Shown piece by piece: positions 1 to 39,114 of a DNA stretch of 39,114 nt (its first letter is position 1; each line of letters begins with the position of its first letter). Origin of the DNA: Phycisphaeraceae bacterium (GTDB lineage Bacteria; Planctomycetota; Phycisphaerae; Phycisphaerales; SM1A02); contig PWVT01000090.1 in assembly GCA_003562195.1 (NCBI GenBank), positions 1 through 39,114 on the forward strand, given 5' to 3'. A program made the translations under genes and the position numbers. The notes beneath the pieces were generated by a model. The model did no database searches, had not been told where the DNA came from, and worked only from the letters and a program-made list of their open reading frames with translations.

Positions 1-279
1 GCTTCCATCCGAATTCGAATGCTTCCGCCTGTCATATGCGTCACACGTCCTGAAAATCACTGACTCGATGAGTCAAGCACATCCATTTCCGCTGCCGAAA
101 CGTACGGCTGCGGAGTCCACCGTGGCATTGGGGCCAACTAGTGCGAATCGCTGATGATACGGTTCTCGACGATTCTGTCAACTTGCCCGGTTGAATCTTC
201 TTCATTCAGCCGGGAAAACTCCGCTCGTCCATCCCGCCTCCTGGAACCCAGGCCGCCTGATCCGGGTACAGTGAACAGT

Positions 280-1761
280 ATGCACAGCCAGCCGCTTAAC
301 GTCACAGCACCGTTTCGCCTCGCCATCCTCACTGTAATGGCGATCTGCCTCCTGGCGCTCCTTGACACCGCCACCCTGGCTGAAGGCCAATCAGAAAAGG
401 ACGACTTTCAGCCACTCACCCCTGATGATTTCCAGCCAGCAAGGCACGGTCTCGCCGAACGACCGCTGATCGCTCAGCCGCTTGGTCTGGCGATGTATGT
501 CCCCGATTCCCAGCTTGTCACCGACCGTGCAGACGGCCAGTTGGTCGTCTCGCTGCATGACCCGTCGGACCCGCCCGAATGGACCATTACCCTCCAGCAC
601 ATGCACACCGACCGAGGCGCCACGCCACGAGGTCAGATCGAGCAGCACCTCGCTGCCCTTGCTGAAAGTGGTCAAGAGCACCAGGTGATCGCGAATCAAT
701 CGGTCACCCCCGGCAACGCTGAAGGGCATTTATGCTACCTCCAGCAGGTCTCCGGCTCAGGACGGGATGCTGAACCATATATCAGCGGCTGGTTGATCCT
801 TCGCGCATCGCCGGATGCGTTTCTGGTGTTCTCCATCCTGTCCACTCCTGAGGCGTTCCCCCTGCTTCGAACCGCGCTGGACGCTGGCTTTGAAACGATC
901 AACCTCCGAAGTGTTGCTGAACTTTCGCTGGAGCGACGATCTCGCATTGACGCTGGCAGGGCTTTTCTTGAATCAATCACACCTGAACGCCTCTTGCCTT
1001 TGATGGATACTCGCCAATGGGCACGGCTATACCGCATCGACAGCGAAGGCCGGGAAATCGAAGTCGGCTACTCGCTGCTTGAGGTGTTCGAAGCCAAACG
1101 CGGGGAACTGCACCCCGGGCGTCGAGAATCAGAATACACCAGTACAGAACGTGAAGAAGGCATCATGGTCAAACTCCAGGGGCGAATCATCGGCGATCTC
1201 GATCGCGGCATCTTCTTTGATTCCATTGCCATGTACTGGATGGCGTGGGATCAGTCCGAGGAAGCGTGGTCCGTGCGCGGCACGCAGCGTCAGGGACAGG
1301 CCGAACGCAGTGAATCGGAAACTGGTCTCCGCATCGCGCCAAGCACCGGGAACCCGCGCCCCACGCTCACAGTGATCCGTCAACGCTCTTCGGACTACCA
1401 GCGCACACCCGCGGAATGGTCCGTACCAGATGCGTACCTCTCACAGGCGCTGGGGTCCGTGCTCGGCCGACTGTTGCCGCGCGACGAACAGCGTCGTAGA
1501 GAGTTCTCGTACTATTTTTATAACTACACCCAAGCCACACCGCAGTTGACCCAGCGGACCGACCAATGGGAGCCGCATGACAACGGCCAATGGCGACTGA
1601 CCACCCACCTCAACGTGGACAGCCCACCGATCGTTTCAATCTACACAGCGGACGGCGAATTCGTGAGAACTCGTCGACCGGACGGCACCATTACCGAACC
1701 AGCACGCATAGAAGACATTCGGCGGCTCTGGCAGCGACGCGGCCTACCCATGGGTCAGTGA
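280..1761 (+). CDS. hypothetical secreted protein
   Basis: Long ORF (track 154..1761). The ATG at 280 is followed by FRLAILTVMAICLLALLDTATLAEG, a signal-peptide-like hydrophobic segment. The 42 upstream codons look like non-coding read-in. No family motif recognised. Start is uncertain (154 or 280). Confidence 0.5.
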   Translation: MHSQPLNVTAPFRLAILTVMAICLLALLDTATLAEGQSEKDDFQPLTPDDFQPARHGLAERPLIAQPLGLAMYVPDSQLVTDRADGQLVVSLHDPSDPPEWTITLQHMHTDRGATPRGQIEQHLAALAESGQEHQVIANQSVTPGNAEGHLCYLQQVSGSGRDAEPYISGWLILRASPDAFLVFSILSTPEAFPLLRTALDAGFETINLRSVAELSLERRSRIDAGRAFLESITPERLLPLMDTRQWARLYRIDSEGREIEVGYSLLEVFEAKRGELHPGRRESEYTSTEREEGIMVKLQGRIIGDLDRGIFFDSIAMYWMAWDQSEEAWSVRGTQRQGQAERSESETGLRIAPSTGNPRPTLTVIRQRSSDYQRTPAEWSVPDAYLSQALGSVLGRLLPRDEQRRREFSYYFYNYTQATPQLTQRTDQWEPHDNGQWRLTTHLNVDSPPIVSIYTADGEFVRTRRPDGTITEPARIEDIRRLWQRRGLPMGQ

Positions 1762-1852
1762 TCCGCCGCTTCGCAAGCCGGTCAGGAGGATGACAGTCAT
1801 GTCACGGCGCAGGACGTATCGTTGGAGCAACGCCCTGCAATGGAGCCGAACC

Positions 1853-2608
1853 ATGACCGCAAATCATGCGCGTATCCTGGTGTTCCCGGCGATGCTCTTG
1901 GCCCTGCTCGCCGCCCGTGGATGCACGAGCACAACCAGCCACCACGGCATTTCACCCGATTTTACCCGCATGTCAGTGTTGCCACCCGACGCCGCGTTGG
2001 CCATTGCCGATTTTTTCCCCGAACGAACCGAAGCGGTGCAGTTTCGATTCATCGACAATCCCAGCGGCCTCGACACAATCGAGTTCATGCGAGAACCAAC
2101 CGATCGTCACGGGGCCAGTTGGGCAACTTCGGAAGGTGAAACGCGAGTTGACTATTGGGCAAGCGACGGGGCGGGCAACGTGCAGCTCAAAGCTGTGCTT
2201 GACGTTGAAGACGGTACCGTCAGCCACTTCGATCCTCCATTGACAGTCCCTGCGGATTTGGCCCCAGGTATACCGCACCGCGAGCAGGTCGCCATGCGCG
2301 TCGTCGATGCTCGCAAGCCGAAGAAACAAAAAGCAGCCGGTACCGCAACTCGAACGCTCGAATATGTGGACAATCAGCGTATACGAATAGACGGTCGTGA
2401 TGTCGTCGCCCAACGACTCGTCTCCCATTTGAAATGCGATCTTGGGATGGCCACGGCGGAAATCTCCACGACCTACTTCATCGTTCCCGGCATCGGATTG
2501 GTCGCCGAGCAAAGCAAAGAAGAGATTCGCGTGCTCGGCGTGTTCGGCCGCTCCAACAATCGGACCATTGTGCGAATCGCTGACGACTCACGAAATGTGA
2601 CACGTTGA
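1853..2608 (+). CDS. putative lipoprotein, function unknown
   Basis: ORF track 1790..2608. The ATG at 1853 gives MTANHARILVFPAMLLALLAARGC, a signal peptide ending in a lipobox-like A-R-G-C. No catalytic motif recognised. Start is uncertain (1790 or 1853). Confidence 0.5.
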   Translation: MTANHARILVFPAMLLALLAARGCTSTTSHHGISPDFTRMSVLPPDAALAIADFFPERTEAVQFRFIDNPSGLDTIEFMREPTDRHGASWATSEGETRVDYWASDGAGNVQLKAVLDVEDGTVSHFDPPLTVPADLAPGIPHREQVAMRVVDARKPKKQKAAGTATRTLEYVDNQRIRIDGRDVVAQRLVSHLKCDLGMATAEISTTYFIVPGIGLVAEQSKEEIRVLGVFGRSNNRTIVRIADDSRNVTR

Positions 2609-3946
2609 CACGGCTGTGGCAAGTGCGTCGATCATCTCATTGGGGTACAGCGCAAAGGGCCAGTCACGACGCTGCGCGATCGCGGCATCACTCACTGCTC
2701 GCCGTGCCTGCTCGACACGCTTGTGCGCCTGCTGCACGGCCTCGACATGGACACGACGAAGTTGCTCAAGTTGCTGATGCATCTGAAAGAACGCCGCCTT
2801 GCGCTGTGGTGAACGCCGCGGCAGCCCGTCGACTTGCTTGAGCATGGCGTGCTTCTGCTCACCCGGCGAAGTGCCGCCGGTGACCGATTCTGGATCATGC
2901 CATATCCGCCGCGCTTCGTGCTGAGTCTGCACAACATCGCCCGGCTGATCTACGCCCAGCGGCAATCGCAACGTAGCCGTAGCGACTGCGATCGGCGCGA
3001 CCTCAACACCCAGCCAGTTGCGAATCCAAATTTCCATTGCCCGGTCGTAGTTGGCCCCGCCGGTGCCGTGGATGAATACATCGCACATGCCCAGCCTCAC
3101 CAATGCCGTCATGAACAGCGCGCGTGGCAGCAGCGGCGGCAGTGACGGGTCATCAAGCACCGCCTGCGCATCATTGTCATACGCACGCATGCGCCTGCCA
3201 TCCGGCCGAATACGCCACAGCGGCAGCTCGACATAATCATCTCGAACCAGCAGCGGACCGATGCCCGCCTCCGCCACTTCAGCCACGGCTGCGTTGTACG
3301 CTTCCGCACATGCATGTGGATCATCCGCCATGGCCTGCAGCAATGCTCGACCAAGCGCGGTCTGCCCGAGGTCCGTCGCGGTGACGTTCGTCACCGGCTT
3401 GACCCATCGGGCCATGAGTTCGCTGAGCACCATCGCCATCTGCAGCGCTGCATTGGGCGCATCGGCATGTCGGTGTACCGCTGCGAAAATCCGCTGCACA
3501 CCTTCGCGCACCGACTCACACGCAAACGGCAGATGCATCGGATCACGCGATGGCGTGAACGCGCCTTGCAACCCCATCGGAACATCCTTGCGACTGGGTG
3601 CAAGCTCAACACTTCGCACCGCCAACGAACCATCACCACGTCGAATCGGCACATCGAACGCACCGTAGTGATCCACATGCTGATCAACAATCAGATTCGC
3701 CCGGCCGAAGTCATTCGAATCGGCCACGGCATCCATAACCATGTACTTGATGAGAATCCCCGGATGCCACAGCAGTGTTTGATGCCCGGTGGCGATGATC
3801 GGCCGCTCGGTCGCGAGGCCAAGCTCCAGCCGCGTCTTTTCACGCCATTGACGCTGCGCATGGCCAAACAGCGTGCCGTCGGGCTGCGCCCGTGCCCTGG
3901 CTGCGATGGCCTCCAATTGCGGCTGGATGTGCAAGTCAATACTCAC
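2588..3946 (-). CDS. hypothetical protein, tentatively BshC-like (putative cysteine ligase family)
   Basis: 452-codon ORF. Its GTG start overlaps the stop of the upstream membrane ORF (GTGA at 3943..3946). ATGHQTLLWHPGILIKY followed by IVDQHVDHYGAF loosely resembles the GGQQxGLxxGPxYxxxK ... EDHD region that I recall from BshC. The family assignment is tentative; that it is a CDS is more certain. Confidence 0.5.
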   Translation of the reverse strand: MSIDLHIQPQLEAIAARARAQPDGTLFGHAQRQWREKTRLELGLATERPIIATGHQTLLWHPGILIKYMVMDAVADSNDFGRANLIVDQHVDHYGAFDVPIRRGDGSLAVRSVELAPSRKDVPMGLQGAFTPSRDPMHLPFACESVREGVQRIFAAVHRHADAPNAALQMAMVLSELMARWVKPVTNVTATDLGQTALGRALLQAMADDPHACAEAYNAAVAEVAEAGIGPLLVRDDYVELPLWRIRPDGRRMRAYDNDAQAVLDDPSLPPLLPRALFMTALVRLGMCDVFIHGTGGANYDRAMEIWIRNWLGVEVAPIAVATATLRLPLGVDQPGDVVQTQHEARRIWHDPESVTGGTSPGEQKHAMLKQVDGLPRRSPQRKAAFFQMHQQLEQLRRVHVEAVQQAHKRVEQARRAVSDAAIAQRRDWPFALYPNEMIDALATAVSTCHIS

Positions 3947-4287
3947 GAGGCCTCAGCGGGTACAGATGGTTCCAGTTGCTCATCCATTGCCTGTCGACGC
4001 TTGGTCAGATCAGACCAGACAAGCAATGGCACCGCAATCGGGCCGATGAAGAAAACCGGCGTCAACAGAACCAGCAGCAGCAAGTGACGTATCGCGTACC
4101 CGCTGCCAAGTTCCTTCCAGCCAGCCATGGTCATCAGTACGGCTGAGGCGACAAGAAGCCCCGCTGGAACAATGAGAAGTGGCGGAAAGATCACGGCGAA
4201 AAGTGCGATCGTGAGTGCGAACAGATGCACCTTCAACATCGGCCCGAGGCAGTCGATCTGATCGGTTACTCGATTCATGTCCGCCAT
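3943..4287 (-). CDS. small integral membrane protein (about 3 TM helices)
   Basis: The ATG at 4287 is preceded by AGGGAG with a 7-nt spacer. The 114-aa product has hydrophobic helices HLFALTIALFAVIFPPLLIV, AGLLVASAVLMTMAG and LLLLVLLTPVFFIGPIAVPLLV. The longer 155-aa track ORF would overlap the upstream glycosyltransferase gene. Confidence 0.55.
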   Translation of the reverse strand: MADMNRVTDQIDCLGPMLKVHLFALTIALFAVIFPPLLIVPAGLLVASAVLMTMAGWKELGSGYAIRHLLLLVLLTPVFFIGPIAVPLLVWSDLTKRRQAMDEQLEPSVPAEAS

Positions 4288-4300
4288 CGACTTGCTCCCT

Positions 4301-5062
4301 TTACCCGCACAATGCTTCGCGTGGCAGCAGATCCTTGCACCGCTCCATCTCGCGGCACATCGTCGCGCGGTAGTGCTCCAGTCGTGATGTCGGGTTGTCC
4401 AGCGGCCCACCGAAGCTGCGCGATGGGTCGTTGTAAATCAGCCGCACCGGCACTTCCTGAATGCGCAGGCCGTGCGCCACCGCCTGCACCCAGAACTGCA
4501 TCGGAAAGTCATAGCCATCGATATCCAGACTCAGCTTCTCGCACGCACTCACCCGGTACGCTTTGAAACCGCAAAACGCATCGGTGATCGGCAAACCCAA
4601 ACGATCGCGCAGCTCTTCTGTGATCGTCTTGTTGATCGCACGGCGATCGCTCGGCGGGGCATCATCCTGCGGCATCTGCTGGAGATACCGACTTCCGGAG
4701 ATCACATCCGCAGCGTCCTCGTTGATCTTCTCGATGAAATGCGGGATCGCCGCCGGCTCGTGCTGTTCATCGCAGTCCATGGTGATCAGCCAGTCAAAGC
4801 CATCAAAGCTGGCCCAGCGGATCATGTCCTGCATCGATCGGCCGTAGCCGCGGTTTTCTGCATGGCGGATCACTTCGACTGACTGCTCAGCGAGCTTCAT
4901 CGGCGTGCAGTCGGTCGAACCATCGTCGATCACCAACACATCGCTGGCGTAGCGGCGAACTTCGCCCAGCACCTTCGCGACATACTTCTCCTCGTTGTAC
5001 ACGGGGATGCCCACGAGAGTGCGCGGGCTGGTGCGATCAGCATTGGTGACGGTCTGGCTCAT
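4301..5062 (-). CDS. family 2 glycosyltransferase (polyprenol-phosphate sugar synthase / DPM1-GtrB-like)
   Basis: VGIPVYNEEKYV ... VLVIDDGSTDCT ... ITMDCDEQH is the canonical GT-A/GT2 N-terminal signature. The ATG at 5062 has GAGGAG 6 nt upstream. The track start at 5068 is a GTG two codons earlier. Confidence 0.85.
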   Translation of the reverse strand: MSQTVTNADRTSPRTLVGIPVYNEEKYVAKVLGEVRRYASDVLVIDDGSTDCTPMKLAEQSVEVIRHAENRGYGRSMQDMIRWASFDGFDWLITMDCDEQHEPAAIPHFIEKINEDAADVISGSRYLQQMPQDDAPPSDRRAINKTITEELRDRLGLPITDAFCGFKAYRVSACEKLSLDIDGYDFPMQFWVQAVAHGLRIQEVPVRLIYNDPSRSFGGPLDNPTSRLEHYRATMCREMERCKDLLPREALCG

Positions 5063-5123
5063 ACTCACTCCTCAATTCACGATCCCCGCCACCTATGACT
5101 CTAGGGATCGGCAAGAGGATGTT

Positions 5124-6362
5124 CTATCTCTCATCTTCATTGTCCGGCTCGCGAAACAGGGCAAGGCAGGCGGTGTGGCCATGCAGAAACGACGCATCGC
5201 CAATCGGCCCCAACTCACCAGCAGCGAAAAACCCAGCCGTGGGTACGTTTCCGAGTCGATCATGAATCATCTGCAGATCATGCCCAGATTTACCAAACAG
5301 CCGCGCGCCGCGACCATTGCATGAGTACAGCAACGCCCCGAACGGCGGCGTGCTGAGTTGCTGCGCATCGAGCAGCAACTGCAGGTCTTCCGCAGCGGTC
5401 GTTGCATCACGCACATGAAACTGAATCGTCTGCCCAACGCGCGGCATGTCGCCGACAGCAATGCCACCGGCTTTCTGATCAATCCCAAGAATGCTGCGAA
5501 TGAGAAAGTCGCCACGTCCAAAACGATCCTTATATTCGTTGATAACCGTCCCGATCAACAATCCCTGGCTGAGAAGTTTGCGCTCATCCTCAGACAAGTT
5601 CTGAGCAAGCTCTTGCAATGCATCGAGTGCCCGCATGGAACCGAGTTCCAGAATCACGTTCTCCTGCGCCTTGGTCACCACCAGTGGCTTGCCGATGGGT
5701 CGGCACCCCTGACTGACGACGAAGTTCACTTTGACGTCGCCCGAGATTGTCACGCCAACCCCGCCGGCGGTCAGCACGCGCTCGTTGAGCACCAACACAT
5801 TCAACCCCGGTTGCGACGCCCCCGACGCCATGCCGCCAATCACCGGCACGGCTTTCTCACCTTCGCCGCAGTTGCTCAGTGCCGGCAGCAGTCGTGTGAT
5901 TGGCGTGGTGAATGGGTCAGCAAGCATCATCGTTGTACGAAGTTCATCGTTGAACCCGATGCGCGAACGCACTTGCGCCGGATCGCGCAGCGGGATCGGG
6001 TTGTCCGGCGAAGTCGTCCACGAGCGCACTTTCGCTCCACCAAGCCGCATCCCGATGGCGCTTAGGCCTGCACGGCCATCAAGCTCAACATCGGCCCCAA
6101 GCACCGCCTCGGCGGTGACGCCGAGCATCGTGCGCGGCTTGACTGTCTTGCGAATGGCAGCAGCCGCCTCCGCAAACGCCGTGCGATGGTGATAGCTTGC
6201 GAACATCAAAAGAAGATCACACCGGCCAGCAAGCTCATCGTGAAGCTGCTCGGCAACTTCCATTGCGGCGGTGCGTGAGTCGATGTGCGAGCTGATCGCG
6301 GAGGACGCGGCATACGGCCCGGTGCGCGGCGATGTGCGTGGTTTGGGAGAAGCTGAACTCAT
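5124..6362 (-). CDS. FIST (FIST_N + FIST_C) sensory domain protein
   Basis: Motifs typical of FIST proteins: LLLMFASYHH, GGMASG, GALLYSCNGRGARLFG, AGFFAAGELGPIG. I chose the ATG at 6362. The 99 extra upstream codons in the track ORF (to 6659) are Cys/Arg-rich and do not look coding. Confidence 0.8.
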   Translation of the reverse strand: MSSASPKPRTSPRTGPYAASSAISSHIDSRTAAMEVAEQLHDELAGRCDLLLMFASYHHRTAFAEAAAAIRKTVKPRTMLGVTAEAVLGADVELDGRAGLSAIGMRLGGAKVRSWTTSPDNPIPLRDPAQVRSRIGFNDELRTTMMLADPFTTPITRLLPALSNCGEGEKAVPVIGGMASGASQPGLNVLVLNERVLTAGGVGVTISGDVKVNFVVSQGCRPIGKPLVVTKAQENVILELGSMRALDALQELAQNLSEDERKLLSQGLLIGTVINEYKDRFGRGDFLIRSILGIDQKAGGIAVGDMPRVGQTIQFHVRDATTAAEDLQLLLDAQQLSTPPFGALLYSCNGRGARLFGKSGHDLQMIHDRLGNVPTAGFFAAGELGPIGDASFLHGHTACLALFREPDNEDER

Positions 6363-7060
6363 GACTGCCCCATCGTACCGCCCCCACTGGCCAAACCGCC
6401 CCCCTCCGAGGTCGGTTTCTGTCCACTTTCTGCCCAATTCAGCAGGTTTCTGCATGAAATTTACCGGTTTGGACAGTTTCGGCGCACATGCGCAATGGAA
6501 TTTGACTCTGTCATAGCCGAGCGATTTCCAAAACTGCACACACGACAATGCGATTTGACGCATGGCATGTACCTCACACAGATGGGCAACAAATCTCGCG
6601 ATGGCACAAACAGCCACACTGCCCAGGGACGCACAACGTTGCAAAAACACGCAGGCCAAAACACACCTCCTCTATATATGGATGCGCGGCAACGCTGGCG
6701 CGCGCAAACGCGCACCTATCACTCTGAAACCCCCATTGTTGCGAGGAATTTTTTCCTCCGCGACTCGTACACCGACCGTGCCGCCTCTTGTCCTTTTCCG
6801 GATTATTTCTTGACCGCCATCGCGAGCGATGTATGTTCACCAACATCATTCCTGGTCAGCGTTGCGGATGTTCCGGCGTCCGCGGGGAGTGCCCACCCCC
6901 CCACCCACCCCCCGCTTTGATTCAGGATTTCCATTGGGCAGGCAGGCAGGCAGGACAAAGAACATGTTAAGCGTTTTGGTTTCACGGTCTCGCGACCACC
7001 CGTGATCGGTGTGGCTGTTCTTTGAGAGTGAAAGCGAGCTTTGCGATGGGAGTACGGGCA

Positions 7061-7417
7061 ATGCCGATGATGCGTATGCAACCTCCAGCGATTCGACACA
7101 GGAATCATTCCACGCCAACTCTGGTGCTGTTGTTGTGCTTCGCAACAATCTCCGGCTGTGCTGCATCGCACGACTGGTCAGCAAGTCAGGCGAACCTGGG
7201 CACCGCGAATGATCAACGGGAACTTCAAATCATCTTGGCGGGCTCGAACGTCACCCATCAGATTGCCGGAGAATGGCTCGCGGAAGACCTGTGGTCGTTT
7301 CGGCTTGGTGTACTGATTGTCCAACTGAGGACACGCGATATTGGAGCATGCCTGCCCGAGGATAAACCGACGGACCATATCGCCGACCGCGTGCCCTGGG
7401 CTGCTGACAATCGATGA
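7061..7417 (+). CDS. possible small lipoprotein
   Basis: ORF track 7022..7417. ATGs at 7061-7076 precede TLVLLLCFATISGC, a signal peptide with an I-S-G-C lipobox. It is short, has no recognisable family, and may be spurious. Confidence 0.35.
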   Translation: MPMMRMQPPAIRHRNHSTPTLVLLLCFATISGCAASHDWSASQANLGTANDQRELQIILAGSNVTHQIAGEWLAEDLWSFRLGVLIVQLRTRDIGACLPEDKPTDHIADRVPWAADNR

Positions 7418-7489
7418 TGGTCACGTGCATCAGGCGGCCTGGCCGAACGTCGCGGCCTGGCTTGCTCAGTGAAAGATTTCTCTTGACCG

Positions 7490-7516
7490 TGATCAGCTCG
7501 TTGGTCATGCTGATCA
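7490..7516. promoter_or_regulatory. inverted repeat TGATCAGC-N11-GCTGATCA (candidate operator)
   Basis: A perfect 8-bp inverted repeat (7490..7497 and 7509..7516) lies about 105 nt upstream of the ECF-like sigma start codon. It was seen directly in the sequence; its function is unknown. Confidence 0.2.
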
Positions 7517-7621
7517 GCGTAGGGAAAATGAAGATTTTCGGATTTTGCCAAGATTTCCGCGCGCCAGAGTTCATCCAGCCCCTCCTTTTGGGGGTGGTGC
7601 ATTCAATTCAGAATTTTGTCC

Positions 7622-8335
7622 ATGCGCCCGGATCAATATCTGATGCTCAAATCGACCAAGCATGATGCATTTCCAAAGACCCCGCGGTCATGGATCTGCA
7701 CGCAATTGGGGCTTGGGGAGCAAGGGCTTGCTGAGGCCAATCGACACGTCATGGCTGGGTATGCCAAGCCGCTGAAGGTGTATTTTCGCGGCAGTTCATT
7801 TCGATCTATGGCTGATGCTGACGAGATTGTCAACGCCTTCTTTGCCGATCGGCTTTCCCGGCCGGACTTTCTCGCAAAATGGGAAACGAGCCAGCGACCA
7901 ATGCGATACTGGCTTCTTGTGGGGTTTCGGTATTTCCTGATGGAGCAGTTGGCACGACGCAGTACGGTTCAGGAGACTGCCCAACCGCTGGGTGATCAAC
8001 ACACCTCGGCCGGGACGGTAGAGAGCGAGTTTCACCGTGAGGTCGCTCGCACGCTCGTACGACAAGCAGCGGTGCGTACCGAGGAAATCTGCCGCCGCGA
8101 TGGACTGGGCGAGCACTGGGATATCTGGATTCGCCACCACCTCAACGGCCGGCCGCTGACGGACATCGCCTGCGAGCGCGGCGAAGATCACGTGCGCGTG
8201 AAAGTCATGGCACGAACCGCTGGCAACCGATTTCGCCGCACACTTCGCGAACTACTGACTTGGCCCGGCGCTTCACAACAGCGCGTCGATCAGGAGATCC
8301 ACGAATTGATCACCACTTTGGGGAAAGACCAATGA
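7622..8335 (+). CDS. ECF-type (sigma-70 family) RNA polymerase sigma factor, kinase-associated type
   Basis: KTPRSWICTQL ... YAKPLKVYFRGS..ADADEIVNAFFADRLSRPDFLAKWETSQRPMRYWLLVGFRYFLMEQLARR follows the pattern TxWS ... YxxPLYxYxRRxG..DAEDLxQxFF ... GRFRxFLLxxLxxFLxxxxR that I recall from planctomycete/deltaproteobacterial ECF sigmas. The C-terminal LTDIACERGEDHVRVKVMARTAGNRFRRTLRELL looks like a region 4 HTH. ATG at 7622 (track start 7616 is a TTG). Confidence 0.55.
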   Translation: MRPDQYLMLKSTKHDAFPKTPRSWICTQLGLGEQGLAEANRHVMAGYAKPLKVYFRGSSFRSMADADEIVNAFFADRLSRPDFLAKWETSQRPMRYWLLVGFRYFLMEQLARRSTVQETAQPLGDQHTSAGTVESEFHREVARTLVRQAAVRTEEICRRDGLGEHWDIWIRHHLNGRPLTDIACERGEDHVRVKVMARTAGNRFRRTLRELLTWPGASQQRVDQEIHELITTLGKDQ

Positions 8336-8796
8336 CACACGATGCAGCAGCGTTTCAAAACACAATGACCAACGATCAGGCCACAACGCTGCTCATGCTG
8401 GGCCTGACGAGTGGATCATCTCGACAGATCGACGCCCTGCTCGATCGCATCTCTGAAACGCACGTCCAACCATGGTTTAATCGTGCGCTCGGGGATGTGT
8501 TCGATGCCGATGCGATCACGGCGATGCTCAGTGGCGATATTGATATTGCTGGTGTCAAACATCACAAGCGCGAGGCCAAGCGACAGCTTACTGAGGCCAC
8601 GACGCAGGATAGCCGGTTGACGGCACTGGCTGGATACTGCGTCACGGTTGCGTCGGCATTGGCACATCACGGGACATTAATCAGCTCCCGACCTGGTGAA
8701 GAATGGACAGAAGTGTGTGCAGACCTTGCAGGCGTGGTCTCACCAGAGTGGCGTGACCTGTTCACTCGCGCGGCCGAGCGTGCGCTACGCACGTGA
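8332..8796 (+). CDS. hypothetical protein translationally coupled to the ECF-like sigma gene
   Basis: The ATG at 8332 overlaps the sigma gene stop (ATGA at 8332..8335). The 154-aa soluble-looking product has no recognised motif. Its position suggests an accessory or anti-sigma-like role (inference). Confidence 0.5.
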   Translation: MTHDAAAFQNTMTNDQATTLLMLGLTSGSSRQIDALLDRISETHVQPWFNRALGDVFDADAITAMLSGDIDIAGVKHHKREAKRQLTEATTQDSRLTALAGYCVTVASALAHHGTLISSRPGEEWTEVCADLAGVVSPEWRDLFTRAAERALRT

Positions 8797-8804
8797 CAGA
8801 CGCA

Positions 8805-11800
8805 TCATTCCGGTTCAGCCCAACGCATGGCCTGCTGGTCGTAACCACCATTGGGTTCTGCAGCATGCCAGGCAGTATAAAGCTGCGCCAACTCAGACGC
8901 GATACCGCTGGTGCGTGCATGCGTCGGACCGAACTCGTGTGTGTGAATGGAGTGGGTTTCAAGCATCGCGGCCTCGGCATCGGCATACCAATCCAACGCA
9001 AACAGCGTCCGGGCGTGATTGAGGAGATAATAACCAAGATGGCGTGTATTGCCGGCCTCGCGTGTCAGCTTTACCACCTCGTTGCCCAATTCAGTTGCTT
9101 CGTCGAACCGCTCCAATCGCTGGAGCAGCGTGACGTAGTTGTTCATGGCATTGAGCGTCTCCGGATGTGACTCGTTATAGGCGCGTTTGAACGCTTCGAT
9201 GGCAGCGATGTGATACGGCTCAGCATCGTGGTAGCGACTCTGATCGAACAGTACACGGCCGAGATTGCCGGTCGCTCTGGCCACGTTGGGATGGCTCTCA
9301 TCAAGCACGCGCAGCAGCCCCTCCAGTGCGTCGCGGAAGTACGCCTCAGCTTCGTCGTAACGCTCAAGCGAACGCATGAGAAAGCCCAAATTGTTCATTG
9401 AACTGAGCGCCAGCGTGTGATCGGGACCGAAGAGTTCTTGACGTCCGGCCAATGCGCGACGGTAATGTGCTTCGGCCTCGTCCATGCGACCCAACGCCCG
9501 AAGCACGCGACCCATGTTGTTGATGGTGGTGAGCGTGTCGGGGTGCATTGGGCCGAGCACCTGCTCAAACCCTTCCATGGCCTCGCGATACATCCGCTCA
9601 GCTTCTTCTAGACGCCCCTGCTCACGCAGTGCCCGGCCAACATTGTTGACGGCATACAGTGTCTGCGGGTGGTTGTCACCAAACTGCTCACGCAGCACAT
9701 TCTTCGCTTCGCGGAAATATGCCTCGGCATCGGGGAAACGGCCGAGTTCACGCAGTATGCGCGCCACATTGTTCAGTGATCGCAAAGTTTCCGGATCATG
9801 ATCACCCAGCGCAAGCCGACGGCCTTCCAACGCGCGGCGATAGTGCTGCTCAGCATCATCGGTGTGGCCCTGCAGGTGCAAAATCCGGCCGAGCGCATCG
9901 ACCGTCTCCAGCGTTTCGGGATGATCTTCACCGAACACCCGCTCGCGGGCCGCCAGCACGCCGCGGCTGTCCGTTTCCGCCTGCTCGAAATGCCCCTGCT
10001 CAGCGAGCACCAGTGTCAGTGAGCATCGTGATCGCAACGTTCGCGGATCATCCTCGCCGCCCAGAACCGTATATCGATTGATGGCCTCCTCGAGATACTT
10101 CTCTGCCTCGTCAAAACGGCCGAGATGCCGATACAGCGTGCCGGTTGCGTGGATCAGCTGTACCGTGTCCTCGTGGTCATCGCCAAGCTCATCGCGTCGC
10201 AGCGCCAGCGCGCGCAATCGAGGTGACAACGCCGTTTCATAGTCTCCGAGCGTCGTATAGGTTTCCGCAACCGATTCCAGCAGAGCGGCTTTGATGGTGG
10301 GTTGGTCGACAAACTCGCGATTAATGGCCTGGAGCGCATGGGCGAGTACGTTGCGATCAAGACTGCTTGCCGCGGCGGTGGTGAAGTTGGCCCCGCCGAT
10401 GAGCGCTTCGAGGTTCTGCAGCCGCAGTTCGATGGCTTCGTCACCCATACCTGCGCGCTGCCAGGATGCCACGCCTGCTGAGACGATATCCTCGCGCAGG
10501 CGCGTGCCCATGAGCTGCACGTCGATGTCGACCAGCATGGAGCGTTGGAAATCCGCGACAGTTCGCAGTTCCTCAGCACGCTGCGTGGCCTCGGCCTCAG
10601 CGGCAAGTGCGCGTTCAGCAGCGCGTTCGGCACGGCGTGATTGCTCGATTGCGCGCGTTTCGTTGGCCTGGGCCAAGCGTCGCTGTTCCGCCTCGCGAAC
10701 AGCGTAGCCCATCGACACAATCGTGCTGATGAGCAACACTGCGGCAATGGCCACCGCAGCAGCCATGGCGGCGCGATTGCGGCGGGCAAACTTGCCAAAC
10801 CGATACGCCGCTCCGGGCGGGCCGGCAAGAACCGGCTCGTTGTTCAAATGACGGCGGATGTCCGTCAGCAGCGCATCAGCAGTGACGTAGCGACGATCGC
10901 GATCCTTCTCGAGGCACTTCATGACGATCCACTCCAGATCGCCGCGTACGCGCTGCAACAACGCACGGTGGTCCAGTTGCCGGCACTTGGCTCGGGTTGC
11001 AGCATCGTGATGATCGCGCATTCGCGTGGTCGGCCGGGGCGGATCGACTTCGCGCACCATGCGCTGCAGTTGCACAAGGCCGGTGCTCTCGGATGTCTGG
11101 AAGGGCAGCAGGCCAGTGAGCAGTTCGTACAACACCACGCCGAGTGAATACACATCGCTGCGCGTGTCAATGTCTTGCTCATTGAGGTCGGCCTGTTCAG
11201 GGCTCATGTACTCCGGCGTGCCGATGAGTTGGCCCTGCTGAGTAAAGACGGTCTTCGGGTCGGCACTGGTGCTCAGCGCCTTGGCCACACCGAAGTCGAT
11301 GACCTTTGGTGCCGGCAAGCCGTTGACTTCACAGACGAGTATGTTGCCCGGCTTAAGATCGCGATGCACGATGCCCTTGCTGTGTGCGTGCTGCACGGCC
11401 TGACATACCTGGACAAACAGCGTCAGCCGCTCGGCAAGGCCGAGGCGATGCTGATCGCAATACCGGGTAATGGGCACGCCGGGGACATACTCCATCACGA
11501 AAAACGGTCGGCCTTGCTTGGTTTGCCCGGCATCAAACACTTTTGCCACCCCGGGGTGATCCATCATTGCGAGTGTCTGCCGCTCGGCTTCGAAGCGCAC
11601 AACGATGGACCGGCTGTCCATACCGGCTTTGAGCACTTTCAGCGCGACATCGCGCTGAACTGGTTGGTGTTGCTGGGCGAGATAGACCATGCCGTATCCG
11701 CCCTCGCCAAGAACCTTCTTGATTTCATACGCCCCGATCACATCACCGACATGGTGCTCCGGCTCAATCTCGCCGGTCGCCCAGATGTTTTCGGACTGGG

Positions 11801-11831
11801 CAAGATCATCATGCGGAACATCACTATCCAC
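8805..11831 (-). CDS. Ser/Thr protein kinase with one TM helix, a coiled-coil and a long TPR array
   Basis: Hanks kinase motifs are present: GEGGYGMVY, VALKVLK, HRDLKPGNIL, DFGVAK, GTPEYMSPEQ. A TM segment AAMAAAVAIAAVLLISTIVSMGYAV follows, then about ten repeats of the type LGxDHPxTLxSxNNLGxxLxxxGRxxEAExxYRxAL (TPR_10/12-like). Confidence 0.9.
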   Translation of the reverse strand: MDSDVPHDDLAQSENIWATGEIEPEHHVGDVIGAYEIKKVLGEGGYGMVYLAQQHQPVQRDVALKVLKAGMDSRSIVVRFEAERQTLAMMDHPGVAKVFDAGQTKQGRPFFVMEYVPGVPITRYCDQHRLGLAERLTLFVQVCQAVQHAHSKGIVHRDLKPGNILVCEVNGLPAPKVIDFGVAKALSTSADPKTVFTQQGQLIGTPEYMSPEQADLNEQDIDTRSDVYSLGVVLYELLTGLLPFQTSESTGLVQLQRMVREVDPPRPTTRMRDHHDAATRAKCRQLDHRALLQRVRGDLEWIVMKCLEKDRDRRYVTADALLTDIRRHLNNEPVLAGPPGAAYRFGKFARRNRAAMAAAVAIAAVLLISTIVSMGYAVREAEQRRLAQANETRAIEQSRRAERAAERALAAEAEATQRAEELRTVADFQRSMLVDIDVQLMGTRLREDIVSAGVASWQRAGMGDEAIELRLQNLEALIGGANFTTAAASSLDRNVLAHALQAINREFVDQPTIKAALLESVAETYTTLGDYETALSPRLRALALRRDELGDDHEDTVQLIHATGTLYRHLGRFDEAEKYLEEAINRYTVLGGEDDPRTLRSRCSLTLVLAEQGHFEQAETDSRGVLAARERVFGEDHPETLETVDALGRILHLQGHTDDAEQHYRRALEGRRLALGDHDPETLRSLNNVARILRELGRFPDAEAYFREAKNVLREQFGDNHPQTLYAVNNVGRALREQGRLEEAERMYREAMEGFEQVLGPMHPDTLTTINNMGRVLRALGRMDEAEAHYRRALAGRQELFGPDHTLALSSMNNLGFLMRSLERYDEAEAYFRDALEGLLRVLDESHPNVARATGNLGRVLFDQSRYHDAEPYHIAAIEAFKRAYNESHPETLNAMNNYVTLLQRLERFDEATELGNEVVKLTREAGNTRHLGYYLLNHARTLFALDWYADAEAAMLETHSIHTHEFGPTHARTSGIASELAQLYTAWHAAEPNGGYDQQAMRWAEPE

Positions 11832-12100
11832 GCGCGAGTTCTCCTCAATTCAATTGCCCTCCATGCGCTCGTCACAACACAATACCTTGCCTCACACAGT
11901 ATAAATGCGACTGCGGGCAAACGCGAGGATGAATTTAATCACATTGTACGCCAGGGCACGTGCGGTGTAGTGCTGAATTTCCCACCGATCACAGGACAGA
12001 AACTGGCTGACGGCTGAGACCGCACTACGTTCACCTTGACTGATTGCTCTCGTGACTGACGCGACGTACACGATGAGCCAATGCAAAGGGACCTCAAGCG

Positions 12101-12889
12101 ATGAAATCCGTAGCGAGCATCAAAGGGCATCCAATTCATCCAATGCTGATCGCCTTTCCCGTTGCGTTTCTCGTGAGTGCTTTCGGCTGCAACCTGATCG
12201 GCGCGCTGTTCGGTATGCCAGCATGGTGGACAACCGGAGCATGGCTCGCGCTGGCGGGGATCATCGCCGCGCTGGTCGCCGCTGTACCCGGCATCGTTGA
12301 CTACATCTACACCGTTCCGCCGAACAGTTCAGCAAAAACCCGCGCGACCTGGCACATGGTCGTGAACTTCGGTGCGGTGGGCTTGTTCATTGTTGCGTGG
12401 ATACTCCGAGGTAGCGCAAGTGCCGAACCAGGGGGGGCAGTCATTCTGTTGGAAGCAGGCGGTCTGGTCCTGCTGAGCTCTGGTGGTTGGATGGGCGGAA
12501 CGCTGGTGTATCGCAACATGATCGGCGTCAATCACCGCTACGCCGATACAGGCAAGTGGAGCGAAGCGCACTTCGAAAACAACGAGGATGTGCTCACCGT
12601 CGCTAGGACTGACGAACTGAAAGCCAACCAGATGAAGTTGTTGCACGTCGGCGACAAGCGCATCGTCTTGGCGCGCACCGAAAACGGTTTCGCTGCGTTT
12701 GACGATCACTGTTCACATCGCGGCGGATCACTAGCAGGCGGCGTGTTGATGTGCGGCAAAGTGCACTGCCTCTGGCACGGGTCACAGTTTGACGTGAACA
12801 CCGGCAAGCCATGCGCCGGCCCGGCTGAACGTGACATCGGCACGTACCACGTGGAAATCAGCGGCAATGAGATTCGCCTGACGTTATGA
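12101..12889 (+). CDS. membrane (DUF2231-like) domain fused to a Rieske [2Fe-2S] domain
   Basis: The N-terminal part has 4 hydrophobic helices (HPIHPMLIAFPVAFLV...). The C-terminal part has Rieske ligand boxes CSHRGG (12710..) and CLWHGSQF (12767..). Confidence 0.85.
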   Translation: MKSVASIKGHPIHPMLIAFPVAFLVSAFGCNLIGALFGMPAWWTTGAWLALAGIIAALVAAVPGIVDYIYTVPPNSSAKTRATWHMVVNFGAVGLFIVAWILRGSASAEPGGAVILLEAGGLVLLSSGGWMGGTLVYRNMIGVNHRYADTGKWSEAHFENNEDVLTVARTDELKANQMKLLHVGDKRIVLARTENGFAAFDDHCSHRGGSLAGGVLMCGKVHCLWHGSQFDVNTGKPCAGPAERDIGTYHVEISGNEIRLTL

Positions 12890-13186
12890 CCACAGCCAGT
12901 ACGTGACGAACCCCCAGCACACCACGTGCAGCAGAATGATGAACCAGAGCATGGCGATGTACGGTCTCTTGCGATTCTTATGCCGCAATAACCGTTGAGC
13001 GGCGAGCGTGCCCGGCCAACCGCCGAGCAGTTCAAGCGTGTGCAACGACCCTTCGGGTGTGCGCTCAGGTCGATGGCCACCAGCAATTGCGGCGCGTTTG
13101 TCGCGCCACATGGCAAGGTACGTGATGAAGCTCATCACGCCGTACCCGCTCAATACAACCAGCACCCATGTCGGCATGCGGAACAT
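12884..13186 (-). CDS. DUF1294 family small membrane protein
   Basis: DKRAAIAGGHRPERTPEGSLHTLELLGGWPGTLAAQRLLRHKNRK matches the DKxxAxxxxxRIPExxLxxLxxxGGxxGA..xxHKTxK pattern of DUF1294, flanked by two hydrophobic helices. Confidence 0.7.
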   Translation of the reverse strand: MFRMPTWVLVVLSGYGVMSFITYLAMWRDKRAAIAGGHRPERTPEGSLHTLELLGGWPGTLAAQRLLRHKNRKRPYIAMLWFIILLHVVCWGFVTYWLWS

Positions 13187-13231
13187 CCTACCGCATCACA
13201 CGAACCGGCATTCCACCGGAGCCGCACTGCG

Positions 13232-13840
13232 ATGCCGGCTCGGGTAGCATCGATCATGTCCCCCACAATTCGCCTTACGCTGCTGCCTCTGATCGTACTC
13301 TCGCTCATGCACACGGGGTGCGCCCAGTATCGTTATCACCTGACACAGCCGGAGGAAGTGGCTGGCTCCATCCCCGCTCGGGAATCGATTTCCGTGGAGT
13401 TCGACCCGCTGGTCTATCAGTTGCGTGAGGTGCAAGGCGCACTTGGAATCAGCATTAACAACCCGACAGAAGTTGCAATAACACTGCTTGGCGAACGCAG
13501 TTACATCGTCGATCCCACGCGCGAGACGCATCCGATACGCAGCGGAACCATTGCCCCAAACAGCCACATCACTCTGATGCTTCCACCACAACCACGCACG
13601 ACACGTGCTGGCCCGCGTGTTGGGTTTGGCGTGGGTGTGGGCACGGGGTATCGCGGCGCAGGTGTGGGCACGGGGTTCTACGGCGACCGCTGGGGCGGCC
13701 ACCACCGCCACTCGTACGTCATCGAAGGCGAGCCGCGCTGGCGATGGACCACCGGGCCGGTGCGCATGCGACTGGTCTATGACCGCAATGGCGAACACAT
13801 TGAACATAACTTCTCGTTCGACCGAGTACGCGTGCGTTAG
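13232..13840 (+). CDS. putative lipoprotein with Gly-rich segment
   Basis: ATGs at 13232/13256 precede IRLTLLPLIVLSLMHTGC (signal peptide plus lipobox-like T-G-C). A glycine-rich GFGVGVGTGYRGAGVGTGFYGDRWGG stretch is present. The track ORF start at 12995 would overlap the divergent DUF1294 gene. Confidence 0.5.
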   Translation: MPARVASIMSPTIRLTLLPLIVLSLMHTGCAQYRYHLTQPEEVAGSIPARESISVEFDPLVYQLREVQGALGISINNPTEVAITLLGERSYIVDPTRETHPIRSGTIAPNSHITLMLPPQPRTTRAGPRVGFGVGVGTGYRGAGVGTGFYGDRWGGHHRHSYVIEGEPRWRWTTGPVRMRLVYDRNGEHIEHNFSFDRVRVR

Positions 13841-15135
13841 CCCGCCCTGCCGACCCCGATCACGCCGACCAACAGATATGTGATGCTGAATAGCGCGAGA
13901 AACACAATTGAGCTGATGCTGAATACGCGCAAGGCCTTTCCTGGCTGAGCTGCAATGGGCATGTACGCGCTTGTGACCACGCGGAAATTGATATACGCCA
14001 ACACCGGAGCGGTCAGGAACGAGAGCGTGGTGGCGAGATCGACCAGATCGGTCAATTGCCCGCCGAGAAATGCAAGGATGATCAAGGCGATCAGCGCTTG
14101 AGTTGCCACCCAGCCGGCGTAGGTGCGGCCGGCCTGCTTACGCGTCGGCTCATCGCCGCGCATGGTCGCAGTCAGCCGCTGCATGACGCGCGGAAACGCA
14201 TCGAGCACGACCAGCGTGGTGCTGAACATGGTGGTAAACGCAGCAACAGCGATGATCGGCATGCTCCATGATCCAAGCGTACTGCCGTACAGTTCAATGA
14301 ACTGTCGGGCAAAGCCCGCACCGCCTGCGGCGAACGCATCCTCACGACCAAACATGACCAAAGCCCCCAGCGTGAGAAACAGAACCGCCACAGATGCCGC
14401 GAGAATGTAGCCGAAGTTGAAATCAAAGCGTGCCTGGCGCATGGTCGCGGTATGGCCGGTTTGCCGGGCACGCTCCTGCATCCAGATGGAATGCCAAATC
14501 GCCGAGTCGATGGGAATCGGCATCCAGCCCATGAACGCGAGGATGAACCCAAACGCACTGAGCGTCCACCATGATGGCGGCGAGGTCTCAACGACATACT
14601 CCGAAGGCGAAGCAACGGCGACAACGACGGCTGCAATCGTGGAAACCAACAGCACCGCCATCACCAGTTTCATCGTCGAATCTAACAGCGCATACCGCCC
14701 AAGAATCAGCAGCAGCACACACGCAAGCACGATGACGCCGCTCCAGACCAATGGCGTCAGCGCCACCGGTAGCACCGGGCCGAACAGTAATCCCGCGAGC
14801 GCAGCGGTGACGATCGTCAGCGCTGCCATGATGATGAACATCGTCCCCACGGTGACGATCAGGCACATCCACAGCGCCCACTGGCCGAGTCGGCGATACC
14901 CGTCGATGAGCGTCTCACCAGTGGCGGCCGCATAGCGCGGCCCGAACTCGAGAAACGGATATTTCGTCGCACACGCCAGGATGAGCAGGCCGAGCATACC
15001 AAAGCGAAAATCCGCACCCGCCCGGGTGGCCTGCACAAGGTGCGACACGCCGATCGCTGCCCCGGCGAGCAGAATCCCCGGCCCGATCGCCTTGAGCAAC
15101 CCCCGCCGCATCGCATCGCTTGGTGTGACCTGCAT
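13837..15135 (-). CDS. NRAMP-related (COG1914-like) polytopic membrane transporter
   Basis: About 11 hydrophobic helices. The N-terminal GPGILLAGAAIGVSHLVQATRAGADFRFGMLGLLIL ... EFGPRYAAATGETLIDGYRR resembles the NRAMP-family divalent metal transporter subgroup that lacks the DPGN motif. The ATG at 15135 is preferred over 15255. Confidence 0.6.
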   Translation of the reverse strand: MQVTPSDAMRRGLLKAIGPGILLAGAAIGVSHLVQATRAGADFRFGMLGLLILACATKYPFLEFGPRYAAATGETLIDGYRRLGQWALWMCLIVTVGTMFIIMAALTIVTAALAGLLFGPVLPVALTPLVWSGVIVLACVLLLILGRYALLDSTMKLVMAVLLVSTIAAVVVAVASPSEYVVETSPPSWWTLSAFGFILAFMGWMPIPIDSAIWHSIWMQERARQTGHTATMRQARFDFNFGYILAASVAVLFLTLGALVMFGREDAFAAGGAGFARQFIELYGSTLGSWSMPIIAVAAFTTMFSTTLVVLDAFPRVMQRLTATMRGDEPTRKQAGRTYAGWVATQALIALIILAFLGGQLTDLVDLATTLSFLTAPVLAYINFRVVTSAYMPIAAQPGKALRVFSISSIVFLALFSITYLLVGVIGVGRAG

Positions 15136-15481
15136 CGCGAGACATTCTGACGAGTCGAACCGATTTCGCAATATTCTTTCCAGTCCACGCCGAGCGTGTC
15201 TAACCCCGGACTCCATCGATACTTGCAGCAAATCGACCTGCTTATCAAGCTCCATGCTGCAGAAGAAACTGTGAAGCTGCGTAATTTTTCGTCACATGCA
15301 CCGCGCGACGCGCATCTCTGCACATGTGTGGGTGGTAACGTCCACGACCGGAGCAAATCCCGAGGCAGGAACTCCGAGACGAAGGCCCACGCTTGATGTC
15401 ACGACGCTGCCGCGTCGGCTGACAACGGTGTCAGTCTGCCGCAGCGCACGATCAACAGCATGGAATAAGGAACTCAAAAGG

Positions 15482-17935
15482 ATGGCACAACACACACATC
15501 GTCTGGCGGCACTCTCGTGCGGCGCGATGATGCTCGCCTCGGCGGGATCAATTGCGTTGACCGCAACGCCAACAGCCGCACAGGCATATGCCCCACAATC
15601 GATCGGCCCGGAGCAGGGCATCATTGAGCGTGCTCAGCCGATCATTCTCGATACACATCAACTCGTACAATCAGCCGGAGATCGTGAAGCATTTCCGACG
15701 CTCGAAGTGACAGTCTTTGATGATCGCGAGTTGACGGTCACCTGGCAGCGAACGCGCATCATCAACCCGCAACGATTTACTTTGCACGGCACCGTCGATG
15801 GTGTGGCCGGATCGGATGTCATCTTTGCCCACAACGAGGGTGCTGTGTTCGGGGTCATCAATGCGCCGAACATCGGGCACTTTCGCATTCGCCGCGATGG
15901 CGAGGTCGTCATGCTCGAGCAATTCAGTGACCGCGACGTTCCATGCGCGACGGATGATGAGCGATCACGCCTGATGTCGCGCGTGCACCGTATACGACCA
16001 GCAGGCCTGCCGCCGCAGCCGATCAATAGTGGCGATCCGCCGGAAATCAGCGTGCTCGTCGCGTACACCCCCGCTGCCAAGTTGTATGCAGGCGGCGAGG
16101 CGGACATGATCGCTGCGATTGACGCTGCCATTGCCGAAACACAGGCATCGTTTGACAACAGCGAGATTGACGCAACGGTCGTGCTCGCGCTGGCACACGA
16201 AACGGACTACATCGAAGGCCAAATGACTCAAGACCTCAATCGGATGCTCAATCCGGTCAATGGGTACATGGATGAACTGCACGAGCTGCGCGCCCAGCAC
16301 GAGGCGGATCTTGTCGCGCTCATTTCCATGTCAACCGGGTACTGTGGTCTTGCGAAGTGCGTGGCCATCCCATCGCTCGATTTCGCACCGAACGCGTTCA
16401 GCGTCACCCGCGCCACGTGCCTGGGCAACTTCACCTTCACGCATGAGCTTGGCCACAACATGGGCTGCCATCACGATCGGGACAACGCCTGCTGTCCCGG
16501 CTCCGGCTCGGGATGCGGGTCATACGATTTCTCCTATGGCCATCGCTTCACGGGCAACGATGATGTGCTCTATCGCACTGTGATGGCCTATTCACCAGGT
16601 CAGCGAATCCTGCACTTCTCGAACCCGGATGTAATGCACGAAGGTGTACCCACGGGCGTACCTGAAGGCGATCCTCGCTCAGCGGACAACGCCAAGACCA
16701 TTAATCTCAATGCAGACATTGTCTCGCAGTGGGGCCAGGTCCAGTACCTCTGCGGGGCGCCGATCAATACATTGCATGTGCCATCCAACTACAGCACCAT
16801 CCAGGCGGCCATTGATGCAGCGGATGATTGTGATCTCATCCTTGTTGCGCCAGGGACCTACAACGAATTGATTGACTTTCAGGGCAAGGCCATCACCGTC
16901 GAGTCCACTGGTGGGCCGGACGTGACCATCATCAGCGGCGATGGGCTCAGCGGCAGCGTCGTGACGTTCGCCAACAATGAGTGGGTCGATTCCCGACTGA
17001 TCGGTTTCACCGTGACCGAAGGAACTGGTACCAGCATACACGGCTCCACGGACACCTTCGGTGGTGGGCTGTTTGTCGTCGGCAGCGATCCTGTGATTGA
17101 GAACTGTGTCGTGACCGCAAACGATGCGACCTACGGTGGTGGCGTCGTGATCTCGAACGGTAAAGTGGTGTTCTTCGACACCATCATCAGCGACAACACG
17201 GCAGTCAGTGGCGGCGGCATTGCCAGCGGGGTCAATCTCGGCGGCGGAACTGCCATCTTCAACAACTGCAGTATTGCTGATAACACTGTCAGCGACAACG
17301 GCGGCGGGATCATTGCCGACCGTGGCACGATGATCCTGCGCGGCACATCCGTCGATAACAACTATGCCGGCCTGCGCGGCGGTGGGATGTACGGCTCGCT
17401 CGTCGGGGTGCTGATCGCCAAAGACGATTCCAGCTTTACCGGCAACTACGGCGATCTGGCTGGCGGTGGAATCTACGTTGCTGGCACGTACACGGTCTCT
17501 GCAGACGGTGCGCACTTCGGTTCAAACGCCAGCAATATGTCCGATGGCAGCGGCGGCGCGATTCACAACGAAGATGCCAATGTGGACATTCACGGTTGCA
17601 GTTTCGCGAACAACTCTGCGCGTAGCGGCGGCGCCTTGTTCAATGGCATTCATGCACAGACGACTGTCCGTGGCTCGTCGTTCTGTGGCAATGAATTGAA
17701 CGACATCACCGGCCCGTGGACCGACAACGGGGCCAACAGCTTCCAGGGCAACTGCCCACCGCCAGTCGGCAATCCGGATCTCAACGGAGACGGCGTTGTG
17801 GATGGGCTGGACCTGCTGATACTTCTGGCAGAGTTTGGCCCCTGCGCCGACCCGAACGACTGCCCCGCAGACCTTAACGGCGACGGTGAAGTTGACATCT
17901 TCGACCTGCTGATCCTGTTGGACAACTGGGGCTGA
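15482..17935 (+). CDS. secreted reprolysin-like (M12B-type) zinc metalloprotease with beta-helix repeats and C-terminal dockerin-like repeats
   Basis: The ATG at 15482 gives the signal peptide MAQHTHRLAALSCGAMMLASAGSIALTATPTAAQA. The zinc site HELGHNMGCHHD (16442..16477) fits HExxHxxGxxHD. Repeated xGGG[ILVM] / FxxN units (ATYGGGVVI, AVSGGGIASG, SDNGGGIIAD, LRGGGMYG, LAGGGIYV, ARSGGALFNG) indicate a parallel beta-helix. The C-terminus carries two DLNGDGxVD..DLLILLxxxG repeats. Confidence 0.8.
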   Translation: MAQHTHRLAALSCGAMMLASAGSIALTATPTAAQAYAPQSIGPEQGIIERAQPIILDTHQLVQSAGDREAFPTLEVTVFDDRELTVTWQRTRIINPQRFTLHGTVDGVAGSDVIFAHNEGAVFGVINAPNIGHFRIRRDGEVVMLEQFSDRDVPCATDDERSRLMSRVHRIRPAGLPPQPINSGDPPEISVLVAYTPAAKLYAGGEADMIAAIDAAIAETQASFDNSEIDATVVLALAHETDYIEGQMTQDLNRMLNPVNGYMDELHELRAQHEADLVALISMSTGYCGLAKCVAIPSLDFAPNAFSVTRATCLGNFTFTHELGHNMGCHHDRDNACCPGSGSGCGSYDFSYGHRFTGNDDVLYRTVMAYSPGQRILHFSNPDVMHEGVPTGVPEGDPRSADNAKTINLNADIVSQWGQVQYLCGAPINTLHVPSNYSTIQAAIDAADDCDLILVAPGTYNELIDFQGKAITVESTGGPDVTIISGDGLSGSVVTFANNEWVDSRLIGFTVTEGTGTSIHGSTDTFGGGLFVVGSDPVIENCVVTANDATYGGGVVISNGKVVFFDTIISDNTAVSGGGIASGVNLGGGTAIFNNCSIADNTVSDNGGGIIADRGTMILRGTSVDNNYAGLRGGGMYGSLVGVLIAKDDSSFTGNYGDLAGGGIYVAGTYTVSADGAHFGSNASNMSDGSGGAIHNEDANVDIHGCSFANNSARSGGALFNGIHAQTTVRGSSFCGNELNDITGPWTDNGANSFQGNCPPPVGNPDLNGDGVVDGLDLLILLAEFGPCADPNDCPADLNGDGEVDIFDLLILLDNWG

Positions 17936-17966
17936 TTCTCCCCCCCGGCCTGTCCACAGTCGATTC

Positions 17967-18000
17967 GCCCGATGGTCCTTTCGGATCATCGGGCTTTTTT
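17967..18000 (+). terminator. Rho-independent terminator after the metalloprotease gene
   Basis: GCCCGATGGTCC-TTTC-GGATCATCGGGC forms a 12-bp stem (one G-U pair) and is followed immediately by TTTTTT (17995..18000). Confidence 0.75.
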
Positions 18001-18044
18001 GTCATGAACAGATTGTGATGTAACACCCCCAAGGATACTGAAAA

Positions 18045-18117
18045 AGCGGGTGACCGGGATCGAACCGGCAACATTCAGCTTGGAAGGCTGACACTCTACC
18101 AATTGAGTTACACCCGC
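18045..18117 (-). tRNA. tRNA-Gly (anticodon UCC)
   Basis: I folded the reverse complement by hand: acceptor GCGGGTG/CACCCGC, D arm ACTC-AATTGGTA-GAGT, anticodon arm TCAGC-CTTCCAA-GCTGA (anticodon TCC), variable loop ATGTT, T arm GCCGG-TTCGATC-CCGGT, discriminator T. It is 73 nt with no encoded CCA. Confidence 0.9.
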
Positions 18118-18129
18118 GCTCTGGCGTGA

Positions 18130-18157
18130 AGTATATCGCCCCTGCGACTGATTGGAA
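18130..18157 (-). promoter_or_regulatory. candidate sigma-70-type promoter for tRNA-Gly
   Basis: On the minus strand: TTCCAA (18157..18152), a 16-nt spacer, then TATACT (18135..18130), about 12 nt before the tRNA 5' end. The -35 match is weak and the promoter consensus for this lineage is uncertain. Confidence 0.25.
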
Positions 18158-18174
18158 AACGACCGCTACTTCGG

Positions 18175-18273
18175 GGTAGTGGGTCAGTTTGAGTAGAGGT
18201 GGCACAGGCGTCCCGCCTGTACATGGTCTGAACAGGCCAGAGGCCTGTTCCACTTTCAAACTGATCCACTACC
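18175..18273. other. 99-nt compound inverted repeat (three-way-junction fold): possible ncRNA, processing or termination element
   Basis: The outer arms GGTAGTGGGTCAGTTTGA..GGTGG (18175..18202) and CCACT..TCAAACTGATCCACTACC (18250..18273) pair over about 24 bp. Two inner hairpins are ACAGGCG-TCC-CGCCTGT (18204..18220) and GAACAGGCC-AGA-GGCCTGTTC (18230..18250). Confidence 0.4.
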
Positions 18274-18998
18274 TACTTCGGTGTGCCCGGCTTGGTGCTG
18301 GTGAGAGTAAAGCGGTGGAAATTGTATTGGCGATATGCCACAGCAGGCAGACCGACGCGGGTGGCGAATTTCATCACCTCTTCGCGCGTAAAGCCAGCTT
18401 CAACACTGACGCGCGCATCATGCCTTGCCATCGCGGGAATACCTGTCCCCGGCAGTGTGAGCAGTCGAACCCCAATGCGTGCCCAGAACCCGCGAATGAG
18501 ATCATTCCAAATCAGTCCGTGTGTCGTGAGCCGATCCATGATCCGCAAGGTTGTCAGCACATCCACATCTTCAAGATGATGCAGGAACAGACCGGCATGA
18601 GCATAATCGAACGACCCCGGCTGATAGTGGTCCATGAGTTTGAGCGCATCGGCCTGTTCAAGCGTGATGTCAGGGATGTCGCCGACGAAGGCCCGAGCCG
18701 CCGCTAGCGTCTTGGCATGGACATCCACACCAGTAATCTGAACATTGATCTTTGAGCGCTGCGCCCAACTTGCAATGGCCAGTGGAATGTCCGCTGAACC
18801 GGTGCCGACATCGAGAATGCGCATGGTCTTGTCGCTCGGCCAGGACTTTGCCCAGTTGCGCAAGTGCGCCAACACTGCGGATGTTCCGCCGAGGCGCTGG
18901 TTGAACCTGCGGATGAATTGCAGCGAACGCGCCAACTCCGCCTCATCCACATCTGGATCGTCCATCAGTTCCGGGACCAAGTGGCGTTGCGTCAGCAT
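18273..18998 (-). CDS. class I SAM-dependent methyltransferase
   Basis: PELMDDP ... RILDVGTGSADIPLAIA (motif I, GxGxG-like) ... ITGVDV ... FDYAHAGLFLHHL is the typical Rossmann-fold methyltransferase layout. Confidence 0.85.
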   Translation of the reverse strand: MLTQRHLVPELMDDPDVDEAELARSLQFIRRFNQRLGGTSAVLAHLRNWAKSWPSDKTMRILDVGTGSADIPLAIASWAQRSKINVQITGVDVHAKTLAAARAFVGDIPDITLEQADALKLMDHYQPGSFDYAHAGLFLHHLEDVDVLTTLRIMDRLTTHGLIWNDLIRGFWARIGVRLLTLPGTGIPAMARHDARVSVEAGFTREEVMKFATRVGLPAVAYRQYNFHRFTLTSTKPGTPK

Positions 18999-19047
18999 GG
19001 GCCTGCCCTTGCGGAGAATGTGTCATCATGTCCCACGCGTTCGGATG

Positions 19048-19986
19048 TTAGAAGCGAAGCGAACCGGATACGCCAACGAATGGGGCAGGGTCATAACTCT
19101 CACGGGCGAGACGATTTCCATCGCGATCTTCCAACCGCATGCGTCCGCCTAGAGCGACACCACCGAAGAGATTGACCGACAAGCCCGGATTGACGTGGTA
19201 TGTCAGGCGTGCCCAGAGCGGCGTGCTGATGTCCTGGCCAATACCGCGCGGTGCTGCGCCGCTGTCATCAAGCCGAAAACGTCGATAGCGCATCGCTGTG
19301 CCTGCGGCGACTTCAATTCCTTCAACGACTTCATAGATCAGTTCAAGGCCGCTTTCACCCGCCGCAGAAGCGGCTGTGGTGCTGGTTAACCGCAGCGCGT
19401 CGGTCAGGTTCCAGTCAAGCACAACGATCGGGAACAAGCGTGGCCCGTCACTGAGTTGTGTGACGACCCCCATCCCGCCACCAATGGTGAGGTTCTCATC
19501 AAACTTGTATGAAACCCCGCCAAACCCACCGCCGATGAGCGACTTCTCCCAGCTCGCGCCGGATTCACGCGAGAACTGGCCCATCGGTCCGCCGAAGACC
19601 GTCCAGTCTGAATCCAGCGCCGCTGAAAAGATGGCACCGAAATTAATTGTGTGTATGTCATCCCACGGATCGTCGCCAAAGTTTCCGCCATCGCGAAAAC
19701 TATAGCGATCCAGGTTGTAGTTCATTCGAAACGTGAGGGTCATGTCGTCCGTCAGGTCAGATCGCACGCCCAAGCCAACCGATCCCCGCGCCACGCGAAA
19801 TGCGCCGCCACGGTTGATGTCAGTACGAAACTGGTACTGCCCGGAGGCAGGGATGGAGAAGAAGACCGATCGCCCCGACCCATCCGCTTCGACCTGTGTT
19901 TCCGCCCCCATGACAGACGCGGCCGGCAACACAAAAACGCTGCTCGCCAAAACAAGACTCATGCAAGAAAGGGACGGTTTATTCAC
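19048..19986 (-). CDS. putative outer-membrane beta-barrel protein
   Basis: The GTG at 19986 has GGAGG 5 nt upstream and gives the signal peptide (M)NKPSLSCMSLVLASSVFVLPAASVMG. The body has alternating hydrophobic/Gly-rich strands, and the C-terminus is GVSGSLRF, whose terminal Phe is typical of OMPs. The longer track ORF (to 20133) would overlap the upstream gene. Confidence 0.5.
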   Translation of the reverse strand: MNKPSLSCMSLVLASSVFVLPAASVMGAETQVEADGSGRSVFFSIPASGQYQFRTDINRGGAFRVARGSVGLGVRSDLTDDMTLTFRMNYNLDRYSFRDGGNFGDDPWDDIHTINFGAIFSAALDSDWTVFGGPMGQFSRESGASWEKSLIGGGFGGVSYKFDENLTIGGGMGVVTQLSDGPRLFPIVVLDWNLTDALRLTSTTAASAAGESGLELIYEVVEGIEVAAGTAMRYRRFRLDDSGAAPRGIGQDISTPLWARLTYHVNPGLSVNLFGGVALGGRMRLEDRDGNRLARESYDPAPFVGVSGSLRF

Positions 19987-20104
19987 AACGACCTCCAAGT
20001 GGTTCGTGTCGAAAAGCGTGCTGGTGGATGCGTAGCGTAAGGACTTTTGCCAATCTGGCAACGATGCAGCCATATCGATCGCGTACACACGTTTGCGGCA
20101 GACG

Positions 20105-22045
20105 TTAGACCGACACCTTGCGGAGGTACACAAACCATTCCACGAGGAGCAACATCACTGCGGCTGCAATGAGCCACGGCCATAACTCGCGTGGCACGAC
20201 ATGTGAACCCTGATCGCCCGAGGCAGCTTCGGAATTGACGACCAGTTCACTGTGCGGACGGATATCAGATTCGCTATCGCTCAGCACGCTCACCGCGATG
20301 TTCTGCATCGGAGGTGCAGCACCATTCACTTCATACACGCCGGCACGTCGGAGTGCTGGCAACGATCGCACTGCGCCGGGTTCCACATTCACGGTCATAC
20401 TCGTCGGCCCTTCAATTTGCAGTCGATTCGCACTACCCAGCGCTCGGACTGTAATGGGATCTCCTGGCATGTGAACCAGCCCGTTCTGGCCAGAGCCGGC
20501 AAGCAGGATGTAATCCAGCACGTTCTGCATAAACACAACAATGCTCACGTGCATCGGCCAGTTGCTGCGCTCAAGACTGAACCCAGCGACAACATGCCGT
20601 GCACCACGTGTACGGAGCAAGGCAATCACCGGCCCCTCCGGACCGGTCGCCAATGCGGTCGCTGCCGAAGGCAGTTCATAGCCGCCAAAGCCAGCATAGA
20701 GGATCGTGTCCAACGACACATGACGCATGACAGGATGCTGACGATCCCAACTGAGTATGCGCCGTCCGCCTTCGCTGCGCGGTTCGATGGCGTTGACACC
20801 GGCCGGCACGCCGCCGAACGTCAGACTCGGTATCCCCGGCAAACGAGATGGTGAGACACGATCAAACACGATCAGATCGAACTCCTCACCTGCATCGATA
20901 TCGCGCGGATCAAGCTCGGCGAATGCTTCAGCGCGAAGCGCGGTCAACGATCGCGGATCCATGTCGGCGATAAGGTCATAGGTGAATGGATCGGGCCGAT
21001 GACCTGCATGGACAAATCCAACGCGCGGCTGTGCAGGCGGCGGCATCACCAGCGAAGCCATATCGTCCACTGCAAGAGCGTCCTCGTGATTGTGCTCTAA
21101 TGTAATGATTGCCTCTTCATTGAGCTGCAACGAAAACGTGGCAGTCGCTTCACCAGGACTGTCATCCGTTGCGCCAGGCACATCGATGCGCCTGAGCTGA
21201 TCGACCTCGCCATTGACGCGCAGAGTAAGTACGGCGGATAATTCGGCTGGGCCGGCGTTGACCAACCTGGAGAATACAAGCACTCGAGCTGGATCTTCAT
21301 AGTCCCGCCGCGCGCTGAATGAAACAATGCCGAGATTGTCCACCGGCTGCGTGGATGGTGGGCCGACCCGGATGTATCGAAATGTGCCTGCACGCAGCAT
21401 GAAGCCCAACCGATCTCGTGGCGGGGCAACACACCCATCGGAGAGCAGCACCACTTCTCCGGCTTGTGCGCCCGGTTCTTCACTATCGCCGGAGAAAGCT
21501 GCAGCCAATTGCAGCGCTGCATCAAGATTGGCTGTCTCGTCCGTAGGCCCTATGGAATTGATCGCACGAATCAACGCAGCGCGATCGAATTCGAAGCTGG
21601 AAACGACATGGGCCGTGCGCGCAAATGCGATGACCATCATCTCACTGACGCCGCCGCTGCGTCGCAGGCGCTCGACCATGTCGATGGCTTCTTCCTTCGC
21701 GTGTTCGAGTCGCGAACGGCCGTCTGCATCGGTCGCATTCATGGATGCGCTGCGATCAATGACCAGAACGATGCGATCCGCCACGCCGGATTCCGCTTCC
21801 GTCACCGGCCTGGCCATGGCCACCAGCAGCGCAGCGAGAATGAGCATCTGCAGCAGCAAAATGATGGAAAATCGAAGTCGCTGAAACGGGGCGTTGACCT
21901 CCAGATCCTCAAACGCGCTCCGCCACAGCAAGGTGCTCGCCATGCGCACATACCGCCGCCGCAGCTTGAGAAAGTACAGCAGCAACAGCAGTGGAAGTGT
22001 GACGGCTGCTGCGACCAAGGCCGTGATTGGCGTGAGGAAGCTCAC
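20105..22045 (-). CDS. BatA-like protein: N-terminal double-TM domain + von Willebrand factor A domain + C-terminal TM
   Basis: MSFLTPITALVAAAVTLPLLLLLYFLKLRRRYVRMASTLLWRS matches the aerotolerance/BatA N-terminal double-transmembrane domain. VLVIDRSASMNATD is a VWA MIDAS (DxSxS) motif. The C-terminal helix is LWPWLIAAAVMLLLVEWFVYL. GTG start. Confidence 0.8.
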   Translation of the reverse strand: MSFLTPITALVAAAVTLPLLLLLYFLKLRRRYVRMASTLLWRSAFEDLEVNAPFQRLRFSIILLLQMLILAALLVAMARPVTEAESGVADRIVLVIDRSASMNATDADGRSRLEHAKEEAIDMVERLRRSGGVSEMMVIAFARTAHVVSSFEFDRAALIRAINSIGPTDETANLDAALQLAAAFSGDSEEPGAQAGEVVLLSDGCVAPPRDRLGFMLRAGTFRYIRVGPPSTQPVDNLGIVSFSARRDYEDPARVLVFSRLVNAGPAELSAVLTLRVNGEVDQLRRIDVPGATDDSPGEATATFSLQLNEEAIITLEHNHEDALAVDDMASLVMPPPAQPRVGFVHAGHRPDPFTYDLIADMDPRSLTALRAEAFAELDPRDIDAGEEFDLIVFDRVSPSRLPGIPSLTFGGVPAGVNAIEPRSEGGRRILSWDRQHPVMRHVSLDTILYAGFGGYELPSAATALATGPEGPVIALLRTRGARHVVAGFSLERSNWPMHVSIVVFMQNVLDYILLAGSGQNGLVHMPGDPITVRALGSANRLQIEGPTSMTVNVEPGAVRSLPALRRAGVYEVNGAAPPMQNIAVSVLSDSESDIRPHSELVVNSEAASGDQGSHVVPRELWPWLIAAAVMLLLVEWFVYLRKVSV

Positions 22046-22095
22046 GCATCATTATTGCCACTGTATTGCGGGGTCGTCGGTTCTCTGTGTGAACT

Positions 22096-23040
22096 TCATG
22101 ACGCTTGGGCACGCTGCGAGTCACCTGGGGGATTTTCTTTGCCGGAGCAGTCTTGCAGCGAGAGCGATCGATTCTCACGGAAAAACCGGCTGGGTCGATC
22201 ATCTTCGAGCTGTGCCTGAAGCTTGCTCAACGCATCGAGTTCGATCTGGCGGACACGTTCGCGGGTCAACCCGACCTCTTCACCAATTTCTTTCAACGTC
22301 AATGGCTGCTGGCCTTCAAGACCGAAACGCAACTTAAGCACACGGGCATCACGTTCATCGATGGCATCGAGGAGCTTGAGGATCACCTGAAACTCTTCAC
22401 TTTGTGCGATGGTTTCATCGGGGGGCGTACACTTGCTGTCCTCGAACAGATTGGCGTAATCCACCGCATTGCCGTCTTCTCCGGTCGGCGCTTGCGAGGG
22501 TGAGTTGAATGCTCGCACGGCGCGGCGGATGACCTGCAGCTTCTTCGGCGCAACGTTCATCGCCTTTGCAAGTTCCTGCGTGGTTGGTTGGCGGCCAAGC
22601 TGCTCTTCGAGCATGCGGTTGGTGTCTTTCCAACGCGCGATCAGCTCCACCATGTACGCGGGAATGTGTATCGGTTGTACGGCATTGATGAGCGTGCGTT
22701 TGATTGCCTGCTTGATCCACCACGATGCGTAGGTGGAGAACCGTGCACCCTGCGCCGGATCAAAGCCCTCCACAGCCCGAATCAGACCAAGGTTGCCTTC
22801 TTCGATGAGGTCGGCCAGCGGCAGGCCGCGATGCGCGTAGTTCTTGCTGATGGACACCACCAGCCGCAAGTTTGCGCGAACCATGCGTTCTTTGGCTGCG
22901 TGGTCATTGTCGTTGATAATGCGCCAACCGAGTTCTTTCTCTTCCTCTGCAGTCAACAACCCGACCTCGTTGATCTGCCGGAGATAAAGCTGAAGATCGG
23001 AATGCAAGGCGTTACTGGCCAATGCTCGCTGACCTTTCAT
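22096..23040 (-). CDS. sigma-70 family RNA polymerase sigma factor (RpoD/SigA-like regions 1.2-4, no region 1.1)
   Basis: [20 protein letters not shown] (region 1.2/2.1), [57 protein letters not shown] (regions 2.2-2.4), and [28 protein letters not shown] (region 4.2 HTH). Confidence 0.9.
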
Positions 23041-23331
23041 CTAACCGAGTTGCGCATGCTACTCGCCTGAAACGGAACCGATGGGCAAGCAGCGGATTAG
23101 AGATGAATCTCGACTCCACGAACGAACCAGATGGCCCGCCCCACCAGTTCCTAGAATGAGCCAGCGCGATGCTCTCTCACCCTACCATCCAATGTAATGC
23201 TACTCATTGCATCTGTGCCAAGCAACGGTCAATTCCGGCCGATTGATGATTCGGGCAGAATTCCAATTCCAAGCTACTTTCGGCTTGATCTCACCCCGTC
23301 TTGACACCTTCACCTGACACGTGGCAAGTCC

Positions 23332-24078
23332 ATGAACCACGATCTCACACAACTGCTTCAATCATGGCCGTATGAACCCGGACGCATCAATGCTCGCGTC
23401 ATTACCGGCGAAGACGGCCGAGAAAAGCTGCAAATGCGAATCGATCTGGGCGTATTGCAGATGGAATTGCAAGGGCGACCCGATGGCAAGCAGCCGCACG
23501 GCTTTGAATCGCTGCTCGATTATCAGCTTGATCGCCTTCACCGATACACCGAACAGAACGGGTCCCCCGCTGGCTTTGTCCTCAGCGCCGAGGAAGCTGC
23601 GGCCTTGCGGGAAGAGGCCATCCACTACTACCACCGCTATGTCGGCCTATTTGCCATACGAGACTATGAAGGCGTGATTCGCGATACGCAGCGCAACCTG
23701 GATGTGCTTGATCTCTGTCGCGAGTACGGCCAGACTGAAACGGACCGGCGCGTGCTTGAGCAGTTTCGGCCGCAGGTCATCGTCATGCGTGTGCGCAGCG
23801 AAGCTGAACGAGCATTGGCTGCCAACGCCCCGCGAGATGCCCTGGCGGCTCTGGATCGCGGCTTGTCCGAACTGCGCACGGTCTTTGCTGAGAGCGGCAA
23901 CGACGATGCGTTCGAGACTTCCAACGAAGCGCAGTTGCTCCGTGGGATGCGTGATGTGCTCATTCCCAAGCTCCCGGCAAGCCAACGCGCAGAATTGCAG
24001 GAGCGGCTCATGGCGGCACTCGATGCGGAAAACTATGAACTGGCCGCCATCCTGCGCGATGAACTTCGAATGCTGTGA
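23332..24078 (+). CDS. UVR-domain-containing protein of unknown function
   Basis: The C-terminal LMAALDAENYELAAILRDELRML fits the UvrB/UvrC (UVR) motif. The remainder is helical with no recognised family. Confidence 0.6.
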   Translation: MNHDLTQLLQSWPYEPGRINARVITGEDGREKLQMRIDLGVLQMELQGRPDGKQPHGFESLLDYQLDRLHRYTEQNGSPAGFVLSAEEAAALREEAIHYYHRYVGLFAIRDYEGVIRDTQRNLDVLDLCREYGQTETDRRVLEQFRPQVIVMRVRSEAERALAANAPRDALAALDRGLSELRTVFAESGNDDAFETSNEAQLLRGMRDVLIPKLPASQRAELQERLMAALDAENYELAAILRDELRML

Positions 24079-24088
24079 CGCGTGGGAA

Positions 24089-24730
24089 TCACTTGCCCAA
24101 GGCCTTTTCCACACGAGCCAAGAGCCGCCGCTCCATGGCTTCATCGCGTCCCATCGGCACCCAGAACGGACGGTTTTCCGTGACGTCGTCCTCCGGCCCT
24201 GTCGCTGTTGAAGCAGCACGGCGGGTCCATGTGGATCGGCGCAGGCCAGGCCGCTGCAGACGCTCCACATGCACCAGCACCCGAAGCTGCATCGCACCTT
24301 CATACCGGGTGAGATCCGCATCCACCTCGTCTACGGCAAGCAGATCAAGTGCCGCAGCACTGGCCTGATCGTCCGGGGCAAGTAGCGGCATGAACTCGAA
24401 TCGCGCCCGACGACGCTGGTGTCCCAGCGTGCTCTCCAACGTGCGCTGCATCGGCTCGCGCACTGCGTGCCATGGCTCAAGCATCGTCGGTGCGGATGTG
24501 GGTTGTGTCTCGACAACTCCCGCTCGGCGATCGCGAAAACCGCCAACAAGCGACTCTTTACGTGCAGCTTCAATCGCAGCATCGAAGGCATTGTGATACT
24601 CATCATGACTCAGATGCAGTTGGGCAGGTCCAGGTGATGCAGCACACCCGGTCAACACTACGATGAGCAGAACCGACAAGGCGATCATGCAGCGGCCGAT
24701 AACAGCAACAGCAGGGGGAATCACAGCCAT
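24089..24730 (-). CDS. putative lipoprotein, function unknown
   Basis: The ATG at 24730 gives MAVIPPAVAVIGRCMIALSVLLIVVLTGC (signal peptide plus L-T-G-C lipobox). No family recognised. Confidence 0.45.
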   Translation of the reverse strand: MAVIPPAVAVIGRCMIALSVLLIVVLTGCAASPGPAQLHLSHDEYHNAFDAAIEAARKESLVGGFRDRRAGVVETQPTSAPTMLEPWHAVREPMQRTLESTLGHQRRRARFEFMPLLAPDDQASAAALDLLAVDEVDADLTRYEGAMQLRVLVHVERLQRPGLRRSTWTRRAASTATGPEDDVTENRPFWVPMGRDEAMERRLLARVEKALGK

Positions 24731-24861
24731 GAACGAAAGTCTAACCGACCTTTCATTGTGCCGCGCGGGGCCGATACACATCATCTTTGATCACAGATAG
24801 ACAGAAACTCAAGCGTTGACGAGCCGAAAGAAGAGTGTATAGAGTGTTCGCGGAGGATTGA

Positions 24862-25599
24862 ATGAGCCAGTCAACTCGGTATCGACGGAGCGGAGCCATC
24901 GCGGCGTGCGTGATTGGTGCAGGTGTTCTGACTCTGATTGGTACGGAGGTTCTTGGCATTTCCCTTCGCGGCGGAGATCGCGGTACTGGAAGCGGCACAC
25001 AACAGCAATTGCCGACAACGATGGAGGACTTCTTCCAACCGGGCACACAGCCGGATCCTTCAGGTGAAATCGTCCAGCCGATTATTCACTCCAACAATTG
25101 CGTCGCGTGTCACGGGCAATATCTCCTCGATGAAAAGGTCCCTTCCTATGCTGAGGCGTGGGATGGTTGGATCAACAGCATCAAGGGCCACACCGCCCGC
25201 GACCCCATCTGGAAGGCCGCCGTGGCCATTGCCAATCAGGATGCTGCTGGCGCGGGTGAATATTGCATTCGCTGCCATGTGCCCCGCGGCTGGTTGGCCG
25301 GCCGCTCTGAGACTGGGCTTGTCGAAGATCTTGACGATCTGGATTTTGACGGCGTCAACTGCCACTTCTGTCATCGAGTGGTTAACCCCGTCCTGACCAA
25401 AGACAGCCCCAAAGAAGACGGCCCCATCCTCGCCGCATTGGACTTTCCTCCCACCGGCGCTCCCGGCAATGCACGCTGGGTGCTTGATCCCAATGATGTA
25501 CGACGCGGTCCGTTTGACGATGTGCCACTGAATATGCATGGCGAAGCGGACATCATCTTCTCGCCGTTTCATCTTGAATCCGCCATGTGCGGGACCTGA
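24862..25599 (+). CDS. multihaem cytochrome c-like protein, N-terminal part (ends at an in-frame TGA inside a CXXCH motif)
   Basis: GGAGG lies 5 nt before the ATG at 24862, and there is an N-terminal anchor or signal AIAACVIGAGVLTLIG. Three CXXCH motifs are present: CVACH (25099..25113), CIRCH (25264..25278) and CHFCH (25360..25374). The ORF ends ...SAMCGT-TGA. Confidence 0.7.
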   Translation: MSQSTRYRRSGAIAACVIGAGVLTLIGTEVLGISLRGGDRGTGSGTQQQLPTTMEDFFQPGTQPDPSGEIVQPIIHSNNCVACHGQYLLDEKVPSYAEAWDGWINSIKGHTARDPIWKAAVAIANQDAAGAGEYCIRCHVPRGWLAGRSETGLVEDLDDLDFDGVNCHFCHRVVNPVLTKDSPKEDGPILAALDFPPTGAPGNARWVLDPNDVRRGPFDDVPLNMHGEADIIFSPFHLESAMCGT

Positions 25600-25605
25600 C
25601 ATGAT

Positions 25606-26817
25606 GTGAGCAATCCGGTGTTTGAACGCCAACCCGATGGCAGCTTTGCCATTGGCACGTTCGGTCAGCCGCATTCAACGCAAAACACGCACGACATGAT
25701 GCCCGAGCAACGCACGTACAGCGAATGGCTGCATAGTGATTTTGCCAAGGGCGGCGTGTACTTCCCCGATGGTCGTTTCGGTGGCAATCACGACACCGGC
25801 ATCATGCAATCCTGCCAGGACTGTCACATGCCCAAGAAATTCACCGGTGGGTGCAGCTTCTGGGATGTTGATGGGCTGCCGTTCTTCCCGCGCCCGGACA
25901 TGCCCATGCATCACTTCGCAGGCGGCAATACCTGGGTGCTTGGCGCGATCTATGAACTGTACGGCGAGGACATCGGCCTGACGGCTGAATCCGTTGCCGA
26001 TGCCCAGGAACGCACCGCAGACATGCTCCGCGCTGCATCGGATATGGAACTGGACATCATTGATGATGAACTACGCGTACGAATCATCAACTGGTCCGGC
26101 CACAAGTTGCCCACCGGCTACCCTGAAGGCCGCCGCATGTGGGTCAACGTCAAGTTCTATGACGAACAAGACAATGTCGTCAACGAGCACGGCCATTACG
26201 ATTACAAAACTGCGACGCTCTATGGTGACGACACGAAGGTGTACGAGATGAAGCTCGGTATGGATAAAGACGTTGCCGCAGCAACAGGTCTTGAGCCAGG
26301 CAAGTCATTCCACCTCGTGCTCAACAACGTCGTGCTGCTGGACAATCGCATTCCCCCGCCCGGTTTCACCAACGCAGCGTATGAAAGCGTACTCGCTCAG
26401 CCGGTCAACTACTCCTACGAAGATGGCCAGCATTGGGATGACACGCATTTTGATATCCCTGCTGGAGCAACATCAGCGGTCGCGACGCTGTATTTCCAAA
26501 CGACCAGCCGTGAGTACATTGAGTTCCTGCGCGATCAGAACGTCACCAACTTCGATGGCTTCATCGCTTACGACCTGTGGGAATCTCAAGGCCGCAGCGC
26601 ACCGCTGGATATGGTCAGTTCAGTGATTGACCTAGATGTGCAGCCGGGCAACCCGGCTGATCTCAATGGTGACGGCGTGGTGGATGTCTCAGACCTGCTG
26701 ATCCTGCTGTCCAATTGGGGTCCCTGCCCACGTGGCGACACCTGCCTCGGCGACATCAACAAGGACGGCGTGGTCAATGTGTCAGACCTGCTGATTCTGC
26801 TCGGCAATTGGGGATAA
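25606..26817 (+). CDS. multihaem cytochrome c-like protein, C-terminal part with dockerin-like repeats (same frame as 24862..25599)
   Basis: It is in the same reading frame as the upstream ORF and has no RBS or signal peptide of its own. The only nearby start is a GTG two codons after the TGA. It contains CQDCH (25813..25827) and ends with DLNGDGVVDVSDLLILLSNWG..DINKDGVVNVSDLLILLGNWG. Confidence 0.7.
   Translation: MSNPVFERQPDGSFAIGTFGQPHSTQNTHDMMPEQRTYSEWLHSDFAKGGVYFPDGRFGGNHDTGIMQSCQDCHMPKKFTGGCSFWDVDGLPFFPRPDMPMHHFAGGNTWVLGAIYELYGEDIGLTAESVADAQERTADMLRAASDMELDIIDDELRVRIINWSGHKLPTGYPEGRRMWVNVKFYDEQDNVVNEHGHYDYKTATLYGDDTKVYEMKLGMDKDVAAATGLEPGKSFHLVLNNVVLLDNRIPPPGFTNAAYESVLAQPVNYSYEDGQHWDDTHFDIPAGATSAVATLYFQTTSREYIEFLRDQNVTNFDGFIAYDLWESQGRSAPLDMVSSVIDLDVQPGNPADLNGDGVVDVSDLLILLSNWGPCPRGDTCLGDINKDGVVNVSDLLILLGNWG
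25624..25662 (+). other. hairpin downstream of the in-frame TGA (weak SECIS-like candidate)
   Basis: GAACG/CGTTC (25624..25628 with 25658..25662) encloses CCGATGGCA-GCTT-TGCCATTGG (25634..25655), a 9-bp stem with one G-U pair. The apical loop starts 43 nt after the TGA. Confidence 0.2.
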
Positions 26818-26906
26818 AGGGCCAAATTGGAAATCGCGATCCGGATACGCTGACACCACAGCAATCAAGATCGGCGCTACGAAGCGGGCAAGCCCGCTCG
26901 CTCAAC

Positions 26907-28076
26907 TCATCCAAACAGCGTGTCGAGCAACTCCACGATGCCTTTGCCCTGTGTCGCAATCGTTTCCTTGATCGGACGGCCGGCGGCGATGTCGAGCAGT
27001 TCGCGCACGAGTTTGCTCTCGCCGGCGAAGTCCGCCTTGTTCACCACGAACACATCGGCAATCTCGAGGATTCCTGCCTTGTCCATCTGCACCGCGTCAC
27101 CCATGCCGGGCACGACGACCACGGCCGTGCGATCCACGTAATCGCGGATCTTCGTTTCATTCTGACCTGCACCGACAGTTTCCACGATCAGTTTGTCATA
27201 ACCGGCGCCACCGATGAGTTCGATGATGGCGGGCAAAGTCGAATAGTCCTCGCCGCTGATCGCCAGCGAACGGTAAAAGACATTTTCATCCAGCGCGTTG
27301 AAATCCACACGCAGGCGGTCGCCAAGTAAGGCGCCGTTCGTGATCGGGCTCATGGGGTCGAAGGCGACAACGGCAATCTTCTCACCCCGCCGCACTGCCT
27401 CGGCAGCCATCGATGCAACAAGTGTCGATTTGCCCGCGCCGGGTGAACCGGTCAGGCCGATGACATCCGCCGGCCGTCTCTTCGGTGCATCGGCCACCTC
27501 GCTTCCGCCGTGGACCAGACTCAGGTTGCGTCCCAGCACGGCGGTGACATGGTCGCTGTTGAGCGGTTCGTACGGCTTGGTGGCTTCGCGCACGCCATCG
27601 ACAATGTCCTGCATGGATGTGCCGGTGTGATACAGCTTGTGCACGCCCGCATCGAGCATGGTCTGAACATCTTCCTGGGGAATGATGCCGCCGACGTTGA
27701 TGACCATGTCCGGCCGACCGACCTTCTTGCACTCTTCAATCAACCGCGGGACCAGTACGAGGTGTGAATTGCTCATCATCGAGCAGGCGATGACATCAGC
27801 GTCCTCATCGCGGGCGGAAATGGCCAGACTACGCGGCGTCTGCCAGAGGCCGGAGTAAATCACGTGGACACCGCTGTCGCGCAACGCGCGGGCGATGAGT
27901 TTGACGCCTCGATCGTGGCCATCTAGGCCCATTTTCCCCAACAAAACGCGCGGGCGATGGCTGAGATCGCCGCAACGATCGAGCTTTTCAACAGCCGTGG
28001 TCGGTTCAGTCGTCGGACTTGGCATAGGACCCGCATGATAGCGGGAGAACAGTCCAGAGGACCGGCTGACGGTCAT
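26907..28076 (-). CDS. fusion of methylmalonyl-CoA-mutase-type B12-binding domain and MeaB/ArgK-like G-protein
   Basis: N-terminal half: RVLLGKMGLDGHDRGVKLIARALRDSG..ADVIACSMMSNSH..GGIIP (DxHxxG cobalamin-binding domain). C-terminal half: GLTGSPGAGKST (P-loop), LLGDRLR, VETVGAGQNE, VVNKADF (NKxD), as in MeaB. Start is uncertain (28025, 28076 or GTG 28094). Confidence 0.85.
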   Translation of the reverse strand: MTVSRSSGLFSRYHAGPMPSPTTEPTTAVEKLDRCGDLSHRPRVLLGKMGLDGHDRGVKLIARALRDSGVHVIYSGLWQTPRSLAISARDEDADVIACSMMSNSHLVLVPRLIEECKKVGRPDMVINVGGIIPQEDVQTMLDAGVHKLYHTGTSMQDIVDGVREATKPYEPLNSDHVTAVLGRNLSLVHGGSEVADAPKRRPADVIGLTGSPGAGKSTLVASMAAEAVRRGEKIAVVAFDPMSPITNGALLGDRLRVDFNALDENVFYRSLAISGEDYSTLPAIIELIGGAGYDKLIVETVGAGQNETKIRDYVDRTAVVVVPGMGDAVQMDKAGILEIADVFVVNKADFAGESKLVRELLDIAAGRPIKETIATQGKGIVELLDTLFG

Positions 28077-28108
28077 TTCTCGACGAACGACCACTTCATT
28101 TTTTTAAT

Positions 28109-28132
28109 GTTTGGACGTTTGGACGTTTGCCG
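28109..28132. repeat. tandem direct repeats GTTTGGAC GTTTGGAC GTTTGCCG in a divergent promoter region
   Basis: Read directly from the sequence. It lies in the roughly 77-bp gap between the B12/MeaB gene (minus strand) and the ABC permease gene (plus strand), preceded by an A/T-rich TTCATTTTTTTAATG. Confidence 0.3.
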
Positions 28133-28153
28133 TTTCGCTACACTGCCCGTCCG

Positions 28154-30034
28154 ATGCGGCTGCGACAACTGCCACAACTGACGCTCATGGTGGGGTTGCT
28201 GGCAATCTTTGCCGTCTTCTTGTTGTATCCCATCTGGCTGACAGTCCAAGGTGGCTTTGAAAGCATAGTGCCGCTCCAGCAGGTACGCCTCGTGGACGGG
28301 CAGCGGCATGTCGGACAGGTCGTGTCCAGAACGGATACTCACATCGTTCTGCGACTGGACGACTCGTCCGTAGAACCTGAGATCTCGATCGAACTGGATC
28401 AGATCGCCGACACCCGCCCGGTCAAACGCTTCACGCTGCACCACATCATCTCCGTCTTTCAGGATGCCTCACTTCGACAGGGGTTGATTACCGCTTTCTT
28501 GGTGGCGGTCTGTACGACCATTCTCTGTTTCTTCCTCGCCCTGCCCCTGGCGCTGCTGGCTGCGAAATTTGATTTTCCCGGCAAGGCCGCGATGTCCTCA
28601 TTGGTGCTGGTGCCGCTGATCCTTCCGCCGTTCGTCGGCGCGATCGGGCTGCATCACATCCTCGGCCGCACCGGGTCGGTCAACACGCTGCTGATGAACA
28701 TGGGGCTGATCGAGAACGGCATCGACTTCATCGGACGCGGCGGGTTCTGGGCGATTGTCATCATCGAAGCGCTGCACCTGTATCCCATTTTGTACCTCAA
28801 CGCCACAGCCGCGCTGGCCAACCTGGACCCGGCGCTTGAAGAAGCAGCGGAGAACCTCGGCGCCAGCCGCTGGCGGCGGTTCCGCACGGTCATCCTGCCA
28901 TTGATCCGCCCCGGGCTGTTTGCAGGCGCAACGATCGTGTTCATCTGGTCGTTCACTGAACTTGGCACGCCGCTGATGTTTGACTATCAGGTCATCACGC
29001 CGGTGCAAATTTTCAACGGCATCATGGAGATGGACACCTCGCGCCAGCCGTATGCACTGACGGCGATCATGCTTTTCTCTGCGGTGTTCTTTTACATCCT
29101 CGGCAAATTGGTGTTCGGCGGCAGAGCGTATGCGATGTATGCAAAAGCATCGGTGCAATCAGTGACGACAAAGCTCACAGGCATCAAGGGCCTGCTGGCT
29201 GCGGGCGGTTTCGCACTGGTGATTGCCCTGGCGATCACACCACACTTCGGCGTGATCCTCGCTTCGCTAACGGTGGAGGGCAGTTGGTATCAATCTGTGC
29301 TGCCGGCGGCCTTCACGACGGAACACTACACCAACGCACTCGGCCACTCACTGGCGATCGGGTCAATCCGCAACAGTTTGTTCTATGCGACCTGCGCGGT
29401 GCTGATCGACATCCTGCTTGGCATCATGATCGGCTACCTCATCGTGCGCACGCGCATTCCAGGTCGTGGGCTGCTGGATTCATTGTCGATGCTGCCGCTG
29501 GCGGTGCCGGGGCTGGTGATGGCATTCGGGTATGTCGCCATGACGCTGCGTTGGCCATTCGGCAAGGGTGACCCGCTGGAGGGTTGGATTGATGTGCTTG
29601 GTGCAGAGCCAAACCCGATCTTGCTGTTGATCATTGCGTATGCAATTCGCCGCCTGCCGTATGTCGTTCGCGCGACGGTTGCTGGGTTGCAGCAGACTTC
29701 CGGCGAGCTTGAAGAAGCGGCATTGAGCATGGGCGCAAGCCGCGCACGGGCGATCCGCACGATCACGGTGCCGCTGATCACTGCGAACCTGATTGCAGGC
29801 GGCCTGCTGGCGTTCAGCTTCGCCATGTTGGAAGTGTCCGATTCATTGATCCTCGCGCAGCGCGAAGAACACTTCCCGATCACCAAGGCGATTTATGTAC
29901 TGTTTGAACGACTCGGCGACGGCCAGTACATCGCCAGCGCCATGGGCGTGTGGGGCATGGCGCTGCTTGCGGTGACGCTCGTGGGCGCGTCGATCATGAT
30001 GGGCAAGAAGATGGGCGCAATCTTCCGGGTCTAG
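28154..30034 (+). CDS. ABC transporter permease with two fused permease domains (FbpB/ThiP-type)
   Basis: About 12 hydrophobic helices and two EAA loops: LEEAAENLGASRWRRFRTVILPLIRPG and LEEAALSMGASRARAIRTITVPLITAN. ATG at 28154 (track start 28127 is a TTG). Confidence 0.85.
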   Translation: MRLRQLPQLTLMVGLLAIFAVFLLYPIWLTVQGGFESIVPLQQVRLVDGQRHVGQVVSRTDTHIVLRLDDSSVEPEISIELDQIADTRPVKRFTLHHIISVFQDASLRQGLITAFLVAVCTTILCFFLALPLALLAAKFDFPGKAAMSSLVLVPLILPPFVGAIGLHHILGRTGSVNTLLMNMGLIENGIDFIGRGGFWAIVIIEALHLYPILYLNATAALANLDPALEEAAENLGASRWRRFRTVILPLIRPGLFAGATIVFIWSFTELGTPLMFDYQVITPVQIFNGIMEMDTSRQPYALTAIMLFSAVFFYILGKLVFGGRAYAMYAKASVQSVTTKLTGIKGLLAAGGFALVIALAITPHFGVILASLTVEGSWYQSVLPAAFTTEHYTNALGHSLAIGSIRNSLFYATCAVLIDILLGIMIGYLIVRTRIPGRGLLDSLSMLPLAVPGLVMAFGYVAMTLRWPFGKGDPLEGWIDVLGAEPNPILLLIIAYAIRRLPYVVRATVAGLQQTSGELEEAALSMGASRARAIRTITVPLITANLIAGGLLAFSFAMLEVSDSLILAQREEHFPITKAIYVLFERLGDGQYIASAMGVWGMALLAVTLVGASIMMGKKMGAIFRV

Positions 30035-30129
30035 GTGCGCCATCGGTGCGCCGTGATCAACTGGCTTTGGTCGCGTCAAAATCACTGCTATGATGATGTG
30101 CAACACTCGAGCCAACCGGAGGTGGACGC

Positions 30130-32115
30130 ATGCGCCACATCGTTGTGTTCCTGACAGTCCTGCTTCTCAGCAGTATGACGTTCGCAATTGGTGACGTCCA
30201 CAATGCGGCTACGCATTACAACCGGGCGTTCGAGCATCTGCATCGACTTACCGAAAATGAGCGTATTCTGCTCAGCTACCCCGAGAATCCGACCGCCCCG
30301 CCATCACCTGAGATGCGCGAGGCATTGCGAAAGATGCAACCAGCCCTGCATCATGTTCGCGAAGCTTCCAGACGCCCCTACGCAGATTTTCCGCTTGACT
30401 TCAACGAGGGCTGGTTCCTGCGGCTTCCGCCGCTGCACGATATGCGAACACTGCTCAGTGTGACCTACGCAGACGTGCGCATGCGAGTGCATGACGGGGA
30501 GACAACCATGGCGGCTAAACGGCTGGCCACGGCCTATCGCACGCTACCGCATTTGAGCGACAGCGGCGTCATCATCGCCTCGGTCGTGAACCAGGCTGGC
30601 TTTCATCTGTTGGACGACGCGACGCAGTTTCTGATAGACCAAGGCGCACTCAATGCGGCGGATGCATTGACGGTGTTTCACGCAGTCGATGAATTTGCGG
30701 CACAGACCGACCCGTTCAATCACATCGAAGCCATTCTCGGTGACAGTGAACTGAACTACATCACCGCGCGAAATTTTCTTGAGAGTGGGGAACATGACAT
30801 TCGTGAACTCTTTGGCGATTCCATCGATCCAGAAGGCGTTGACCAGTGGCATAATTTGACCGAAGAGCGACTCGACAATCACATTGCGGCTCATGATGTG
30901 TTCATTGAGGATATGACCGCAGCTTTTGCCATGGACGACCCCGAAGCAGCCGCGGCAGAAGTAGCAAGGTTGCAGGAAGCGTTTCTTGAGAGTGACAACC
31001 TCTTTGCCCATTTGGCACCTTCATATACCACCTATCATGAACGCAAGATCAGGGCAGAGGCCGCTCTGGCTGCACGTGTGCAGTCGCTGCGTGAACTGGT
31101 TGATGGCGATGTGGAGCCGCTGGAACGCGCCAATGCGGCGATGTGGTATCTGCGAGCCGTCGCCGCGCTCGAATCACTCGAACCGGAACAACTCGAAACG
31201 TTGCGAGCGGCTGACCTGGACTGGCATGAACCGTTGCCCGATGAGCTTGTTTCCCTTCTTGAGACGCACCAGCCGATTGTCGAGCTGTTTCACGATGGAT
31301 CTCGCATTCGCCGATGCGACTTCACCTTCACCCGCCGCCATCGCCCGCATCCATTCATGCCGAGTTATGCGCCGGGAATGCGCGATGGTCTGCGACTGCT
31401 GTGTGCCGATGCAGTACGTTTGATGCGCGCGGATCAGCCCGAAGACGCGGCGGAACGACTGGCGACTGCCTACCGCGTCATTGCCCACCTTGCGGGTGAT
31501 GATCAAATCGTCAGCGCACTGACCAGTCATGTGTCGTACCGGCATGTGCACAATCTCATTGAACTCGCCCTCGACACGGAGTTGTTTGATCAATCACAAT
31601 TGGAGTCGCTGTACGTCGCGTTTGATCGCATCGCGCTTGCTGATCCGTTTGGTTACACGAATGCCATCGCCCTGGCGCGGTCACGGCTAATTGACCAGTT
31701 TCACAACCGAAGGCCGTTGCGAGATGAGTTTGCTGATCAGGTTGAGCCATGGAGTCGTGTCGTACAAGAAGCTGATGGTGACCGGCTGCTCGGCTTGCTG
31801 CTCATGAGCGAGATGATTGATCCTCCAAATCTCCCGATGCAACTGCACGATCATCTCGTCTCGCTCGATGATGTCATGCCCCACGCTGGGGTTGAGACCC
31901 TATACGGGCAAATTGAAGCGTTGGCCGAACTCATTGCGGAGGGCGATATTGAAGCGGCTCGCGAGGCCGTACAGGCCGTGGCTGACGTTGATCGTCGCCG
32001 GGGCGAAGCGCGCAGCGACTTGCGGCGGGGATTGATGATGTTCCAAGTGAACCTCGGATCGACGCCGCGCCCGCGCGATGATGCCGTGGCTGATTCCGGA
32101 GAAGCTGATGAATAG
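30130..32115 (+). CDS. secreted, internally duplicated helical-repeat protein, unknown family (paralog A)
   Basis: GGAGG lies 7 nt before the ATG. Signal peptide MRHIVVFLTVLLLSSMTFAIG. It shares motifs with the next two genes: NAATHYxRA, QPALHH, ANAAxWYLR, GSxIRRCDF, PGMRD, AERLAxxYR, ADPFGY. Confidence 0.75.
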   Translation: MRHIVVFLTVLLLSSMTFAIGDVHNAATHYNRAFEHLHRLTENERILLSYPENPTAPPSPEMREALRKMQPALHHVREASRRPYADFPLDFNEGWFLRLPPLHDMRTLLSVTYADVRMRVHDGETTMAAKRLATAYRTLPHLSDSGVIIASVVNQAGFHLLDDATQFLIDQGALNAADALTVFHAVDEFAAQTDPFNHIEAILGDSELNYITARNFLESGEHDIRELFGDSIDPEGVDQWHNLTEERLDNHIAAHDVFIEDMTAAFAMDDPEAAAAEVARLQEAFLESDNLFAHLAPSYTTYHERKIRAEAALAARVQSLRELVDGDVEPLERANAAMWYLRAVAALESLEPEQLETLRAADLDWHEPLPDELVSLLETHQPIVELFHDGSRIRRCDFTFTRRHRPHPFMPSYAPGMRDGLRLLCADAVRLMRADQPEDAAERLATAYRVIAHLAGDDQIVSALTSHVSYRHVHNLIELALDTELFDQSQLESLYVAFDRIALADPFGYTNAIALARSRLIDQFHNRRPLRDEFADQVEPWSRVVQEADGDRLLGLLLMSEMIDPPNLPMQLHDHLVSLDDVMPHAGVETLYGQIEALAELIAEGDIEAAREAVQAVADVDRRRGEARSDLRRGLMMFQVNLGSTPRPRDDAVADSGEADE

Positions 32116-34150
32116 CTGGCGAAAGTTCGTTGTCATAACGATTGCTGCACTCGCATGCTGTTCGTATGTATTCGGCCATGATGGTGGCTATCGAAATGCA
32201 GCGAAGCATTATGAGCGTGCCTTCGAGCGGTATGTCGCATTGTCAAGCGATGATCGGTCGTTGCTCTTGAACTTCGACATAGCAAGCACGCCGCCCACGC
32301 AGGAGATTCGCGATGCGATGCGCCGCGCCCAGCCGATTCTGAATGATTTTCATCGCGCGTCGCTCCAGCCGTACTCAGATTTCCACTTGGATTACAACCA
32401 GGGGTTCAACCTGGTCATCCCCCACGTTGTGCACATGCGCAACATTGTACGTTTGGCAAAGGCGGACGTGCAACTGCGTCTGGCTGATGGTGATTCAGCT
32501 GGAGCAGCCGATCGCCTTGCTGCGATGGGGCGCAATCTTCAACACTACAACGATGATCGGCTCCTGATCAGCAGTCTTGTGAACAGCGCGGTGTACGCAC
32601 TGGTTGACGACACGATCCAGCATGGCCTTGATGCTGCCGCTTTCGATCCCGCTGAAGCATTGAAGATTCTGCAGCCGCTGGAACAACTCAACGCAACGGG
32701 CGACCCGTTCGGTTATCGCGATTCCATCGCAACCGAACAGGACTGGATCGTAATGGCCATGACCGATGCATTCGAAAATGATCGCATGTCCGAAACGCTC
32801 GATCTGATCTGGGTGCCCGATGATGATCACGCCGACCCTACCCGCGATGCATGGAATGCTTTGAAGCAAGATGAATTCGAGTTGCATGTGGCGGCATACG
32901 ACCAGTTCATGGATGGAGTCGTTGAAGTCTTTGCAATGGACGATCCGGACCTTGCAGCGGAGAAGATGACGGAATTTTCGGATGCATTTGTCGACTCCGA
33001 GTACAACCTCTTCGCCACCGTCATCATCAGCTACAATCACATCCTGCGTTCTAAGCATCACAGCGAACGATTGTTGCAGGATCGCATCAGCGACTTGCGA
33101 GATCTGGTTGAGGGTGAGGTTGACGCGCACGCCATCGCCAACGCGGCGGTCTGGTACCTGCGCGGCATCACCTTGCTGAGCGATCTGGATGAGGACGCCA
33201 CAAAGTTACTTCGGGAGGATCATCTCTGGGATACACCGTTGCCCGACGAGCTTGTACAAATGCTCCGTGACACGGCCCAGCCGATCATTCATGAGTTTCG
33301 CATGGGGTCAGAGATACGACGTTGTGATTTTTCCATCGCACGATCGCTTGAGTACCCGCTCATCCCCCGCTACACACCCGGCATGCGCGATGCGTTTCAC
33401 CTACTTCACGCTGATGCCATTCGCTTGATGCACGCAGATGAGCTTGAAGACGCCGCTGAGCGCCTAGCGATCTGCTACCGCATGATCGGACACCTTGGAC
33501 GTGATGCTCAACTGATCAGCGGACTTGTGTCACACACTGCATTTGAACATACACATCTGTTGGTCGAAGCCACCATTGAAGCCGAGCAGTTTACAACTCA
33601 ACAGATTCGAACGGTCGGTGCAGCATTTGACCGCATCGGTCGGGCTGATCCATTCGGCTATGCTGCTGCCGTGCGCATGACGAGACAGGACATTGGCAAG
33701 ACGGCAGAGAATCTTGCTCGCCGAATTGACGCTGATCCGAAAGAGCGGCGCTACCAGATACTCCAGCAGATCATCACTCACGGTCCCCCGGACCAATTGC
33801 TGACGCTCCTGGCCTTGCACGATGCGTACCTGCGACACCGCGAGCAAGAGCTTTTTGAGGCGGGGCACCTGCCCGCCGAGCTGAAAACGACGGTCGTTGA
33901 ACACGATGCACTGATGGACGTGGTCAGCATTGACGATCTGAGCACACTGCGCAATGAAGCCCAACTGGCAATCGCTTCCATGGTCAACACCCCACCATCA
34001 GATGCTGATGCGCACATGTTCGATGGATTAACCACGTTTACGGATATCAACGCCCGCATGCAGCAGGCGCGTGCTGTGCTGCGTATCGGAGCAGCCATGT
34101 TCCATCTCACCACTGCTGCATCGGACACTGAAGAAAGCGATCCGTCATGA
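32108..34150 (+). CDS. secreted, internally duplicated helical-repeat protein, unknown family (paralog B)
   Basis: The ATG at 32108 (GGAG 6 nt upstream) overlaps the stop of paralog A by 8 nt. Signal peptide MNSWRKFVVITIAALACCSYVFG. Same motif set as paralogs A and C. Confidence 0.75.
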   Translation: MNSWRKFVVITIAALACCSYVFGHDGGYRNAAKHYERAFERYVALSSDDRSLLLNFDIASTPPTQEIRDAMRRAQPILNDFHRASLQPYSDFHLDYNQGFNLVIPHVVHMRNIVRLAKADVQLRLADGDSAGAADRLAAMGRNLQHYNDDRLLISSLVNSAVYALVDDTIQHGLDAAAFDPAEALKILQPLEQLNATGDPFGYRDSIATEQDWIVMAMTDAFENDRMSETLDLIWVPDDDHADPTRDAWNALKQDEFELHVAAYDQFMDGVVEVFAMDDPDLAAEKMTEFSDAFVDSEYNLFATVIISYNHILRSKHHSERLLQDRISDLRDLVEGEVDAHAIANAAVWYLRGITLLSDLDEDATKLLREDHLWDTPLPDELVQMLRDTAQPIIHEFRMGSEIRRCDFSIARSLEYPLIPRYTPGMRDAFHLLHADAIRLMHADELEDAAERLAICYRMIGHLGRDAQLISGLVSHTAFEHTHLLVEATIEAEQFTTQQIRTVGAAFDRIGRADPFGYAAAVRMTRQDIGKTAENLARRIDADPKERRYQILQQIITHGPPDQLLTLLALHDAYLRHREQELFEAGHLPAELKTTVVEHDALMDVVSIDDLSTLRNEAQLAIASMVNTPPSDADAHMFDGLTTFTDINARMQQARAVLRIGAAMFHLTTAASDTEESDPS

Positions 34151-36135
34151 AGAGTCTCACGATACACGTGTTTCTTGTGATGATACTGGCAACGCCCGCT
34201 GCGGCGCAGAACGACCATGCCAATGCAGCGACGCATTATCAGCGTGCGATTGATGTGATGGAATCGCTCTCGTGGGATGAGCACAACACCTTCTGGGAGT
34301 ACTACGGCCCGACGTTTTCACCAACCCAGGAACTTCGCGATGCGCTGCGCAAGGCGCAGCCCGCCCTCCATCATTTCAACCGTGGCACTCTGCAAGAATA
34401 TTCCCATTTCAATCTGGACGTTGGCAACGGTGTCGAAATTCCTACATCGCACCTCATGAATTTGCGCAAACTTGCCATGGCGAGCCGGGCTGATGTCAGT
34501 CTACGATTGCACGATGGCGACACCAGCGGGGCAGCCAACCGCATCGCCGCTATGAACCGGTCCATGACGCATTTTCAGGATGATCGCATGTTGGTGAGTT
34601 CGCTCGTCGGCGTTGCGATCAGTGTGTTCACAGACAACTTGATCGAAACCGGACTCGACCATGCAGCGTTTGACCCAAGTGATCTGTTGAGAATGCTGCA
34701 TCCTCTCGAACAGTTCATGGAAAGCAGCGACCCCTTCGGATTCGTCGAGAGTCTTGCGGCCGAACGGGACGCCACATTGATGTTGCTCAATGAAGGAACC
34801 AATGTTGACGGGATCAATGCCAGAGTGCTGACCATGTGGTCTGGCAGTGACACACTCGATCAAGAGCAATTTGACACCTTGTCTAATGACGAATTGTCGC
34901 GACACGTCGATGCATACGACACAACGATGGACGACATCATCGACGCGTTCACGATGGCAGACCGAGAGACCGCTTCGGCCGTCATGGCTGAGATTCAATC
35001 ATCCTTTCTTGAATCGGAACAGAATCTGCTGGCCCCACTCATCGTCATTTACGCCAAGGCGATGGAAAGTCGCAACCTTGCGGAATCAACCGTGCAGGAT
35101 CGCATCACGATGATGCGCGAGCTTCTTGACGATGACGTTGACGCTGTGGACATTGCCAATGCTGCCGTGTGGTACTTGCGTGGCGTAACCGCACTTGACG
35201 AACTGGATGATGACATGCTGACCTCCCTTCGCGAAATGGACATGGCGTGGGACAGCGAGGTTCCGGAGTCGGTCGACACACTTTTACGAGGCAGTGGTGC
35301 ACAGGTCATTGAGCACGTTCGGACCGGATCGAACATTCGTCGCTGCGACTTTTCCATTGCACGCATTTGGTACGATCATCCGCCAATCCCTCACTACGTA
35401 CCGGGCATGCGCGACCTGTTTCGGCTATTGCACGCTGATGCCATTCGCATGATGCAGGTCGGTGAGATTGATGCGGCGGCGGAACGTTTGGCAATCTGCT
35501 ACCGTGTGGTCGATCACCTCAGCGGTGACGGCCAAATGCTCAGTTCGCTCCTTGCACATACCGCCTACGAACATACACACCTGCTCGTCGACTTCGCCAC
35601 GTTTGACAATCGATGGAACCCAGAGCATGTGTACGCTCTGGCTGCAGCGTTCGATCGACTGGGCAGGGCTGACCCTTTCGGGTACGGGCGTGCGTCGTCC
35701 GCCATGCGGGACATGGCTTCAAAGGTGCATCACTACTATGGTGCAAACCGGGTCGTGGACGATGATGACCTTCCTGTAAAATTTGAGAAGTTGCAGTTCA
35801 TGACCGCAGATGAAGCTCTCGCGTTGCTGCAGTTTCACGATGTGATTGAACAGCGACGGCGAGTTCACCTTGCTGAGCACGGTGAATGGGTGCCACCGGA
35901 CACCTCACCGGAATTCTCAATCAACGCACTTCAGGATGTGATCGCACTTGATCGTTTGACAGCATTGTGCAAACAATCAAAGTCAATCAGCAACGAAATG
36001 TTGCAAGAGGCATTCGATTACTCCGAGTTCCCACCATTAATCACATTCACCGAAATCCCAACGCGCATGCAGCAAGCGCGGGATGCGCTGCGTATTGGTG
36101 CAGCCATGTTTCAGCACGCAGGTGATGAGTCCTAG
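34147..36135 (+). CDS. secreted, internally duplicated helical-repeat protein, unknown family (paralog C)
   Basis: ATGA start/stop overlap with paralog B (34147..34150). Signal peptide MKSLTIHVFLVMILATPAAAQ. Same motif set; closest to paralog B. Confidence 0.75.
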   Translation: MKSLTIHVFLVMILATPAAAQNDHANAATHYQRAIDVMESLSWDEHNTFWEYYGPTFSPTQELRDALRKAQPALHHFNRGTLQEYSHFNLDVGNGVEIPTSHLMNLRKLAMASRADVSLRLHDGDTSGAANRIAAMNRSMTHFQDDRMLVSSLVGVAISVFTDNLIETGLDHAAFDPSDLLRMLHPLEQFMESSDPFGFVESLAAERDATLMLLNEGTNVDGINARVLTMWSGSDTLDQEQFDTLSNDELSRHVDAYDTTMDDIIDAFTMADRETASAVMAEIQSSFLESEQNLLAPLIVIYAKAMESRNLAESTVQDRITMMRELLDDDVDAVDIANAAVWYLRGVTALDELDDDMLTSLREMDMAWDSEVPESVDTLLRGSGAQVIEHVRTGSNIRRCDFSIARIWYDHPPIPHYVPGMRDLFRLLHADAIRMMQVGEIDAAAERLAICYRVVDHLSGDGQMLSSLLAHTAYEHTHLLVDFATFDNRWNPEHVYALAAAFDRLGRADPFGYGRASSAMRDMASKVHHYYGANRVVDDDDLPVKFEKLQFMTADEALALLQFHDVIEQRRRVHLAEHGEWVPPDTSPEFSINALQDVIALDRLTALCKQSKSISNEMLQEAFDYSEFPPLITFTEIPTRMQQARDALRIGAAMFQHAGDES

Positions 36136-37685
36136 CGAATGTATCGCAAGCGGCCGAAGTCGGGAATGACCGGCGTCCCATCATCGCGCAGCGGGTACAT
36201 CGCTGGGAAGTACACCACCCACGCCTTGCCCAGCAGCAGGTCCCGGTGTACAACGAACGGGCTGTCATCCACCTGAGCGGCCACAAACGGGTGTGGGCTG
36301 CCCCACAGACGCGAGTCGAGTGAGGCCTGGCTGTTGTCGCCAAGCATGTAGAACTGATCGTCACCCAACACCGCGAGGTTGTCCGGATGGGTGCCAAAGG
36401 CCTCGCCACGAATAGTCGGCTCATTGCGCTGTTGATTCTCTTCGAGTGTCGCTGCGCGGTAGTACAGGTCGCGATCAATGCTGACACGGTGAAGCGTCAC
36501 CGGCGAGCCAACAAAATGCCATCGCACCTGAGACTCTTCAACCGCTCCATTGCGTGCCGCAACCTGTGCTCGACGGTCTTCCATCCCCGTGGCAGATTCG
36601 ATACGTTGCTGAGGCGTCCATTCGTAATCAAGACGCACGACTTCGCGATTGTCAACGAAAATGCGCATCGACTGGTCAACGTGCCAGAACTCGACGTTTC
36701 GCACACGTCCGGGTCGTGCTGCGCGAATCGATTGTGATTGCGAATCGATCCACTGTCCTTCCGGATCATCAGCATCGCGAAATCGAACAGTCGCTTCATC
36801 ACTGGTCATGGTGAACTCGAATATGTGGCTCCGCGCGAATAGCTCGAGCCGCGTGGTCAGCCCCTCCTGATCGGGCACGATACCGGCGACAATGCGCAGA
36901 TCGCTCACAGGGATCAACCCGGGCGAGCGTTGACCGAGAAGGTTATATGATGCCCAGTCATCCAAGCGCATTTCGCGCATGTCCCATTCGAGCATCGTTG
37001 CTGCCGCCTCGTCGGTACGGTAGCTGCGACCGGACGTATCCCATGCCTCACCACGCCAAGGGGGGCCAGCGTAATGCCGGTCGAGTCGTCCGGGGTCGAC
37101 AACGGCATAGTTACTGTGATGAATCGGCTGCCACAGCGCACGCTGCACGTGAACTGGTTTGCGCTGAATGGAAAATCGCGACTCATCATCGCCCATGGCA
37201 AAGACATCACCATCGGCAATCCACACGGTTTCATTGGGCAGGCCGATGAGACGCTTGATGTAATTGCCCGCCTCACCCTTTGGGTCAGTAGGGTTCTTGA
37301 AAACCACGACGTCATAGCGCCGTGGCTCGCTGAACGAGTACAGGCCCTTGAGCACGAGAATGCGATCGCCTGCGCGAGGTCGGCCGGTCGTCGGATGCAC
37401 GCGCGGCCGGCCGACGGGATAATTGCGGCCGAGCATCGGGTCGAGTACCTCATCAAAGTTCGGCCGTCGTTGGTCCAGACCCGCTGGAAAGTTGTAACCG
37501 GTCAGCGTCGAGTGCAGTTCAACATGGGCTCCCATAAGCGTCGGTGCCATGGAACCGGTGGGAATCACAAACCCCTCCGCAACAAAGCCACGAAACGTCA
37601 TCGCCAGCACGAATGCGACAATGAGCGACTGGAGCGTGTCAACCACGCCTGAGTCAGCGTGCAGCGGTGGTGTCTGAGAATCCAT
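36132..37685 (-). CDS. lepB: signal peptidase I (large form with insertion)
   Basis: An N-terminal TM helix is followed by the catalytic Ser box IPTGSMAPTL, the Lys box YIKRLIGLPNETV, and the GDNSQASLDSRLWG box (GDNxxxSxDSR). Confidence 0.85.
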   Translation of the reverse strand: MDSQTPPLHADSGVVDTLQSLIVAFVLAMTFRGFVAEGFVIPTGSMAPTLMGAHVELHSTLTGYNFPAGLDQRRPNFDEVLDPMLGRNYPVGRPRVHPTTGRPRAGDRILVLKGLYSFSEPRRYDVVVFKNPTDPKGEAGNYIKRLIGLPNETVWIADGDVFAMGDDESRFSIQRKPVHVQRALWQPIHHSNYAVVDPGRLDRHYAGPPWRGEAWDTSGRSYRTDEAAATMLEWDMREMRLDDWASYNLLGQRSPGLIPVSDLRIVAGIVPDQEGLTTRLELFARSHIFEFTMTSDEATVRFRDADDPEGQWIDSQSQSIRAARPGRVRNVEFWHVDQSMRIFVDNREVVRLDYEWTPQQRIESATGMEDRRAQVAARNGAVEESQVRWHFVGSPVTLHRVSIDRDLYYRAATLEENQQRNEPTIRGEAFGTHPDNLAVLGDDQFYMLGDNSQASLDSRLWGSPHPFVAAQVDDSPFVVHRDLLLGKAWVVYFPAMYPLRDDGTPVIPDFGRLRYIR

Positions 37686-37783
37686 GAGCGAAATGGTAGG
37701 GGGTAACGTTCAAACGGCCAAACATCGAAAGGAAGAGCGAACGAGCAACGTATTGAAATGTGGCACTCCTGTGTGAGCTGCGG

Positions 37784-39114
37784 TCACCCTTCGGATTGAC
37801 CGCCTGTACCACCATCGCCCGGGCGTTTTCTTCGTCTGCGGCGACGCTTGCGCTTGGGCTTGGGTGCACCATCTGCCTGATCGCCTGCCTGCGGCTTGCT
37901 CGCTTGCGGATCGCTGGTTTGCTGTGCCTCGCCACCTCCACCGCCTTTGCGTCGTCTGCGGCGTCGCTTCCGCTTGGGTTTTTCTTCCCCGGGCACCTCG
38001 GCTTGACTCTCGCCGTCGCCCAGTTGCTGTGACTGTTCACGGAAGCTGTCCTGCTGCTGCGTCTTGGATTTGCCTTTGCTACGACGGCTGCGCTTTCGTT
38101 TTCCGCGTTTACCGTCGTCGGTACGGTCCGCCACTTCCTGTGCAGACAGCCCGCGCAGCGGGTCACTCTCGCGTTCGCGCTCCCGTTGCTCCGCATCGCG
38201 CTTGGCCTGCGCCTCGCCCGGCGTGGGACAGGTGTCCGGGTCCATCAATTCCTCGACCGGCACAGCGATCTCACGACCGTCATGCTCTAAACGTACCAGC
38301 ACTAGCTGTACGAGAATCTTCGTCTCCAGCACGATACCCGGCCCTTCACTGGTGCCAACACGCTTCTTGAGCTTCGGCAGATTCTTCCGCAGCTCCTTGT
38401 ACGTCTGGTCCTCGTAGCGCAGGCAGCACATCAGCCGCCCACAGCGGCCGGAAATCTTCAGTGGATCAAGCGTGGCCTTCTGCGTCTTCGCAGCACGCAT
38501 GGAAACCGGCTTGAGCACCTTGAGAAAGTTCTTGCAGCAACAATGCTGGCCGCAGCGTTCGTAATCAGCCACAAGGCGGGCCTCATCGCGCGCCCCCACC
38601 TGGCGCATTTCGATGCGGGCCTTGAACTGGCTGGCCAGATCGCGGACAAGATCACGGAAGTCCACCCGGTCTTCTGACATGTAATAGAACGTCAGCAGTT
38701 CCTCGCCGAGGATCGGCTCGACATCCACGAGTTTCATCGGCAGCTTGTACTGCGTGATCAACGCCTTGCACGCCTTGGTGTATTCCGGCTTGCGATTGTT
38801 CAGTTCCGATTGGCGGTTGAGATCATCGATGGTGGCGACGCGGAGAATCTTGCCCTTGGTTTGAAACGGGTAATCCTTGCCGCCGGAATTCTCGATGTAC
38901 TCGAGCATCTCCTTGCGGGTGACGGACTTGCCGCAGCCGGCGTTCTCGCACGTGGTCGTGAGCATCTCGACCACCTCGGTCCCGCGGAGCGTGCGGGCGA
39001 CGAGTTTGGAGCCGCAGCCGGGCTTGGCCGAGCCGTGATACGGAAACTCGCCGACCAGCTTCATCGAGCCGTACTTGACGACGATGGTCTTGGGTGGCTC
39101 GATGCGCTCGTAGA
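37784..39114 (-). CDS. PSP1 C-terminal domain protein (YaaT/RicT-like) with poly-basic tail; 5' end outside the window
   Basis: VDFRDLVRDLASQFKARIEMRQVGARDEARLVADYERCGQHCCC ... ISGRCGRLMCCLRYE is the PSP1 domain signature. The frame stays open to the window edge (YERIEPPKTIVVKYGSMKLVGEF...), so the true start is probably beyond 39114. Confidence 0.8.
   Translation of the reverse strand, partial: YERIEPPKTIVVKYGSMKLVGEFPYHGSAKPGCGSKLVARTLRGTEVVEMLTTTCENAGCGKSVTRKEMLEYIENSGGKDYPFQTKGKILRVATIDDLNRQSELNNRKPEYTKACKALITQYKLPMKLVDVEPILGEELLTFYYMSEDRVDFRDLVRDLASQFKARIEMRQVGARDEARLVADYERCGQHCCCKNFLKVLKPVSMRAAKTQKATLDPLKISGRCGRLMCCLRYEDQTYKELRKNLPKLKKRVGTSEGPGIVLETKILVQLVLVRLEHDGREIAVPVEELMDPDTCPTPGEAQAKRDAEQRERERESDPLRGLSAQEVADRTDDGKRGKRKRSRRSKGKSKTQQQDSFREQSQQLGDGESQAEVPGEEKPKRKRRRRRRKGGGGGEAQQTSDPQASKPQAGDQADGAPKPKRKRRRRRRKRPGDGGTGGQSEG

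Follow-up and report, generated by a model that had tools for sequence, protein, structure and literature searches.

The locus examined here raises the question of why a stop codon should occupy the place of a haem-attachment cysteine in a multihaem cytochrome gene, and whether that codon is decoded, is a genuine lesion or is an error in the sequence. We analysed a stretch of 39,114 nucleotides from a Phycisphaeraceae bacterium (GCA_003562195.1, PWVT01000090.1:1-39114), hereafter the window, whose genome is Phycisphaerales-like. Two ORFs on its plus strand, 24862..25599 and 25606..26817, share a reading frame, with the TGA at 25597..25599 between them. Reading through this codon gives the peptide ...FHLESAM-C-G-T-[TGA]-H-DVSNPVF..., in which the stop falls on the second cysteine of a CXXCH motif. 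An earlier note, made from the sequence alone, had described this arrangement and proposed three explanations for it: (a) recoding of the UGA, to selenocysteine (Sec) or otherwise dependent on the Sec machinery, (b) a nonsense mutation and (c) a sequencing or assembly error.

The complete gene spans 24862..26817 on the plus strand, as do all of its features described below, and comprises 651 codons including the internal TGA. Its assignment as a pentahaem c-type cytochrome gene draws on 119 full-length homologues, syntenic intact orthologues, an AlphaFold model and a structural match to 5ze8. A Shine-Dalgarno sequence, GGAGGA (24852..24857), can be read directly 4 nt 5' of the ATG at 24862, and the predicted product starts with a hydrophobic export segment, GAIAACVIGAGVLTLIG, which follows basic residues as judged by eye. 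This segment is followed, in order, by a helical five-haem domain, a beta-sandwich domain and a dockerin. Three haem motifs that are kept in homologues lie upstream of the stop, namely motif 1 (CVACH, residues 80-84, 25099..25113), motif 2 (CIRCH, residues 135-139, 25264..25278) and motif 3 (CHFCH, residues 167-171, 25360..25374). Motif 4, C-G-T-[TGA]-H (residues 243-247, 25588..25602), reads CGTCH in the closest orthologues and carries the TGA at residue 246, and motif 5 (CQDCH, residues 318-322, 25813..25827), also kept in homologues, lies 3' of the TGA. Several CXXCH motifs, four of them intact and one interrupted, together with the N-terminal export segment are what is expected of a multihaem c-type cytochrome. 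Further downstream are the motif GHKLPTGYP (residues 413-421, 26098..26124) and a C-terminal dockerin with two calcium-binding repeats (26653..26811), the latter recognised by PF00404, NF041540 and dockerin matches in the PDB.

Both ORFs are parts of one interrupted gene, as shown by the homologues, each of them a single protein of about 640 aa, and by the AlphaFold model of an orthologue, which is one continuous fold. On inspection of the sequence, neither GTG 25606 nor GTG 25618 is preceded by a Shine-Dalgarno sequence, and an export signal is missing from the downstream piece. The possibility of two separate genes was rejected on these combined grounds. The earlier note was thus accurate in its description of the gene: the shared frame, the position of the TGA and the four intact flanking motifs are all present in the sequence, and its conclusion that a downstream piece without ribosome-binding site or signal peptide belongs to the same gene agrees with the length of the homologues and the fold of the model. 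For annotation, this means that the two ORFs belong in a single entry marked as an interrupted gene.

To establish what the codon at this site is in relatives, we compared the read-through protein with its homologues, of which databases hold more than 3,000. The best 119, examined here, are uninterrupted, about 640 aa long and mostly from metagenome-assembled genomes of Phycisphaerales and other Planctomycetota. All 119 have a cysteine at the TGA position and five CXXCH motifs at corresponding positions, and in an alignment of 71 sequences neither of the two motif 4 cysteines nor its histidine varies. The closest intact orthologue (P0001) is 79% identical to the window protein. A sample of this kind is biased at the protein level, since databases would list any relative with the TGA as two separate fragments, and the codon was therefore tested at the DNA level.

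For this we used a degenerate 54-nt DNA pattern representing S-P-x-H-(5 residues)-C-[GA]-x-TGA-H-D-[VL]-x-N, which had one match in the window and none in shuffled sequence. The pattern was found at no locus in the JGI metagenome collection and at no locus in 185,579 species-representative genomes, while the same pattern with TGY was found at 120 loci or more in each of the two collections. Among the 240 matches listed, from at least 240 loci, the codon at the site was TGC in 170 and TGT in 70. The two closest relatives in conserved synteny carry TGC (L121) and TGT (L122), from either of which the TGA is a single transversion away; the gene order shared with the window consists of a sigma factor, a 248-aa ORF, a roughly 200-aa ORF on the opposite strand, the cytochrome and a MeaB-like gene. 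An exact copy of the truncated product (P0007) is on record from no other contig, and the window itself was absent from the collections searched. The TGA is unique to the window contig among the relatives compared.

Recoding would require that this UGA be read either as Sec, giving a CXXUH motif with a selenoether to the haem, or as Cys by a Sec-like tRNA and SelB, with the hairpin downstream serving as an atypical SECIS element. The classic signature of Sec/Cys positions is indeed there, as the UGA aligns with the cysteine of homologues and both flanks are conserved. Recurrence of the UGA at the same position in orthologues or in the wider family was not found, however, either in the two DNA collections or in the 119 best proteins, and the closest orthologues are among those that carry TGY. 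An earlier stop-codon mining study took conservation of an in-frame stop across species as the mark that separates recoding from errors and pseudogenes. Judged by that mark, the TGA in the window fails as a recoding candidate.

The hairpin at 25624..25662 folds as the earlier note had reported, with a 5-bp lower stem, a 9-bp upper stem and a GCUU loop (25643..25646) that begins 43 nt past the UGA. With an energy of -16.9 kcal/mol (z = -4.1 against shuffles) and a G in the first position of its loop, it speaks in favour of a SECIS element. The bacterial SECIS model specifies a loop of 3-9 nt with a G in its first two positions, a stem of 4-16 bp, a UGA-to-loop distance of 16-37 nt and an energy no weaker than -7.5 kcal/mol (PMC13188914). 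The distance here exceeds the upper spacing limit by 6 nt, although the same review notes that some bacterial SECIS elements deviate from the consensus model (PMC13188914). In an implementation restricted to contiguous stems, no hairpin at the TGA complied with the model, whereas 5% of background positions have one that does. Another hairpin, a small one with a UUGA loop, has a spacing of 22 nt and an energy of only -4.0 kcal/mol.

The stability of the 25624..25662 hairpin is also less unusual than it seems, since an equally stable 39-nt element starts 3-45 nt downstream of 12-14% of window positions, and the 84 nt from the UGA onwards fold no better than shuffles (z = -1.59). Nor is the hairpin conserved. 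Among the 240 homologue matches listed, between 0 and 7 of the nine upper-stem pairs are possible, typically 3-4, and two syntenic orthologues form 5/9, one of them while encoding the identical peptide PDGSFAI. On the strength of the folding, its background rate and the listed matches, the hairpin is judged to be incidental.

Other signs of the Sec machinery were sought in the window. Rfam identified a tRNA-Gly only and no SECIS family, ARAGORN detected no tRNA-Sec, and there is no sel gene within the 39 kb. Genome-wide reassignment of TGA was considered separately and rejected, as TGA terminates 14 of the window's 26 other predicted genes and an in-frame stop splits none of the other real genes. 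The nature of the site is a further difficulty for recoding. The second cysteine of a CXXCH motif forms a covalent thioether to the haem and is structural rather than redox-active, so that the TGA stands in an invariant attachment motif and not at a redox-active or catalytic position. The term CXXUH was absent from the literature searched, and a literature search on Phycisphaerae and selenocysteine returned no mention of Phycisphaerae. The earlier note had itself named orthologues uniformly carrying TGC or TGT, with no conserved hairpin downstream, as the pattern that speaks against recoding. This is the pattern that we observed; with no hairpin after the TGA fitting the bacterial SECIS model either, its explanation (a) is refuted as far as sequence comparison reaches, and the evidence points to its explanations (b) and (c) instead.

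We next looked at the state of the remainder of the gene. Apart from the TGA site, 85 of 86 invariant residues are kept, including 54/54 downstream of the stop, and the window protein differs at 3 of 102 near-invariant columns compared with a mean of 4.7 in intact members. Downstream of the stop, pN is 0.12-0.14 and pS 0.58-0.64, the same as between two intact orthologues; synonymous sites are near saturation (pS 0.58-0.75), so the dN/dS test speaks to the recency of the lesion and to little else. An otherwise undamaged gene under normal downstream constraint implies that the lesion is either very recent or an artefact. The other genes common to the window and the syntenic contig are all intact, which indicates that the contig is not generally error-ridden.

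That the stop should have struck a haem cysteine could seem to call for a special explanation. Once the codon is set back to TGC, a stop can be reached in this gene by 182 single-base changes, and for 45 of them the stop is TGA. Ten of these 45 (22%) are at CXXCH cysteines and 14 (31%) at any Cys codon. The position of the TGA is therefore a weak coincidence that needs no special explanation, because TGC and TGT are neighbours of TGA and the gene is rich in haem cysteines. This also calls for caution elsewhere: as a single step turns TGC or TGT into TGA, a TGA aligned with Cys will often be expected by chance.

A plain TGY-to-TGA substitution without programmed decoding is the most likely mechanism. 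We think it somewhat probable that such a non-programmed change from TGC or TGT is truly in the organism's DNA, as a very recent nonsense mutation or a null allele that segregates in the population, and that the cytochrome affected is a periplasmic or surface protein of a conserved kind. Translation from the ATG at 24862 would then stop after 245 residues, and the exported fragment would carry haem motifs 1-3 only, without haems 4 and 5 and without the beta-sandwich and dockerin domains. The 403 codons downstream would not be made as a haem protein, because they have neither a ribosome-binding site nor an export signal, and rare UGA read-through would most likely insert Trp, which is unable to form the second thioether bond. 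The gene would be functionally dead or severely crippled, too recently for further decay to have set in. We also hold it possible, though on balance doubtful, that the organism has TGC or TGT and an intact gene, and that the base at 25599 is a sequencing, consensus or assembly error, arising through a miscalled base, a consensus of low coverage or the assembler's choice of a minority-variant path. The lack of other damage, the normal downstream constraint, the recovery of a universally conserved cysteine by a single base and the restriction of the exact truncated product to this contig would all be expected of an error, and the absence of secondary decay suits an artefact equally well. Loss of so widely conserved a protein might, moreover, be expected to be selected against. 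On the other side, the change is a substitution, unlike the homopolymer indels typical of error-prone long reads, the quality of the contig is good, with its other syntenic genes intact across 39 kb, and at normal coverage a consensus seldom contains a wrong substitution. We favour a real mutation over an error since pseudogenes are commoner in bacterial genomes than substitution errors are in consensus sequences, a matter of general knowledge rather than of data from the window. The division between the two rests on such general expectations, the nearest relative being only 79% identical.

Two further readings would leave the gene with some full-length product. The stop could be a leaky nonsense allele, in which near-cognate read-through yields a little full-length protein and selection is partly kept. 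Of the bacterial stop codons, UGA is the leakiest, and termination is reported to be weak when C follows; the context here is UGA-C and the downstream part is fully intact. A recent lesion explains that intactness equally well, however, and the TGA is unique and has no comparative support. As bacterial read-through of UGA inserts mainly Trp, the product would contain CGTWH and lack the second thioether at an invariant cysteine. We regard this leaky allele as improbable. Programmed recoding is less probable still, given that no locus with TGA was found beside at least 240 with TGY and 119 Cys-containing proteins, and we rate it as very unlikely in spite of the alignment signature, the hairpin and the existence of multihaem cytochrome selenoproteins (MccSep/ExtKL) distantly related to the window family. 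Equally slight is the chance of its most accommodating variant, a very recent Cys-to-Sec conversion in one lineage only, with haem 4 attached by a selenoether and the distant hairpin acting as SECIS. Recoding, if true, would provide the first selenoether attachment of haem in nature and take Sec biology further than redox-active sites.

The non-programmed substitution that we prefer, whether in the organism or in the consensus, affects a cytochrome whose relations to known proteins can be described. The AlphaFold model of P0001 (pLDDT 90.9, pTM 0.86) is predicted to form one continuous fold that is helical as far as about residue 378, is beta-rich at 380-577 and includes the dockerin. In a Foldseek search, the only significant match of this model to a solved structure was 5ze8 (E = 7.5e-15), aligned over 559 columns with a TM-score of 0.65 on the target and 16% identity. 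This structure is the Thermochromatium tepidum pentahaem cytochrome c552, which also has a weak sequence match to the window family over haems 1-3. Cytochrome c552 has 385-435 residues and no dockerin, whereas members of the window family have about 640 and do have one, and c552 itself has no established function. Sequence searches of the PDB, run for the protein as well as for the profile of its family, gave dockerin and calmodulin-like matches only, besides a marginal match to 5ze8; MccSep was undetected in these searches.

A relation to MccSep emerges from the profile NF040886 (ExtKL/MccSep), which has a weak match in 61 of 71 family members (best E = 2e-10). The window protein scores 14.6 bits against it (E = 0.009), and like all the other matches in the family it falls far short of the curated cutoff of 250 bits. 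The window family is a distant relative of MccSep and c552 and not a member of NF040886. MccSep/ExtKL is a pentahaem selenoprotein polysulfide reductase from Geobacter sulfurreducens (PMC13510729) and the only characterised multihaem cytochrome selenoprotein. In it a helical cap with five haems is combined with an Ig-like beta-sandwich, and the haem chain branches at haem 4. By analogy, loss of haem 4 would cut the electron path in the window protein. In the window family, too, the N-terminal helical domain contains five CXXCH motifs and precedes a beta-sandwich, and the motif GH-x-[IL]-P-x-G-[U/Y]-P is shared; the family differs in being about 200 aa longer and in having a dockerin. Its version of the motif, GHKLPTGYP, resembles GHSIPDGUP of MccSep/ExtKL and lies in the region to which the NF040886 profile aligns. 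In the 71-sequence alignment the H of this motif is invariant and the Y at least 90% conserved. The Sec position of MccSep thus appears to be Tyr in the window family, a correspondence drawn from the likeness of the motifs and the profile-matched region rather than from a residue alignment. In MccSep, Sec lies in the peptide VEMTNHAGHSIPDGUPTPNR, where it is catalytic, beside a Cys-ligated haem and outside CXXCH (PMC13510729), and therefore gives no precedent for CXXUH. A review of the selenoproteome lists three multihaem or CXXCH-containing selenoprotein families and gives no Sec motif within a haem-attachment site (PMC13188914). The family of pentahaem cytochromes with a dockerin is widespread and uncharacterised and may merit study in its own right.

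Compared with bacterial selenoprotein genes, the gene in the window has in common a UGA aligned with Cys, conserved flanks and a hairpin downstream. It differs from them in that its UGA is unshared, its hairpin is off-spacing and unconserved, its site is a structural thioether cysteine and the window holds no Sec machinery. The resemblance to an ordinary nonsense-disrupted gene or to a consensus error in a metagenome is much closer, as the traits are the same: a lone stop in frame that one substitution separates from the conserved codon, unique to one contig and without a recoding signal, in a gene that is otherwise intact. The case is that of a routine nonsense change or base error in an ordinary interrupted gene. 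Nothing distinguishes it from other such genes, and its sole curiosity is that the codon hit was that of a haem-attachment cysteine.

The interrupted gene (24862..26817, plus strand) belongs to a family of cytochromes with five haems and a length of about 640 aa, for which a database search returned more than 3,000 matches and in which a dockerin is a frequent C-terminal end. This family is large and so far uncharacterised. Among the matches listed for a DNA pattern of the haem motif 4 context with TGY at the TGA site (loci L001-L120), members from outside the Planctomycetota with the same context were present. The MAG labels among these matches included Eisenbacteria, Gemmatimonadetes, Lysobacterales/Dokdonella, Zixiibacteriota, Thermoanaerobaculia, Vicinamibacteria and Verrucomicrobiota. 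That non-Planctomycetota MAGs carry the cytochrome family suggests its wide distribution or horizontal spread.

A second dockerin protein is encoded at 15296..17935 (plus strand), where an 879-aa reprolysin-like (M12B) metallopeptidase ends in a C-terminal type I dockerin. Over 59 aa, this domain shares 56% identity with that of the intact, syntenic cytochrome orthologue on contig L121. Several secreted proteins of the source organism thus appear to have one common dockerin-based anchoring module. No cohesin partner for the dockerins was seen within the window.

Directly after the cytochrome (26817..26907), the window continues with a MeaB-like gene and no gene between. On L121, three additional genes that the window lacks are located between the two (12065..16099), one for a second dockerin-bearing protein (652 aa) and two ORFs of 129 and 436 aa. 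In the ORF at 26907..28094 (minus strand), residues 49-158 form a B12-binding domain and residues 209-368 a MeaB/ArgK-type GTPase, the two joined in one fusion protein. At 92% identity to its L121 orthologue, this gene shows the highest conservation in the neighbourhood.

Three tandem paralogues without Pfam matches occupy 30130..36135 on the plus strand (661 aa, 30130..32115; 690 aa, 32078..34150; 662 aa, 34147..36135), and are adjoined by an ABC-type permease gene. A single 669-aa gene in L121 is the counterpart of all three (37-47% identity), and a 74-aa ORF just upstream of it matches the N-termini of all three. The trio appears to have arisen when the gene for an unknown protein expanded in tandem within this lineage. 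Elsewhere in the window, a 452-aa minus-strand ORF within 1973..3946 ends at a TGA (2588..2590), past which its frame stays open for approximately 200 codons, down to 1973. This open stretch overlaps a 272-aa plus-strand ORF without a Pfam match (1790..2608) and is probably a GC-rich shadow frame.

The cytochrome family is a distant relative of the pentahaem selenoprotein MccSep/ExtKL (NF040886) and of the Thermochromatium tepidum cytochrome c552 (5ze8). In alignment A1 of the family, 61 of the 71 members matched NF040886 weakly. The Sec site of MccSep, GHSIPDGUP, resembles the motif GHKLPTGYP in the interrupted gene (26098..26124, plus strand), and a Tyr is conserved in the family at the position taken by Sec or Cys in MccSep. 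An extra Cys, C320 in the closest intact orthologue (P0001, 79% identical), is invariant in alignment A1 and might be a candidate counterpart of the MccSep distal haem ligand.

Follow-up and report, generated by a model that had tools for sequence, protein, structure and literature searches.

Three tandem genes of a Phycisphaeraceae bacterium encode predicted exported, internally duplicated proteins of a large unannotated family

The cell envelopes and the division of Planctomycetota, and of the Phycisphaerae especially, are unusual and poorly understood, and most of the proteins that these bacteria export lack annotation. Three consecutive genes, A, B and C, in a 39,114-nucleotide stretch of a Phycisphaeraceae contig (PWVT01000090.1; the window) encode proteins of this kind, and their nearest relatives on record are unannotated Phycisphaerales and Planctomycetota proteins from MAGs (MCH8164979.1, MCI0629543.1, NNF43825.1, and IH830_05535 of GCA_022566535.1). 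Like A, B and C, these are 640–720 aa long, have a signal peptide and two units, and carry the NAAxxY, RCDF, HxxxD and DPFG motifs. Such 'hypothetical protein' relatives match the family profile over their full length (E 1e-90 to 1e-284), differ from A, B and C in copy number and neighbourhood alone, and none is named or has a Pfam domain or a described function. A sister family represented by P0184 and P0185 (about 540 aa, Planctomycetota), which is also wholly unannotated, shares the unit of about 300 aa with a Cys at the equivalent position, but has only one unit, an N-terminal transmembrane anchor in place of the cleaved signal peptide and, at the C-terminus, an additional domain similar to the globular portion of the T2SS pseudopilin GspG. 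The Pfam T2SSG matches to this C-terminus are sub-threshold (18–19 bits against a cut-off of 21; E 2–3e-3), and it contains what we take to be the GspG motif, YR..G.YP..L..L.P.DPF.G.P...Y...LYS.G.D..DDGG. The better described TPR, SEL1, HEAT and Armadillo alpha-solenoids, which in bacteria are often periplasmic adaptors, are likewise built of antiparallel helices; A, B and C differ from them in having a unit of about 310 aa that occurs exactly twice, with no short-period repeat, HMM match or significant superposition.

The three open reading frames have the lengths first proposed for them (Table 1). The stop codon of gene A and the ATG of gene B overlap in ATGAATAG (32108–32115), those of genes B and C overlap in ATGA (34147–34150), and a GGAG lies 5 nt ahead of the gene B start. 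A longer gene B frame from 32078 (690 aa) has no ortholog support for its start, and the ortholog P0002 begins at the Met equivalent to the ATG at 32108. Two other contigs (L005 and L008) carry positional orthologs of all three genes, and comparison with these gives dN/dS values of 0.15–0.20 (for the gene A ortholog in L005, 91% identical, 0.17); all three are genuine genes on which purifying selection acts. Because the genes are packed so tightly, they are almost certainly co-transcribed and translationally coupled, and the overlaps behind the original prediction of coupling are kept in both orthologous trios.

Table 1. Features of the three-gene locus and its flanks (window coordinates).
Feature	Coordinates	Strand	Description and basis
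ABC importer permease, fused two-domain (2 x BPD_transp_1)	28127..30034	+	95 nt upstream of trio; Pfam, NCBIfam
Shine-Dalgarno-like GGAGG	30118..30122	+	7 nt 5' of gene A start; read from sequence
Gene A	30130..32115	+	661 aa; signal peptide and two homologous units; ORF, BLASTP to B and C
A signal peptide, predicted Sec/SPase I	30130..30186	+	MRHIVVFLTVLLLSSMTFA / IGD; hydropathy, n/h/c layout; cleavage site placed by eye
A N-terminal unit core	30190..30834	+	aa 21-235; NAATHY ... DPFNH; alignments, hhalign
A C-terminal unit core	31120..31776	+	aa 331-549; NAAMWY, RRC396DF, H453, D457, D505-PFGY
Gene B	32108..34150	+	680 aa from ATG at 32108; ORF
B signal peptide, predicted	32108..32176	+	MNSWRKFVVITIAALACCSYVFG / HDG; n/h/c layout; low-pLDDT N-terminal helix in AF2 model
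B N-terminal unit core	32183..32827	+	aa 26-240; alignments, hhalign
B C-terminal unit core	33128..33787	+	aa 341-560; N345, Y350, R405-C406-D407-F408, H462, D466, D514-P-F-G
Gene C	34147..36135	+	662 aa; ORF, BLASTP to A and B
C signal peptide, predicted	34147..34206	+	MKSLTIHVFLVMILATPAAA / QND; n/h/c layout
C N-terminal unit core	34210..34851	+	aa 22-235; residue mapping
C C-terminal unit core	35146..35805	+	aa 334-553; C400 in RRCDF; residue mapping
Signal peptidase I, long (517 aa)	36132..37685	-	convergent; Pfam Peptidase_S26 E 1e-24, TIGR02227

Each N-terminus has a basic n-region, a hydrophobic run at least 12 residues long and a c-region of small residues, consistent with the signal peptide predicted for each protein, and hydropathy reveals no additional transmembrane-like segment after it. 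The proteins, about 70 kDa each, are thus probably exported via Sec. Their mature forms are acidic, as had been supposed, with pI values of 4.7–4.8.

Pairwise BLASTP bears out the paralogy of the three proteins, with 36% identity between A and B (E 1e-127), 41% between B and C (E 4e-165), and 33% between A and C (E about 9e-104). The internal duplication of a module of roughly 300 aa is equally clear: in a 14-sequence alignment the N- and C-terminal halves match over 301 columns (hhalign, probability 99.8%, E 2e-30), and the cores of about 200 aa match at E 3e-32. Each unit consists of this non-repetitive helical core followed by a variable helical tail of about 100 aa, and an alignment of 23 N- and C-terminal modules is nearly gap-free, the residues N, A, A, Y, F, R, H, D and P being invariant in it. 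No DNA-level repeat joins the two halves of any of the genes, and the heptapeptide RLATAYR is encoded at 30520–30540 and 31456–31476 exactly as reported earlier, with four synonymous differences between the copies, in keeping with an old duplication and not a recent DNA repeat. A single alignment of P0184 (543 aa) spans one complete half (98.4% probability and E 9e-15 by hhalign against the N-half profile), which shows that one unit is an evolutionary module. Family genes commonly occur in arrays of one to three copies at several loci per genome, and many genomes carry single-copy loci; a neighbour-joining tree shows the trio to be an old tandem triplication and a second trio to have arisen independently elsewhere.

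The two units are far from equivalent at their polar positions. Among 169 full-length family members, the C-unit Cys (C406 in B numbering, within RRCDF) that had been singled out as conserved is present in 168, the single exception being Ser, and N345 and Y350 are each conserved in 99%, D514 in 98% and H462 in 95%, with the signature Asp positions at 93–98%. All of these C-unit residues (NAAxxY / R-C-D-F / H-x3-D / D-P-F-G) are present in A, B and C. At the N-unit position matching the Cys, the same 169 members have Ser in 88, Cys in 31 and Ala in 27, and the N-unit H146 is conserved in 89%. The N-terminal unit of A is the most degenerate of the six, with Ala85 for Ser/Cys and Ser145 for Asp. 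The N-terminal unit therefore looks like a relaxed copy of the C-terminal signature, and the six copies of one module originally envisaged in the trio are homologous throughout but not equivalent, the C-unit being far stricter at the polar signature.

Models predicted with AF2 are confident, both for the whole gene B protein (pLDDT 85.8, pTM 0.81) and for its C-terminal unit alone (pLDDT 91.6, pTM 0.87), and DSSP assigns both as all-alpha, as foreseen. No significant PDB neighbour was found with Foldseek for either the whole protein (best E 0.48) or the unit (best E 2.0), with TM scores of at most 0.44, and a search against BFVD gave no match. Several known folds were considered and set aside: (alpha/alpha)n toroid polysaccharide lyases and glycoside hydrolases have no Pfam match here and are not among the best 50 of each Foldseek search; Cys-His-Asp triad hydrolase folds of the papain or transglutaminase type have no HMM or Foldseek match, and the family is all-alpha; and a GspG-like T2SS/T4P pseudopilin would have a prepilin leader with a hydrophobic N-terminal helix and a T2SSG globular domain, whereas A, B and C carry signal peptides of the ordinary SPase I type and give no T2SSG match.

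A family profile search recovered 471 clusters at E<=1e-30 and 4967 at E<=1e-3, and nearly all of the top 150 matches are end-to-end (640–720 aa, E down to 1e-284). All of the looked-up members with an organism-named source record are 'hypothetical proteins' of Planctomycetota MAGs, mostly of Phycisphaerales. The family is thus large and already present in public databases as 'hypothetical protein', with no annotated relative. Searches with Pfam (A, B, C and 53 members) and NCBIfam matched no known family, models for anti-phage defence and phage proteins (PADLOC and PHROGs) gave no match at E<=0.1, and PDB sequence profile searches gave nothing meaningful; together with the structural searches, these agree with the description of the family as unrecognised.

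The genomic surroundings are partly as anticipated. The ABC permease is indeed upstream of the trio on the same strand, but it is not a regular partner, as just 3 of 35 loci have it upstream of a family gene (those in the window, L004 and L012). The commonest neighbour is the other gene raised earlier as a possible constant companion, a convergent signal peptidase I, found at 12 of the 35 non-redundant loci; in the window its stop codon overlaps that of gene C (CTAG, 36132–36135), and the two genes stay together even where those flanking them on either side differ. Its convergent orientation places signal peptidase I outside the operon of the family gene, and the two may be neighbours through synteny inherited within one order. 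A PilM/PilO/T2SSE cluster lies two genes from a family gene in seven loci, and a TlpA-like periplasmic thioredoxin is a few genes off in six. At other loci the family gene is surrounded by housekeeping genes (TruA, UvrB, M20 peptidase), and this speaks against a dedicated operon partner. We counted the signal peptidase I and pilus-gene neighbours and the GspG-like relatives towards a secretion or envelope theme.

We lean, by a little, towards an explanation in which the trio as a whole encodes real exported two-unit proteins whose units have diverged and which act as putative thiol-site accessory factors. The two units would have diverged in role: in the C-terminal unit the Asn, Tyr, Arg-Cys-Asp-Phe, His-x3-Asp and Asp-Pro-Phe-Gly residues may form one putative pocket centred on a free thiol, and the relaxed, partly degenerate N-terminal unit would be mainly a structural partner, giving a pseudo-dimer in one chain. 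The likeliest function, although at well below even odds, would be that of a periplasmic accessory factor acting through the Cys/His/Asp site to bind or modify substrates that are exported to the envelope or secreted, and the tandem paralogs may have different specificities or form a hetero-oligomer in a ratio fixed by translational coupling. A doubtful alternative is that the proteins are purely non-catalytic and serve the periplasm or the cell surface as helical scaffolds or chaperones, with the polar residues capping helices and forming buried salt bridges and the Cys joining protomers by an intermolecular disulfide (A-B-C, or homomers where the gene is single-copy). The all-alpha fold and the pseudo-dimeric chain modelled at pTM 0.81 are consistent with this, coupled translation is suited to making complexes of fixed stoichiometry, an exported protein with one conserved Cys could well form a disulfide between chains, and the TlpA-like thioredoxin genes point the same way. 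In the modelled unit, NAA, DPF and HxxxD sit at helix starts and ends, and the Asn before helix 1, the Asp-Pro before a helix and the Asp after the His are classic helix-capping positions, which could have a structural and not a catalytic role. However, the strict asymmetry of the N- and C-units is hard to account for by folding needs alone because both share the same fold, and single-copy loci are found in many genomes.

It seems unlikely that the proteins are enzymes, in which the C-unit would be an all-alpha thiol catalyst built around a Cys-His-Asp-type centre and working on a polymer outside the cell or in the periplasm (such as polysaccharide, peptidoglycan or protein), with a pseudo-enzyme N-unit and paralogs differing in substrate. 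Invariant polar residues (Cys 168/169, His 95%, Asp 93–98%) are unusual for a mere scaffold, Ser, Cys and Ala at the N-unit position form a pattern that nucleophile positions also show, duplicated pairs of one active and one degenerate copy are frequent in enzymes, and Phycisphaerae are known polymer degraders; but there is no similarity to a hydrolase or lyase family or fold in Pfam or Foldseek, the neighbourhoods are housekeeping and not polysaccharide-utilisation-like, and the known Cys-His-Asp enzymes are alpha+beta, not all-alpha. It is very improbable that the unit is a divergent TPR, SEL1, HEAT or Armadillo repeat whose novelty is only apparent. The top Foldseek matches are solenoids (among them karyopherins, APC subunits and importin-alpha), but these are weak and non-significant (TM<=0.44, E>=0.48), no TPR, SEL1 or HEAT Pfam match is found at E<=1 in A, B and C or at E<=0.01 in 53 members, and hhalign self and piecewise comparison for an internal 34–47-residue helix-pair periodicity gave a best off-diagonal E of 0.1–0.6. 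Least credible of all, and extremely improbable, is that the trio supplies substrate-binding components of an unconventional kind to the ABC importer whose fused permease is encoded just upstream. The shared strand and 95-nt gap, the recurrence of the adjacency in L004 and L012, and the lack of a canonical binding-protein or ATPase gene adjoining the permease fit this, but the permease is upstream at just 3 of 35 loci, no ATPase gene was found beside a family gene in the window or in the loci with annotated neighbours, most members are beside unrelated genes, the proteins are all-alpha instead of having a two-lobed alpha/beta fold, and neither Pfam nor NCBIfam gives an SBP match.

Returning to the thiol-site reading, a bolder and quite improbable extension is that the core of about 200 aa is a new all-alpha fold with a new kind of thiol active site in the periplasm, made up of Cys together with His, Asp, Asn and Tyr, intact in the C-unit and decayed in the N-unit, and that the family and its membrane-anchored, pseudopilin-tailed relatives form Planctomycetota-specific machinery that processes or assembles exported envelope or pilus-like substrates alongside signal peptidase I. 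A catalytic thiol site would make a new enzyme class, and should the association with signal peptidase or pilus genes prove functional, bacterial protein export would gain a component specific to this lineage; failing both, this is one more lineage-restricted family, of which there are many in metagenomes. With hundreds to thousands of clusters, a confidently predicted but unmatched fold, a clear domain grammar that allows either a single unit bearing a pseudopilin-like tail or two units by themselves, and a near-invariant Cys in a predicted exported protein, the family is a well-defined target for a new Pfam/DUF entry, structure determination and mutational tests. In the AF2 model, DSSP assigns an isolated bridge at N30 and at Y89; we infer that these residues pair, which would put the Asn of NAA beside the (S/C)DF motif.

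The window carries three consecutive genes, A, B and C, whose products are clearly paralogous as judged by their alignments, being colinear over their full lengths with 36% identity between A and B (E 1e-127), 41% between B and C (E 4e-165) and 33% between A and C (E 9e-104). The positions, start/stop overlaps and paralogy given in the original prediction all hold, with the A/B overlap reading ATGAATAG (32108-32115) and the B/C overlap ATGA (34147-34150) in the sequence. The length of B is counted from the ATG at 32108; a 690-aa version starting at 32078 finds no support, as the orthologs begin at the equivalent of Met 32108. Gene A has GGAGG 7 nt ahead of its start, and gene B has GGAG 5 nt ahead of its own. 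Scans for promoter and terminator consensus sequences gave no more matches than shuffled sequence, and Rfam returned one tRNA and nothing else.

Coordinates of features in the window and of one-unit relatives on other contigs
Feature	Location	Strand	Description
Gene A	window 30130-32115	+	ORF, 661 aa
Gene B	window 32108-34150	+	ORF, 680 aa
Gene C	window 34147-36135	+	ORF, 662 aa
ABC importer permease	window 28127-30034	+	fused two-domain, 2 x BPD_transp_1
Ser/Thr kinase	window 8805-11831	-	1008 aa, TPR_12/TPR_10 repeats
FIST protein	window 5124-6659	-	FIST N+C
BatA+VWA protein	window 20105-22045	-	
tRNA-Gly(TCC)	window 18045-18117	-	
P0184	L042 45-1676		sister family, one ~300-aa unit
P0185 and adjacent paralog	L043 1163-2554 and 2800-4182		sister family, genes near PspA and PspC

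Each protein had been proposed to be a duplication within itself, and we examined this by splitting a 14-sequence family alignment at A residue 325/326 and comparing the halves profile-profile with hhalign. The N- and C-halves match with a probability of 99.8% (E 2e-30 over 301 columns), and the ~200-residue cores by themselves with E 3e-32. The 23 N- and C-modules of 12 proteins can be aligned with almost no gaps, which bears the duplication out, and all 23 share N, A, A and Y of the NAAxxY motif, D and P of the DPF motif, and an F, an R and an H. The heptapeptide RLATAYR is encoded exactly as originally described, by CGG CTG GCC ACG GCC TAT CGC at 30520-30540 and by CGA CTG GCG ACT GCC TAC CGC at 31456-31476. 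BLASTN detects no DNA similarity between the halves of any of the three genes, in agreement with the view that this is not a recent DNA repeat, and finds similarity solely between equivalent parts of different paralogs (67-92% identity in stretches of 26-506 nt).

No shorter repeat was found inside the module, with off-diagonal and piecewise hhalign comparisons reaching E values of only 0.1-0.6. A hidden short-repeat architecture is therefore rejected, and the module consists of one ~200-aa helical domain and a variable helical tail of ~100 aa, and does not form a TPR, SEL1 or HEAT array; that the proteins are a divergent solenoid is very improbable. The ~300-aa unit is an evolutionary module in its own right as well: in P0184, a remote Planctomycetota relative of 543 aa, a single alignment covers the whole of the N-half profile (probability 98.4%, E 9e-15). 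P0184 and P0185 belong to a sister family, of which 74 members were retrieved, every one a hypothetical Planctomycetota protein. Proteins of this family are ~460-560 aa long and combine a TM anchor with a single ~300-aa unit and a C-terminal domain resembling GspG. The C-terminal motif of P0184 and P0185, YR..G.YP..L..L.P.DPF.G.P...Y...LYS.G.D..DDGG, presumably corresponds to the globular part of the pseudopilin GspG. Pfam T2SSG is sub-threshold in P0185 and its neighbouring paralog (E 2-3e-3, 18-19 bits vs 21), and Pfam gave no match to P0184.

The AlphaFold2 model of B, built from only 12 sequences, has a mean pLDDT of 85.8 and a pTM of 0.81, and is predicted to be helical throughout, as anticipated; the C-terminal core modelled alone with 23 module sequences reaches a pLDDT of 91.6 and a pTM of 0.87. 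Foldseek searches of the PDB returned nothing for the whole protein (best E 0.48, TM<0.17) or for a single module (best E 2.0, TM<=0.44, to a designed helical protein), and a search of BFVD was negative. Pfam gave no meaningful match to A, B or C at E<=1, nor to 53 diverse members at E<=0.01, and there was likewise none in NCBIfam, PADLOC or PHROGs. Sequence-profile searches of the PDB gave no match at E<=10 with the 12-sequence alignment and noise alone (E 0.03) with 53 sequences; weak similarities of residues 585-620 of A to cytochrome b562 and SbsC (E 0.02-0.06) were also judged to be noise. A likeness of F-x-x-G-S-x-I-R-R-C to the P450 Cys pocket was rejected, as the spacing is two residues off and no P450 HMM matches. 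Nothing relevant was found in the literature. By the tests applied, the proteins lie outside every known family, as originally proposed, and we therefore rate them new both as a family and as a fold. Lineage-restricted families without a known function are frequent in metagenomes.

A word-indexed homolog search gave just 11-12 proteins, and the family would have seemed very rare. Running the family profile exhaustively against 1.84 billion cluster representatives exposed the low sensitivity of that search and corrects this first picture: 4967 clusters match at E<=1e-3, of which 1454 reach E<=1e-10 and 471 reach E<=1e-30, so the family is large. The best 150 profile matches are nearly all of 640-720 aa and align end-to-end, and all source names retrieved are 'hypothetical protein' from MAGs of Phycisphaerales, Phycisphaerae or Planctomycetota. 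Scanning the contigs of one genome per GTDB species with the 12-sequence alignment gave 30 loci, every one in MAGs and several MAGs having more than one (four in MT5bin.16, for example). Nearly all are labelled Planctomycetota; we suspect binning errors in the other two, 'Vicinamibacteraceae isolate PLA1' and a 3.8-kb 'Deltaproteobacteria' contig. The best-supported description is of a family specific to Planctomycetota, mostly Phycisphaerales.

In A, B and C alike, the N-terminus runs from a basic n-region through a hydrophobic segment 12 or more residues long to a c-region of small residues, with predicted cleavage at TFA|IG, VFG|HD and AAA|QN respectively, consistent with the signal peptides noted originally, and the same layout is seen throughout the family. 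No lipobox and no further TM-like segment is present in A, B or C, and the mature proteins are acidic, as expected, with a pI of 4.7-4.8. We infer that all three are exported via Sec and signal peptidase I. A lipoprotein signal was rejected, the sequences having no proper lipobox before the N-terminal Cys of B or of the homologs P0003 and P0004, as was a Tat signal, there being no twin-Arg motif.

Residue conservation was counted in 169 full-length members, using the numbering of B. In the C-terminal unit N345 (99%), Y350 (99%), R405 (91%), F408 (96%), H462 (95%), D466 (93%) and D514-P-F-G (91-98%) are conserved, and C406, the conserved Cys already noticed in this copy, is present in 168 members, the lone exception having Ser. 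The N-terminal unit retains N30, Y35 and D199 (97-99%) and H146 (89%), and as the counterpart of C406 has Ser (88), Cys (31) or Ala (27); in paralog A this unit has Ala85 and Ser145 at two signature positions and the C-unit is intact. From these patterns the two units would be functionally asymmetric, which amends the original prediction. Isolated DSSP bridges occur at N30 and at Y89 of the model, from which we infer that the two residues probably pair, which would bring the NAA Asn beside the (S/C)DF motif. The NAA, the D-P and the Asp after the His lie at modelled helix boundaries and may be helix-capping residues.

A near-invariant lone exported Cys, together with the His and Asp, suggests a functional thiol in a putative pocket, which could serve as a nucleophile, as a metal or cofactor ligand, or in a defined intermolecular disulfide. 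A tentative proposal is that the proteins work in the periplasm as thiol-dependent factors on exported substrates of the envelope or of secretion. That they are purely a scaffold or a disulfide-linked complex is somewhat less probable, and that they are outright enzymes is less probable again. The GspG-like tails of the one-unit relatives, the signal peptidase I and the PilMNO/T2SSE neighbourhoods form a weak but coherent envelope and secretion theme. The best-supported description is of a Sec-exported, pseudo-dimeric, all-alpha family, represented here by an old, translationally coupled tandem trio.

The gene neighbourhoods bear on a further reading, that A, B and C are ABC substrate-binding proteins of the adjacent permease. 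ORFs from 35 non-redundant loci and the window were clustered and recurrent neighbours annotated. In the first context (12 loci), one to three family genes are followed by a convergent gene for a long signal peptidase I, often with PSP1/RicT next, and the upstream gene is the permease only in the window, L004 and L012, a divergent nitroreductase taking its place in some others. In the second (7 loci), PilM, PilO and a T2SSE-type ATPase precede DUF456 and nitroreductase genes on the other strand and then the family gene; in the third (about 6 loci), a CitMHS/TrkA-C transporter and an M20 peptidase precede one to three family genes, TruA, UvrB and a TlpA-like redoxin. The link to the permease (3 loci) that had been suggested thus does not hold generally, and the permease is incidental. 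No ATPase or binding-protein gene adjoins the window permease, whose best NCBIfam matches (molybdate, sulfate and aminoethylphosphonate types) are all below cut-off, and in L012 the permease is preceded by a gene, found in the window too (24092-24784, -), that by eye is lipoprotein-like and not binding-protein-like. A binding-protein role is contradicted by both distribution and fold, and we reject it as scarcely credible.

The pairing with signal peptidase I (12 of 35 loci) is the most stable, because the adjacency is maintained though the genes on both outer sides differ. The two genes are convergent, with the stops interlocked at CTAG (36132-36135) in the window, and 3'-end overlaps of the pair are also present in L004 (12007-12010) and L005 (6138-6175). 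This arrangement hints only weakly that the two proteins work together, and may simply reflect inherited synteny. The window signal peptidase I (36132-37685, -) is unusually long at 517 aa (507-558 aa at related loci), and its matches to the S26 HMMs fall in two separate parts, about aa 105-166 and about aa 437-462, which implies a large insertion between the catalytic boxes.

In a NJ tree, A, B and C each cluster with the same-position genes of the related contigs L005 and L008, and the triplication is therefore older than these lineages. The tight junctions are also kept there (an 8-nt overlap or 8-nt gap in L005, a 1-nt overlap in L008), in keeping with the proposed translational coupling. 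L004 has one B-like copy preceded by a 74-aa ORF (9757-9981), a shortened A-like N-terminus with its signal peptide and NAAAHYQRAFERM... (tblastn E 5e-11), and this array has therefore decayed, leaving the ORF as a remnant. Tandem expansion to two or three copies is also seen in the third context (L014, L017, L020, L022), where L014, L017 and L020 form a separate clade with a positionally orthologous trio of its own; three-copy arrays have thus arisen by tandem expansion at least twice. The dN/dS values are 0.17, 0.20 and 0.15 for A, B and C against L005, and 0.15 and 0.19 for A and B against L008, synonymous sites of C being saturated and its value not computable.

Window 29989-39112 and L005 1-9121 are colinear yet mosaic in divergence. 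At the nucleotide level, gene A is 93-95% identical and the PSP1 core 90-95%, but identity falls to 54-80% from ~32689 to 38088, spanning the C-half of B, all of C, lepB and the PSP1 tail; dS is 0.27, 0.99 and 1.65 for A, B and C, with dN/dS about 0.15-0.2 throughout. The divergent tract looks like a ~5.4-kb recombination or allelic replacement including signal peptidase I, or an assembly chimera. The PSP1/RicT-family protein itself (37784-39064, -) has a long Lys/Arg/Gly-rich C-terminal tail with repeated KPKRKRRRRRRK stretches.

Pfam gave no match to about ten further window ORFs of 230-535 aa. On the other side of the permease, one ORF (26907-28094, -) fuses a B12-binding domain (Pfam E 6e-21) with a GTPase of MeaB type (Pfam E 3e-51), and the same gene is kept beside the permease in L004. 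Two adjacent paralogous ORFs (24862-25599 and 25606-26817, +) have a main body without a Pfam family, and the second has a CQDCH (CxxCH-like) motif and two terminal dockerin/EF-hand-like repeats (GDINKDGVVNVSDLLILLGNWG). The ORF at 15296-17935 (+) encodes an M12B metallopeptidase of reprolysin-like type that carries a dockerin at its C-terminus, and in L006 the gene next to the family gene on its downstream side (12074-14437, -) likewise encodes a reprolysin-like protein.
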